Below the pieces are notes generated by a model that searched no databases, had not been told where the DNA came from, and saw only the letters and a program-made list of their open reading frames with translations. This document shows positions 1 through 64,000 of a DNA stretch of 64,000 nucleotides, in pieces. A program made the position numbers and the translations under genes. Within the stretch, counting starts at the first letter, position 1; each line of letters opens with the position of its first letter. The stretch comes from Raillietiella orientalis (lineage: Eukaryota): positions 992,001-1,056,000 of the forward strand of contig JAYWIR010000035.1 in the NCBI GenBank assembly GCA_036172245.1. Direction: 5' to 3'.

Positions 1-656
1 TATAACGATTATCTCGTTTTACTAGCGCAATAAATAGAGCTTCTGTAGAAATACAAACAGGATCACTTCGTGATGGTGAGCTGCCCAATGGTTTAACAAA
101 CAGTAGTGACCATGTCGGTGAAAAAGCTGCAGAAAGTACTGCGGTCGAGCACGTAGGAATTCATCAGGAAGCTATGGGTCCAATGAGCTGATTTTATTCT
201 GAGTAATTTATGGTCCGAAGCTTTATGTTTTAAAAGCAAGCTTGCCAAAACTTGAGAGCGCCCACTCAGGTTATGTAAAAAGCGAGACTCATGGATAGGC
301 AAGAAAAAGCTGGCCTCAAATGTTTCTCGTATAAGCACGTCAGCAAAGCGCGGCAATCGAAGAACACGTTTTTTTATATATCTGTACAATTCTTCGTGTG
401 AGTTTCAACTGTAGATTTTTGAGTAAATCATTTTTTTTTTTTTTTTAAATCTTCAAGTGCCGACGTACGGGGCACCGAACTTGCAAGCATTCCGATTCCT
501 GCCTTGAAATGTGCGAATTCGGTAGCACATCAGAAGGCAAAGACATTCGTAGACACGTTTCCCTTTCCAGACAAAAACGGAAAAAGAAAAAAAACCATCC
601 CATGGGTTCCAGCGGATGAAACCAGTCTTCGTTCATGGAGTCATTGGCGATATTGT

Positions 657-679
657 ATTATATATATATATATATTATA

Positions 680-715
<36 letters not shown>
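657..715. repeat. Imperfect (TA)n microsatellite
   Basis: Long TATATA run with a few interruptions. Confidence 0.9.
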
Positions 716-717
<2 letters not shown>

Positions 718-2523
718 CAATATCACCAATTTCACTTACTAATGATGAGTCTCGATTTTATTTACAACAAAGTCGTGCTCATCTGTCTTTTCTGCAACAG
801 TACGAAAATCTTTCCAAATGAGACCTTACTTGAAATAGAGAAAGGTCAGGATATTTCGTAGAAACAGATAATCAAATGTAAAACCATCATTAGGGAACTG
901 AGCAAGGACAAAAGTACTCGTTGAGGCATTTAAATTCGTGAATCAAACGCTTTTTTGTACATTTGAAAGTCCGAAATACAGTTTTCGCAAAACCCTATTT
1001 CGGAAGTCGCAGGGTCGGCTCTATTTTCGCAATGGCATCATCCCCACACGGTCGCCACTTGGATAGTGCAAGTCTTCTGCAATGCCTTCTTTTATGACCG
1101 GCAAAAAAACAAAAAAAAAAAGGCGTTGCATGAATCCCTTCACCAATTAATGCTATTTCTGCATCATCTTTTCAGTCTTGTTGGTCGTCCTGTGTCATAA
1201 AGTGAGGCAATATAGTCATAAAGTGAGCCTCAACATCGGATCATTTTCTGTACATCTGTAATGATGATACGCTCGATCCATTTTCCGACAACCTAATAGT
1301 TTCGTTCTGCTTCAGATATCAACCCGGATGATCTTCGCATCTGTTCCAAAGCATAACGAAAAGCCCAAAACCACATATTCGATGAATGATGTTTCTTTTT
1401 TTTTTTAAAAAAAAAAAAAAAAAGAAAAGAAAAGAATCACGGCCAATTCACCTGCTCATCATAAAACCTTTTTTCGAGACACAGCAAGGTTTTGAAGGAA
1501 CGGAAGCCATTTCCCATATGTGAGCTCATCAAGTTTAGGGGGTTACTTTAGTGGAAACAGCCCCTCTCGCCTCAAAATTACGGGACAGAATAAAGGTTAC
1601 TCGGATTCATATGATTTCGAAAAAAGTACTGCTGAAAGTGAACAAGTGGGAAAGAAAAAAAATATCAGAAGGAAGCAAGGAAAGGGCAAATGCGAAACAC
1701 TTTAACGAAAATCAAAGGGTGTTTGTGGACACGCATTTCGCATGCCTATGGTAGTACGTAAATTTCCATAAAACAGGAAACAAGGCTCACATCTTCCGTA
1801 CAACACATCACAATAAAAGACATACAGACAAACATAATTATCATGTGATATCGAATCCAACACAAAACCCCCAACGCTCGTAATCGTTTAAGCGTTCTCA
1901 ACTGAAATATTTACGTAAAAACGAAAAATCCACGAAAAATATTCATTACAACTGAAACGTCTACGAAAGGAAAACTTATTCTTGCCTCATTAGTAATAGT
2001 AATAATAATAACAATAAAATGCGAAACGGGCAGCATGAACCTCAACATTCCCGATCGACCAAGTACTGGAAGTACGAATTGGATTTTCACCCGTTGAAAT
2101 GACATCATGTTTTCTTTTTTTTTTTTTCTTTTCTCTAGCAAAAAGCAAAGCTGATTTCTGCACACGAAGAGCAGATTTCCTTCCCCAATGGCTGATTGAG
2201 TAACAGCGTGGTGGCTCTCACCAAATACGTCAACGCAGTCTGATTGTGGGAGTGCTCGTTCTTCTTGTGAAGTAAAGAAGTTTCCAGAGCATGAGATGAA
2301 ACTATTTTTAGACTTGCATCAAGACATAAAGGCATGTGATACAAATGTGAGAAAAAAAAAAAAAAAATTCCAATCGGGAATAAGCACAACCGAAACGATC
2401 TTCTGGAAATAATAGCATTGGAGATGCCATCAAACCAGGCACGGTGAATGCGATCAGTGGAATGTTAGATGACCAATGGAATGTTAGATGAAGATATACT
2501 AGAATAGAGCACCATCTTATAAA

Positions 2524-2539
2524 ACACACACACACACAC

Positions 2540-2568
<29 letters not shown>
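2524..2568. repeat. Compound (AC)n-(TA)n microsatellite
   Basis: acacacac...tgtatatata run. Confidence 0.9.
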
Positions 2569-2570
<2 letters not shown>

Positions 2571-2891
2571 AAAAACGTGAAGCACTTTTTTCTCCAAATA
2601 CTTTCTATACCAGTGATTTCTTTCAAGAACCGCCCAGAAACGCTGGATCCCGATCCACAAATCCACAGAGTGAAATAAGAGTGCACACACGAAGCGATGG
2701 ATTAATACAAGTGGCATATGGAGATGGCAATTCGTTATAAGAACAGAACTGATTTGAAATTGACATGTATTCAAATGTTCAGGAACTTTTCGAAAGTTTG
2801 CCAAAGATTTCATTCAACACATTGTAATCAACAAGAAATTCATTTCCTCACAAAGAAATGTGCACAAAAGGTAACATAGGGCGTAACCTAC

Positions 2892-4477
2892 TTCTTGCAG
2901 AGGTTTCTTGTCTACAGCCTTATTGCTCTGCAATAAGCGAATCACATTCTTTGCTCCTTCTAAGACTGCTGCTTCAATCCGCAAGCGGTTAAAGATTTCT
3001 TCAAAGCGCATATCAACAGGAATGGATAAAATGGACTCAAACGATTTTTCTAATTATTAAAAAAAAAAAAAGAAAAAATCAAATTAAAAAGAAAAATCAA
3101 ATAAGGATGAATAAGAATTAAATTAATAATACTGAGAACTAAAGCATCTGAAAATGATGCGACAAAATACAAAAATATTGAACCTCTGTGGTCGCCAGAT
3201 TCCCTTTCTTCTCTGCTCTGTTCGGCTTTTTTAATTCTCATCCTTATATATTCGATTTTTGCTTTAGAATCTTCTAACATGAGCTGGGCTTCTGCTACAA
3301 GCTTGCGATCTTTTGCTTGACCAGTACTGTACATTGAGATCATATTTTCGGCTCCGGCTTTCACCTAATAAAAGAAAATTCGAAACCGATTTTACCCTTT
3401 CTTTCAGTTCATAACAAAAAAAAATACACAGATATTCACAGAATACTTATGCTCTTCCAAAAACCAAATACTTTCATAAATTAGATAATTAAGAAGAATT
3501 ATACCATAACCCAAAGAAGACACACTAATTAGATTAAGGTAATAAAAAGCATTATCAGCACACGGATTGGATCTTTTTTTTAAAAAAAAAGAAAAAAAAA
3601 AAGGAAGTGCTAACCTTCATTTCAATATGCAGTTGTTTCTCCAGAGTTTTCAACCTTCGGTCAAAGTCGCTCAGAATGCTCAACGAAGTATCAATTTTGT
3701 TCCGTGCTTCGCCCATTGCCGTCGAATCTGAAATTTAATCATTGCATTCTGATGAATACAAACAAACATTGGTTCTCAGTACCACAAGAACATACGACAC
3801 AATTCTCACATAAAATCCAAATGTTTTATTTAGGGACATGGAGGGAAAAAGTTGTTAGAAAAAAAGCCTGGTTTTGCTTTCTATTTCACGTCGTGAGTTC
3901 ATCATACACATGTCACATATAATGAACTACCGTAACGCACATTGCTTCTAAATACTACCAGAAGATATATATATAAGCCAACAGCAACGATGGGGGGGGG
4001 ATCGCCTTTTTGTGAGAAAAGATGAAAAAAAATGATAAATGTTTGTTTTACATATACTACGTACGCGCGAACGAAAAGTGTCGACGACTACAAGAGGACG
4101 GGGGGGGGGGGTCAACGTAGGTGAAAGTCAACTTGTTTCGTGCGTTACGCTTCTTCCTATGCAACCGCCTAAAAATCCAAAACGAAATAATAATAATTCA
4201 TCGTTAATGTCCAAAACTGAAAGGCATTCGTAACAAGACACATGGGGCTTCACAAAGTTTGCAAGGTGTTTTAGAGAAACTTTTTCCATTGCAAGGAAAG
4301 CAACGGTGGCAAATGAGTTCTGACGAAGGTTCGCTCTTGTTTTGAAAGGTTCCTCCATCATTATGCCTCTGTCTTTTTGAACTTTTCAAATTCCCTCAAA
4401 AGGCAGACATTCTCTCCATTGCAATCAATTGCTTCAACACGTTGGCGCTGAATTTCTGCGGCAAAAGTATGTTCTGC

Positions 4478-4509
<32 letters not shown>

Positions 4510-6212
4510 GAATCCCAGCACGCACAGCACCTAAAATACACACTCAGAGGACTTTTATCCGGGCACTTTTATCAAAAAACACAGCAAGCTGCTAACAGTT
4601 GCAGATAGCCCACACGAAGGCGAGGTCTTGCATGCCCAATGAAGATCGAACCATGAGGAACGAATGTTTCCGAGACCCCTTCAACTCATACACACTTTTT
4701 ACATGCCATTCGTGATACTGACGAAAAAATCCAATTCCTGTCCACTGCCTTCACAAAACATTGAAAGCTTAACAGAATTTAAAATAATAAATGGCATTAT
4801 CGGGAAGTTCAAAAGAAACATATCTAGTGGACGTAGTGAACACCGTATATCAATCACAATCAACAGATGCGACAGTAGGGATGATATCATACCAACTGTC
4901 ACATTACCTCAATAGAGAATTGGCTTCACTGACAAGTAGTATACCACTGATACACATTACTTGGATGAGTTCCTAATTGACTCGTTGCTTATTAAAAGTC
5001 ATGAATGCTTATCTTACTATCGCATCAGTGAAAGCTTCGGGCAATTTCGTTTGTCCTTTTGGTATCAGATCCTAATTTGGAGTTTTCATCGAATTGGGCC
5101 ATTCCGACTCGCACTCGACAGTACCTTAAACGGTTTATGAACAGAAACCATTCGCATTATTAGCTGTAATTGACGCTAAGATGCTGGCAGGATTACCGCT
5201 GAGTCTTCGAATCCAAAGCTTTCCCTCCATACTTATACATGACCTGAACTGGTCATATTCCAAAAGGATTGGTCAACTGCATGAGCATCTCCAACTGCTT
5301 GTTGTGTTCAACCACGGTTTTTCTTCTTCTGTCATTCATTTCATTCTTGAAATTAGAAACAGACAAACATTCCAGGTGCACTTCAAAGATTCTTCGGCAA
5401 AGCTTTTTCCGAGGAAATTGGTAATACTCGGAGCTTGGTACTGTCGGTATAAACAGAAACAAAACGACAAGGCGGGTGCATTAGTGATCAATAGTTTGAT
5501 CGACAGTTTCAGAACCTTCGATGTCCATAGTTTTTTTTTTTTTTCTTCTTCTTCTTTTTATTTCAACGAAATATGGAAAACTGGAGATGTCTTATGCATA
5601 TCTTCCACTTGTCAACGCTGCTTTTCTTGTAAATCGTTTTCAACGGCTACGACCGTACTTCGCTTCCATCAATCGTTCCAACCCTCATTTCTAAGAGTAA
5701 TGCAACTCACTTTTAAGTGAACTTTGAGATAACTCCATTGAGAGGCATACACAAAACAGAAATTTTTGGAAACAAAATCTACGATACAATTGGTCTTCTT
5801 GAGAATACTTTATGAAAATCTGAATCCTCTCTTTCTCACTCTACAATTAAACACGCTGTTATCTGACCCGCTAATAACAGAAATTTGTATTTGGTTTCGT
5901 TTACATTCGAAATAAACAAGCCCATTCGGCCGTAAAAGCATAATTAATCTCATATTGAACTGCAGTTGAAGACTCCCATGAAGCATGCACCGGAATTTTT
6001 TAATTTTCCAGCTACTAGTTACTCAGAATTACAGCGGCACTAATAATCTTAAAGAGAAAACTAATAATCTTAAAAAGCTGGTTGGAAACATTTCTGAAAT
6101 CTGAGATTCAACACTTAAAAGCGGTGGACATTTAAGTTGTAGAGCAGAATACAGCCGGTTCTAAAAAAGAAATATGTTTTTTAATATATAATATTTTTTT
6201 TTCTTTTTCTTT

Positions 6213-6247
<35 letters not shown>

Positions 6248-9200
6248 GAAGTGGACATACAAAATCAAGGCAAATAATTTTTCTGTGCAATTAAAAGAAT
6301 TCAATTATAAAATAGAAAATTTCCATAATGAAACCAGGAAAGAAAACTGCGGAAAAGGAGTGGAAAGCACAACTGCAAAACGAGCTTCAAAAATGCAAAA
6401 TTCATGAGATTAAAGAATATTTGTAATTCAATAAACCTGCTCGAAAACCGTCATTTTAATTCAACCGTATCACATTGCAGATAGCAATTATCCCAATTTA
6501 TGTGAAAAAAGAAACAAGAAAAGCATAACGAATCAGTAAATCTCCACAAATAAATGAAAAAAAAAAAAAAAAAAAAAGGACGAACGAGATGCCCCTCTGC
6601 TATGTATGTCAGCTACAGTTTCAAATTGAAAACATAAAATGAAACTCCTAATCAAGGAACATCCAACTATTTATCAATTACAAAAAAGTTAACATTCCTC
6701 CATGTTCCGAGCAAAACATTGCATCATTGAAATCACCAGCTAGACAAGTAAGAATTGTGACAACTTATAAATGAAGAAGCAAACTTCTACAATCAGTAGA
6801 AGTGAACTTAACTTCCAAAACTGGGTCGGCGGAATCAGGCCCGTCCGTGAATCCAAGAAACATGAAAGCTGGCTGAGCAAAGAAAGCAAATTTGAAAATA
6901 CAGAAAAAAATGAAAGATGAGCTCGGACGACAGGCATATAAATTCAGTCCAAAAGAAAAGGAATGTTTCGGTCCACTATCCAAAACCGACTTTCCCATTT
7001 CCAAAGAATTGAAAAATCTTTCCCCTTATTTTGAAGAGAAATGCAGAATACTACAAGAGTGGAATTACAGTCCTACTATTAATGAAACTCAAAAAACACG
7101 AAAGCACCGATTCTAGAAAATTTGGATAGAAGAGAAACGATAAGGTAGGTTATTCATGAGAAGAAATTGAAAATTGCCGCTCTATCGTCTATTCATACCC
7201 TTTCAACAAGACATAGAGATACCAGGCTGATCACACATGAAGATACACATTTTGCCCTATCTGCTTCTTCCTGAAAATCAAGTGCTACCGAGGTTGCTGA
7301 ACAAGCAAAACTTGCAACAAGACAACCTTCACGCACCATGTTCATCTACTTAATCGTTAATGACTAATTTGGCTTTTCAAAATAACAAATTTGGCTTTCC
7401 GAAGGAACACAGCGACGGACGACCTCTGACATAGACTGTACAGCATGCAAGAATCCCTTAGTAAATCCCTGGATAAAAAAAACTATATGCGAATCGTGAA
7501 TTCCTGAAACTGAAGAAATTCCTTGTCATGATGATCAATAGCCAATTCAGAATTTTGATCCGATTTTGTTATACATTAGCTCTGGGGGAAGCCGCGGCAG
7601 GATTGTCTTTTGTGATTACAGAAATCGTCGACTTAAGAAGCATTCTGGATTTTAATGGCAACCATAAATCAATCCGTCAGACATCGTTTCTGACGATACA
7701 TGCACACACGCACACACAAACAAACAAACAAACAGAACTTAATTATGAATTAATGTACTAAACATCACCCAAGGAGAAAGGGAAGCACGTGACCCATCCG
7801 TCAAGATACTACTAGCATCAATTCGCAGAACTATTCTTTTCCTGAGATGAGATCGTTCCACTTTTAAGAGAAGGATTTTTCGTGTTTTGACTAAGAATTC
7901 TAGGTACCAAAACTGGTATTCATTCACACATATGCGACAGCAGCTCAGCTACCGATCAATGTATCATTCGGACACTGGATTTCGTACACATATATGTACC
8001 GTCCGTTTGAAGAGTCCTAAAACGTCTTTATAATGAAATACCGGGAGAAGAAGAAAAAAACATACATTTATAATGAATTAATCATCCGTTATTCAACCCT
8101 CGACAACTGATCAAATATTCACGATATTCGCCAACAAATAGTAATTAAATATTTTGCAAAATTTGTGGCTTTCAATACTAGTATTAATAACTGACGGAAA
8201 GAGCAACACTTTACACCCTTACGCAAATTTATATAAAAGGAAAAAAAAAGCTCTCACTGACACGCATCAACATGTGTTGATGCGTCCAAGAAAATTCCCA
8301 TGAAATACACAATCATCGTGGAAATTCCATTCTGAATTGGACGTTAACGTAGCACAGCACCTTACAAGATGCTGAATGCAAGTACCCATAGCCCAAATAC
8401 CCTTTTATTGCTTTGTTTTTATTAACAGAATCGAAGATCGGATTGATCCGAATTCTCAATAAAACTGAAACTCACTTACCACGTTCAGATGGGTAAATGG
8501 ATTCGTCTGGGGTGTCCCCTTGACCATGAGTAAGCAGGATCTGTTCATCCAACTCTTGTAATTCAGCTTGGAGTTCTAAAAGTTTGCTGTTTGATTCCTT
8601 AACGATGTTATTCACATTCTGTAGCGACTTCTTATCACTAGTAGCTTTACGGAGATTCTCGGCTCCTTCCTTGATTTTCAATTCTTTGCGTATTTGGCTC
8701 CTGATGTGCTCCTTTAGTTCTTCTAATTTATGAAGAAGAGAACCTTCTGTATGCAATCCATATTTAGCACTAAGGTCATGAAACGCCGGATGTAGATAAT
8801 CATCACTCTGAAACAGAGAAAAAATAAATACAGTGTTCTTGGATGCAGTGTTTCAAATTCAGGCTCGGCATATAACGCTGCCCACAAACGATGCACTCGA
8901 TATTTAGGATGAAGAACCAAACCAAAGGCACCACATAAAACTGCCATACACAGTTTCTGAGAAAGTTTCTCAGGGGGTGCCAATGATGGAATGTTACAGA
9001 GTAATTTGCCTGCTGCATTATATTCCAATAAGGGCAGAACACACTCGTCACAAACACTTTCTGAATGAAACCTTTGTATTGCTCATCCCATCAAATTGTA
9101 ATGTGATAACATTGGTTTGTGGCATTTTTATATCGTTTTTGTTGCTTTGGGTAACTTTGCGAATAGGTGTGTGGCATATGAGGCAGCTTACTTACTGCAA

Positions 9201-12200
9201 GCTTGCTGAGAGATAACATCCGACACACTTATGACTCACGTAAATAATAGTAAGCATTCCAATTCGGGTAGCGGAATCTCTCGAATCCGCTACCCGAATC
9301 TTAGATTAATGAATCCGATTGCCGTTCAAACTGCTCGTATACAGAAAATGGAAAACACGAAACGGTATAAAACAATCCTTTCTTTTTTCTTCCCTTTTAC
9401 AAAGTATCATTCCCTCTTTTTACAGAAGGTTTTCCCTAAGCAGGGCAATGCGAAGTGGCAAACGTGTGAATCAACGCGAGCGTATGGAATCACGTCAAGT
9501 CGACTCACACACGGGAACGTCACACCCAAAAGAAAACAACAGGTCTTCCGAATACCCTTTCTGACTTAAACCACAAGAAATGCCATTTTGGCATACACGC
9601 TTTCCATGATATTTCTCTCTTGCACAGATTTGTTTCGTTTTCACTTTTTCTAGGACTCATGGCTTTCAACGAAATCAATTCATTCAAAAAGGCAGATCCA
9701 ATAATTCGTACTTCTTCAAGTGGACGAAATCAACCATAACCTTCTTTCGCAGCAAACTGAAAAGCCATTTTTTCAAGCATCTACTTAATAGACTTGTTTA
9801 TTCAGACAAATATATATCCAGTTGTACTGTTCTGAAACCATTCTCTCTACTGGAGGCACCATTTCCGTAGGCTCTTGTCACAAACAGCACAAATTGAAAT
9901 GGAACAAATGATCAGTATACAACTTACAAATGGAACAGAAGAAATCCTTTTCGTTCCTATTGCCCTTGAATTCTTGAATCATTTCGGAAGGCATTTTTGA
10001 CATCATTTTGTGTACACACGGTGGTGTCGATGCCAAGAGTTCGCGTGCTTTTCTCGTGTTTTCTTGAAACAATAACTCCCTCTTATGTTACCCGAAAACA
10101 AATCCCTCATCCGATCACAACCTCTCAAGTTGAATAGCACATCATACACAGGACATAATGCTTAATAATAATCACTTTCCGGAATAATCCATGATGAATT
10201 CGTACTCCATACCCCGATTCCAAAAGCAAAGCAGTTTCGAAACATTCTCAACCTTTTGAAAATACAAGTTCGCAAATGTACAGAGCAAAAAATAAAAATG
10301 AAAAAATCCGCGTACACTGGGCGAAAAACCCACACCCGTAACGATAAAGCCAACTAAAGAGATACACGTTTGAAATCCGTTGGCAAGCAGTGCACAGGCA
10401 TTCGAAAACTCAAGAAACGAACGGGGGGGGGGGGGGGATCTCTTGAGCCCAACGAGACTTGGCTACCACGAATGCGTTCCGAAAGGTTAAGCGGGGTGCT
10501 ACCACATACGCCACAAACTCAGAAAAAAGGAAAACCCATGGACGATCAGCCCCGCACCAAGCAGTGCCAGTTGTGATAAATGCTGGAAGTTGCTTTCAAA
10601 AATGCAAACTTTTCTCTAAGACTGCAGAGCTTAATAAGAGGATAAAGACCCCAATAAAGTAGTGGTCATTCATATATATAAACCGCGCTTGCTCCGGTGA
10701 CTTTTTTTCAGAAACTCTGCGTCACGAATGCTCAGTTGAGTTTGGACTGCTCGATGGGTCCCGAGTTTTGAGGAATGCTGCTTGTTGAGACTTTTTAGAA
10801 CGCTCCATCGGGCGAACTTTGAGGAGTCAGCACTTTGGAGATCACTGCTGTCGTCGTTACTCACTACTGCAATTGTTTTCCATAAAAAATGCTTCTCATT
10901 TCACACTGCCACCGTGTCAGCTCCTGCCTGCTCAAATTTGCAACGACCTTTTTCAATCAGCAGATCCTCCATTTGAAACTGGCGCTTCCCTTCACTGGCT
11001 AGAGATATTCGAATCTTGAAAGATTAGAAACGACATCTGTACCCAATGAAACTTCTCGTACGCTAGAATCCGCGGGAGATTTCAAGGTTACTCAGATTTA
11101 ATTGCAAACAAGTTATAAACTCACTTTGAATTTCACATCCCATCTTCCTTTTAACCTAAAACTCGTGCACCCGCGAACGGACCCCTTTATGTCTGTGAGT
11201 TGAACTGATGTGAGTGTGGACCTACTTTGGACAGTTACTTGAGTTGCGGAAAAATCGCGATTTCGCCTCTAATGAGAGAAAATCAGCATCGTATATTTCA
11301 CATCAACATTTTTCAACACGCCACTTATCATCTAAAAGATGGCAAACGATGCGATGTTTCAGTAACAGCCGTTAGCACTACTAAAGTACTTTAATAATCA
11401 AAATTATATGGGTCGGTTTCATCCATTCAGAAACCAAAACAATAATTTTTCTTTGCCCTACAGCACACACACTGTGCTGAACTTTTGAATGAAATTATTC
11501 ATTTTTAAAGGTTTCGATGTATTTAAAAAAAACATGCTGGATAAAGAATTGTTATAGTTTCCGACCATCTTAAGAAGGTCATGGCGAATCGTTCGCTGTA
11601 TTTCTAGACGATTGCACACGATCACCGAGGGCGATGCCAATAAATTACAAAACTCTGGGAATTTTACAATACTTTGTGAATATTAATTAGAGAATGGCAG
11701 TTCTTGTTCCTGAGCAGCAATCGCAATGCACGTTGTTCACTTGAGACAGGCAGATGCTCTAATGGGTTGGATTGAAAATCGAACGCTTTCCAGTAAGGCT
11801 TTCGTTTAATCCAACTTGTTCCGATAAAATATTTCTCACACTAATTGCTGAAAAACAATTATGGGAAAACTCTATGTTTCACTTATGTCACCAATGACGT
11901 GCCATAGTTTGTAAACAAAATAAGCATCCACTAAACTAAATAAAACTGTACAACGCTTTCGTGCATGCAGTCGGGGCACGTGTTGAGTTACCTGCCGTCC
12001 TATGAGTCGTAGGTAACACACGGATCTGAATTGAAAGAATCAAAATTCACTAGAACAAAAGCTAACCTGGGATGTCTGGAAAAACAATCTGAGGGAATTT
12101 TGCTGATGAGAATTGTTTTTTATGTACACCTTATTTCATTTTATTTTCCTTTGACGCTGCCACTGTTTCTAATATATATCTTGCAATAATTGTAACTTCA

Positions 12201-15200
12201 TAACTTACTTACAAAATTCTTATTTTAAAAACATTCGAAAAAAAAAAACAGTATTTTGTTTTACATATTGCTCAATGTTACACATGGAAAAGCATCGATG
12301 TGAGCCCCAAAGGAGGTATCGTGACGAGTGACCCAAAGGTCTCTTTCATGACATCAAGTAAGGAATTAATACGAGCTTCGCTGCACTCTCAGGATGCTCC
12401 AAGCACATTAGCAAGAATTTTTTGAAAACATCGGATAAAGTCTTCATAAATCTACGGTCACGGCTTCCAGAATAAGCAAACGAAAATGATTCCAAACTGC
12501 ATGCAACACCCAAAGTTATACCTTCCCCAAATGGTAAATACTGCTAGCGCATCACCTCCCTCCTGAAAGTTCTGACCCGTTATTTATCAAATTCTTAATC
12601 AGGATGAGAGCTTGAGTTTGAATGCAAAATATAAGCGATGGGCTCCTCATTTTGGCCCAAGGTATTCCTGCTTTATGCTCCTCTTTTAAAAGACAGCGAA
12701 TACAAGTACGAACTCACACTTGCAAAACAAAATAAAGATTCATTTTTTCAACGAGAAAAATTGAAGGGAAAAACACATACTTACAAAAACAATGATAAGA
12801 GACCCAATTTTACCATACGTATCGTTGCCACATATAATGGACATTCTGGTGCGAATATACTATCAAGTCATTATGTTTAAACGAATAAAAAGTGCACAAG
12901 ACAATGTCTTTTAAAAGTGGTAAGTTTAGAAATAACTTGCCAGAGAGCTGCTTCGCAGCTGCTTAGCAAGTGGTCCCTGGCCCAGAAATGGCTGCATACC
13001 TTTAAGTGTCTCCTCTTATGATGAAGCTGGAGTTGTAGGACTCTCAGAGATAATTTCTGATTCCATTCATCCGATACGTAATCAGGGCTTGTGAAGCAGA
13101 AAAAAAAAAAAAAAAAATCGAGACGTTGGGCCTCAGCAATAGAAGTGGACATCAGGCACGAAATCAAACGTTTCTGGATCTTTGAGCATTTGTTCCTGGG
13201 CCATCGGAAACTTTAGCTTTCAAATGCACAGTTGCGATGACAGATGGATTGCGTTTGTCAAACGCAATCCATCTGAGGATTTATAGCCGTTTTTTTTTTG
13301 TTTTTTTTTTCCCCTCCCGAATTTCAAGTAGGATTCCCTCATCAATGTGCACACTCACAACGAGCTCAAAGTTGGTAAGCTTAAGAATATTCGGATGTTT
13401 CAATAACCAGAAAACACGTACTTGGGAAACGAATGCACTCATCTGATTTCAAGTGAAATGGTTACGGTACACAGTTTTTGAAGCGGCGGATACTCGCATG
13501 CATCTGCTAAGGTGGAAGATTCGCGCTGCAAGATTGGAGATGTTGGAAACATTTCAAAAATTCCATAATCTTTGGCGAAAACCAAAAATTTCCGAATGAC
13601 GATCACTTAAAATGCCGAAATCTTGACAAGGATCGAACGTGATGAGAATCGTAAATGTATACGTTGCATGGCATAAATGGGAAGTAAGAAAACGCATTTC
13701 CATCATCACTCTTTATGCTCTGATAACTTTTCGCTACGAAGACAATCCAGTTAGTAAAAGCAAACACTGTCGCGAAAACTGCATCAATAACTCACAAGGA
13801 AATTTCTCCGTCACTACCTAGCAGAATTGCAAATAAAGGCATACAGTAAAAGTACACTCAAAATCATAATGGTATATTTTTATGTATTACGATTTTAATG
13901 CCCGCAAGAATCCAAAATTCTTTCCAACGAATTTTCTGCAAATGCAAGGCTTAAAGTCTAATGTCATTTTTAATGGTTATAATAAATTAATTATCCATTA
14001 AGTAACTGTAAGAAGATTTCACATTAATTTCTATATTCTAAAATTCGGTTCCAATCTCTAAACGGAAGTATTCAGCATATGTCGAAAAACATATTTACAA
14101 AAACAGTGGATTTACAAAATGGAAGTGACTCATTCATTCAAAAGTTATCAGATGCCAACACCCGAAGTCCTAAAGTGTATATACGTGGTAACGTAGTGTA
14201 TTCGTTCTGAAGCCACAAGTCAAATGCTTTCTAATTAGAAGCGTTGCTTCCCCTCCTCCCCCAAAATATGAAGAATTATTTGGAACTGTGGCATGAACTC
14301 AATATCCAAGAAGAATAGGTGTTTTGTCTTTATCCAAACTTTCTTGAATATTAGAGATTCCGAAATTGCTTCAATTCACCATCTCATTCTTGAAAGTGAG
14401 ACGAATGCATTCTGGCAAATGCGACTCTGAAAATTTCCCATTCGAAGCACGAAACTGCCGACAAGAACAAAGTTGTGTCCCACTTCAATCAAATGAGGAA
14501 TTGACGATCTTTCCAGAGGGCTGCACCAAGTGGCCCGAAAAGCTCGATAATAATGAGAAAATGTTAACTTAAAATCTGCTCTTACGGAAATCGATACGAC
14601 CGGCTACAGTAGCACCTTATACGATAATATCATTAATTGCTTCAGCAACCTTAATTTACGCAATCATGTGAAATTAAGTTGCTTGCAATAGCAGACAGAC
14701 ATGTCTAAGGATCTCGTTACGAAAATGGGTGAGCAAAGAAGTACATGCAAAGAAAAGTTTGGGCCCGGAAGATAATAATGATGCAAACACTTTGAAAACA
14801 GTAATAATCCACATGAACCAATTGGTGATTGATAAAGAATGAAAAAAAAGAAAGTCATTCTATAGTTGTTAACTTTTCTGCTGATAGGATATTAAGCAAA
14901 TGAATAAGCATGCACGGCAAGGACGTGCATTTCTGCCAATTTTTTTCTCTTTGCAAAGACAGGTAAAAGACACACTGTCGCGAAGAACTCTATCTAATTC
15001 AATCAATATGAGCATAAATCACATTAAATTAAATAAGGTAATTAAAAAGACACCACAATAAGATTAGGCCTTAGATTCAAAATATTTTTCATTCAGAGAA
15101 TTCTCGCTTACTTGCACACTTGTTCGTTATTCCTTTTCCTCTTTTTATCTTCACTGAAAACCAGTTAACGAGCATACATATCTATACACCTCTTACCCCA

Positions 15201-18200
15201 AAACAGATGCAGACAACAGCACAAAAAGATGTAATCTAGCTATCAGCTAACGTTAGAACCATCGGACCTTCGAAACGCAGTCAGAAACCACTATGTGTCC
15301 ATTTCTGATAAACATACATTTTCTTTGAAGATAAATACTTGGAGGAAAAAAATTGAATCCCAAATTCGGTTTAAGAAGAATAATGACTGTCCATTCCTGA
15401 ACACATAGCAGATGTCAATAAATGACTGGGCATACCACTTAAAATCAATATCCTGAATTAGTTTTTTCCTTAAACCACCAAAATGATTGCAACAGGTATC
15501 AGTTTAAGAAAGCTAAGAACCCCTTCTTCGATACAGTAGGAATACATTCAACTTTGATCTACAACAAAAGTCTAAAATTTGAAACTTTGGTGAAAGTAGC
15601 AGAAACAGGTTGGGAGGAAAATCCAATTACATGATCACACTGTCAAGGAACATAAAGGTATTTTCCCCTCTTTATCCTCGTAAAAAAACCAAAATATCCA
15701 ATAAAATAACCAAAAGCTAAAATGCTCTATCTAAGGATAAGCAAAGGAAAACGTGTTTGATATGTTTCTCACTTTCCAAGTCCAACGAGTATGAATTTTG
15801 ATTTGCAGTTTTTTTTTAACTGATGCAGATTTTTTTGCCACAAAATTATTGCCGGTTTTAAATAAACTAATCTTTCAAAAAACAATGGGACGTTACAAAA
15901 CAATTAAAAAACTTAGAAATATCCTCAAATGCATACGAAATTTACGAATGAGGATTTTCAGGACAAAAGAAAGAAAATAATATCCATGCTTGTACTGGAT
16001 TGTTCATGAATAGTGGTAGCACATATTTTACCACATACCACCAAATCGCATACACTTCAAAACATAAGTTAGTCAAATTCGTTTTTCATTGAAAAACAAA
16101 TTTCACAACTTTAGCAAGAAGATTACAAGATACGTACTTGATTTTGCTCTAAGTTATGAATTATGCGATTCGATTCACAAATTGAATCAAATGTGATATC
16201 CTAATTTAGAGTCACAAAGTCACTGTCAAAAGAGTCGATTTTCAAGTAATGCATGCATTAATAAAACCAACGTTGAATACTTATTGAAACTGTAATGGCA
16301 TTTCAATACTATTAGGACTATTCCACACAACCAATTACGATAAAGATAAATGCAACTGTTGAAATGCTTATGATTGTAGTGGGAGCAAAACTGGAGCATG
16401 AAAAATTATGGCAGCTACATTAGTAGATTTAAACAAAAGTATTTAATAACAGCCAGAATTTGAAATTCAATAAGCAAGTGAATAGCTGAGATAATCATCT
16501 GCTGTTACACATAAAGCACATGGACAGAAAAATTCAATTTGTTGAAATCATAAGAAATGCATTGGTGAAGCATTAAAAATTGGATAATGAATGCACAACA
16601 AACATTATTTTGTAATGTAATTAATATAATTGCATATGGACATTATTTTGTCATATTAGCACATATATAAAATTAAGTTACCTACTACAAACCGAAATAC
16701 AGTCGATTGTTTTACTTTTTTTTCTTTTTTACAAAAAACAAACCATTCAGGTGGTATTTTAAAAAACACACGATTCAATATCTCAAGACTTTTGAATATA
16801 AAATGAATTAATAATTACCAGAATACCAACACAATTTCAGTTGATTTATCAAATAATATTCAAAACATTTCTATATAAGAAACAAATTTTGGTTTCTACA
16901 ATAAACAACATACTAATAAGTTTTGCTTCAATTTATAAATGCCTACAGGTTTCCTTCAGCAGCATATCATTGATTTTCGAAATGGTTCTCCAAAGCATGG
17001 GATTTCACCTACTTTTGCTTTGTACAACTTTGTAAAACAGGGTTTCAGAAATCACATTTCATCATGATCTTTGATGCAGAATGATTAACATGAAACTGTA
17101 CAACTGCTAAGAATTGCCATTTGAATGGTTTATGCATGAAATGGCAACTCTAAATGTCTAACAACTATGCATTCATTTTTTTTCTTAAACAATCTACCAC
17201 AGAGCTTTAAAAGAATGCACATGCACAACAAACTAAAAAAATGAGACCACCCAAAAATTTGAAGTACTTAGTACTGTTTTGGTATTTAATGTAACAAACT
17301 GTTAGAATGCATGAAAACATGAAATAAGTCTGAGACAAAATAAAAAGTGTGTTCAAATTGTGCTACAATGAACAAAGATCTTGTTTTGTTATTTACTAGA
17401 TTGTGTTACTAGATTACTGGATGAAATTAATAGAAAGATAAATATGCACCAATACACAAGTAAGGGATTAGAAGAAAAAAAATTGCCTAATTCACTTTGA
17501 AATAGTTACATAAAATTTCACTACCACAAGATCTTGTTCTAAATGAATGATCAGAAACTTTAAAGTAAATGAAAAAATTGAAACGAATTTAGTCATTCAA
17601 AGATGAAACCATGCATCTCACATGATGTAAATTGAAAAGTTTCTGAAATCATGCTCTCAGTGCAGATCATTTATAGACAAAAAAAAAAAACAACAACTGG
17701 GCTTTAGAAAACAATAGAGCACTGAGGCACTATCACAGATTCAAAAGGTTTGTAATTTCTGCGATCCTGGTTTTTACAAAATCATAATATCAATATGTTC
17801 AATAGCCAACAAGAAGCTTCAGGTGCAAAAGATGATAAGTAAAGGTCATAATTCTTTTTGCTGTTTTTCTATTATTTCTGAATAATACACAAATTAATAA
17901 TTCTTGAAGGAAATATGCACTTAGAAAGAAAATGAAAGAGTTGACAAATAGTGCTGCAATTCAATTCATTCATGTATTGTAACTGATTAGACATAATTCC
18001 ATTCACTGAAGTAAAGATTATGAATACAAAGATGCATAACTGTTGCTACACTGAACACACACTGCACCTAATAATGTACAAAATAGTGAAAAATATACTG
18101 CTCATTTGAATTGTCTCTTATTCAAACTGGTAGTTTTGAACCTGCTTACTTCAGACAAAAACTATGTATGCTGAAATAGCTTACTGTATCACTGGCTGTA

Positions 18201-20252
18201 TAACTGACAACTGAGCTTTTGAACAATATCTGATACCTTATTTCCATTTGAAATGTTATTCAATAAAACTACAACAACACACTCAAAAATGTAAAGTTAA
18301 AACAGCATATGTATTTTTACTTTCTTGGAAATATTTAGTTTTGAAAACAGATGAAAACCTCTGAACAACCTTGGTAGTAATTTAAATAAAATCATTGCAT
18401 GCAATAGCTGTACTTGTAGACTCTTATAGCTTTTCATTTTGTATACCTATGCTGTTTCAATCAATTCATCAAACAAGTTTTTTTATATTTCTATACCAAA
18501 TGTTGAATGGTGGTAAAACACATGTATTTTCAACTCATGCATGGTGTAATACTTGATGTATTGAATACTTTCAATGTGATCCAACTTCCAATTGACTTTC
18601 TATGTTGTGCTTCAATAACAAAATAGATGGAAATTATCAGATCTTAAACAGTTTATTATAACTGTTTCAAAGGAATGAAAGTTTTTACTTTGTGCGCTAT
18701 TTTATTTTCATTCCAAAAAGATGACAATATTCCTAGATTTTCCGAATCAAGTAATGCTAGTAAAATTAAGATCCTCCATTATAACACAAATCCTCTGTTA
18801 TATTTTGGATATAGTTATACCACCAAACTGTTTAATGAATACTGAATGCTTTCTATTTTAAATTCTACTTTATTCCCTTTCTTTCAATTCATACTTCTAG
18901 AAAAATTATGCATAATTTTATTCCTTGTCATTCACCAGAACATAATTTTCACTCTAACAACAATTTAGTATTTTTTACAGGAACATAATATGTATACAGT
19001 CTACATCAGTGTAGAGTAAGCATAAATAAAAATTATTCGTCTAAAGCCAACATTTTCACTGCACACATTATAATTGACAAATCACACAAGGCAATTAGGT
19101 GGATAAAAAATTCAAAAACACTTCAAGCAACTTTCTAAACAAAGATCAAGAATAAATATTTTTCTTGGGCATCCAAATAAATCAAATAGTGTCTCTGTGA
19201 ATATATATGACATTCTTGTATAAACAAGACAGAAACTTTTTTGTTTTGAAAACAAAAAGTAATAAGTATAAATCGATACAAAACATAATAGTAGAAATTG
19301 TTCCCAAGTATGCTGTTTACAAATTCTATGGATTTAACCCAAAGATATTAAACAAACGAATTTCTTGTAATGGTATTTACGTTTTGAATCTTCTATGTTT
19401 CAATTAATGGCTACACCACAAGCTAAATAAACTCCAATTAGACTGACTTCCTCATCAATATGATGATTACTAATTAAAATGCAAGATTTTTTGATTTGTT
19501 GATAACTCATATGAAAGCAATTACCGGTTACTAATTAGAAATTTATAATTACATATCAAAGTTCATGCAGTTGATATTTTTAATCATAATAATCTTCTTC
19601 GTTTGAGATACCATGCTTATGATTATGTACTGCCATCCAAAAAACTCTGTGAATTCTATAACTTGTAATGAATAAGCAGTTCCTCTATATGAATTAGTCT
19701 TCCTCATTATAAGAGGAACACTAGTCAAGTACTTTTAGTTAATAAGAACCACAAGTTTCAAACTTCTGTTGATATGAAAACCTGCTTCATTTCTGCCAAA
19801 AAGCTCATCAGCAAATAAAATAACTTTCAACACTAGCTCCATTATTATACAATTTTTCCTTGAAGGAAACTGTTTCTTGATGCTGTGGATCATTTCTAGG
19901 TTCTCACTTTTTTTGATAGAAAATAAACACAATGAATCAATCGTGGCTCGCAGTTATTCAAAACAAAAAAAATATATGTGAGACAGGATTTGCTTGCACA
20001 CTATTACACTATTCTATTACACTATCACACTGTTCTTGCAAACTAAACATTTCAAATTCAAATGAAAAACAACAGTTAACATGCTTTTACAAACAGTAGA
20101 TTTCCAGAAAAATAGTTACCAAAAATATCCTCAAATAACTTCGGAACGACATTCATTTGTACTATAATTTAATAACACTTGAATACCTCAAAAAATCAAC
20201 AAACACTCACTTGGTTACATCCAGGACTGACAAATGAATGATGATCAGTCAT
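2892..20252 (-). CDS. Pkn: Serine/threonine protein kinase N (PKN/PRK), N-terminal HR1a-HR1b-HR1c part; the gene continues beyond the left edge
   Basis: Phase-consistent GT-AG exons: 20252-20211 ([14 protein letters not shown], inferred first coding exon), 8807-8480 (SDDYLHP...[19 protein letters not shown]1a), 3727-3615 ([14 protein letters not shown]), 3364-3184 (VKAGAENMI...[15 protein letters not shown]1b), 3049-2892 ([21 protein letters not shown]1c). No C2 or kinase exons found in 1-2891. Confidence 0.93.
9262..9299. repeat. Perfect 14-bp inverted repeat with 10-nt loop, in a PKN intron
   Basis: ATTCGGGTAGCGGA-atctctcgaa-TCCGCTACCCGAAT. Confidence 0.85.
13241..13275. repeat. Perfect 17-bp inverted repeat with 1-nt spacer, in a PKN intron
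   Basis: CAGATGGATTGCGTTTG-t-CAAACGCAATCCATCTG. Confidence 0.9.
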
Positions 20253-23200
20253 TTTTACATGGAGCAGTTCCTCAACATAACATCAATTAGATAACATGAT
20301 GATAATTTTTTCTTGACTTTATAAAGAAATCTAATACTGAACAGAAACCAAAACAATAACATAACTGCAAAATAAATGGTGATTTTCTTAATTTGTGGTT
20401 CATTAAAATTGCTGTTCACTTGTTCAAAAATACGAAAAACAAGAACAAAATTAACAAAATATCTTCACCATTGTTTGCAATAACAGAAATACATGATTCA
20501 ACAAATATCAATTATGCTGTAATGTAGATTCCTTACATTATATTAGCAACAGAACACCAAAGTATGGTTCAACAATAACAAGTTAGAACAAGCAAATTAC
20601 GTGAACACAATAATAAACACATAACTTTTGGGGCACACTTTATTTCTGAGATTTTATGAAAGTTCATTTCACAACTGGCAGCAAAAAAAACAAAAAAAAA
20701 CTCAAATAAATTTAAACTCAAGTTGTTAATTAATTACATGTATTTTCAATATTAACGATTGCATCCGCAACTCCAACAGGTAGATGCGCCAATGTCACAG
20801 CAAGTTGCCAGAATTTTAATTACTTTTAACCATTGAAACGAACTTTTTTATTACAATTTAAAAAAGATGAATGTCTAGCACTATATTTGAGTCTTTCATA
20901 ATATCATAACGGCTACAGTCGTTGCAAATTTCCCACATTGAGCACAGCGAGAAATCCACGATAACGGAATGAAAGAATGCCTCCAATTGAAAAAGTTCAT
21001 TCGCACGTACCGGTAGAGCTTACATAATAGCAATCAAACAACAGCACAAGTTTCATATTGTTTTCATACTTTTGTAAATTGAAATTGCAAAACGTTATTG
21101 CTAGAACATTTTCTCACTTGAGCTAATCGTTTTTTCAGATATCCTACTGTTCTGCAAAATGCATGAATACATCATAACATAAGTATGGCATTGCAATGAA
21201 TAGTTCCAATGATTGGGATTTAAAACAAAATCACATTTGGTTACTGTGAATTTTGATTCTATTTCATATGTACTGTGGTTCTTCTGAAATGAGCAATTTT
21301 GGTTCATTATTTCGATGAATGATCTCAGTCCAATATCGATTACAATTGCATTTCATTACTACGAACAACCATCACAAGCTAATACTGAATGCGAATCCTA
21401 ATGGAAACAATCGACGAAATGAGCGATATATTTAAAGAGGAACGGAGACTAGTGATGCCCATTTTTTTTTTTTTCCTTCTTTTTTCTTCTTGATGCACTA
21501 GCATTTCAGAGTGACACTGCAAAACCTTCTCTAAACAGCTCTCCATCCATCTGTAGTGCCATTCTTCTCAGGACTATTTGTCATTAGGATTTGTGAACAA
21601 TAAAGCTCTGTAAGGTGTGTCGCCCGGCTTAGGAATCCGAAATCACAATTAATAACTGACAAGTTTCACAATACAAAGCAGAAACAGTCTTCACACCAGC
21701 TTTCCGACGACAGCTGACAAATCTATCGTGGAAAGTCTACATGTGTCGTCATCAGTGCCCCAAACGGAATGAAATCTCACTAAAGAAGATATCCCTTGAG
21801 GCCACCGTATATGAATAATTGCTTTGCTTTGTTTTGTTTTGGCTCATTGTGGCCAGGACCCCTTTAAAACTGCATGCTTTTTATTGCTACAGAAAGAGCA
21901 TCTGTCTTCAACATTTCGTTTGGATTTCTAGAATCCCGTATAGTTCGTCAAAAATTCAGTACTACCGATAGAACTTCCTTCAATGAATAGATGGAACGAT
22001 AGTAAACTATAGCTCCATAAATTTTTACAGCATGATGTTTCACTTTTAAAAAGTCTCATTAAAAATTACGTTTTTTTTTTTTTTTTCATTACTTACTGAG
22101 AATTGCAATAGCACGAGCACGGAATATTTTTGCAGAGGAAAAACTTGGAAGAAATATATTTTCAAAGTTGTGCACTTTCTGCACAGAGAATTCAAAAGGA
22201 AAACATAATATACGCGAAAATTGAGTTGAGTTTCCAAATTATCCACATAAAAAAGTAAACATCGTAACTGAAGTTTAAAGGGAAGCATCCCCTAAGAGGG
22301 AGAGATTGAAAACGAACTTTACACTTGATTCCTTGAATACACAGGAATTGTGTAAACAGACGAATTCAGAGACAAAAGTACTGTTCCTGTTCCCAAAAAA
22401 GAAAAAAAAAACACTGCGGTTTGAAAACAGATTCATAAAAGACACTGGCCACCTTATAATCAACACAAGAATCCCTAGGATAAGGATCAATTGCAATAAT
22501 GCCATGCACACTGCTGAAGAATATACACAAACTTGGAACTATAGCTGTAAACAAAACGAAGGCATCCACGGCACCTTCACAGAGCCATCAATGGTACCCA
22601 GTTGAGAACCCAGTAATTGAGAATACCATCAGGATGCTCTTTTTAAGTAGGATATAATTGTATTCCAAAGGCGAAAATCAGAGTTGAAGCGTATAAGAGG
22701 AAAGCATAGGAAAGCAATTCTTCAGCACTTTTGTGCAGATTCAAGCATATGAACTCTTAAGCATAAGATCGAATGTCTTTACCTAGCATTATTGGAGATG
22801 GCAAGCAAGATAATCCAAATCTCTTACTTAAGCTGCATCATTGATAGCGGAAGGAGTTTTTTGATTCTCCCTGAGTTGGAAATGGGAAAGCATTCATTAA
22901 TGGATCGCAACGTGCCCGAACGATATTACATAACCATTCAAATTACGAGTAAATGATTGATCAAAAAGCAAACTTCTGAAACTTAAATAAAGAGAAAAAC
23001 TTCAGGAAATATGCAGGAAATTTGAATTTCCATTAGAATTATACTTTTTTTATCCTTCATCTGAGACATTAATTTTCAAAATACAGCTTCTACAAAAGCG
23101 TATCATGAAAGACGTATCATATGAGAAACAGATACGAATAACGTTTGTCATTTAACTTTTGTCTTCATATGAAATGTTTAGCTCAGCTCAGATGTTGAAA

Positions 23201-23822
23201 CGAATGTTTGCTTCTTTAGTTTACGATGAGAGCTTACTTCTACATTTGAAATCAGAGGAAAAAGTATTTTAGATCCTTAATAATTGGTTAAATAATCACT
23301 TTCAAAAATGAAGGTCGTTCATTGTAATTGCAGCACAGCAAGATTAGAGTTGAAAGTTAATTATTGTAGTGCAGTAGATTTGTTGCTCTAGCACCAACCG
23401 GGTTTTCATGGAGATGAAGGATTTAGTGAAATAATTTAAACAGTTTGCCACCCTCTGTTCTATTAATTGAATATCTGTATCATGCTTTAGCACCACATGG
23501 AAAAGCTCTAGATGCGTATCCAGTTTTAGAGTTTGTTTACTAACACAAACTTCCGCTTAAGTGATGCATCCATTTTGGGGGAATCACGTTTGTCACATTT
23601 GAATGATAACTTGAGAATATAAAGATTTAGAAGATTCATTTTTTAAAAATGATGTGCCTTATCAAAAGTGAACTGTAGCCAAATTATGGTGAAGATTCCC
23701 TATGGACTAAACATTTTCCATATCATTGCATAGGTTTATAAACATGCCTCGAAAAGTTTCCACTTGGCGATTGATGAGCCCCGTCGCACCCCTCCGCGTT
23801 AACGCGCCATGGTACTCGAAAG

Positions 23823-24123
23823 CAGTGTTCCCCAAACTTTTCCTAGGATGGAACACTTCACAGATCCTGAAATTTTCACGGAATACCTTGGTTATTTTAT
23901 AGAGTAGGTAGATATTAACAGTAAATAAGTTGAGCAAGTAGAATATAAGAGTTAAGAAAACAAAGCAAACATTGATTCTCAAGTTTTAATTGCGTAAAAC
24001 AAAACACATGAAAATAGTAAAATAAACTTAATTGCATTTAAAATATATCAATTTTCATAATTTTTCGGGGAACGCTTATTGAATTTCCGCGCAACACCGT
24101 GGAGCATAGTTTGGGAAACCCTG
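23823..24123. mobile_element. Non-autonomous hAT-type (Charlie/Buster-like) MITE, 301 bp
   Basis: TIRs CAGTGTTCCCCAAACT / AGTTTGGGAAACCCTG (14/16 match). Degenerate 8-bp TSD ctcgaaag / ctctaacg (6/8). Subterminal GGAACAC-like repeats, AT-rich core, no ORF. Confidence 0.75.
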
Positions 24124-26958
24124 CTCTAACGGATCATAAAGAGAAACATTTCGTTTATAACACTTTGATGAGAGCGAATTCGCATAGTTCTGAAAAGAAA
24201 CGATTCCTTTTATAACAAAAGAATATTCTAGCATTAAATCGTAGAAACACATGAGACTTCTACAACGTCTCCAGAAATCTTCGTATCAGGAAGCATTATC
24301 TTCAGTTCGGGAATTTAAAGAGAAGAGTTTGGAAAATTCCCCGAAAAAATACCCAACTGTGCTTATGAACCTAAACAGATTAACGTTTGGGTAGACTTGC
24401 AAACGGAATGTCTGAACAAAATTCGTATGATTGCACCTGCTGATATAAACTAAGAAATATCTTGTTCTATAATAATTACATGATAACAACGGAACCATAT
24501 GACCATTCAGGAAAAACCTTTGGGCGAGTAGCTTCTCTAATTTTGAAGTTTCAGAACTAACTGTTCTGTCATCAATCTGAATCACGATCGGTTCGAAACA
24601 TTGAATGCATTTCTGAGCTCATAGGATTCCTATTCTATTTTGTAAAACCAGAACTACATCCCTTGAGTTTATGAATAAGCTTATTCTTCCCTAATCTTGG
24701 GAAGAGGCATCGAGAGGATGCTAGGAGCGTGTTTCTTTGCATAGTCCGGACAAATAAGACAGCAAGTGTCTCCACTCCTTGGCATCTCAGCTAGCTGCAA
24801 ACGAAGAATGGCGCAGGATTTGTCATCACAGACGCAGATGATCTCAGAACCTTGCCTGTTCAGTTTCGTGTGACAGTGAAGTTCATAAAGGCTATCAAAG
24901 AGGCAAGCAACAGAAGGTTTTTTTTCTTTCCTTTTTCTTTTACCATTATTCCCTTTCTGGAGCTGCCCTTCCACATCAAGAGGGAAACATGGATAGACTT
25001 TTCGAGCAAGCCATCAAGTTGTATCAACGAATATCGTAGAAACATGATTTATGCCAAAGTCAGTCATTTTAGTTGAAGATACAAAAATGAAATAAAAGCT
25101 GTAAAGTAATAAAAAGTAATAAAACTAGACATTTAAAGTTGAGCTGTATTGTACGAAATGATTCCTTTCTGCATGAACCTTTAGAGTTTAAAGAGCCTAC
25201 AAAATTGCAGCAAGTTATGCTATGTGGTTTAGATTCTGAAGTCAGACCGATTCCAAAACGCTTCTCATGTGCAATCAGAAAAATTCGATTATCCAAATTT
25301 CAGCTTTCTTAGGCTGTCTGTAGGTGCATCAACCCCAACAATAATAAAAAGAATCGCAAGAAAAAAGCTTACCGAGTCTGCCGACAGTATTCTGGAGAAT
25401 TTCAACGTTCGAAATTTCGAAAGCAACCCTTTAAATTCACAAAGGTAAAAGAATAACAATCCTTTATCTCCGCTAAAATAAAGCTATTTGCCTCCGTGAT
25501 TAATCTCATCTTTCTTATGAAAACGCATCCACGGCAAATTCTATAACAAGAAAACGTGCAAGTGATTCTATTTTTGAAGTAACTTGAACGCTTTTCCATT
25601 ATAGAACTTGTCCAGAGTAGTTTCTGAGCTCCTGGAATGAGTATCTCTTCCATGATTCAGGAGTAATTTCTACATGTGCAGCCTATCCTGTTGAAAAGTT
25701 GTTCCGTTTCCGGTAGTTCATGTTCTTCAATTCACGGAAATACACGAAGCAAAAAGCAATTCCACTTGTAATTTTCATCTTGTTTTGCACGTACAGTGGG
25801 TAATAAACAAATTGCGACGACTGCATCCGTGCTGAAGGGCCAAAAAAGAATAAAGCTTCTTGTCAAAGATGGCTTGTACAACTAGTGAGCTTTAACCACT
25901 TTGTACGATACTCACGATAACACCGCCATTATTGAAAGCACTGAAAACAACAATGCGGTGCTGACCACAACATGCACATTGCTAAGGAAACTGGTTTCGG
26001 TTTAGAAGTGCCACCACGCATGCTCAACACCTCGATTTTGTTAATAAGGTACGTAGATGTAGGTTTGGTCGTGTCATGTGTTACGTTTCATGGAAAAGTA
26101 ATGTAAAAAAAAAATTTCCTCGAGAATTCTGTAAACGATACTTAAGTTATGATTTCCGTTAATGTCTTGCATGCTGCAAACCGCTGCTGAACACGTAAAG
26201 TTCGAAGGATCACTGGAATGTACTTTTTCTTCATCGAATGAGCTAAACTTTGATTATAGTGTGCAAGTGAATCAAAACTAATGGAATTCTCACACTTTGC
26301 ATGCGAAAGTCTCATCGAGTTTGCAGTTTCGTTCCTTTTCCTTTCCCATGTACTGCAGTGTGCATACTAGGGGTCTTTGAAAGTGATTTGTGAGGGAATA
26401 AAACTCGATTATTTTAGTGTGGGTGTTTAAGAATTGCGTGGTAATTTTGGTTCGGCGTACGTGGACTTTTTCATGCAAGTCTGTGTACATGTGAAATAAC
26501 ATGTGAGTTTTTTTTTTTTTAATTTGTAAAGGAAACATTTACGATAAATTGACAAACCGTCGGCATATATGCGTTTCTCTTCAGCAGTAAAATTTTGTTA
26601 ATGAACTGTACGTAAAAGTTCTGCCATAAACAAAAATGTGGTACCATAGAGTTTGCCTTGTTAGTACTTTGAATCATTTGGCATGAATATAATACCAAAA
26701 AAGGGTTCTATGTATGTCTAATTGTAATACATGCATGCTTGGGTAGCACCGATAAAGTATCTTGGAAATAATTGAAGTCATTTAAAAAAGATTTTGTATC
26801 ATTTTGTTTCCTTGTATTGGTATACTTTAATCTTTAAAAGTTTTGATTATCAGTTGCAAAAAATTAATGATAAAAACGGTGCTTAATGAGTTCTCAAAAA
26901 TGAATCCAAACTTTTTCTTTTTTGAACAGGAGCAAAGAAGAAACCATTTAATTCAAAA

Positions 26959-29900
26959 ATGAAGGTAAGGTAAGGTTGCATTTTTTAATTTGGTAAAGTT
27001 ATCATCACAGTAGACATGAGATATTGGGCAATGATCTCAATAAGAAAAAAAAAAGAATTTATTTATACTTAAAATTGAACCAATTTTTAGCTTTCATTTC
27101 ATCGAATAATCACAAGAGGAAATTTGTCAAAATGTCTGCTTTATCAAGGGATAAACAGATATTGTACAGACGGTTTTTCTTTTGGTAAGTTCAATGGTGA
27201 CAATTTGACATGAGACATTTGCAAAATTTTGACTACAGTCAGTATAAGGTAGTTAATTTTTTACTTAGCACTATCAGATCAACAGAAAGAAATTCAAGAT
27301 CTAGCGAGAAAATTTGCTAGAGAAGAAGTTTTACCCAAGGCATCACACTATGACAAAACTGGAGAGTATCCATGGGATTTGATTAAGAAAAGTCATCAAT
27401 TAGGACTTATGAATGGGTGTATTCCATCCAAATACGGTAATAAATTGTATTTCCAGAAGTGCTAAAATATCAGTCTCTACGATGTATAATGAAATATCAA
27501 TAAATATGAAAAAGTTAGCTTAGTAAATTGAAAGACAAAGTTCCTCAGTTCCCTAGTTTATTTTTATTTGTGGGAATGGAAGTCAGCTGCAGATTTGTGA
27601 TCATTTCAATTGAAGCTATAAAAATTATAAGCAAATGAAATCTCTAGCGAAATAACAGAAATCATTGAGTACCAGAATTATATGCCTGCTAATGAATGAT
27701 ATGTTACTAGTAATTTTATCAGAAATTCAAGTTGTGTCTACCATAAGACTTTCTGGATGAGTTGTATGTGATCTTTTGTATTTGGATTAACTGACCTGGA
27801 TTCCTTTGAAAAGTCCATTTTAAACGGTAGAGGAATAAATTGTCACACATAGGAGCACTCTATGATTTTTAGATTTTGTATCGTCTTTTTTGTAATCCAC
27901 TGAATCCTTTATAATGAAGTTTTCAAACTTTGCTGTTTACTTGTGACTTTTAGAAAGGGGGCATTTTTTCTTAGGTTGAGTTTTAACTGTTGATGTGTTG
28001 GTCTGTTTACAAGCATAAACCAAACAAGCTCTAAGTCATCAATAAATAACCTGTTATATAATTAACATATTGCTGTTATTAATATTTGTAAAGCTGTGCT
28101 TTGTATCAAGCACTAATCTTTTGACTGGCTTTCAGTTCTGCCTTGTCCAAGAGATAATTTCACTCTAATTAAAGTAGACATCGAAAAATTCTGACTTACA
28201 ATGTTGCATCATAATGATATTTCAACTGAGTGCAAGCAGAAAATAAGGATTGGACTCAAGAAAACTATCCATTTGTATTTGTCAACAATCTTGAAAATTG
28301 TTCTAGTTTCTTTTGATTCCTTAAATGTTGATGTTTGGGGCGACTTAGAGCTTGCAGCATTTTGATGGATTAAATCCCACATATTATCTTGAAACAAGTT
28401 TTAAAAGAAAGCCACACTATTCAAATTTTTTGTCGATATTCCAGTTGCAGTTCAGGAATTTTGTTGCTTTTTTTTGTGTGCTGTATATATCTTTGTATTT
28501 TTGTGTACATGCATTCAGATTTAATGCAAACATTAGGTTGTAAACAAATATTAGTTTGTGCAGACCTCTACAGTTTTCAGATTGCTGTTTAAAAAACGTT
28601 ATCTTGTGATGCTTTTAATGATTACTGTTTGCTGCATGTATTCTCCTAGTGCAGATTCCTTCGTTAAAAAAGTATGTACATTTCTTATGAAGTAGGATCC
28701 TTGAAGCAATTAGAAATTACTATCTCAACTTAAGCATACTGGAGTTGATGTTTTCAGTTTTTTACTGAATTTTTGAAATGTGGGAGTAAGACTTGTCAGT
28801 TGTTTTTCCTGTCAATGAATCAAATGTGATCATCAAAGAACTGAAAGAAACATCAGTGCATTAATAGAAGAATTTTGCACTTTCTGTTTGCTTATTTTTT
28901 TACAGTATGAAAACTGTGATGTTCAGCTGCAATTCACTTTTTCATGTGGAGTTTGTTTCCATCCGAAACCCATGAGGAAATTAGGTTTATGGAGAAAGAT
29001 AGAATATATTTGTTTTATTTATTATGTTTATACTGTTATTTATTCTAGCAATATTTTTGCTTTGTTAACATGATTGTAATTTCTGTCATTGTTATGACAT
29101 TGCACCAGTATATCTCCTACATATCATTTCATTAGCATGCTGTCGTCAATAAACGTATAATGATCAAAAGTATTAGGGCATTAAAATCATTAAGAGTAAA
29201 TCGTTTCACTTGGATTGGAAAATAGTCATTGCTTTCTAGAGTTAAGGATGTTCCACTTTTGAGATCACATATGCAAAAAACATATGTTTAATTGCCATTT
29301 TGGTTGCATTGCAGTGGATCCTATGAAAGTTGTATTTCTAGATTCAGGCAAATGCCTAAAGTTTGTGGTCTCTTTCATTTGAAATCCAATAAAATAATGC
29401 TCTGAAGGCATGATAAAGACAATTAAGAAGAAATGATGAGGAATCATAAAGACCATTTACGTTTTTTTCATGTAATGAGTCATAGATATCACTGCATATG
29501 GTATGAACTGCTCAACTACAGTACTATATTTTCAACAAAATAAAGGATGCTTTGATACATATCTTAAAAGTATCTCAAAGGCTAGTGGTTGGTAATGAAC
29601 AGTATGAAGCTAATTCTTCATTTCACATAAAAACATATTAGAAGGAAAGTCAAATGCTTAACAAATTTAATGTCTTTTATTGTTCGTTATGTAGAAATCG
29701 TAGCCCTGTGTTTTCTTTTGTCATTTCCAGTTTCTAATTGCTTTATTTTTGGTTATGATAGTAAGTGAATTGATCTCTTAGCAAGCTGAATATATAAATC
29801 AGCATGTGTAATCGGTTTTTTGATTTTCAACTTTTTGTACTATGGAAGTGCCAATGGGATTTGTTATTTTAAGAATATATTACGGTTTTTTATTGTATGT

Positions 29901-32900
29901 TCCTACAGCAGCACATGCTGACATAATTCAGCTGAATGTGTTTCCATGTTTAAATATAGGTGTAACTGTCAAGATAAATCCAATTTGCAATAGTGATATT
30001 TTAAAGTATCATCTACACCTGAAAGTAATTTAACAACAGTTTTTCTATTAGTCTAAAGAATATCGATCAATTGCAGAAATACTCAGGTAAATTGGCCATG
30101 AGCCCCATTGTCCATAAGAGGTACTCGGAATTTCAGTTTAATCCATTATGTAAAGATCGGAGAATTTGAAAGTATACTGAGATGAATGGAGTCAGCATAT
30201 CTATTACATCATGATCTCAACACTAGAATCCTAAAAACTCAGTGATTATTGAAAGTGTAAAAGTGTTTCTTTTGAAATGTGAATGTGTTGAAATCAGTAA
30301 ATATGTTTTTACTTTTGAAAAGCATTATTTATGCGAAAGAGCTCAATAAAATTCAATTCTTCACATTTTTCTCTTGTTATTTGCATTTTTTGCCATATGT
30401 AAGAATAGAGTAAACTAACATGAGCACCTGTGTGGGCTTATCAAAAGATTCAAATTTTGTTCAAATTTTCAGGAGGACTTGGTTTATCTGTATTTGATGC
30501 TTGTTTGGTTGGAGAGGAAATTGCTTATGGATGTACTGGTATATTGACAGCTGTATTAGCAAATGAATTAGGTGTAAGTATATTCTCAAAGTAAAAGGAT
30601 GAAAAATTATAGCAAAGTAGAGCATTTATGTATGATCAGTCAGTATCAAATACAACTGTCGATGAAATAACATCTTATAAATTTGAGAATGCAGCTTAGA
30701 ATGTATTGGAATGTAAATCCTAAAGTTTGAAATGAAATGTTATATGAAATTTGTAAAGTCAATTCGTAAAATAATTATGAACTCTACTGTGTTATTGTTT
30801 GTAGTGTGTGTTTCATGGCTGCAAATAATACGATGTAACAAAACCATTGTATGCTCTAAACACCTAAAAATACTTTTTCATGACATATAGGAAAATTGAT
30901 AACTATGTAATAAATAAGTTGCAGCTGAAATCCATTTTGTATTATTTGCGCCAGAAACTTTCAAAACCAATTCATGTAACCAGTAATTATTCTGGACATA
31001 ATGAATTTGCTCATCTTTATGAGAAAAACTCATAGGTCTAAGTCATGAGGTTTGAACCTTTGAATAAAAAAGTGCATGTTCTTTTCATGTTTCTTAATAA
31101 AAAACTAGCAATTAGGAAAGGCCCATTTTACCTATTAATGAATGTACTGAAATAATATGCTAATGAATAGCATACTATTTCAAAATACATACTTTCTAAT
31201 TATCGGTAAGGTTCTAGAACAATTTAGTTCTAAAGCTGTCCCATTTAGAACTTTATTTGTGGTTTATTTAAAAGTTCTGAAGTTTCTTTATGTGGTTTGA
31301 TTCTTCAGTCCTTGAATTTAATTGTTGGTTAGATGGCACCTGTACACATTGGAGGCAATGAACAACAAAAAAAGAAATATTTTACTCGTATGGTTGAAGA
31401 ACCATTAGTGTGCGTAAGTTATGTATGAATCTTATGTTTTATCTTCTGTGCAAGTCTTATTGTGTTAGTGAACCAGATACAGGCTCAGATGTAGCAGGAA
31501 TTAAAACCCATGCTATAAAGAAAGGAGACCACTATATTTTAAATGGTCAGAAAATGTGGATAACTAATGGTGGTTTTGCCAACTGGTGAGAACAATGTAC
31601 ATTTGTTATATGTTATAACTCATTTAAACAGATATTAATTGTGCTCTACATTATTGTCATTTGGGTACATTTGAATTTAAAACTTTTCTTCATTCTTCAG
31701 ACTTTATCAATTTTAGGAAAATATCTAAAAGGAAATCTATAAATTTTAAAAAGTCAATGAAATCAATGGAATACAAACTGGTTATTGCTGGAAAATCCGA
31801 TGTTACATAGTAGTGACATTGTTGAATGCTTGAAATTGTATTTCATTCAGATTGCACTCTCAGCAACGAATATTTGAGAAATGAAAATAGAGCAATAGTT
31901 GTAGGGAAATAAAGTAATTTCAGTTTGCAATGCCAAAAGCGTCTATTTTTGAATTTTATTGTTTGATAATTCTTGATTTCAATTATTTTTAGGCAAAATT
32001 CATCTTTGAAATGGTTTCTTAAACAAGTCGTATGTTTTATAGTGACAGATGTATGTTGTTTTTGATATTACATCATGATTTCAACACTGGAATGTGCCAT
32101 CTAACATGTAAATACTATAACCAAAACCAGAGTGACCTCAGGCACTCTGGTTTTGGTTTTATTACAGTGACATTCAGTTCTGTTTGCAATCGAGCTTTTT
32201 GATAACTAATTAAAACAAATTTGCTCTTAAATGTTAATCTTCAATTTAGTTCAGTGGGAGAAATTTCAGTCTTAAACAACACAGCGTAAGGTTTATGTTT
32301 TGAAAGTAAACCTGCACTGATGAATGATTACTTGTCAATATTTTGAGATGCAGATCAAAGTGAAAACGAAAAGGAAAGACTATGAAATTGTATAACGTCA
32401 GAAAATAAAAAGAGTATAAAAAATTTATATTTAAAATAAAAGATATTTAAATATAAAAAGGTATTTAAATCATTTTTTCCCGTCTTTATTTTTATCAAAA
32501 ATGATATAACATTTTTGATGTAAATAAAGAAGCTTATTTATATTTCATATATCGGTGTTTCAAAGTATAAGAAATCACCAGTATCCTAAGCTGAGACTGA
32601 TCTGAAAACTTCCATATGGTACGGAACTTATTTTCTGAACAGCACTAAAAGCAACTGAAATTAAACAAAGGCAGAACACTGCAAATAAGGAAACCAAAGC
32701 ATGCTAATAATTAACCAGTTGATAGTCTAAAAGTAATGTGTTGTGAGAACAAGTAGAATGTTCATAAGAAGTGCCGTTAGCATTTGAGTGTTAAAAAGCC
32801 AGATCTACTTGGAAACTGTAGAACCAAGTGCTTCTAAGTTACCCTAATGAATACGTGTTTAGTGAAACGCTCATACTAACGGGAATTAAAAAATGCAACA

Positions 32901-34810
32901 AGTTTTTCAACAAGGCCAAGAATCTTGATCAGAGAACCGAGAAAGCACAGCACTAAATGCTGTTTCTTGGTTTGCCTACCATCCGAATCTCCGTGTCCAA
33001 CAATAAAATCTCGTTTTTGTTGGTAGCATTATCCACTTGCAACAGCTGAATTAACGTTGTTGTTCTCCATTAAAGTTCATGAGGAAAAGTTTATAATGAA
33101 AAAGATGATTTTAATGATTATATTTTGTTTCTTTGAGCGTTTGGTCATTTTGGTTAATTTATCATAATCAGTTCCGAGGATTAAAAATTGTTATTGTATT
33201 TTAAAAGTTAAAGTCGATTTATATTTTATCAAAAACGGTGACATCATTTCGGAGATTGAATGTTTTCGATGTTTACTTGTAGATAATAAAATGGCAAATA
33301 ATTTGCAAGGGTCGGTGTTTACATTCAATTTAATCACATATGAAGAATAACAATAAGATTGATTGATTAGCAAAACACTTGGAAGGCAAACTTTGAAAAG
33401 CAAGAAAATCGTTTTCTCAAGTTGAAGAGTAACAGCTTTTATGCAGGGAATTAACGCAAATCGTGTTGTCCGCATGTTTTAAATGCTGTGATTCATTGGA
33501 TGTTGTAATGAGTTCAGACAGAAAGAGTTTTCGCGAGTGAATAAATGAAAAGGACTCATTAGGTTGATAGATCTTGCGTATGTAATTACAAAAATCAGTG
33601 GAATAAAAAGAATAATTAATAAAACGGAAACTAGCGGATGTGACCAATATCAAATGCATTTACACAATAAAGTGATTTTATGCCAAAGGTGCCCTTTATT
33701 TAAGTGCCTTTTATCCCTTTTTTTTACCAAGAGATGTGAGTCCAAAATCTAGGATTAACATCGTTAGCTACTTATTTATTTTGTCAAGTAAATCAAAAGA
33801 GCAATTTAACTGCAAAAAATAAGTAGAACAAGTAACAAAACTCAGGCACTAAATGGTGAAATGTTCAGTTATATACAAAATCATGTCATTGTCAAAGCTG
33901 CATATATGAGTATGATGTTGGCTTCCAAAATATGTATTGATAAAACATTAGATTATGTTTTTTTTATTCTTTTACTGTGCAGGTACTTCGTATTAGCACG
34001 TACTGATCTTAATCCTAATTGTCCAAGTCACAAAGCACTTACTGGTTTTATAGTTGAACGAGAATGGCCAGGAGTCACACCAGGAAAGAAGGTAAAAAAA
34101 ACTGATGAATGTGTTCAGTTCAAGTGACTAATGAAGGAAAATAGGAAATAAACATGGGTCAGCGTTGTTCTGACACTAGAGGGGTGGCATTTGAGGATGT
34201 GCAAATTCCTATTGAAAACATGTTGATGGGGGAAGGAACTGGATTCAAAATTGCAATGGGTGCTTTTGATATTACTCGACCACCAGTGAGTTAGGCAAAT
34301 ATTGCTTCTCTTAATTAATTAGAGATTTGAAAGCTGTATCAATATTAGGTAATACTTTTAGGTAGCAGCTGGTGCAACTGGACTAGCACAACGCTGTTTG
34401 GATGAGGCTAAGCAGTATGCCCAACAGAGAAAAACATTCGGTGCTGAAATCATTTCACATCAGGTTGATTACTTCATACATTTCATTAACACATTAAGTG
34501 TCTCAAGGCAATACTTTTTATGCTAGCGGAAATGGCAATAGGTGTGGAACTAGCACGACTTTCTTGGATGAGGGCTGCCTGGGAATATGATAACAAACGG
34601 CGCAACACTTATTACGCATCAATAGCAAAAGCATTTTCTGCTGACGTAGCTAACAAATGTGCAGCAGATGCTGTTCAGATCTTTGGGGGTAATGGATACA
34701 ATACTGAATACCCAGTTGAAAAGTTGATGCGTGATGCAAAGATATTTCAAATTTATGAAGGTACCTCTCAGATTCAGAGGCTGATTATTGGACGTTCATT
34801 GATAGACTAA
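26959..34810 (+). CDS. ACADM: Medium-chain specific acyl-CoA dehydrogenase, mitochondrial (411 aa)
   Basis: Exons 26959-26964, 27091-27184, 27269-27436, 30473-30573, 31333-31413, 31455-31585, 33983-34091, 34145-34285, 34362-34463, 34508-34810 join in frame. Basic presequence-like N-terminus; motifs [41 protein letters not shown] and catalytic [10 protein letters not shown]. Confidence 0.96.
32119..32158. repeat. Perfect 16-bp inverted repeat with 8-nt loop, in ACADM intron 6
   Basis: AACCAAAACCAGAGTG-acctcagg-CACTCTGGTTTTGGTT. Confidence 0.85.
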
Positions 34811-35002
34811 AAAATGCAAAACGTTAAATTTTATGAATGTATGATTCCTCTCATTTCTCAAGAGATAGCATCTTAGTTTTTAAAAAAACTTTGGAAATAC
34901 ATCAAGCAAACAGTAAGCATTCCAACATGCTTAGCATTTTAGTAAACCAAGTTCGTGAGTGATATTTTTTGTTAGTTTGGTACATGAATATCATGCAAAT
35001 GG

Positions 35003-35008
35003 AATAAA
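35003..35008 (+). terminator. Putative polyadenylation signal of ACADM
   Basis: AATAAA about 190 nt after the stop, followed by a GT/T-rich tract. Confidence 0.55.
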
Positions 35009-35343
35009 TGGATACATGTACTTATTTCGTGTTGGTTAGTTAATTAATTTTGTTTTATTACGTATAACATGTATTTATTGCACAATCGATGAGCAAAGAG
35101 AATCATCTTATAATAATCTTTTTACAGAATCGTTTCATGATGGAACATGAAACATTATTTGCAAAACTATATGTATGTCGTAGTCTGTCAGAAACAATGC
35201 AAAACATGTATAAAAGATCACAAATGATGTAATTTTTAAAAAGTTATATAAAACTATATTTTATAAAATACTTTATAATGACATCACTGAAATCACCTAA
35301 AAGGAAGTTGTTACATTGTATCACAGAAAGCATGTAAACTTGC

Positions 35344-38300
35344 TTAGTGTGGCAATTTTTTTCTGAGACTAAACATCAAATCGGAACTGGTATCTGCAGC
35401 ATAGTAAATGTTTGATCCATTGGGGAAAATGATTTCTGAAACAATGAGTTGATATCAGAGGACATCTAACACTTGATTCTTACCACGATCAGGAAGTAAT
35501 TGTGAGAGCTGATAGTCTTCTGGGTTGCCATTGATGTTGTGTTTATCTAATGCTTTTCTGATCACAGTTGCAGTACGTTCGTGGTTGAAAAGCATTATGC
35601 TTTTGTAAATATTTATACCTTCCATTTCACTATTCCAAGATTCTACAGATACTTTTATCACATAAAAATTGCTGTTTTCATGTTGCTGCATTGTGCACTT
35701 AGGCAGTTTACCATTTCTGTGGTGTTTTATGCTTGATGCTAGCGATAATTCGGCATTAGCACCAGTATCATATGAAACAGCAGTTGAATTTGCACATTTG
35801 GCAGGATTAGATTTTTCATTTATCACAGATAGATTGTTAGTGGAATGTGAAAGAATATCTGGAAAAAATATCTAATCTCCAACAGTTTTAAAATGATAAT
35901 TACTTTTCCCATAATTATTTGGTTCAATGATGCAGGAAAGCTCATAACTGCACTTTTCATCTAGGACTAGACAAGAATTGTACCATCTTTCAAATTCTGC
36001 ATCAACATGGAAACTGTACATCTGAGCTGAGCTTTGTAATAACTTTAACTGAAAAGTACATTCATTAATACATTTTCATAAATAAACTGCTGCTAATGAA
36101 ATGTATTTTGTGCTTTTGATTATGTGTCTGTACTCTTAATTACGAGTCCCAGAGGTAGAGATTACTGATTGAATGCATTGTATTCATTAATGCTTGCATT
36201 ACCTGAGCTAGGATTTCAAATTCTTTTCTACGTTTATCAAAATGTAAAAGTGAACCATCAAGATAATCGGGCATGGCTGTATCAATCATTGTTAAATCTG
36301 TGAGGAACGTACCCAAATATGGTATGGTGCCATATGCTGTGTTCTAAATGCGGCATTAATGAATTATTGTGACTTCAAGTGTACAATACCATGGGATTGA
36401 CGTTATTCTTCTGCACTGATTTGGAACAGTGTCGATCGTTTTGTCCTATGAAACCAGCAGATTTGGCTGTTCCTTCCTTTTCTAACAAATTTCTTTGTGT
36501 GCGTAAGTTATCTTCTTCACTAAAGATGCTTGCTAAATCATTGTAAATTTCCATCTACAATGCAAAAAATGGAAATTAATCCTCCAAGGATTGGTTTATT
36601 TTAGAAAGCATACTCCGTTATTATAGAGATTATTAAGATCGTCAAATTATTCTACCTCAAATTATGGGAACTAATGTGCATTATGCAAGTGATCTTGCAA
36701 AAAAAAAAAAAAATTCTAACATCTTCCGTGCACTTATGTTGAACAGTTTTCATTTACTGTATTATATGCACAGTAAAGTATGAATTCAAGATAAGGAATA
36801 TAAATTATTTAGGCCAAAACTTAAAATGAAGATTTTTCCGAGCAATGTTACATACAAAAATGCATGAACTCAATAAACACATGCCTTACATGCGTTTAAC
36901 AAGGTTCAGAATGTCTCCAATGTGGTTATGGCAAACAAGACTCATTAATATGGAACAGTCAACAGATAACCGAATGTGTAGGAGGATGTTTTTAACTCCA
37001 ACTTGTGCTGAGTTGTAGATTTATAACAAACTTTACCATGATTAATAACCTGTAACAATTTTTGAACGTTTCGGTCTCATGAAGAGATAAACTTTTGGTA
37101 ACCAAATGAACTGAGAAATCAAGTCACACTAATTTGTATAAAAAGAAACAAAGTTAAAGAAACAACTAAGCTTAAAACGCTGAGAACTTTCACAAAATAA
37201 CACAAACTGAAAATATAAATCCAAATGTAAGAACAATTTTCAGTTTCGCACAATTCTTGAGTTCCTTCAAAAATTTAAATGGAGAGACCTATAATCTGAA
37301 GTCAGTAAGTATTTTTAATGAATAACTAATTGAACAAAAATCAATTACTCTATTTAGTTCTTAATGAAACTTTCAAGAAATGAGAATAAAGTTTACAGAA
37401 AATGTTTTAAAGTAAAAGTCTTGAAAATGTCCTCAGAAATCATGCAAACAGCTTTTGATTACTGTAGCAGGAAGACATGATTGAGACAATGGAAAGCTTC
37501 TTGAATTGGGAAAACTTTAAAACCACAGTTTTGATTTCAATTACTAAATTACTTGCTTCACATTAACTAAACAAAAAGTGAACATTTTTGTACTTATATA
37601 ACTGAAATTGTTTAAAAATGTAAAAGGATCACCTTATCTTTCGGAACAGCACTCCAAATTTTTCTTAAACGATGAACTGGCAGAGATTGCAATCCACTCA
37701 CTATAGCTTTCAAAGAAGAAAAATTCTTTAGACACCTTAATTCCTTTAAATGTGAAGTAAAAGTAACTGATATGAATGATAAATTAGTTCTTTAAACCTG
37801 AGCTACATTAATCCACTTTACAATAATTTTCACTCTTTCATATGGTTTAGCATCAGCATTAATTAGAATTGTGCTCATAACCCGAAATGAGACAGCATTG
37901 AATTGCTGAATTGTTGCAACAACTGTAGGAGATTTATTATCTTTTTCTTTGTCACGGCGGGACCAAACTGCTCCAAGACACTGATAAGGTATGAGGTGCA
38001 GAAATAATTCCTAAATAGGGAACACAATTTAGCATATCGATCTTTTCATTATGAATCTTAAATCTTTTGCATTTGATTATAACTAAACCTCGCACTGCAT
38101 AACTTTGTACATCAAATCCAAAAAGTTATACAGTAAAACTGTAGTGCTATGCCACAATAAGGTATATTTGTATTACCAATAATACTACTACATGAGAACA
38201 TTATCTAGTACATTTGCACATCTAATGTCCAAAGTTGTATACTACATGACAGTGCCATATAACTTGAGACATTTGGAGAAATAATGTAATATGCATACAC

Positions 38301-41300
38301 TAATAAACTCATGTAATTTTCATAGCTTCAATCAACCTAAATAAGTCAGCTCTTCTAACTTCTGTATCATTCAAAGCATTCAAAATAATTTCAAGACATC
38401 ACATAAACTTACTGAACAGAAACTTATTGGTGAGCAAAATTACCTTCCACATTTTAAGAAACAAATTTTCACCCATTTGTTGATCATTCAACAACTAAAC
38501 TTAGTGATTATTTGAATATTTATTTCTTATAAATCATAATTGCACACTTGGATTCTTGAAATTCAATAATAAATACTTTTCAATTTATGTTTTCTAAGAT
38601 AGCATACAATTCAACAAAAACATAATAGGACTAATCGTAAGAACTATTACTATTTATTTGAAAATGTTCCAATTTGATTCCGAAAACAATGTTGAATGCT
38701 GGGAATTTAATGAAACTTGAAAGTCTGTATTTATTCAAAAATCTGTATTTATAGCTTACAATGAATAAATTTTCAGCTAACTCTAAACCAATAATTGTTG
38801 AACAGCACACGTTTATAAGATACCCTGCAGGCTATCATTAGCCTGCAGGGTGTCTTGTAAATGTACCTTGTATACATACTGCACATGTATATATATATTA
38901 TCACATAAGTATGAACAAAATCATCATTATCAACAAAAAGAAATTTCATTATCGAGTACAATGAAACCAACAAATTCTGCCATAAATCAATTCCATTATG
39001 AACCAATTTTTTTTTTACGAGTGATCTTTTTTAATGACAATTAGTCACCTTGATTATAGAAATACAGATTTATTTATAAAAGTAATTTTCTGACAGAAAC
39101 ATGCATTTTTAACAGAAGCATTTAATTCAGTGAAGTAAACTGCCTGAAATGAGATTTCACAGTACTTGTTGCACAAGTCCCCAAATCCAGTCTAACTTGA
39201 GAAAACAAGCCCATATTTTCATAGGAGACATCTATGATTTACCCATGAGAATTTTTTGGAATGTAACAAAAGGCAGATACCTTGTATAAACATGTTCGTA
39301 GTAATTCTGAAATGCACCCCAAACACTCCATCACTTTCTTTTCTCTTGCATAATGAAATGCTAGTATAGTTCACAAAATGTCTCAAAGAACATGATAAAT
39401 GCTCATTTGGCATATATCTTTTTGTTCATGTTTACCCAAACCCTGACTTACGTTTCCGAGATCCAAAGATACAGTGAATACCTAAATGCTCATCTGCATT
39501 ACAGACAAAGAGAAGACCTACATAGAAATTACTGAGAAATACACTATCAAATAAGATAGGTCTGAATCAGCTGAAAATAACGTTGCCTCAAAATATTATT
39601 TATTCATAAAACAAAATTCGATGTACACATGTACTTGACGATATGTGTAAGATAGAATTATCTACCTTAAATAAAAACTTATGTAGTCCTTAGAATGATT
39701 TCAAATCATCGAATTTGCAATTTTTTTGTCTTGTAACATTTACATCAATTGTTTCTGTTTCTCCCTCATTTCATTCTTCACCTTGCATATAAGAGAATGC
39801 AACGATAGCAAAACTGCATGGAAAAAGCATATGTACCCTTGAAAAACAATTCAAAACAAGACAAGAGAAGTGAGATTACCATGTGAAGTATAAGCCCATC
39901 TGTGGTCTGCACCACAGTAAAAACATCTATATGCTCCTTTTGAAATTGCTTAGTAGAGCACTACACATTTATATAAATTACGAATAGCACATGTTAATAA
40001 ACAGAACCACTAAGACTAAAATTTGAAAATAGATCATTTAAATGCACAGGACTGCAGGGTGAAAATGGCACTAAAAGTGGCTGCAGAACACTAAAGCAGC
40101 TTTGTATTTTTTTTTTCTAATGTAATAACATTCTATATTTGACCATTGAAACTCTAAATTAAAAATATTAATGTTCTCATCACACAAATGCATATTTGCA
40201 AAAGCAGCACATCAAATGATTGAAAGATAAATTTCACAATTTCATACAATTGATACAATTTTTGATGGATCTTTGTCAGATAAAACTTAATTATGTAGCA
40301 CTGGTGCACTGTCAGATTTTTCATTACAATTCACCACAGTTTAAAAATGAGTCACTCAAGACAAGAATTCATTTATCAAAATGCAAGACAAGCATATTCC
40401 TTATAACATCGTCAAATATAAGATTTTGAAGATTTTCCAAATCGGAAGTTACAATTCGCAGATGATTTAATTTAGGACAGAGAATTTAAAATAAACCATG
40501 AAATTTTAGCAATCTAACACAGAAACCGCAAAGATTTGCGCCATTCCCGAAATACATATGCAAGGGGCAAACATTCTTAAACAAATGACTGCTTGTTTTG
40601 CCTGAGTATTTTGTTACAAAAATGGATTAATTTCAGGCAAGCAAAAATGAAAATCTTGCATGTACTCAGTCTGTAAGAGCTACTGATTATAGAAACTAAT
40701 TTGTTGCCACATAAACTACTATCATATGATTATTATGCAAATGAGCTTCATTCAATGTTAATCACTTTCAGTGATCTTACTTTATGTGAAATCAAATTAT
40801 TAATCGTGTTTGATATCTTTCTTTTTTAACTTGTACTACATCATGAAGAACACTTGGGAATGAAAATGAAAATACAAAAACTAGAAAAATGATTATGCAA
40901 TGCTTCAATTTGTTAAATTTTGAAACATCTGAATGTACTATTTACGTTTGCATTTTAAGTAATTAAAGAAATAAAAATAACAAATCATGATGATTCAACA
41001 ATTTATTCCTTAAACCATCTTTTATATTATAAAATGTTATCCAAACTAATGTTTTAAAATACATGTACATACATAAACATACTTGCTGAGAAAACCTTCA
41101 ACAAATGAATTTTTGATAATTAGTTTGATAATTATTAATACTGCACATGCATGTGTCTTATTAGTAACTGTTGAAGAATCTTCTTTTCAGTTAGCAATAA
41201 ATAATAATAATTGCAAGTGAACTTACACAGTCAATTCGAGTCAGTTGCTCAGCAATGGTAGAAGATGGGAAATGAAGAAAACTCTCAGTGTGATCCATCA

Positions 41301-44300
41301 TGGAAGTATCCAGATCATATTTTGCAAAACTGCTACACAGCATAAAATGATTGCAGCATGGTAATGACAATGAAGCTGTAAAAATGGTTAATAAATTAAG
41401 AGACATTTAATAAACACATACCATGATGACAGTATTGATTTTGCATGTGAAAGTGATTTGAAAGTCTATGGAAAATGGATACATCTTTTTCAAATATTTC
41501 ATTGAGTTTATATAGTAAATTTAAATTCGGGCATTCAGGGCAATCAGAGGATTGAAAATCCTCAGGATAGTTTTCCAGCCATAATACCAACACTTGTTTT
41601 GAAACCCTGAATTGTTATGCTCAAATAAGGTAAAGTGCACAATATCTTACTTTTTTTTTTGAGATTCAAACTTTGTAGGAGTTAGCTGGCATCCATCCAG
41701 AAGCTGATACCTATTTGATGTTCAAACTTTTCATCAGACAGTAGAAAGATTTAATGAATTCAAAATTTATCTTAAAATATTACATGATTCATAAATAAAT
41801 ATATTCTATACAATTTTAATGGTTTGAAAATTTAATAGCCTTGCTTTAAAACAACATCAAACACAGTATCATTACCTATTAATAATTAGGTCTAAAACAA
41901 GTTCAGGAGTTGAGAATGCCCGATACGTAGCAAAGAAAATATTTACAAAAGTAGAATCCATTTCTCCATTTTCATCAACAAATGACTCAATTAACTTATC
42001 AAGTGTGCCAGCTTTCAAAAATTTCACCTTTCTAGTTTCCCATTCTAAATGTGATATTCCATCAGAAGAAACCTAACATTGAAAGAAATGTTCAATCATA
42101 AATATTTAAAATGAAACTGCTGTTCACATTAATTGAATCCTTGCTTGGTTTGTGGTAGTTTATTTTCTTTAGGAAGACAGTATAAATGGCATCTTTTGTG
42201 CGTTCTTCTCCACAAAACCTTAATGTTGGTAATCTATTCTGAAACAAGAGACTAAACTCTTCACAATACTTTGGAATGTTCTGAATTGCTTTATTATAAT
42301 GCAAAATAGAAAAAAAAATTAGGTATACAAAAATTATACACCATTAGATCTAATTTTTTATATGCTGTTACAGTGTGAGTATAGGAATGTACAAAATATT
42401 AATTGTTTAGAGTACGAAGATAAGATATGAATGCAAATTTCTTTCCTTAGAAAAATTAACGAGCATATTACAGAAAATAAACACTTATCACACATCAAAT
42501 GTGACAACTGAGGAGAAACAGAAAAAACACTCATCTTCAAACCACACTTCTAGCTTACTTGAATGAAAAATTGAAATGGAGAAGCAACACCTCAACATAG
42601 AATATACACTTGATCACAAATAATTTTTTTTTTGAACCAATAATTTGAACTGTTCCCATATCAACAAATATGCATACTTATTTCTGTTACTCATCCTATT
42701 TAACAAACTCAAGACTCCCATAAAAACCCTCACTGAACTGAAACACCACACACATTATTATCCATGTCAACAATTCCTAATTGCACAATTCCATGATGTA
42801 GTGTTGTATCTGTTTTCCTTACTAAAATTTATTTTTTTCTCATTCTTAGGTAAGTAACTAAACATTAGGTCACCTCCATTTTAAAAGACTTCTTTAACCA
42901 CACCATTAATACAAACTAAATACAACACTTTGCTACCTATTACAAGGTCACTTACATGAAACTATAGAGAGGAAACTTCATTTCATTGTATCTTTTCAAG
43001 CTTTTAAGCAAACACCCCAGGACCTACATCACTTACCATATTCTCAACTTTTATTATAAAACTCTTTTCTTCCTTTCCTGTTTTCTTATGTTACATCAAG
43101 ATGCAAAAATCTGTTTCTTTAGTTCTTTGTCTTACCTATAAGTGATCGGAAATTATTTTATTCCTTCACGAAGAAATCTAATTTGCATTTTAATTACAAA
43201 ATAGTTAAGCTTTGCTATCACATGGGCTTGATAACAACTGATATAACTGTCATCATCAGCATTTACAAGACATTCTATGAACATTATTTTGAGATTCCTT
43301 TGAAGTTCTCTCATTTTTAAAAAGATCATTTTTCACCACTTTGTTGATAAGAATCTTAATGTTCACAAACATGAAATGCTTAAATGCAAGACAAAAATTA
43401 ATTACTCCTTGCAGTGGTATTAAACATTAGCTATTACAGATTACTTCCAGTATTCAAGTAATCTTACAACATCTGCACAAACCAAATAGAGTATCCCCGA
43501 ACTTCTGCTTGTTACACCTCCTCTAATTGCAAAAATGCATTTATATGGCCTAAAGGTATTAAGACTATACCTTATTTTGGGCAGTTAAAGTAAAACACGG
43601 AAACAATGTTTGAACTGTATTAATCAAAGCTGCTTCACAAGTTAGGTTCTCATTAGAAAAAAACAATAACTAAAACCTCAGAAAATCGATCAAGGATTAC
43701 GAAAACCATTCAAATTAAATTCATTATGCGTTTTTTAATTACACAATTACCGGGAGTGCTCAATAATTAAACAGCAGTTGCACTACAAAGAAACAATGTC
43801 TAAAATGCACATGACTATTCGAAAGACAAGACACAGAGCAATAATCATACATAAGCTATTCTGACTTAAGAATCTGCACAGCACTTTCATTCTGAAATAT
43901 ATAAAAAAATAACATAAACGGAAAACGAACATCTTACCATGCAAAACAGATAACAAAACATTAGAAAAAATAGGGATATTGTCAAACACAGTTACTCCTA
44001 AACAAGCTACATTCAAATGGAAAATTTTTAGTAACATGGTGCCCAAAACTGTTATTTTCAATCAAACATTAAACGCTAAACCAAGTCAATCAAACATAGA
44101 AGCTATGCCGAAGCTTATCAAATAATTCGAACACAATGCAAAATTTCTGTGGATACATTCCACTGAAAGAGTGCAACATAAAAATACACACACATACACC
44201 AAAAACACAAAACAAAAACATATCTACATTCAGGATGAAAGATTTTGCACGAATATTTTTAAACGTTACTAAAAGCTTACTGTTTTTCCTGGAGTCGTTT

Positions 44301-44331
44301 CTCTATTTTTGTCAGGTAGCCATTCATCCAT
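35344..44331 (-). CDS. Rgl: Ral guanine nucleotide dissociation stimulator-like (REM, CDC25 RasGEF and RA domains), about 664 aa
   Basis: Exons 44331-44281 (inferred first exon [17 protein letters not shown], lower confidence), 42238-42128, 42072-41876, 41710-41651, 41606-41422, 41375-41227, 38010-37798, 37743-37633, 36554-36390, 36343-36203, 36048-35904, 35858-35484, 35435-35344. Motifs [72 protein letters not shown] and RA-domain IYKSIML...YQLSQLLPD. Confidence 0.93.
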
Positions 44332-47300
44332 ATGTTATTGAAGTATAGATTTTCAAATATTTATTGGGATCCAAAAATCACATGGTTCATTTATGAATTA
44401 AGTTATACTGTTATAATGCTCACATTGGGGATTTGGAATTATTCACACAAGAACACAAAGCTCTTTTACACTTGCGACCAAGGCTGGACACATTTGACGA
44501 CTTTACGATGCTTTTTAGTCGATAGATATCACTGCCTAGTGCTCTTGATTTCTGCGCGGAGAATCAGGAAATAACTGACGAAGCACAAATCATTAGCACA
44601 GACTTTTCAACAGATTGCACATTTGGAAGCGCTGCAGCAGATCTTCACGCAGAATACGCACGCTAAATGCAAACACTTCGTTCATCAAAAAAATAACCAA
44701 ATAATGAACTAATGAAACTAATTCAGTAGACTGAAGGAAAACCTTTTCGTAACACATTTGCTACCTCAGTTTGTGTTTCTTAATATCATTAGTAGCACGT
44801 TATTAATGAGCCTAAATTTTCGGAAAACTTTCCGTTAGAATACTTAATGAAAAGTAGATATTAATTTGGTAATGAAGTTTACCGCAAGTGTTCTCAATTA
44901 CAGCAACAGTCGTTATGCTTAATATGCATTCATTTATACATGCAAAAATTTGTGTTGCGATTATAATTTCATTTAAACTGCTTTTTTTTTTCTTATGTAA
45001 ATGGAGACCGGAATGTTGACGTTACTCAAACTATTTTAGCAAAGAAATTGGAGCAGATCATCGAACAAACTAAAAACTAATTAGTGAGATGCGTCTAACA
45101 TCCTCCATCTGAATAGTCATTTCAAATCAGCATACGACTGTTCAAAGTGTCTGGGTTTTCATGCACTAAGCTGCATCGAATGCCACATTTGGCTTACCTA
45201 GCATGACAAAAATCATGATTTTATTTAATGTAAAGTGATGAAACTAATGTTTACGTCTTAACCTTCCTTAGAGTCATAAAGAGCGATTTAGTGCTTCCTA
45301 TACTTCATATTTATCCGTACTTTCTGAACAGCATAATTACGCTATCGTCATTCCAACTCTAACAAAGTATGATTTCCAGTTTCCATTAGTGTGGTTACTA
45401 AACCTCTATATCAGAGATAAAAAACCTGCAGCCCATAGCATTTTTTTGAGTCACCTCCGAGAATTTGTCGAGACAGTGATTAGCCATTTAGCTATGAGGC
45501 TCTTAGATGTAAATCCACGACCTCACCATGACCGTGACCATGGCAACACTTCGACCTCAATCAAAGGACATCCATATAATCTAAAAAAAACACATACGCA
45601 AATTAAATTCACATTCGTTATATATAAAATTGGCATTCGCAGCCGTTACATTGAGATAAAATGTCCTTCACCACCACTCTACATAAAACTTTTTTTTCAC
45701 CTATCCTAACCTAACTACTCTTTGATTACTTGTCTCTTATGTTTCATCTTTCATTTCAAGCAAGAATGTCATAAAACATCCTTTTTGTCAAATATTCACT
45801 AATGTCCTTTAAAATATAAGGCTATGCTTTGCAATTCCGAGTAAAAAACTTAAATTGGCAAATAATGGTCCTAAATATGGTCAGATGTAAAGGAAATGGA
45901 TGGTAAAGAGATAGAAACCTATGGTAAATGAATGGTCAGCAAATAGATTTATGGCAGCAAAAATGTATATACCTATTGAAATAAACAGGCATGCTCACAC
46001 AAATCATCAATCTTCCAGGCAAAACAAAAACCCAAACTCAGTAACGATAATCATGCTTTTAGAAAAGTGATGTATTCCATAGTTTTTCAACTGAGTTTCT
46101 TGAATTATGTATAGGAAAGCTGAGGATGCTGTAGCTATGAAATGTGGCTACATTAGTGTAATAATTCACTTCAGCAATTGCATGTTGAAATTTGATGGAT
46201 TAATGAAATTTATCGTTAATCTTGATCAGGGCGTATCTGCTTCCTCCAACAGAAGTTGGATAAAACAGAATGAGGTGTTTCATTCGAATGTAAAAATAAA
46301 TCGTTTGATTTAACGGTTGTCTAGTTTTAATCTCTATGCATTGAGCATTAATATTAATGAATAAAACGAGAGTTCAATGCTATAGATCACAAAAGTATTA
46401 GATGTATCACAAAACATAACCAAAAAAGGGAACAGTTTCTGATTCACAGCAGCATATTGTATTGAATCAGAACTAGATATTTGTAATTGTGCAACTTCAA
46501 AAATTGATCCTTTCATGGAATTTATATATATTGAACGTTGTACATACTTTGATATCACTCAGTTACATAAATATAAAGTAATACGTCAAGCAATAGATTG
46601 TTTACCTTATTTTTTTTCAAAGCGCAAATGTTTTATATAAGTATGATACTGTAATAGAAGCACTGCTTTACATTTATTGAAAATTTACAAAATTCAAAAT
46701 GATGTGCCAAGATGAAATATAATTAATCAGTTATCCATGTTTTGATTTATTTTTTTACCTAGGATTTTATAATCCAGTATGCAGCATTAAATATAGGAAA
46801 TGCATTTAACAAGTATGTGTATACAGTATCTGTATAAGTGTTGCGTATAAAATCCTAGTATATTTGTGTGTCGTTACATTAGATAAAGCTATTTTTTTTC
46901 CGCACCTCTCCATGAAGTGCACATAGCATCTTGTTATAGCTTCTGTAGATGCGATGGTAAACGTTTGCTTCAAATATAATGATTGTTTTATAAGAATTTA
47001 TTTTGAAGAAAAATAGCTAGAAGCAAAGCTGATTCGTACTCCGAATATTATATCTCTTTCTTGTCTAAACCTCATCTTGAGCTTCTAAAAACAGTGATTT
47101 TGTGTTTGGAGGCAGAAGTCTTTTGTCATAATTTGTAGGACAACCAGCAATCAATAGTGCTAAAACCTAAGGACCCAATAAGGATTCACATATGATAAGC
47201 CAACTATGATAATTGCTTTTGTTCATAAACTTCTGAGAATATCATTTGCATTATTAATCATTTCATGTTTGTCTTTTGAATCTTCAATCCTTTCTTAGTC

Positions 47301-49918
47301 TGTGAGTTCTGTTTAATCTTTGTCTTCCTAATCCATATACCGATCTTTCATATTCTATCTTTCTATGTGCATAGATATCCAGTTCATCCTATGACAAAAT
47401 TTTCGAATTCCCTTCTCCTGATTGGAACGCAACAGGCCTCATTTTTCTAGAAGACGATTCCCTATTACGTCCACATTAAATATATTGAAATTTAAGAAAG
47501 AAACATTGCCATGATCTTTAGAGTTAGCATTGTAATTACTTATCTGAAAATGTTATTGTAAACATGCACCCCTCCTCTAGATTTTATTTTCCCAACTGCG
47601 AGCAAACAAGATGATCTCGAAAACAGCGACAACAAAATTATAAGGTATAAGCAATGATAACGAAAGATTATGTTTCAAGTTTGCAGCTCTGAAGTATAGA
47701 TCATTTATTTCCCACAAAATCCAAATAATTCATCAGTTTCCTAAATAAATATGAAATTCAAGAAAGCTTCAATCTTTACTTTTGTACTTCCAGCTCATGC
47801 ACAAATGAAATGTAGAGATCCTATGGCATCTAAGAAAGCTGAAATCATTAATGAGTTTCCAAGATTACTCACAATCAAAAAACATGCCCGCTTCTTTTTA
47901 AAATCATGTTTGCTCTGCAGCAAACACAACATAGAAGTAAATTTCAGAAAAAGAATTGTATAAATTTAGCAAAATATAGATTCAAAGAAAGAATGAATTT
48001 CACAGGGCAAGCAATAATTGTTCGTCCCTGCACTGCACGGTCGTGTTTAAGCACTTGTGGCAAGTCGCTCGTAGTGGCTCCTTCTCATCCTATATATTAT
48101 CTAGTGGTATTTCACTTACGCAAGGTAATCACATCTGAGGGAGATCTCGCTTTCTAGCAATCTGCTCTTGGTGCCAGGGATCGTTCTAATTGCCTCCTGT
48201 TCATGACACACCTTTCTTATTGATATGATCAATGTGATGAAAAGAGCCAGTTATTTCATGATCTTGGAATGTTAAGGAGTGGCACTATCCCCTCAGTATA
48301 GGAGTCTCAAAATTTCTACTGATGTTGATTTTCTGCTCATGACTGACTCTTGATGACCCTCTTCACAAAGTTCCCATCTTGTTCTAGTGTTGGGCAAGCC
48401 AGGCTTCTACTTTGTAGCAGATTCCTCGGTTTGCCAAGCGGAAGAGAGAGATATCACATCGAGAGGTATTCCAAGATTCAACGAAGATAAAGAACTGCAG
48501 TAGAACAGGACAACAATCATTCTGGACAACATGCAGGAGTTCGATTTCTGTAAGTCTCCTACAGGAACTAGATGAAGTCTTTCCATCCTGAGTCATGTTC
48601 TTACTCTTCCTATTTTTAGACGACTTCAAATATTCATAAGTTAACTTGGACTAGTGATTTCTTTGGTCTGGCTACGCTTTTTGCACAGAACCCTCTAATC
48701 CTTTGCAAAAAGTGTACCCGGATTTCACTGAGGGATTTATGGATTGGTATCATATATCTGGATACATCTAGTGCTTACCTTCCAGCGCCCTGAAATTGAG
48801 ACTTCTGCAAATTCTCTGCTGCAGTCTACGGTATGAGGACAAAATACATAAGCATATTTCTCCTCCCAAATCTACCAGCTTCTAAGGATGATATTGATCA
48901 TGCAGCTGGATACGAACACTTGCTTCTCCTTCTAGATAGGATAGATGATCTTTCACTGGCGTATTCTTCTGCTCATGGCAGTCATCAACTCACTTGGAAT
49001 TTACCCCTCACTCTCTGAGAGTGTTCCCTGTGTGCAGCGTAACTCCATTCCACCAATTCTTGGTTTTCAAGAGCAAGTTTCAGCTGTTCTGGATCTGTGC
49101 TTCTGCGTCCAATGGGTTTGTCATTCCGCAGCCTTCTTTTTTTGGTCAGAATACGAATTTTAGTACTTTAGCTTAATCTTCGTCTTTTACTCCATCGCAA
49201 ACCTTCGTTTCTGCTATTAAGTGAAAGACAAAGATTAAGCTTCGTTTCTATAGCCATTAGTGTAATCAGGTGAGTAAGTCAAAATAGTCGGCCAGTTGAT
49301 AACAATTCCCAATACCGTTTAAATTTTATAGCATCATCACAAAAGAAAGCTCAGTCATTTTTCTGCATTTCTTATGAGTATTCAGTTAAAAGCTGCATAG
49401 GCACAAAAATCAATTTAATGTATGGGTGGTTTCTGAGATTAGAGCTGGGAGCATACAAATTGGCGTTGCAATATTTTGTTGTTATATTTAGCTAAGATAA
49501 ATGTATCTCTTCATTCTTGTTTGTCATCCATTTTAACAAGGTCGTGTGAGTGTACCACGAAGTTAGTAAATTCGACTGCAATAAAGGAATGTAACTCTGA
49601 TCCCGAATTTTGTTTTCCTTTTTTTCAGTGTTATTTCATTTCCCTCACAATGTCATAGACGTTCTGGTCTTATTTGAAATCTGAACTAATGAAATTCTTT
49701 GTGCTTTAAAACTATGATGTGGAAGGTTGTCCTTACTGCAAAGGAAGTCTGTATCCGATGGGAGGCTTTGTTTCGGAAGAAGATATTGCTCTGGTATCAA
49801 TTCCCGCATGATGTCGTAATTATTCGCAGCCATATCCATTCGAGTTGCCGGGATCGTGGGGTCTGCGTAGAGATTTCACACAAAAATATCTGTAGGTCGA
49901 AAAATTAGTAGTTTGAAA

Positions 49919-51653
49919 ATGGCTGAAAGAGAAGAATGTGTATTTAGAGCAAAACTTGCAGAACAGATGGAGAGATATGACGGTGAGGTTTGTTATGAGT
50001 ACTGAGTTTTGTTATGGGTTATGGAAAAGCACCTTTCATGAGACCGGTGTTCTCACAGTTAGAATCCTTTTTATTATTTCGAATTCCCGTTCTCAAGTTG
50101 CTATGTTTCATAGAGAATTCTCGTGCCTGGTGTGTTGGTGATCTCTTGAATCACAGTAATGTTTAGTTTTCAAGGTAGTAAATCCTTTTTTGCAGTTAAG
50201 ATATATCGTAGTATAATAATTGCCATCAGTATTAATATCCGCTTTTTATTGTTGCAATCATTAAAATTATCCCCATTGATATTTTCGCAGTTTATCTGCC
50301 GAATGAGATGTTCGTTATCCGGAACAACTTTACTAAATGGACAATTGTAATTTTTTGTGAGTAGTATTAAGTTTTATAGATCATATAGACAAGTTGCCGC
50401 CGTACTAAGTGCATTTCAGTGGTTTTCGTAGCCGAATGCAGCCCATGTTAAGAAAAGTCTTCAGTGCACCAGCTTATTTTTTTGATGCGTAGTATGTGCA
50501 AGTGTTTTAAAACAGTGCTTTGTGAGATGTGGTTGCAGAATGAACATGTGGTGATGGATTGTGCATTTCATTGAGTAATAGTGATGATGATAGTTGACTA
50601 GTAATAGTCATATATTGTTTTTTGTATATGTTTTGTATTTATATTCTAGAAATGGTACAGGAGATGAAAAAAGTGGCTTCGACAAAAACGGAATTATCTG
50701 TTGAAGAACGCAATCTTTTGTCAGTGGCTTACAAAAATATCATTGGAACACGACGAGCCGCATGGAGAATAATTTCCAGTATTGAACAGAAAGAAGAAAG
50801 CAAGGGTACAAATCAAAAAATTCAAATGATAAAATCTTACAGAGCACAGGTTTGTGTTTTAATGATCATAAGGTTTAGTTAAGTGCATACAGGAATGCTT
50901 TCTTGTGTACTATTTGTATTAAATCTCATATAAAAAAATTTGAAGCGTTAGTCATTACTTGTCTCATTTTTTTATATAAGTAAACTAATTTTAGGTTGAA
51001 AAAGAATTGAAAGAAATCTGCCAAGACATTTTGCAAGTTCTAGATGAATGTTTAATTTCTGCTGCTTCTGCTGGAGAGTCTAAAGTGTTTTACAATAAAA
51101 TGTTTGTTCTCTTGTGTGTTGCTAATACTTGAATTTTATTTCATAGGAAAGGAGACTATTATCGATATTTAGCTGAGTTTGCTGCAGGTGAGGATAAAAA
51201 AATCGCTGCTGAAAATTCATTGGCAGCATATAAAACTGCTAGTAGTATTGCTACAACAGAATTGGCACCTACGCATCCCATTAGGTTTATAGAATGTCCA
51301 CAGCGGTATTGGCATTACTGTGTGTTTCAGATTGGGATTAGCATTGAACTTTTCTGTATTTTATTATGAGATTCTCAATTCTTCAGAACAGGCATGCCGG
51401 TTGGCAAAGGCAGCATTTGATGATGCAATTGCTGAGCTTGACATGCTCTCTGAAGATAGTTACAAAGACTCAACTCTAATTATGCAATTACTTAGAGATA
51501 ATCTTTCTCTTTGGGCTAGTGATATGGAGGGACCAATACCAGATGGAGGTAGTATGTCATGTTGTGTTATACTAAATTATCATGCTGAGCACAGATGAGA
51601 AAAAGGAAGGTAAAGAACAAGCTCAGAATGTGGGAGAACAAGATGTATCTTAA
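49919..51653 (+). CDS. 14-3-3epsilon: 14-3-3 protein, epsilon type
   Basis: Exons 49919-49982, 50650-50849, 50995-51101, 51147-51284, 51331-51548, 51595-51653. Motifs [59 protein letters not shown]-terminus ...EQDVS. Confidence 0.96.
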
Positions 51654-52009
51654 TTATGCTACTATGCTTGTATGTAAGTTTCTGAGTTTTCAGAGGTGTT
51701 TGATTTCACATCTGGGATTTTCTATTTTTAGCGATCTGTGCTGCTTTTCTTTAGAAGCACACACCCATATGCTGGTCCGTCACTGTCCTGTGCTCCATGT
51801 GAGGCAGATGTGCATGACTAACTGAAGCACTGAATGTTACCTCAATTAGACATTCCGCATACTGTCTGTCATCAGAGTTGCTAATAAGACACTGGCGATT
51901 AATAATCAATGCCTTGCATTGCTTCAATGTTGTACAATTAATATTATTTGGTTGAGTGTGGAAAGTGGAATTGCTGTGTATGCTGCACATATTACTGCCT
52001 TTCCTTGTA

Positions 52010-52015
52010 AATAAA
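52010..52015 (+). terminator. Putative polyadenylation signal of 14-3-3 epsilon
   Basis: AATAAA followed by T-rich sequence, 33 nt from the TMED2 stop codon. Confidence 0.55.
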
Positions 52016-52048
52016 TGTTTTAGACTTAGGTCTTTTGTATAAATTTTT

Positions 52049-53071
52049 TCATATTACTCGACGGACTTCAAAGAAACGTTTTAAATAATAAATCTGTCCT
52101 AAAGTCATGACTACAAGGACAAAGGCTTCAAAAAAAGCCCATAGCACCACTCTAGAATTTGTGTTTTCATTGATAGCATGATGAATTGCTGCACGTACAG
52201 CCATGTATTCTTGCTCATGTTGTACATTAGTAAGAGCTATGAGTAGCTCCCGAATTTTCTCCCCTAGTTTGTTTTGTTTTTCTGGAAAGTGCCTTGGCTT
52301 AGCGTAATGTTTCATTTTACTCACCATCTGCATTGGTATCATTGTGTACAGCATTTTCCACCACATCAATTGAAAACATAACAACTTTAGGAGTCATTGT
52401 AGACATTTTGTTCCCAAAGCAGTATGAATAAATACCATCGCTGGTGGCAGCAAAGGTATATTTCCCATTACTTTCACGTTCTCCTTGATAAATAACGTTA
52501 CCATTAGGCCCAGTAATCCTTACATCTATATCTAAAAAACCACCTTCTGCAACCTCGAAAATTAGACCTGAAAAACGTGCACATTAGAACAGGAAATTCT
52601 TAATCCACAATTTGCTGTGAGCATAATTCAGCATCAAACTCAAACTCCCTTTTAAAATTTTAAAACTGAAACCAAGTTACATAAATGCTACGGACAAACT
52701 GAGATCGGGGAGGTTATGGCTTTGGTAAAGCGCAAGACAGTGAAATTACAATTCATCAAATATTTTTGACAGAACCCAATTTACATGAATGAGAATAAAT
52801 TAAAGGATGCATAATTATCCATGTTGTTAGGACTTTCGGTGGAATTCAATGTATTTTAAACCGAAACTCGGTTTCTGTGGAATTCCTCATGCGGCAACAT
52901 ACTATAAAGTAAAGACTTTTTACCCATCTGAGTTCTTTCCGTTGCGTTTTCGTAAAAGCATTCTTCCACGTGGGCATCAACAGTTACATAATAGCTATGA
53001 ACACCACGAAAACAGACTAAACACAACAAACCAAAAACGTAAATATCGAAAGTTGTATGCAGTTTAATCAT
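52049..53071 (-). CDS. TMED2: p24 beta / transmembrane emp24 domain protein 2 (signal peptide, GOLD domain, TM helix, cytosolic tail)
   Basis: Exons 53071-52924, 52567-52325, 52281-52049. Motifs [57 protein letters not shown], tail [12 protein letters not shown]. Confidence 0.96.
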
Positions 53072-53222
53072 CTTCAAGTCCGATGACAATCGTTAACACA
53101 TAACTCCACTCCATGGAATTGCCAATATATCAACATCCGAATTACATTCAAATACCTATGTTCAGAAATGAGCAGGACAAAATGATAATCTTTTAAAAAT
53201 TTCTACCAAGAATCGTGAACAA

Positions 53223-53336
53223 TCACGTGAAAATTATTTTCGGTTAAGTAAAGGTGTTATTCTGAAAAAGAACGATGAAAATAATCCTAGTAAATTACAG
53301 AAATTACTTTGCGCTTTGTTAATTTTTATTACGTCA
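53223..53336. promoter_or_regulatory. Candidate TMED2 promoter elements: E-box TCACGTGA (53223-53230) and CRE/ATF-like TGACGTAA (minus strand, 53329-53336)
   Basis: Motif matches 150-265 nt upstream of the ATG; short motifs, function inferred only. Confidence 0.3.
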
Positions 53337-56159
53337 TCACATGTTTATTAATATAAACTAAATCAAATTCCAAAAATTCCAAAATCGACTCAAATACTAT
53401 TTAAGATAACTGATGGAATAATACCCATGCTGAGCGGGATACTTAGTTACAGTCGTCATGATTCCATTCTTATGGACTGATTCAATCCTTCCTAGGTATT
53501 GAATTTCGTAAACTGTAATCGGGCTCAAATTATTCTCCTTCCTGAAATTCGTTGAGACACTTTTTTAAACCGAAATTATGACCACTATGGTTTTTATCAT
53601 AGGAATCCTACCCACATATATATTTTTAGATAAAACATTCTATTGTCTTTCGTTTGTAAAAAGTCTGCAAATCTGACCGTTTAGCTATTCATGATGCAGA
53701 GTAAAAATTTCCCCATTTCTCAAGGATAGAAGTTTTTTTTCCATAGAACACTTTGTTATGAGAATACAGAACAACATGAGAAATTTATGATTAATTCACG
53801 CTCCTTTGCTCTTTTGACTTCCATCTAAAGCACTATTGGAGTATAGAGAAAAGCGATAGAAGTATTTTCTAACGGAAATAGAGAATAGAAATATATTTTT
53901 ATTTCCTCAAAACATTAAATAGAACAATAAATTAGCATATTAAAAATATATTTCGTGATCAAATCCAAGAAAATAACTGCAAAAGATCTAGTACAAAGGT
54001 AAAAAAATTGTGAAACATAACTTCAAGACATACTTTTTAAGAGGAAAGTTCAGTTGAGAGTAGTTCAGTGGATCATAAAAAGAAACCACATGGGAGAATA
54101 ATAGTCAAGAAGAATCGATTAAATGAATAAGATGGGAAATTTCCTTTTTAAGGACATTCTGAACCAGAGATCTAAGAAACAGAGATGCTAGGATTATTAA
54201 ATTCATACCTGGAGTGGGGAGAAAATGCCTTCCTAAAAGTATTAATAATACTTAATTTTTAAAAAGCATTCCATGTGAAGGGTAAGCATATTGCAAAACA
54301 ATCCATAATTTCGGGATAAGCATAACAGGTAACTGGAATGAATCGGATAATTAGTAGGTCTTTTTTAAAATCTAAGAGTGAAAGGCAGAGCTATTTTAAG
54401 TTTATTCTGAATATTTGCCAATATTCACCGAGTTTGTTACAAATAGTGAAGAATGAAACTTGGTACGCAAAGCCTTTGGTGCTTGTTCTAAGAAATCAAG
54501 AGCAACTATGAAATAACCATAGTCTCTTCTGACAAGGAAATATTTGGCTATGTTCGATAATGCTCTCTTGGGTGAAACTCAGTTGTGTGAAAGAACAAAC
54601 GTAATCCATATTTTTGGGAGGAAACAGAGATGACATACGTCGACTTACGTACAACAAATCTTTTGATCAGTTTTTATAAAAAAATAAGCTTCTTATAGAA
54701 TTATCAAGATTAAAGAGCGAAAATTAGTCTGTTCGAATATATTAGACACTGCCCTCGATATCTATGAAAGGCACCATCTTGCATTTTTTGATTTTTTGAA
54801 ACAAATGCAGAAAAAGATGAAAGCTGATTATAAAAGTTATTGTAGTTCACTTCTTTTTATTAACAAGAAAGAACAAAGATTCCTGACTCGGAAAAGGGCT
54901 AAAAAGAACGTTCCAATGTTTTAGGAAATCTGCTTTGAAGTTGAAGTAATGCAAAGCTGGCCATTTTGAGTTTCAAATAAATGCAATGTAGAATAAATGG
55001 GAACAATCTGTGAGCACCTTCTCATGAAACTAATTCAAGACAACTCATATTTCTTTTTATATTCACGGTTCTTTCGCTTTTCCTTTTTCACAGAATAATT
55101 TAAAAATGTTAATAAGTCTTGGATCGATATTTAGGCCTGTGGGATATCAGGTAGTTAGAAATGACTACTTTGTAACAATATCATTTTCGCTTCTTTTCTT
55201 GTATTATTATTGCTCATATTATATTTGATCTCAATCATATGCCATGCATCGTCGATTACCATCCTAACTTCGTCACAGCAAAGCATCCTGACATGGGAGA
55301 AAGTCTATTAGGTTTTGACTTAATTTTAAAATGAATTTTTATTCCGCCAGTAATTTATTAACAGTATATGAAAACAGACTCTTTGTGACAGCCTTTTTTA
55401 AGGTTGTAGAAGGCTTTGTTTGGTGCCGAAACAAATGTATACACTTCTATTTTCAGTAAAAGGGGAAACCATTTTCAGTAAATCCAAATCTAGAGTCTGG
55501 GACGAAATTGTCTAAAAGGCCTAATTGTTTCAATCGGGAAGTTCATTTTATCACAATATCGTAGTCCTGATTATATTACAGTACTTTTGTGGGTGAGGTT
55601 TTTGCGATAAACACAAAAAAAAACATCAAGGTAGCTTAAACATCTGAAAGGAACGAGACGTAGCATAACAAACTAATTCTATCAGGAAGGCAAAAACATC
55701 TTGAACTCCTTGAATGTTTAAACCACTTATCAATTTTCTTCTTTTGGTGTTTTTAATCTGAAGCACTGGGAGCGTGGATCTATTAAGTCTCCACAGCGCT
55801 GAACTCGTGGCCAGGATATAAGCTGGTATAGACTGGTAGATGCTCCACTTTAGAACTCTACACATGGGCTATGGTCTTCTTGCATTGGGATTCCCTGTGC
55901 AGCCAGAGCCCTGTACCACGTAACAGCGACAAATGCGTCCCCTAATTGATCGAAGGGCGAGGTAGTCGAGTTCATGCCGCACCAGTTGCTGGAATATTGT
56001 ACACTTCGTGTGAGGTAGAGGTGCGAAGCCATGCACTGTCACATGCGGACAACACCCTTCCGTCGAAGTGAAAAAAAAAAAAAAAAACACCCTTGGTTAA
56101 GAGGTTTCCTTCTATGCCGGTTCTGCTAAGCACGGCTTCAGTAGTTTTAATATTTGCTA

Positions 56160-56269
56160 CGCCTCCAGCACTCTGACGCCAACGAAGGAAACGAAACCCT
56201 CTATAAAGAGGCCGTCCACTTGGTCACTTCCATGATCCAGAAAGCTGGAAAATGTCAAAGTTCGCACTT
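56160..56269 (+). pseudogene. Left part of a decayed piggyBac-like transposase C-terminus (target of the Tx1-like insertions)
   Basis: Frame-shifted reading RQRRKRNPL*RGRPLGHF / SMIQKAGK / VKVRT, continuous with the right flank when the retroelements are removed. Confidence 0.4.
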
Positions 56270-56280
56270 TGACATTTTCC
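56247..56280. repeat. Perfect 15-bp hairpin at the 5' junction of retroelement copy A
   Basis: GGAAAATGTCAAAGT-tcgc-ACTTTGACATTTTCC. Confidence 0.95.
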
Positions 56281-56282
56281 GC

Positions 56283-57639
56283 AGGGAATTCGAGAAGCTG
56301 CAAAGGAAAACACTGTGGGGCCACTATCGCCCAAGAGTACGTTTAAAACCCCTGTGTCGTCCCAGGGAGGAAGGAGGCTCCGGGATGAAGTCGCTTGCAC
56401 ATTCCATGGAAATCATGGATACGCGACACATCCTGGATATCGCCACCCATTGGGATGATTGGCCATATGCGGCGCATAGGGCCTACGCGTTGTTGCTTAA
56501 CAACTCGAAAGGCCTGATGACTGCGCTGCTAGGCCGAGCAGGGGAATGGATCAACATCGACCCGACCTGGAGGAGAAAGCAACGGCTGGTGCGTAAGCAC
56601 AAGATGAAAATCGTGCCGAGAAGCAGGGAACTCTGGCAGGAGGAATCCATCCTGGTGATCCCCTGGATGCTTCCGGTCCCTCCGGACACGCGAAGCTGGA
56701 TCTACCAGCGGCCCAGAGTTACCCTGCAACGAATTCAGGAGTGGCGTCGAGGAGGCTACCTACATCACTCGCGTGTACTCCGGTACATAGAGATGATGCT
56801 AGGGAGGTTTACCCACCAGACCCGCGAGGTGTGGATCAACCACAACGACTTCGCGTGGTCCAGAGTAACCAGAATGAACCTCCGAAGATTGATCAAAGAA
56901 GAGGACCGCGACACCAGTGCCCTCCAAGAAGCCGCCGATCGCTACGGGAGTGACCGGATCAACCTGTTGGCGATCGGCACGACGCTCTGGAGGAGTGACC
57001 TTCCGCCGGACACCCAGGACAACCTCCTGATGTTCTACCATGGAGGAATCCTGACGGGGTCCAGACTACAGCACTTCACGAGAAGAAGGGAAGACAGAGA
57101 CTGCACGGCGTGTGGTGACACCGATACAAGACTCCACATCTTGACGTGTCCCACACTGCTTCACGACTGGCTGATCCTGAAAAGGATCATCGGACGGACC
57201 ACCAGCTCCGTAATGGAGATCCTCGCCGGGATGTTTCAGGGAGATGGTAATGTTCCCTATTACAATCCCATGGTGAGGACGACCATCGCCCTCTTCATCA
57301 CCGCCATACTTGTGCGGTGGTGGAAGATGAGGAAAGCCAGGAGAGCCGCACCTCCGATGGAGATCCTCCAAGGACTCCTGAAGAAGGAAATCGGCATCAG
57401 GAACTGAGGAAGAATCCAAGCCTGGACGTACAGATTCATCCTGAAGAGGATCGAGGACGACGCCCGGGAACAAACATCTTGACCCCCACCCTGATAGCAG
57501 AACTCGAGTGAATCCAAGGACTTCAAAGTGAACAGTGGTAAACATTGCGTGAATGAGACTGTGTGCATGAAAATTGTAGTGTGAATGTTATTTTTATAGA
57601 AAATAAATTTACCCCACCCCTTGTGGGACTTGGGGAAAA
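56283..57639 (+). mobile_element. 5'-truncated L1/Tx1-type non-LTR retrotransposon, copy A (ORF2 C-terminal third plus 3' UTR)
   Basis: Collinear with 61997-63351 (EKLQRKTLWG...CTACGDTDTRLHILTC). AATAAA at 57602; flanked by TCAAAGTTCGCACTT at 56255 and 57640. Confidence 0.93.
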
Positions 57640-57890
57640 TCAAAGTTCGCACTTTGACAGGAAGTGTGGGGCATGCAAAAAGTAGTAGACGACAGAATCT
57701 GCGAAATTATAAATTCAAACTTGTATTTAAGGACTTTAAGGACCGCAGCCTTTAAGGACTTGGTCAAAAAGGAGAAGGGCACGAGCAGTATCATAGGCGA
57801 GGAAGGCGACTGAGCCGTGATTATTGCTAGTTGAAAACTTTTCCCAATACCCCGCCAAGGCAGTGAGTAACATCACTGCCGCGGCAATTT

Positions 57891-59674
57891 TTGCGTGCCC
57901 CGAGAGGGCAAGTGCTGAGTAAAAAGACAGTGAGTGCGCAACCAAGGACGTCCCACAGCGACTGCAGCAGCAGAAGCAGCGAAAGGGAGTCCAAGGTGGA
58001 GGACTCGCGATCCTCCCTGGCGGCGGTGCAGCAGCACCCCCCCGTCAAGATGCAAGAGCAGCGGTGGATGGGAGCCACGGAGAAGCCACAGCCCATGGAG
58101 GTGGGGCAATCGTGTGTTTCTTCCGGAGCGACTCCGATGGAAGCGGTGGAGACGACGATGGCGGTGGCGGTGGCGGCGGCGGCGCCCCCAGAGACGGCGG
58201 TCGCCGGAGCGACGGGAGGGCCCGTAGGCCCCACCGTTGCTAGTGACGCGACGCCATCTTGCGCGGTGGCTGCGACCGTGGGGCGGCCACCGGCAGCGTC
58301 GGCAGCTTTTTCCTATGCGGCGGTGGCAGCTGGGACGGCGACCACCCAGCCGCAGAGGAAATTCGGGAAGCCAGAGTCTGGGCCGATACGAGACATCGAC
58401 GAGCCCATAATTAAACTAGGACCGAACGTGAAGACGGTCACGTTCAAGACTAAACTTATAAAAATGAACAACATCAAAGAGGTATACCTGGCTCTCTACA
58501 AACAGCAAGTGGACTTTGACCGCCTGCAGGCGATCGTCCCGAACACCTCGGGATTCACAGTGTACACCGACTGTGAAGAAATAAGGGAATCCCTAATTGA
58601 AAAAGGGATCAACATTTAGGGCAGGTGTCGGCGAAATGCCGTACACCACCCTATTCCTGAGCGGACTCGGGCCGTTCGTCACCCAAAGGGCTGTGTGGAG
58701 GAAACTGTCGCAGTACGGCGAGGTACTGGACAGCAACTTCCACAATATATCGGGAAAGATCTTTTCGGGGGAGGCGACGGTGAAGATGAAGTTGAAGGAG
58801 GAAGCCCAGGTTCCTGGGATGATCTACTTCGACGGGGACGACATGGGAGTCTCTGTTCGATATAGGGCGCAGCCAGTTTTCTGCAACGGCTGCAAAACCT
58901 TTGGACATCGGCAGCGAGTCTGCCCGAGGGCCAAGTGCTTCCGTTGTGGGAAGCAGGGCCACCAGGTGCGGGACTGCAGCATGCCGGAGGTGTGTTCGTT
59001 CTGCAAGTCTCCGGGGCATGCAAAGTGGTGCTGCCCGGAGTTTACAGAACGATGCGGGGTCAATCCCCAGTTAGGACACGGGTGTTGGAGGAGGTAATCA
59101 AACCTCAAAGGGCGATGAAGCAGAGGAAGGCGAAGGAGGCAGCCCCAGTTTCGGCGGACGGCTTCACCACGGTGGGGAGGGGCAGCAAGAGGAGGATGCT
59201 CGTGAAGGAGCAAGAATCCTCTGCTGCGCAGGTCGAGGAGCAGGTTGGCGAGCAGGTTGGCGAGCAGGTTGGCGAGAAGGCCGAAGTAGAGCAGGTTGGC
59301 GAGAAGCAGGGTGTGCCGGAAGGCGAGGTGATGGAAATCACCGAAACCGTTCCGACATCGAAGGAGGCGGTGCAGCTCACCGAGGAGGTGGTGAAGCTTG
59401 CGGAAGAAGTGCAGGGGGAGAAAAGTGAGGTGCAGCAGGAGCAACTCCTGACTCGCATCAATGAAACCCAACAGGGAATCAACACCCTGGTGATCCAAGA
59501 AGAGAGTGAAAAGCTAGAGAACCAGCTTTTCGAAGTGAAAGCGGCGTACTGCGCGAAGGTCTCCCTCGAGACATTGGCACGGAGAGCGATGCCGGGAGTG
59601 AGAAGCCAGCTTCCTCGACGGTGAGACGCGAAAGGTCTCCCCGTCAGAAGAAGCTGAGGAAAGCGAAGCATTAG
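57891..59674 (+). pseudogene. Retrotransposon ORF1 (Tx1/ZCCHC3-like nucleic-acid-binding protein), broken by three apparent frameshifts
   Basis: Segments 57891-58619 (first ATG 58050), 58597-59097 (TLFLSGL..LSQYGEV RRM-like; CNGCKTFGHRQRVC, CFRCGKQGHQVRDC, CSFCKSPGHAKWCC), ~59060-59545 (E-rich) and ~59546-59674 (…RRERSPRQKKLRKAKH*). Confidence 0.85.
59238..59300 (+). repeat. 12-bp coding tandem repeat (GAGCAGGTTGGC x3 plus one further copy; EQVG) in ORF1
   Basis: Units at 59238, 59250, 59262 and 59289. Confidence 0.9.
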
Positions 59675-59689
59675 ACTTCGAACCCTTTC

Positions 59690-62600
59690 ATGTCCTCGTC
59701 GCTAGCGAACGCCAGGAGGCTAAACATCGCCTCCTGGAACATCAATGGATTGACAGACCAAGGCAAAAGGAAGACAATCTTGCGGACCATCGCAAGACAA
59801 GACGTAGTGTGCCTACAGGAAACCCACCGTCTCGGACAACAAAACGCCCAGGAGATGGAACGCCGGTTCAACGGGCAACTGTTTGTCAGCGAGGGACAAA
59901 GGAAGACCATGGGTGTGGCGATCCTCATCAAGAACGAGCTCGTCCACACCCTTCTGGAAACCTTCTGTCCACTCGCTGGAAGGATAATCGGCGTGCGACT
60001 GTCCTGGTCCGACAACGTTCACCTGTTTCTGCTGAACGTGTACGGACCGCACAAGAACAAGCATCGGTGCGCGGAGGCTCTCCACGAGGCACTCCGCCAA
60101 CGTGTAGCACCGAAGGACATGGTCATCGTCGCAGGTGACCTGAATATTCAAGACCACATCAAGTACCGTCAAGACATCAGAGGAAGAGAGGCGTATCGAC
60201 GGTTGTCCGACGACTTCGGACTCGTGTGGCGAACAGCCAGCCACAAACCGATCGATCACGTCCTTCATAGCGTGGAGATCGACAACCGAATCCAGGGTTT
60301 TTGCGACATTCCTCACCTGCTGTCCGATCACCTTTTGGTTGGATTCTCCCTCCGCACGGAAAATCCTCGACGGCGAAAGGCCACTAGGGCGGCGCTCATC
60401 TGCATGCCCGCCTGGTTTGAGATGCTTCCCTGTCACCAGGAGGTGATCGAGGCGATTCTGCGAGACACCACCATCCGCAGAGTCGCCGACTGGGACAGGT
60501 TGAAGCATCGGATCCACCTGTTCTGCAACATGCAGTACTTTTGCAAGCGACTGAGGCAAGAAGCGTACCAGGAGCTCAACATCCAAGACCGCTCCCTCTT
60601 TAAGTACTACGATCAGTACGAGAGTCGGTACGTCTTCAATGATGTGAAAGGGGAGGTCGGCGTGCTGGAAAAAAAGAATCTGGCGACAGACATCTTCTGC
60701 ATCCAGTACGGCGTCCAGAAACGGCAGACGTCGGAAGACATCATGGGAGCATTCCATCAGCACTACGAAGAACACTTCCGACGGCAACACACGTGCAAGT
60801 CTATGCAGAGAACTTTCCTGAGCTACCTCGAGAAGAGGACAAGAGATCTCCAGAGAGACAAACTGGAGAAGTATTTCTCCGAAGATGAGGTGAAAACGGC
60901 TTTTGGGCAACTGCGGAAGGACGTGGCAGCGGGCCCTGATAGTGTACCCATCACGCACTATCAGCGGTACCTGCACGCCTACCTGCGCTTGTTCCATCAG
61001 CTCACCCTCTGCATCCGTGAAGAAGGAAGACTACCCGAGTCCTTCTACGAGAGTCGGATGAGATTGTTGCCGAAAGGAGGCGACCTCACGCAGGTCGCCC
61101 AATGGAGGCCAATCTCCGTCCTAAACTCCGATGCCAAGTGGTTGGCGAAGATCTGGTCCAACCGCTTAGGCAAGGTCATGCCGAAGCTCATCTCTCCGGT
61201 CCAAACATGTGCGATGCCCGGACGCCACATGTTGGACAATGTCAAGTGTGCCCAAGCCACCGTGGGACTCAGCCGGCACGTCGGCAAGGACCTGGTGCTG
61301 GTGTTCACTGACATGGAGAAGGCTTTCGACTCCATCGACCATGGGATGCTGCTGAAGATTCTGGACAAGCTGGGCCTTCCGGAATACTTCAGCACCTTCG
61401 TGAGATTGGTACTCGAGAACCAGTACTGCCGAATCAAGATCAACGGCGAAGACACGACAGCAATCAGGATGGAACGAGGAGTACGCCAGGGCGACTCGCT
61501 AAGTCCTATGCTGTTCGTTATTTACATGGAGGCGCTGTCCTCGTACATCGAGAAGAGTGGACGCCTCCAAGGCATCCAGATCGACGACCAGCGGCTCACC
61601 CACCTGGCGTACGCTGATGACCTTCTCTTCTTCATCAAAGGAGAACGAAATCAGCGTGCGTTCCTGGAAGTGGTGACGCTCATGGAAGAAGGACTAGGAT
61701 TAAAGATCAATGCAAGGAAAAGCCAACTTTTGCCCGTCGGAATCCTGGGCCTCTCCGTCCTCACGGGGAGAGGATTCCGAACGGTGGACACAGCCAAATA
61801 CCTGGGAGTCTACATTGGCGACGGCTCTGAGTCGAAGCTTTTGTGGGATGAAACCCTGGGGAAAACGGCGAAAGAGGCAGCGAAGTACACCCGACAGGAC
61901 CTTGGAATGAAACGCAAGGCCAACCTCTGGAATGGAGTCCTCCTTCCTAAGGTGCTCTTCGGGGCGGCCTTTGCGAGAGTGAAAAGGGACACCTCGAGGG
62001 AGCTGGAAAAACTGCAAAGGAAGACATTATGGGGCAAATATCGCCCAAGAGTTCGTTTGAAACCCCTTTGTCGTCCCAAAGAAGAAGGTGGAACCGGGAT
62101 GAAGTCGCTTGCACACTCCATGGCAATCATGGACACGCGACACATCCTGGATATCGCCGAACAATGGGACGACTGGCCGTACGCGGCGCATAGGGCCTAC
62201 GCGTTGTTGCTTAACAACTCGAAAGGTCTGATGACTGCGCTGCTAGGCCGAGTAGGGGAGTGGATGACCATCGACCCGACCTGGAGGAGGAAACAACTGC
62301 TGGTACGAAAGTACAAGATCAAGATCGTGCCAAGAAGCAGGGAACTCTGGCAACAGGAGTCCATCCTCGTGATCCTTTCGATGCTTCCGGTCCCGGACGA
62401 TACCGGAGGATGGATCTACCGGCGGCACAGAGTTACCTTGCAACGAATCCAGGAATGGAGAAAAGGAGGCCACCTACATCATGTTCGTATACTTCGGTAT
62501 ATCGAGAAGATGCTAGGTAGGTTCACCCACCGGATCCGCGAAGTGTGGATAAACCACGATGACTTTGCGTGGTCCAGGGTAACCAAAACAAACCTCCGAA

Positions 62601-63037
62601 GAATGATAAAGGATCAAGATGAAGACACCAGTACCCTCCAGGAAGCGGTCAATCGACACGGAAGCAACAGGATCAACCTGTTGACGATCGGCACGACCCT
62701 ATGGAGGAGTGACCTTCCGCCGGACAGCCAGGACAACCTCCTGATGTTTTATCACGGAGGAATCCTGAGCGGGTCCAGACTAAAGTACTTCACAAGAAGA
62801 AGAGGAGACGAAGACTGCCCAGCATGTGGAGACACGGATACCAGACTTCACATCCTGACGTGTCCCACATTGCTCCACGACTGGCTGATCCTTGAACGGA
62901 TCATTAGAATCACCACCAGTTCCACGATGGAGATCCTAGCCGGGATGTTTCAGGGAGATGGTAATGTTCCCTGTTACAATCCCATGGTGAGGACGACCAT
63001 TGCCCTCTTCATCACTGCCATTCTGGTGCGGTGGTGA
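59690..63037 (+). CDS. Retrotransposon ORF2: apurinic-like endonuclease, reverse transcriptase and C-terminal Cys finger (1115 aa; probably 1172 aa to TAA 63208 without the premature TGA)
   Basis: APE motifs SWNINGL, CLQETH, NVYGP, AGDLN, IDHVL, SDH. RT motifs GPDS, WRPISVLNSDAK, DMEKAFDSIDH, GVRQGDSLSP, YADD, KYLG. Cys finger CPAC-x8-H-x3-C. Confidence 0.96.
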   Translation: MSSSLANARRLNIASWNINGLTDQGKRKTILRTIARQDVVCLQETHRLGQQNAQEMERRFNGQLFVSEGQRKTMGVAILIKNELVHTLLETFCPLAGRIIGVRLSWSDNVHLFLLNVYGPHKNKHRCAEALHEALRQRVAPKDMVIVAGDLNIQDHIKYRQDIRGREAYRRLSDDFGLVWRTASHKPIDHVLHSVEIDNRIQGFCDIPHLLSDHLLVGFSLRTENPRRRKATRAALICMPAWFEMLPCHQEVIEAILRDTTIRRVADWDRLKHRIHLFCNMQYFCKRLRQEAYQELNIQDRSLFKYYDQYESRYVFNDVKGEVGVLEKKNLATDIFCIQYGVQKRQTSEDIMGAFHQHYEEHFRRQHTCKSMQRTFLSYLEKRTRDLQRDKLEKYFSEDEVKTAFGQLRKDVAAGPDSVPITHYQRYLHAYLRLFHQLTLCIREEGRLPESFYESRMRLLPKGGDLTQVAQWRPISVLNSDAKWLAKIWSNRLGKVMPKLISPVQTCAMPGRHMLDNVKCAQATVGLSRHVGKDLVLVFTDMEKAFDSIDHGMLLKILDKLGLPEYFSTFVRLVLENQYCRIKINGEDTTAIRMERGVRQGDSLSPMLFVIYMEALSSYIEKSGRLQGIQIDDQRLTHLAYADDLLFFIKGERNQRAFLEVVTLMEEGLGLKINARKSQLLPVGILGLSVLTGRGFRTVDTAKYLGVYIGDGSESKLLWDETLGKTAKEAAKYTRQDLGMKRKANLWNGVLLPKVLFGAAFARVKRDTSRELEKLQRKTLWGKYRPRVRLKPLCRPKEEGGTGMKSLAHSMAIMDTRHILDIAEQWDDWPYAAHRAYALLLNNSKGLMTALLGRVGEWMTIDPTWRRKQLLVRKYKIKIVPRSRELWQQESILVILSMLPVPDDTGGWIYRRHRVTLQRIQEWRKGGHLHHVRILRYIEKMLGRFTHRIREVWINHDDFAWSRVTKTNLRRMIKDQDEDTSTLQEAVNRHGSNRINLLTIGTTLWRSDLPPDSQDNLLMFYHGGILSGSRLKYFTRRRGDEDCPACGDTDTRLHILTCPTLLHDWLILERIIRITTSSTMEILAGMFQGDGNVPCYNPMVRTTIALFITAILVRW

Positions 63038-63351
63038 AAGATGAGGAAAGCCAGGAGAGCCGCACCTCCGATGGAGATCCTGCAAGGACTCCTGAAGAAG
63101 GAAATCGGCATAAGAAATTGTGGAAGACGAGCAGCCTGGACGTACAGACTCATCCTTAAGAGGATTGAAGACCACGCCCGGGACCAAACACCCTCATACC
63201 CACCCTAAGTGCAGAACTTCAGTGAATCCCAAGGACTTCCAGTGAATACAGAACAAGTAGTGTATTGTATGAATGTGACTGTAGTGTGAATGATATTAAA
63301 AAAAAAAAAATGAAAATAAATTTATCCCACCCCTTGTGGGACTTGGGAAAA

Positions 63352-63482
63352 TCAAAGTTCGCACTTGCAGCGTGGTTTTGGAACAAGAAGCCAAGAGGGA
63401 TTTCATCTCAGCCTTCCTCTCGACTACATTTATTTTCATCCATGCTTCCCACACTATCACATCCCGAACCCTTCCCGCTAAG
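63352..63482 (+). pseudogene. Right part of a decayed piggyBac-like transposase Cys-rich C-terminus
   Basis: KVRTCSV..., NKKPR..., DYIYFHPCFPHYH.P resemble the RxCxVC...PCFxxYH terminal motif; several frameshifts are needed. Confidence 0.4.
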
Positions 63483-64000
63483 AGCAACTGTTCCGTGGAC
63501 ATCGCTCCCTGTCTTGCATGCGCCTAGTAGGAAATCACATTCACATCGGATTTATTATATTTTGTTTCAGATGAGTAAACGACCAGGTGCAGACTCGAGA
63601 TAAACCCACAGCATGCTACTCAGAATGCAGTATGGCATGAAAAAGGGGTATGTTTTCCACCAAGCAGAACTTTCCTTTCTTTTTCGATTTTTATGGTTAT
63701 TACTCGTTTACTTCTTTCGTGATAAAATTGAGTCGATGGCGGTCTCATTGCATTACTGTACCGAGTAGCAACAATCTGTATATTCTAAGCAACCAAGATC
63801 TTCCCGTGATCAAAAGGCGAATTTTAAAGCCTGTTCTCGAAACACACGAGTTTTACCCCTTTCTTTCTTTCTTTTTTTTTCAATCCGTTCGCCTCGTCAG
63901 AAGCGCCTGGACTGCTGGATGCTTTATTTTGAGCTCTTTGCACGCTCTTGCGTATTTCATCTTCGGTTTCCTGATTATCTTGAGATTAGCGTTCCATATG

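Follow-up and report, generated by a model that had tools for sequence, protein, structure and literature searches.

R2 elements encode a restriction-like endonuclease and are targeted to rDNA, and L1 elements display a loose site preference. Site-specific LINEs of the APE type are natural examples in which a protein directs RNA-templated insertion to a selected DNA sequence, and sequence recognition by the APE fold gains a further test case with each new target. Many families of the Tx1 clade are described as target-specific, with DNA transposons among their targets (PMC4494074): in Xenopus, Tx1L inserts into the DNA transposon Tx1D, and in crocodilians, Tx1-Mar inserts into Mariner-N4_AMi. 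The same source describes Keno, which targets U2 snRNA genes, other families of the clade that target U5 snRNA, 5S rRNA, satellites, or microsatellites, and SINEU, the U1- or U2-headed SINEs moved by Tx1-Mar, for whose 5′ extensions the explanation given there is a template jump or a 5′ transduction (PMC4494074). Chimeric retrocopies of snRNA and LINE-1 (U6/L1 and others) have also been reported, in which a sense snRNA lies 5′ of the LINE within one TSD-flanked insertion (bioRxiv 10.1101/2025.02.02.635956), and R2 insertions made with the PRINT system are described as including snap-back 5′ junctions, fusions to U6 RNA, and 'extra template' junctions (PMC11371274).

The locus described here lies within a 64-kb window, by which we mean the whole stretch of DNA that was analysed, and consists of two copies of one kind of APE+RT non-LTR retrotransposon arranged head-to-tail on the + strand. 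As judged from an acyl-CoA dehydrogenase exon, for which arthropod and mollusc proteins reach at most 84% identity, the host is an invertebrate animal whose own proteins are absent from the collection searched; a search with an RA-domain exon gave no match. Three exact + strand occurrences of the 15-mer TCAAAGTTCGCACTT, at 56255-56269, 57640-57654, and 63352-63366, act as the candidate target-site duplication (TSD), the third being followed by a downstream flank that begins GCAGCG. Copy A, a 5′-truncated element delimited by its alignment to copy B and by ORF reading, occupies 56283-57639, and copy B, a full-length APE+RT element bracketed by the 15-mer, occupies 57655-63351. A first-pass annotation of the window had proposed this threefold bracketing of a truncated and a full-length copy, which we confirmed as exact matches. 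When up to two mismatches are permitted, the window contains five matches to TCAAAGTTCGCACTT versus 0.22 expected by chance, a number reached by none of 100 shuffles; two of the five are the exact sites encountered again on the minus strand, because the 15-mer is partly palindromic. Allowing up to three mismatches yields nine matches versus 3.35 expected, and the four extra sites all carry three mismatches, so that the window holds no further good copy of the target.

In both copies, the boundary between the 3′ end and the motif falls at one and the same base, with CTTGGGGAAAA in copy A and CTTGGGAAAA in copy B each running directly into TCAAAG. Both the junction sequences and the alignment thus bear out what had been noted at first pass. 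The terminal 40 nt ahead of this junction (63312-63351 in copy B; 57599-57639 in copy A), which end in GGGAAAA, are 95% identical between the copies, with a stem-loop fold in each, whereas the remaining 3′ UTR is far more diverged. When a 21-mer from this conserved 3′ end was sought in public scans, it was found at two metagenome loci and one genome locus, all of which represent the same bacterial coding sequence and have no LINE context; no other copy of the element was found in these scans.

These features point, as the probable account though well short of a settled one, to a site-choosing L1-group (Tx1-like) non-LTR retrotransposon that inserted twice, independently, at one site. In the mechanism that we envisage, the APE endonuclease would nick the bottom strand at the 56254/56255 boundary, where the top strand passes from GGAAAATG into TCAAAG, and reverse transcription would be primed at the nick, with the RT recognizing the conserved 3′ stem-loop of the RNA. 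The top strand would then be cut 15 nt downstream. A staggered cut of 15 nt would regenerate an intact target on both sides of the insert, and a later insertion would thus stack head-to-tail upon the first. The arrays that had been proposed for this element are represented by such head-to-tail stacking, in a stack that comprises two copies only. The locus would therefore offer a testable pair of cut sites (putative nicks in the bottom strand ahead of TCAAAG and, 15 nt farther, in the top strand), together with a 3′ RNA stem-loop that is conserved and a naturally formed 5′ junction whose apparent fold-back synthesis resembles that of engineered R2 insertions.

Copy A aligns with positions 61997-63351 of copy B, with 88% identity over the first 300 nt and 83.6% over 1365 columns. 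Within the coding comparison, 960 of 1122 bases are identical and 162 differ; across all 373 comparable codons, third positions hold 97 of the 161 differences, with a dN/dS of 0.157 and a dS of 0.51 (Fisher p 1.4e-27). The preponderance of synonymous differences, originally noticed in the first-pass annotation, therefore extends over the 373 codons, and the low dN/dS likewise supports its proposal of separate insertions from two lineages in place of a local duplication. Given these values, the lineages of copies A and B were active while they diverged, and each copy was inserted independently of the other; judged by their coding differences, they are two lineages that diverged under purifying selection, and divergence in place is excluded. 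A tandem duplication of one insertion, after which the copies diverged in place and the first lost most of its length, could in principle yield a head-to-tail pair with a common 15-mer via unequal exchange between the duplication copies. However, divergence in place would be neutral, contrary to the dN/dS, dS, and Fisher values just given, and the reading frames of both copies are still almost open, which leaves this history scarcely credible.

The stretch across the join between the copies, which comprises the 3′ end and the 15-mer, is nearly identical in both, and it is conceivable that A and B come from different loci with the same target and were joined via the approximately 55 nt that they have in common, either in the assembly or by ectopic recombination. 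We consider such an artefact very improbable, as the sequence bears no mark of a mis-join. Even if it were true, the same 15-mer would be needed at two loci, which would strengthen the argument for target specificity.

The coding capacity of the element was examined by ORF reading and Pfam comparison. ORF1 of copy B (58050-59624) is read in three pieces: one in frame 0 (58050-58619) with an Ala-rich N-terminus, one in frame 1 (58636-59097) with an RRM-like region and three CCHC knuckles (58882-59034), and one again in frame 0 (approximately 59098-59624) that is Glu-rich and coiled-coil-like. This succession of frames implies two frame changes in copy B. In Pfam, ORF1 matches zf-CCHC with an E of 1.2e-5 and RRM_1 with an E of 0.027 (14.8 bits, under the 20.7 cut-off), and a single-sequence AlphaFold model attained a pLDDT of 54, too poor to use. 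The combination of an RRM with CCHC knuckles is that described for the Type I ORF1 protein (PMC5203782). ORF2 of copy B (59690-63037), assigned by Pfam and motifs, contains an APE endonuclease domain at approximately 59729-60331 (Exo_endo_phos, E 2.1e-18, residues 19-219), an RT domain at approximately 61073-61813 (RVT_1, E 1.9e-33), and a C-terminal CCHC motif at 62816-62863 (CPACGDTDTRLHILTC) whose counterpart in copy A lies at 57102-57149 (CTACGDTDTRLHILTC). The APE motifs NINGL, QETH, GDLN, and SDH are all found in ORF2, and the catalytic motifs are intact. Copy A retains the last 374 codons of ORF2, which include the CCHC motif and remain open until the stop at 57405-57407, followed by a 3′ UTR at 57408-57639. 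Copy B has an in-frame TGA at 63035-63037, at a position where copy A has a Trp codon. As judged from sequence, both copies are now inactive, copy A because it is truncated and copy B because of the two frame changes in ORF1 and the one stop in ORF2. This broken state of copy B had no place in the first-pass annotation.

The best solved relative of ORF2 is human L1 ORF2p (E 4.8e-54), with R2 proteins at 1.9e-25 or weaker, and that of the APE domain is human L1 EN (E 2.5e-7). Pfam zf-RVT gave no match in ORF2, yet the nearest relatives carry zf-RVT; in the Atlas, these relatives are generic APE+RT(+zf-RVT) clusters without clade names. No relative of ORF2 above 34% identity was found, and a search of viral contigs with ORF2 returned one pattern match and no relatives. 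Membership in the L1 group is supported by the predicted domain order of APE, RT, and C-terminal CCHC, by the three CCHC knuckles of ORF1, and by human L1 ORF2p being the best solved relative. On the strength of these same features, the earlier label 'Tx1-like' stands at the level of the L1 group only.

The identity of the target was sought in several ways. At the gathering score, an Rfam scan of the whole window reported a U4 match alone and no RNA family at the insertion site, and at E<=5 over 54500-64000 the flanks gave just noise (<=20.3 bits). ARAGORN found no tRNAs in the window, blastn of both flanks within the window revealed A-runs only and no repeat, and a literature search with the 15-mer, its reverse complement, and 12-mers returned only an unrelated Aspergillus primer. 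The flanks being empty in Rfam and ARAGORN, we concur with the first-pass annotation that the target is not a recognizable rRNA, tRNA, snRNA, or microsatellite. A scan for bacterial-type promoters and terminators, which is unsuited to a eukaryote, detected nothing above shuffles. The flank at 55750-56254 is GC-richer (45-54% GC vs 34% background) and was assigned no family; together with 63367-63560, it may represent a promoter region or an older repeat within which the target lies.

Elsewhere in the 64 kb there is no LINE-like coding sequence, as none of the 85 tblastn hits obtained with 63 LINE proteins as queries falls off the stack, and two random insertions on one base are therefore improbable. 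From two events at one locus, these observations suggest that the element chooses its target site. Thus, the first-pass reading as a whole retains its two lineages, its shared 3′ junction, and its shared 15-bp TSD, with the specificity that it asserted resting on those two events. Sites 1 and 2 are in fact identical over 20 bases, comprising the 15-mer and an additional TGACA, such that 57655-57659 repeats the end of 56255-56274; this longer identity was absent from the first-pass annotation.

Reuse of the site might also have occurred without strict specificity, if the element has a loose preference and its second copy was drawn by a favorable structure, namely the A-rich tail beside the regenerated duplication, or arrived by rare coincidence. 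Only two events are known, no additional good target copy is present in the window, and the searches pointed to no multicopy target; were copy A the first to insert, the nick for copy B would fall directly past the GGGGAAAA tail of copy A. Moreover, the locus was chosen for looking unusual, and it is possible that it captures a rare coincidence in a family with moderate site preference. Such an explanation is nevertheless unlikely, although it deserves weight, as the bottom- and top-strand cut positions are equal to the base and give the same 15-bp duplication, and other LINE fragments are absent from the 64 kb. In addition, the agreement between sites 1 and 2 over 20 bp favors copy B having inserted first, in which case copy A entered upstream of the 5′ end of copy B, where there is no tail.

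For an element that chooses its site, the most economical order of events would be insertion of copy B first and of copy A later, into the left TSD copy of copy B. Sites 1 and 2 would then be alike over 20 bp, including the first five bases of copy B, because copy B preceded copy A. The upstream flank at the insertion point reads GGAAAATG (56247-56254), and the junction between site 1 and copy A has 14 extra bases, TGACATTTTCCGCA, with the filler placed at 56270-56282. An 11-nt portion of this filler (TGACATTTTCC, 56270-56280) is a perfect inverted copy of 56247-56257, and the final 2-3 filler bases after 56280 are of uncertain origin. The resulting hairpin has a perfect 15-bp stem (dG -16.8 kcal/mol, z -6.3), and none of 200 shuffles folds as well. 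Read from one junction, the inverted copy looks like a snap-back signature. At the 5′ junction of copy A, the free top-strand end may have snapped back by way of its partial palindrome and been extended with a copy of the upstream flank, an event that would create the perfect inverted repeat before joining to the truncated cDNA. Both the order of insertion and the snap-back step are read from this single junction. The filler and its inverted repeat do not appear in the first-pass annotation. Because the downstream flank likewise begins with these bases (GCAG), the GCA that follows the filler leaves room for a different junction history. We also considered whether site 1 could be the tail of a third copy, and rejected this candidate when 293 of 300 and 33 of 300 shuffles matched the scores of the upstream flank against the 3′ UTRs of the two copies. 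There being no relationship between the upstream flank and the element, site 1 is host DNA.

Copy B begins with a leader of 116 nt (57655-57770, + strand, 38.8% GC), in which a repeat of the TTTAAGGAC type occurs three times and a stretch containing ATTC (57710-57732) lies approximately 60 nt upstream of a U4 snRNA-like segment. This segment (57771-57909) starts 116 nt past the TSD, lies on the same + strand as the element ORFs, and is complete, with a match to Rfam RF00015 that covers the whole model (positions 1-138) at 79.2 bits vs a gathering score of 46 (E 6e-16). It keeps the Sm site, a nearly perfect central U6-pairing stretch, and both stem-loops, and its 5′ end, corresponding to the U4/U6 stem II region, matches the consensus at just 10 of the first 20 positions. 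The U4-like segment had not been recorded in the first-pass annotation. The ATTC itself (57713-57716, or -58 to -55 relative to the U4-like start) is followed by A-AAC, vs the N-CAA conserved in flies, a consensus that may not be that of the host. In insects, the C at PSEA position 8 is reported to be kept in 95 of 101 Pol II PSEAs (PMC1761439); the leader gives a partial positional match to the insect PSEA without this C, and the host is perhaps not an insect. The leader was also considered as read-through of the tail of an upstream copy, with which it has GGACTTGG and a later TCAAA in common, and this candidate was rejected because 197 of 500 and 321 of 500 shuffles scored as well.

The source RNA of copy B would already have carried the 116-nt leader and the U4 gene-like segment, most likely acquired either through template switching or when a master copy situated downstream of a U4 gene underwent 5′ transduction. 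The U4 segment is thus probably, though not certainly, part of copy B rather than of the host. Alternatively, the region from 57655 to approximately 57930 might be a resident U4-like gene left in place between the copies, with the true 5′ end of copy B located after U4. Copy A would then have inserted upstream with a 20-bp duplication, and the last 15-mer would be either read-through from the source target in the RNA of copy B or a second host copy. The 20 bp common to sites 1 and 2 are what a 20-bp host duplication should leave, the GC content of the leader is near that of the host (34%) and unlike that of the element body (54-61%), and an A-rich stretch past the 3′ end of U4 lies where, we presume, a 3′ box would be found. 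The ATTC-containing stretch likewise occupies the position of snRNA proximal elements (PMC4494074; PMC1761439). However, 57655-63351 is bounded exactly by a direct repeat, perfect over 15 bp, of the kind that a single insertion leaves, and there is no copy of the 15-mer at up to three mismatches between U4 and ORF1, which would leave copy B without a duplication. The 10/20 consensus match at the U4 start is also a poor fit to a working resident gene, and the proximal-element match lacks the C at position 8 that insects are described as keeping (PMC1761439); we consequently judge host origin improbable.

With the U4 segment assigned to copy B, it bears on the acquisition of snRNA-derived heads by LINEs and SINEs. 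We regard it as doubtful, yet worth stating, that the leader and U4 gene-like segment are a standing feature of an autonomous site-specific LINE whose new 15-mer target resides in an unrecognized repeat. If they were a family feature, the element would be an autonomous counterpart of SINEU, a LINE headed by an snRNA gene, and the retention of the Sm site, 5′ stem-loop, and central region, as opposed to the remodelled 5′ end, would reflect selection. The U4 sequence in the element RNA might then serve as an snRNA-type promoter, in Sm-core assembly, or in nuclear re-import of the RNP.

Nothing at this locus is unexpected in kind, and its value hinges on a genome-wide count of copies. As with Tx1L and Tx1-Mar, the element is an APE-type LINE of the L1 group with an apparent choice of one sequence, and its target lies in a GC-richer island that is a candidate repeat. 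Their targets are named repeats, whereas the target here is not recognized as repetitive and nothing found exceeds 34% identity to ORF2. Keno and its kin share with this element an association of the lineage with snRNA genes and the precise reuse of a site; here, however, no insertion interrupts the U4-like sequence, which is located within the insert, and the insertion site corresponds to no RNA family. The resemblance to SINEU resides in a retroposon that is mobilized by Tx1-type machinery and has an snRNA-derived sequence in sense orientation on its 5′ side, although in this case the retroposon is an autonomous full-length LINE and the snRNA is U4, preceded by 116 nt. The chimeric snRNA/LINE-1 retrocopies similarly place a sense snRNA 5′ of a LINE within one TSD-flanked insert, but with the snRNA at the extreme 5′ end and an L1 that is usually truncated, whereas this locus has a full-length LINE with the U4 part internal to its leader. 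Finally, while the snap-back proposed here would involve a top-strand primer at one natural junction, the R2 insertions of the PRINT system resemble this locus both in the inverted copies of nearby DNA at 5′ junctions and in their fusions to small nuclear RNA.

The 15-mer TCAAAGTTCGCACTT occurs exactly, on the + strand, at 56255-56269, 57640-57654 and 63352-63366 (sites 1, 2 and 3). These sites bracket two pieces of one element: the 5′-truncated copy A (56283-57639), which aligns with the 3′ 1.36 kb of the full-length copy B, and copy B itself (57655-63351), between sites 2 and 3. This bracketing, reported in the first-pass annotation, is confirmed by the exact matches, as 0.22 occurrences with up to two mismatches are expected by chance and the observed count was reached in none of 100 shuffles. 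Allowing three mismatches adds only four sites, all poor (chance expectation 3.35 in total). The ends of the copies also confirm that both join the 15-mer at the same nucleotide, with A ending in ...GGGGAAAA and B in ...GGGAAAA, each followed directly by TCAAAG. The flank upstream of site 1 is unrelated to the element 3′ UTR; this makes site 1 host sequence, not the end of a third element copy, and the 15-mer acts as a target-site duplication (TSD), not as part of the element.

Copies A and B are 83.6% identical over 1365 columns; identity is 88% in the first 300 nt, and 960 of the 1122 coding bases agree. In the 373 comparable codons, 255.3 synonymous sites carry 95.0 differences and 863.7 non-synonymous sites carry 66.0 (dS 0.514, dN 0.081, dN/dS 0.157; Fisher p 1.4e-27), and 97 of the 161 differences fall at third positions, in agreement with the earlier claim that most are synonymous. 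A local duplication that diverged in place would be neutral, and is thus rejected by this ratio. The codon substitution pattern instead shows that the lineages behind A and B diverged as active elements, with selection still acting on them, which upholds their proposed origin as independent insertions. Since both reading frames are still nearly open, the divergence is mostly older than insertion.

The layout of copy B is that of an L1-group LINE, and comparison of its predicted proteins supports membership in this group. ORF2 (59690-63037) has Pfam matches to an APE endonuclease (2.1e-18) and to a reverse transcriptase (1.9e-33), and it shows the expected catalytic motifs as well as a CCHC motif in its C-terminal part; it has an in-frame TGA at 63035-63037, where copy A has Trp. 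The best solved relative of ORF2 is human L1 ORF2p (4.8e-54; R2, 1.9e-25 or weaker), and that of the endonuclease alone is human L1 EN (2.5e-7). Neither word-indexed nor exhaustive searches of protein collections found a close ORF2 relative: in the former, 81 of 7997 candidates reached E≤1e-3, with identity never above 32%, and in the latter the best 150 of 72,104 hits were 24-34% identical. The nearest Atlas clusters are generic APE+RT, with zf-RVT in part of their members. ORF1 (58050-59624) has three CCHC knuckles, with a sub-threshold RRM (E 0.027) ahead of them; one account describes an ORF1 that combines RRM and CCHC as fitting the Tx1 clade in animals other than mammals (PMC5203782). 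By reading frame ORF1 lies in three pieces, implying two frame changes in copy B. In its Glu-rich C-terminal part, at 59238-59300, a 12-nt unit, GAGCAGGTTGGC (Glu-Gln-Val-Gly), occurs three times in a row, and once again close by.

Sites 1 and 2 share 20 bp, comprising the 15-mer and TGACA, the first five bases of B. In the simplest history, B would have inserted first, into a target made up of GGAAAATG, the 15-mer and GCAGCG in that order, and A would then have entered the left TSD copy of B. Site 1 is separated from the start of A by 13-14 additional bases. Of these, the initial 11 (TGACATTTTCC, 56270-56280) repeat 56247-56257 of the upstream flank in inverted form without a mismatch, so that the locus can be read as a hairpin with a perfect 15-bp stem (dG -16.8, z -6.3, 0/200 shuffles). 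No comparable hairpin occurs at sites 2 and 3. From this one junction we infer a snap-back step, in which the nicked top-strand end would fold back on the short palindrome of the target (AAGT/ACTT; 9 bp if the nick is at +20), undergo self-templated extension and then jump to the cDNA. For R2-driven insertions in human cells, snap-back 5′ junctions copying cDNA or nearby target DNA are reported, and fusions to U6 RNA are also documented (PMC11371274).

Inside copy B, 116 nt past the TSD, is a complete U4 snRNA-like segment (57771-57909, + strand; Rfam 79.2 bits, gathering score 46), which the first-pass annotation does not mention. The segment retains the central U6-pairing stretch, the Sm site and both stem-loops. 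Of its first 20 positions only 10 agree with the consensus, so that it is unlikely to work as U4; such uneven conservation does not resemble uniform decay. The perfect 15-bp repeat on either side of 57655-63351 leads us to regard the segment as belonging to the RNA that was inserted. It was most likely gained by template switching or through 5′ transduction, the master copy in the latter case lying immediately downstream of a U4 gene. Were the U4 region instead resident host DNA, with B starting after it, the 20-bp repeat of sites 1 and 2 would be accounted for, as would the GC content of the 116-nt leader (57655-57770), which at 38.8% is near that of the host and unlike that of the element body; B would then be left without a TSD, and we consider this origin improbable. 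The leader has an ATTC-containing stretch ~60 nt upstream of the U4-like start, where snRNA proximal elements are located (PMC4494074; PMC1761439), and its match to the insect core is partial. It also contains three TTTAAGGAC-type repeats (57729-57763); AAGGAC(TT) recurs in both 3′ UTRs, at 57516 and 63231, and GGACTTGG is shared by the leader and the two 3′ ends. Alignment of the leader with the 3′ ends was not above chance. Precedents for acquisition into inserted RNA include SINEU, in which snRNA heads are added to retroposons moved by Tx1-type machinery (PMC4494074), and snRNA/L1 chimeras (bioRxiv 10.1101/2025.02.02.635956); within the literature searched, none of these precedents is an autonomous element of full length that carries a complete U4 internally.

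Over the last 40 nt of the element the two lineages are 95% identical, and in both copies this end folds into a stem-loop; the part of the 3′ UTR upstream of it is rich in substitutions and indels. The tail is A4 only, which fits a reverse transcriptase recognising a specific 3′ structure. A 21-mer from this conserved end found no LINE in public contigs. Its three matches (loci L001, L002 and L003) are chance occurrences in one bacterial coding sequence unrelated to the stack, carried by a Hyphomonadaceae MAG and two metagenome contigs. A scan of viral contigs found no relatives of the element.

Both the bottom-strand and the top-strand cut positions are common, to the base, to the two independent insertions. 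No LINE-like coding sequence was found in the window outside the stack (63 LINE-protein probes, 0/85 tblastn hits), nor any further target repeat. This is good evidence of site choice by the element, though it comes from a single locus with two events, in a window selected for looking unusual, and sequence-specific targeting is the best reading of these two events, one we hold to be somewhat favored. The target, as had been suggested, is not a recognised RNA gene: Rfam at gathering score over the whole window gave the U4 hit only, with no family at the target, Rfam at E≤5 in the flanks gave only noise (≤20.3 bits), and ARAGORN found no tRNA. The 15-mer was not found in the literature searched.

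The stack lies between genes in gene-dense invertebrate DNA, with host exons for an HR1-repeat protein (2817-8852, -), medium-chain acyl-CoA dehydrogenase (34490-34807, +), an RA-domain protein (35458-35871, -), a 14-3-3 protein (50598-51595, +) and a p24/EMP24 protein (52052-52583, -). Pfam hits occur in 10 of the 78 ORFs scanned, and the closest match to known animals, that of the acyl-CoA dehydrogenase exon, has 84% identity. The target sits in a GC-richer island (45-54% over 55750-56254 and 63367-63560, versus 34% background), which could be an older repeat or a promoter region. TATAAAG occurs at 56202-56208, ~50 bp upstream of the insertion point; if this is a working TATA box, the target would lie just downstream of a transcription start, making co-transcription of inserted copies possible. 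Just upstream of the target, a 17-A run (56071-56087), with ACACCCTT on both sides, is preceded by ~300 bp of GC-richer sequence (55750-56070), and together they could form the tail of a retroposed fragment of older date. Most probably, the element adds one more target-specific LINE to the L1/Tx1 group; two features of its junctions are instructive, and its leader is unusual in bearing a U4 segment. An older repeat as its target would resemble the use of Tx1D by Tx1L and of Mariner-N4_AMi by Tx1-Mar (PMC4494074).

Follow-up and report, generated by a model that had tools for sequence, protein, structure and literature searches.

Two LINE copies, designated A and B, lie head-to-tail at one position of the 64-kb window (the whole stretch of DNA analysed here), and the 5' junction of copy A carries 11 nt of filler that repeat, in inverted orientation, the target DNA just upstream of it. 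Snap-back of the nicked top-strand 3' end, i.e., its fold-back and templated extension, appears to be the best and simplest origin of this filler, and we consider it the probable one on the basis of one locus and two junctions. With the fold-back scar of copy A, a type of scar known from elsewhere turns up in a new setting. Since both end joining and R2-protein insertions have already been reported to leave scars of this type, the locus serves as an illustration and does not reveal a new mechanism.

Of all the steps of LINE integration, the priming of second-strand synthesis is understood least. A natural element with a self-priming target end would leave readable scars and would give a simple test system; at the locus described here, one scar is clear (11 nt) and the other is short (5 nt). 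That the LINE itself carries out hairpin priming, and that B was inserted before A, are both plausible but thinly supported.

Layout of the locus and identity of the elements

The site (T)CAAAGTTCGCACTT, of 14-15 nt, is present three times and flanks the two LINE copies. The letters and coordinates that the original prediction gave for the motif copies, the extra bases and the right flank were all found at their places, and the locus can be described as follows:

56247-56254 (+), target DNA GGAAAATG just 5' of the duplicated site, template of the last 8 nt of the filler of copy A
56255-56269 (+), site copy 1, (T)CAAAGTTCGCACTT, the left target-site duplication, whose 3' end is the mini-hairpin AAGT-tcgc-ACTT
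56270-56280 (+), filler TGACATTTTCC, exact reverse complement of 56247-56257 and right arm of a 15-bp hairpin
56281-56282 (+), GC, located between the filler and the start of the A-to-B homology and outside both
56283-57639 (+), copy A, a 5'-truncated LINE with the C-terminal part of ORF2 and the 3' UTR, delimited by homology to B
57607-57640 (+), predicted 3' stem-loop of the RNA of copy A, including GGGGAAAAU
57640-57654 (+), site copy 2, between A and B, as read from the letters
57655-57659 (+), TGACA after site copy 2, reverse complement of TGTCA at 56253-56257
57660-57770 (+), 5'-most stretch of unit B, without a match in Rfam
57771-57909 (+), U4 snRNA-like sequence (Rfam, model positions 1-138, 79.2 bits)
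57910-63351 (+), LINE body of copy B with the ORF1 region, ORF2 and the 3' UTR, delimited by domains and homology
63320-63352 (+), predicted matching 3' stem-loop of the RNA of copy B, with the pairing kept
63352-63366 (+), site copy 3, the right target-site duplication, with the right flank GCAGCG directly after it

The 12-mer AAGTTCGCACTT occurs three times in the window (56258-56269, 57643-57654, and 63355-63366), as compared to a chance expectation of 0.35, and none of 100 shuffles reached three occurrences. Neither the motif beyond these three site copies nor a further copy of the element was found in the window.

As judged from their sequences, A and B are two members of one L1/Tx1-like LINE family encoding an APE endonuclease and a reverse transcriptase, the L1/Tx1-like label being one of similarity scores and not of placement in a tree of reference clades. 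The 1115-codon ORF2 of copy B (59690-63037) contains an APE-type endonuclease domain (Pfam Exo_endo_phos, 2.1e-18, aa 14-214) and a reverse transcriptase domain (RVT_1, 1.9e-33, aa 462-708). Its closest relative of solved structure is the human L1 ORF2p (186 bits, vs. 92 bits for R2), and its 69 database relatives include, as those bearing names, L1 and Tx1 proteins of 26-32% identity, while the best match is 26% identical. The ORF1 region of copy B is split over three frames and includes a part with zinc knuckles (58597-59097; Pfam zf-CCHC, 1.6e-5, in 58597-59094). Copy A is 5'-truncated: it begins at aa 770 of ORF2, and it has an open frame that spans 56271-57404. A TGA codon in B (63035-63037) corresponds to TGG in A (57321-57323) and makes the ORF2 of B 28 codons shorter. 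The locus combines a target-site duplication (the 14-15 nt site in three copies) with 5' truncation (copy A). In copy B, the DNA that separates the zinc-knuckle ORF from ORF2 contains, at 59214-59327 (+), seven overlapping copies of a 39-nt repeat, the spacing of which (12-15 nt) indicates a unit of roughly 12 nt (GAGCAGGTTGGC-like).

The homology between the two copies starts at 56283 and amounts to 83.8% nucleotide identity over 1381 columns, with 84.7% identity of the encoded proteins from ORF2 residue 770 onward. At this level of divergence A and B represent separate lineages and not a recent duplicate, which argues for two events at one nucleotide; the independent copies at an identical nucleotide of one sequence are accordingly these two, at one locus.

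Conservation between A and B is far higher in the last ~55 nt than in the remaining 3' UTR. The 3' stem-loops predicted there have GGG(G)AAAAU as their 3' strand, and the pairing is preserved in B despite a C-to-U change and a deletion of a G, although the folding energies are not exceptional (24/200 and 12/200 shuffles fold equally well). The stem-loop is likely a recognition element for the reverse transcriptase, as far as structure prediction can indicate. Since both copies are predicted to form this stem-loop, we take GGG(G)AAAAU, which lies within it, as element sequence and not as part of the duplication, which leaves a duplication of 14-15 nt. For the same reason, we dropped a duplication of 21-23 nt with a shared 2-nt deletion, which would favour the insertion of A first. 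The hexamer GGAAAA is present in the upstream target (56247-56252), at a distance of 2 nt from the site, and forms the end of the element as well (57634-57639 and 63346-63351); its frequency in the window is ~7.7e-4 per position. After insertion, the element end and the site recreate a target-like sequence.

The target lies in no recognised multicopy gene, as Rfam gave no match in the flanks of the locus, and a comparison of the left and right flanks revealed neither terminal inverted repeats nor coding frames that would name the target. The element 3' end followed by the motif, searched as a DNA pattern, had no match in prokaryote-genome contigs or in metagenome contigs, and the search for relatives of ORF2 in metagenome contigs gave 30 pattern matches, none of which was confirmed. 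The single viral-contig match of an 18-nt word from the 3' UTR is a chance one, which does not run on into the motif.

Filler at the 5' junction of copy A

The inverted-repeat search confirmed that 56247-56280 is a perfect 15-bp hairpin, as had been proposed: its arms (56247-56261 and 56266-56280) are complementary at all 15 positions and are separated by a 4-nt loop. As DNA, the 34-mer folds with -14.3 kcal/mol, and none of 200 shuffles folds equally well. The proposed mini-hairpin at the target end, AAGT-tcgc-ACTT, is likewise the minimum-energy fold of the 15-nt site, but its energy is only -1.1 kcal/mol. The probability that all 11 of 11 filler bases complement the upstream target by chance is ~4^-11, and a terminal fold-back of this sort is possible at only 3.7% of window positions. 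All three site copies contain the AAGT/ACTT seed; at the junction of copy A, this seed is followed by the inserted arm of 11 nt.

The right arm of the hairpin is its added part. The loop TCGC is asymmetric, and the left arm with the loop corresponds to the motif at the other two site copies; moreover, the third site copy goes straight into GCAGCG without a right arm. The inverted repeat spans the junction, one part of it being original and one inserted, with a short primer repeat beside the end, and the added arm continues the top strand of the upstream target. The overlap at the join of the filler and the cDNA may amount to 0-2 nt. The exact 5' end of copy A is uncertain by ~2 nt. The GCAG that follows the filler (56281-56284) recurs at the very start of the right flank (63367-63370); only its GC is in question here, because AG also opens the homology of A to B.

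We infer the following course of events. Staggered nicks would produce an upstream end with a ~15-nt 3' overhang, whose last four bases, ACTT, could pair with AAGT eight bases back. The folded end would then be extended by 11 nt on its own upstream DNA, 3 nt of it by gap filling (TGA) and 8 nt by strand displacement, and after unfolding it would be linked to the truncated cDNA, with another 0-2 nt (GC) added. Closure of a hairpin followed by its off-centre opening would be an alternative route to the same letters. At the junction of copy B, TGACA may have been generated by the same process with the left-most copy as a template. A route to the filler in which the cDNA serves as a primer was rejected as not simpler, since it requires the same extended top strand as a template.

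The original prediction interpreted these features as hairpin-assisted priming of second-strand synthesis. The fold-back of the upstream 3' end stands as the best reading, whereas the attribution of the priming to the LINE itself does not follow, since snap-back end joining by the host leaves an identical scar. The polymerase that synthesized the filler may be either the reverse transcriptase of the LINE or an enzyme of host end joining, e.g., Pol theta; the sequence fits either and cannot tell between them, because snap-back synthesis is described, in the available part of the source, for Pol theta and for reverse transcriptases of the non-LTR type alike (bioRxiv 10.1101/2022.03.14.484287). 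The coincidence of GGAAAA in the target and at the end of the element counts against the fold-back model, which does not explain it.

It is doubtful, and in our view improbable, that the LINE family is specific for a site ending in a self-complementary tetranucleotide and that the folded-back top strand routinely serves the family's own reverse transcriptase as the starting point of second-strand synthesis. If this were true, inverted target copies of variable length would be the regular 5'-junction signature of the family, and arrays would grow by repeated insertion, since the 3' stem of the element (GGGAAAAU) and the duplicated site rebuild a target-like sequence.

Junction of copy B, order of insertion and alternative origins

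The pentamer TGACA at the junction of copy B is identical to the first 5 nt of the filler of copy A and is the reverse complement of TGTCA beside the left site copy (56253-56257). At the middle site copy, the local complement is limited to TCA (57640-57642), so that only TGA of TGACA fits it. From the position of the TGTCA template it had been concluded that B was inserted first and that A later entered the left duplication of B. The template is indeed present only beside the left copy; nevertheless, only CA discriminates (1/16 by chance), while TGA fits either location. With B first, a template exists for each of the 16 filler bases; with A first, CA is untemplated or derives from the RNA of B, again with a chance of 1/16. 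The sequence therefore weakly suggests that B was first and A second, the support being thin because it comes down to the two nucleotides CA.

The first and second junctions share 20 nt, TCAAAGTTCGCACTTTGACA, which could equally be the target-site duplication of copy A, with the second nick 5 nt further on. Under a 20-nt duplication, the filler of copy A would be just TTTTCC, for which a hairpin of 7 bp (-5.0 kcal/mol) would act as the primer. Both the 14-15-nt and the 20-nt readings of the duplication retain the insertion of B first.

The start of the LINE sequence of copy B, previously placed at 57660, has to be moved: the first ~250 nt of unit B (57660-57909) are not LINE sequence, and what is found there instead is a copy of U4 snRNA preceded by a non-LINE stretch of ~111 nt. 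The near-full-length U4 sequence on the plus strand exceeds, with its 79.2 bits, the Rfam gathering score of 46, although its first ~6-15 nt match the model poorly. It sits in sense orientation between site copy 2 and the LINE body, with its 3' end toward the 5' side of the LINE. The snRNA does not start at the duplication, as ~111 nt separate it from TGACA. This stretch (57660-57770) shows no significant likeness to the LINE 3' UTR or to anything else in the window. A kinship of 57655-57790 with the LINE 3' UTR, suggested by the shared GGACTTGG..AAAA, was rejected as not significant (273/1000 and 665/1000 shuffles score equally).

Template switching is the likeliest origin of U4 and of the 5' stretch of unit B, the other being 5' transduction; the ~111 nt before U4 mean that a further jump or 5' transduction is needed. 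LINE or SINE sequences with a copy of an snRNA attached on their 5' side are described as known products of template switching in the available part of PMC4494074. The 5' region of B may be a template-switch chimera, the result of 5' transduction or the 5' UTR of the family. As U4 and the stretch preceding it stand between the LINE and the target, the 5' junction of B is not a plain LINE-to-target junction and is weaker as a second example of the fold-back scar.

The chimeric 5' end of B also opens the way to a different interpretation of the whole locus, in which the motif is part of the 3' end of the element RNA, e.g., as a read-through of a canonical target, in the manner in which R1 carries downstream 28S bases, and the array was built otherwise. 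In its variants, the duplication is not a real one, or serial end-to-end jumps (B RNA, U4, the RNA of the 5' stretch, and an A-type RNA) yielded a single cDNA, which was joined to the target once. If the motif was carried by the element RNA, the argument on the order of insertion falls. Such an origin is consistent with the identical GGAAAAT-CAAAGTTCGCACTT end of both elements, as compared to the left copy, which has two bases more (GGAAAATGTCAAAG...), with the much better conservation of the last ~55 nt, and with the U4 copy as a foreign RNA copied into unit B. Available parts of the literature indicate, in addition, that R1 insertions may include downstream 28S sequence of up to 14 nt (PMC2718515) and that end-to-end jumping by non-LTR reverse transcriptases is established (work cited in bioRxiv 10.1101/2022.03.14.484287). 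However, under a 15-nt duplication the two-base difference falls outside the duplicated part, the motif was found at no second locus in prokaryote-genome and metagenome contigs, and TGACA, which is both the start of the filler of A and the complement of TGTCA, would be a 1/1024 event if it were non-templated jump filler. We therefore regard this origin as unlikely. An even lower probability can be assigned to the palindrome, or the left motif, predating the insertions as a native palindromic site or as a relic of an older, very short copy. The empty site would then consist of the left flank, the hairpin and GCAGCG, and the duplication would be a tiny one of GC or GCAG. Other perfect palindromes that are not of low complexity do occur in the window, namely, at 13241-13275, 32119-32158, and 38822-38851, with stems of 13-16 bp that exceed the longest stem (12) in 30 block shuffles of the window; long palindromes are thus not unique to the junction, and a pre-existing one is not absurd. 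These three are located in AT-rich DNA, and none of them is beside recognisable LINE sequence. The left motif resembles the element 3' end at 21/23 nt, as a relic would, but upstream of 56247 there is no likeness to the element 3' UTR. In the case of a native palindrome, the 3' end of the element would have to mimic its left arm, and TGACA at the middle junction would be left unexplained. The agreement of the four bases after the filler (GCAG) with the start of the right flank would fit the tiny duplication; nonetheless, as AG opens the A-to-B homology, only GC counts, with 1/16 by chance.

The least probable of the origins considered, to which we give hardly any credence, is that the filler was added only after integration, when an intramolecular template switch occurred at the AAGT/ACTT quasi-palindrome in the course of replication, and is unrelated to retrotransposition. 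Quasi-palindrome correction is a known class of mutation, and the seed inverted repeat is available in all three site copies. Against this, the added bases are located exactly at the boundary between element and target at two 5' junctions, while the third site copy has no 5' junction and no added bases. Snap-back of the nicked top-strand end remains, in our opinion, the probable source of the filler.

Known systems and other sequences of the window

The comparisons below refer to what is described in the available parts of the cited sources. In the snap-back form of SD-MMEJ, a 3' end pairs with a few bases further back, forms a hairpin, is extended and unfolds, which gives a junction with an inverted repeat that is partly original and partly inserted; the primer repeats can be as short as a few bases (PMC2943611). 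The locus likewise shows an inverted repeat across the junction with an original and an inserted part. In contrast to SD-MMEJ, the end involved here would be the upstream end of a LINE integration intermediate with cDNA as its partner and not a chromosomal break under repair. Snap-back synthesis in vitro has been reported for Pol theta and for group II intron-like reverse transcriptases, and the authors tie this activity to features common with LINE reverse transcriptases (bioRxiv 10.1101/2022.03.14.484287).

Among insertions made by the R2 protein in human cells (PRINT), a class of 5' junctions has been named 'snap-back', for which the template is mostly cDNA and sometimes nearby rDNA, and in an 'extra template' class the copying of the template is sometimes followed by that of U6, before the 5' junction is established (PMC11371274, PMC11204384). 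The U4 sequence of unit B is in a position that matches that of U6 in PRINT. However, in PRINT the cDNA 3' end is taken as a primer, whereas the arm added at our locus continues the top strand of the upstream target; furthermore, PRINT involves the R2 protein acting on rDNA, and the present copies are natural ones of an APE-type LINE in an arthropod genome. Our literature search on LINE-1 second-strand synthesis with snap-back returned only the PRINT work (PMC11371274, PMC11204384), and a search on templated inverted filler at target-primed junctions returned none; neither of these results proves absence from print.

For extra nucleotides at the 5' ends of LINEs (zebrafish ZfL2, and human L1 in DT40 and HeLa cells), flanking genomic or LINE DNA has been deduced to be the template (PMC4760211, citing Kajikawa et al. 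2012). The same source describes that L1 yields a ~15-nt 3' overhang and a duplication of ~15 bp. The extra nucleotides at the 5' junctions of our locus, which appear to be templated from flanking DNA, and the ~15-nt overhang proposed here are similar in both respects. Tandems of R1 elements have a 14-bp duplication, and their 5' junctions contain extra or microhomologous bases (PMC5932611, PMC2718515); they resemble the present locus in the head-to-tail arrangement of elements with a copy of the target duplication between them. The size of the duplication (14-15 nt) is as in R1 (14 bp; PMC2718515) and in L1 (~15 bp; PMC4760211). Many elements of the Tx1 clade are target-specific (PMC4494074). 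Unlike in the target-specific R1 and Tx1 LINEs, the specificity of the family described here is deduced from two hits at one locus, which lies in no recognised multicopy gene.

Several other sequences of the window deserve a mention. A G+C-richer stretch at 55800-56087 (+), ~170 nt upstream of the insertion site, ends with a run of 18 A residues (56070-56087) and may be another retrocopy. The region 48857-49050 (-) gives a weak protein match to the part of ORF2 that follows the RT domain (33% over 55 aa, E 0.007), and is probably, to judge from this match, a remnant of another, distant LINE. An exon at 8472-8852 (-) indicates that the host is an arthropod: it encodes the HR1 (Rho-binding) repeat of a protein kinase N (PKN) homologue and is ~60% identical to hemipteran and other arthropod proteins.
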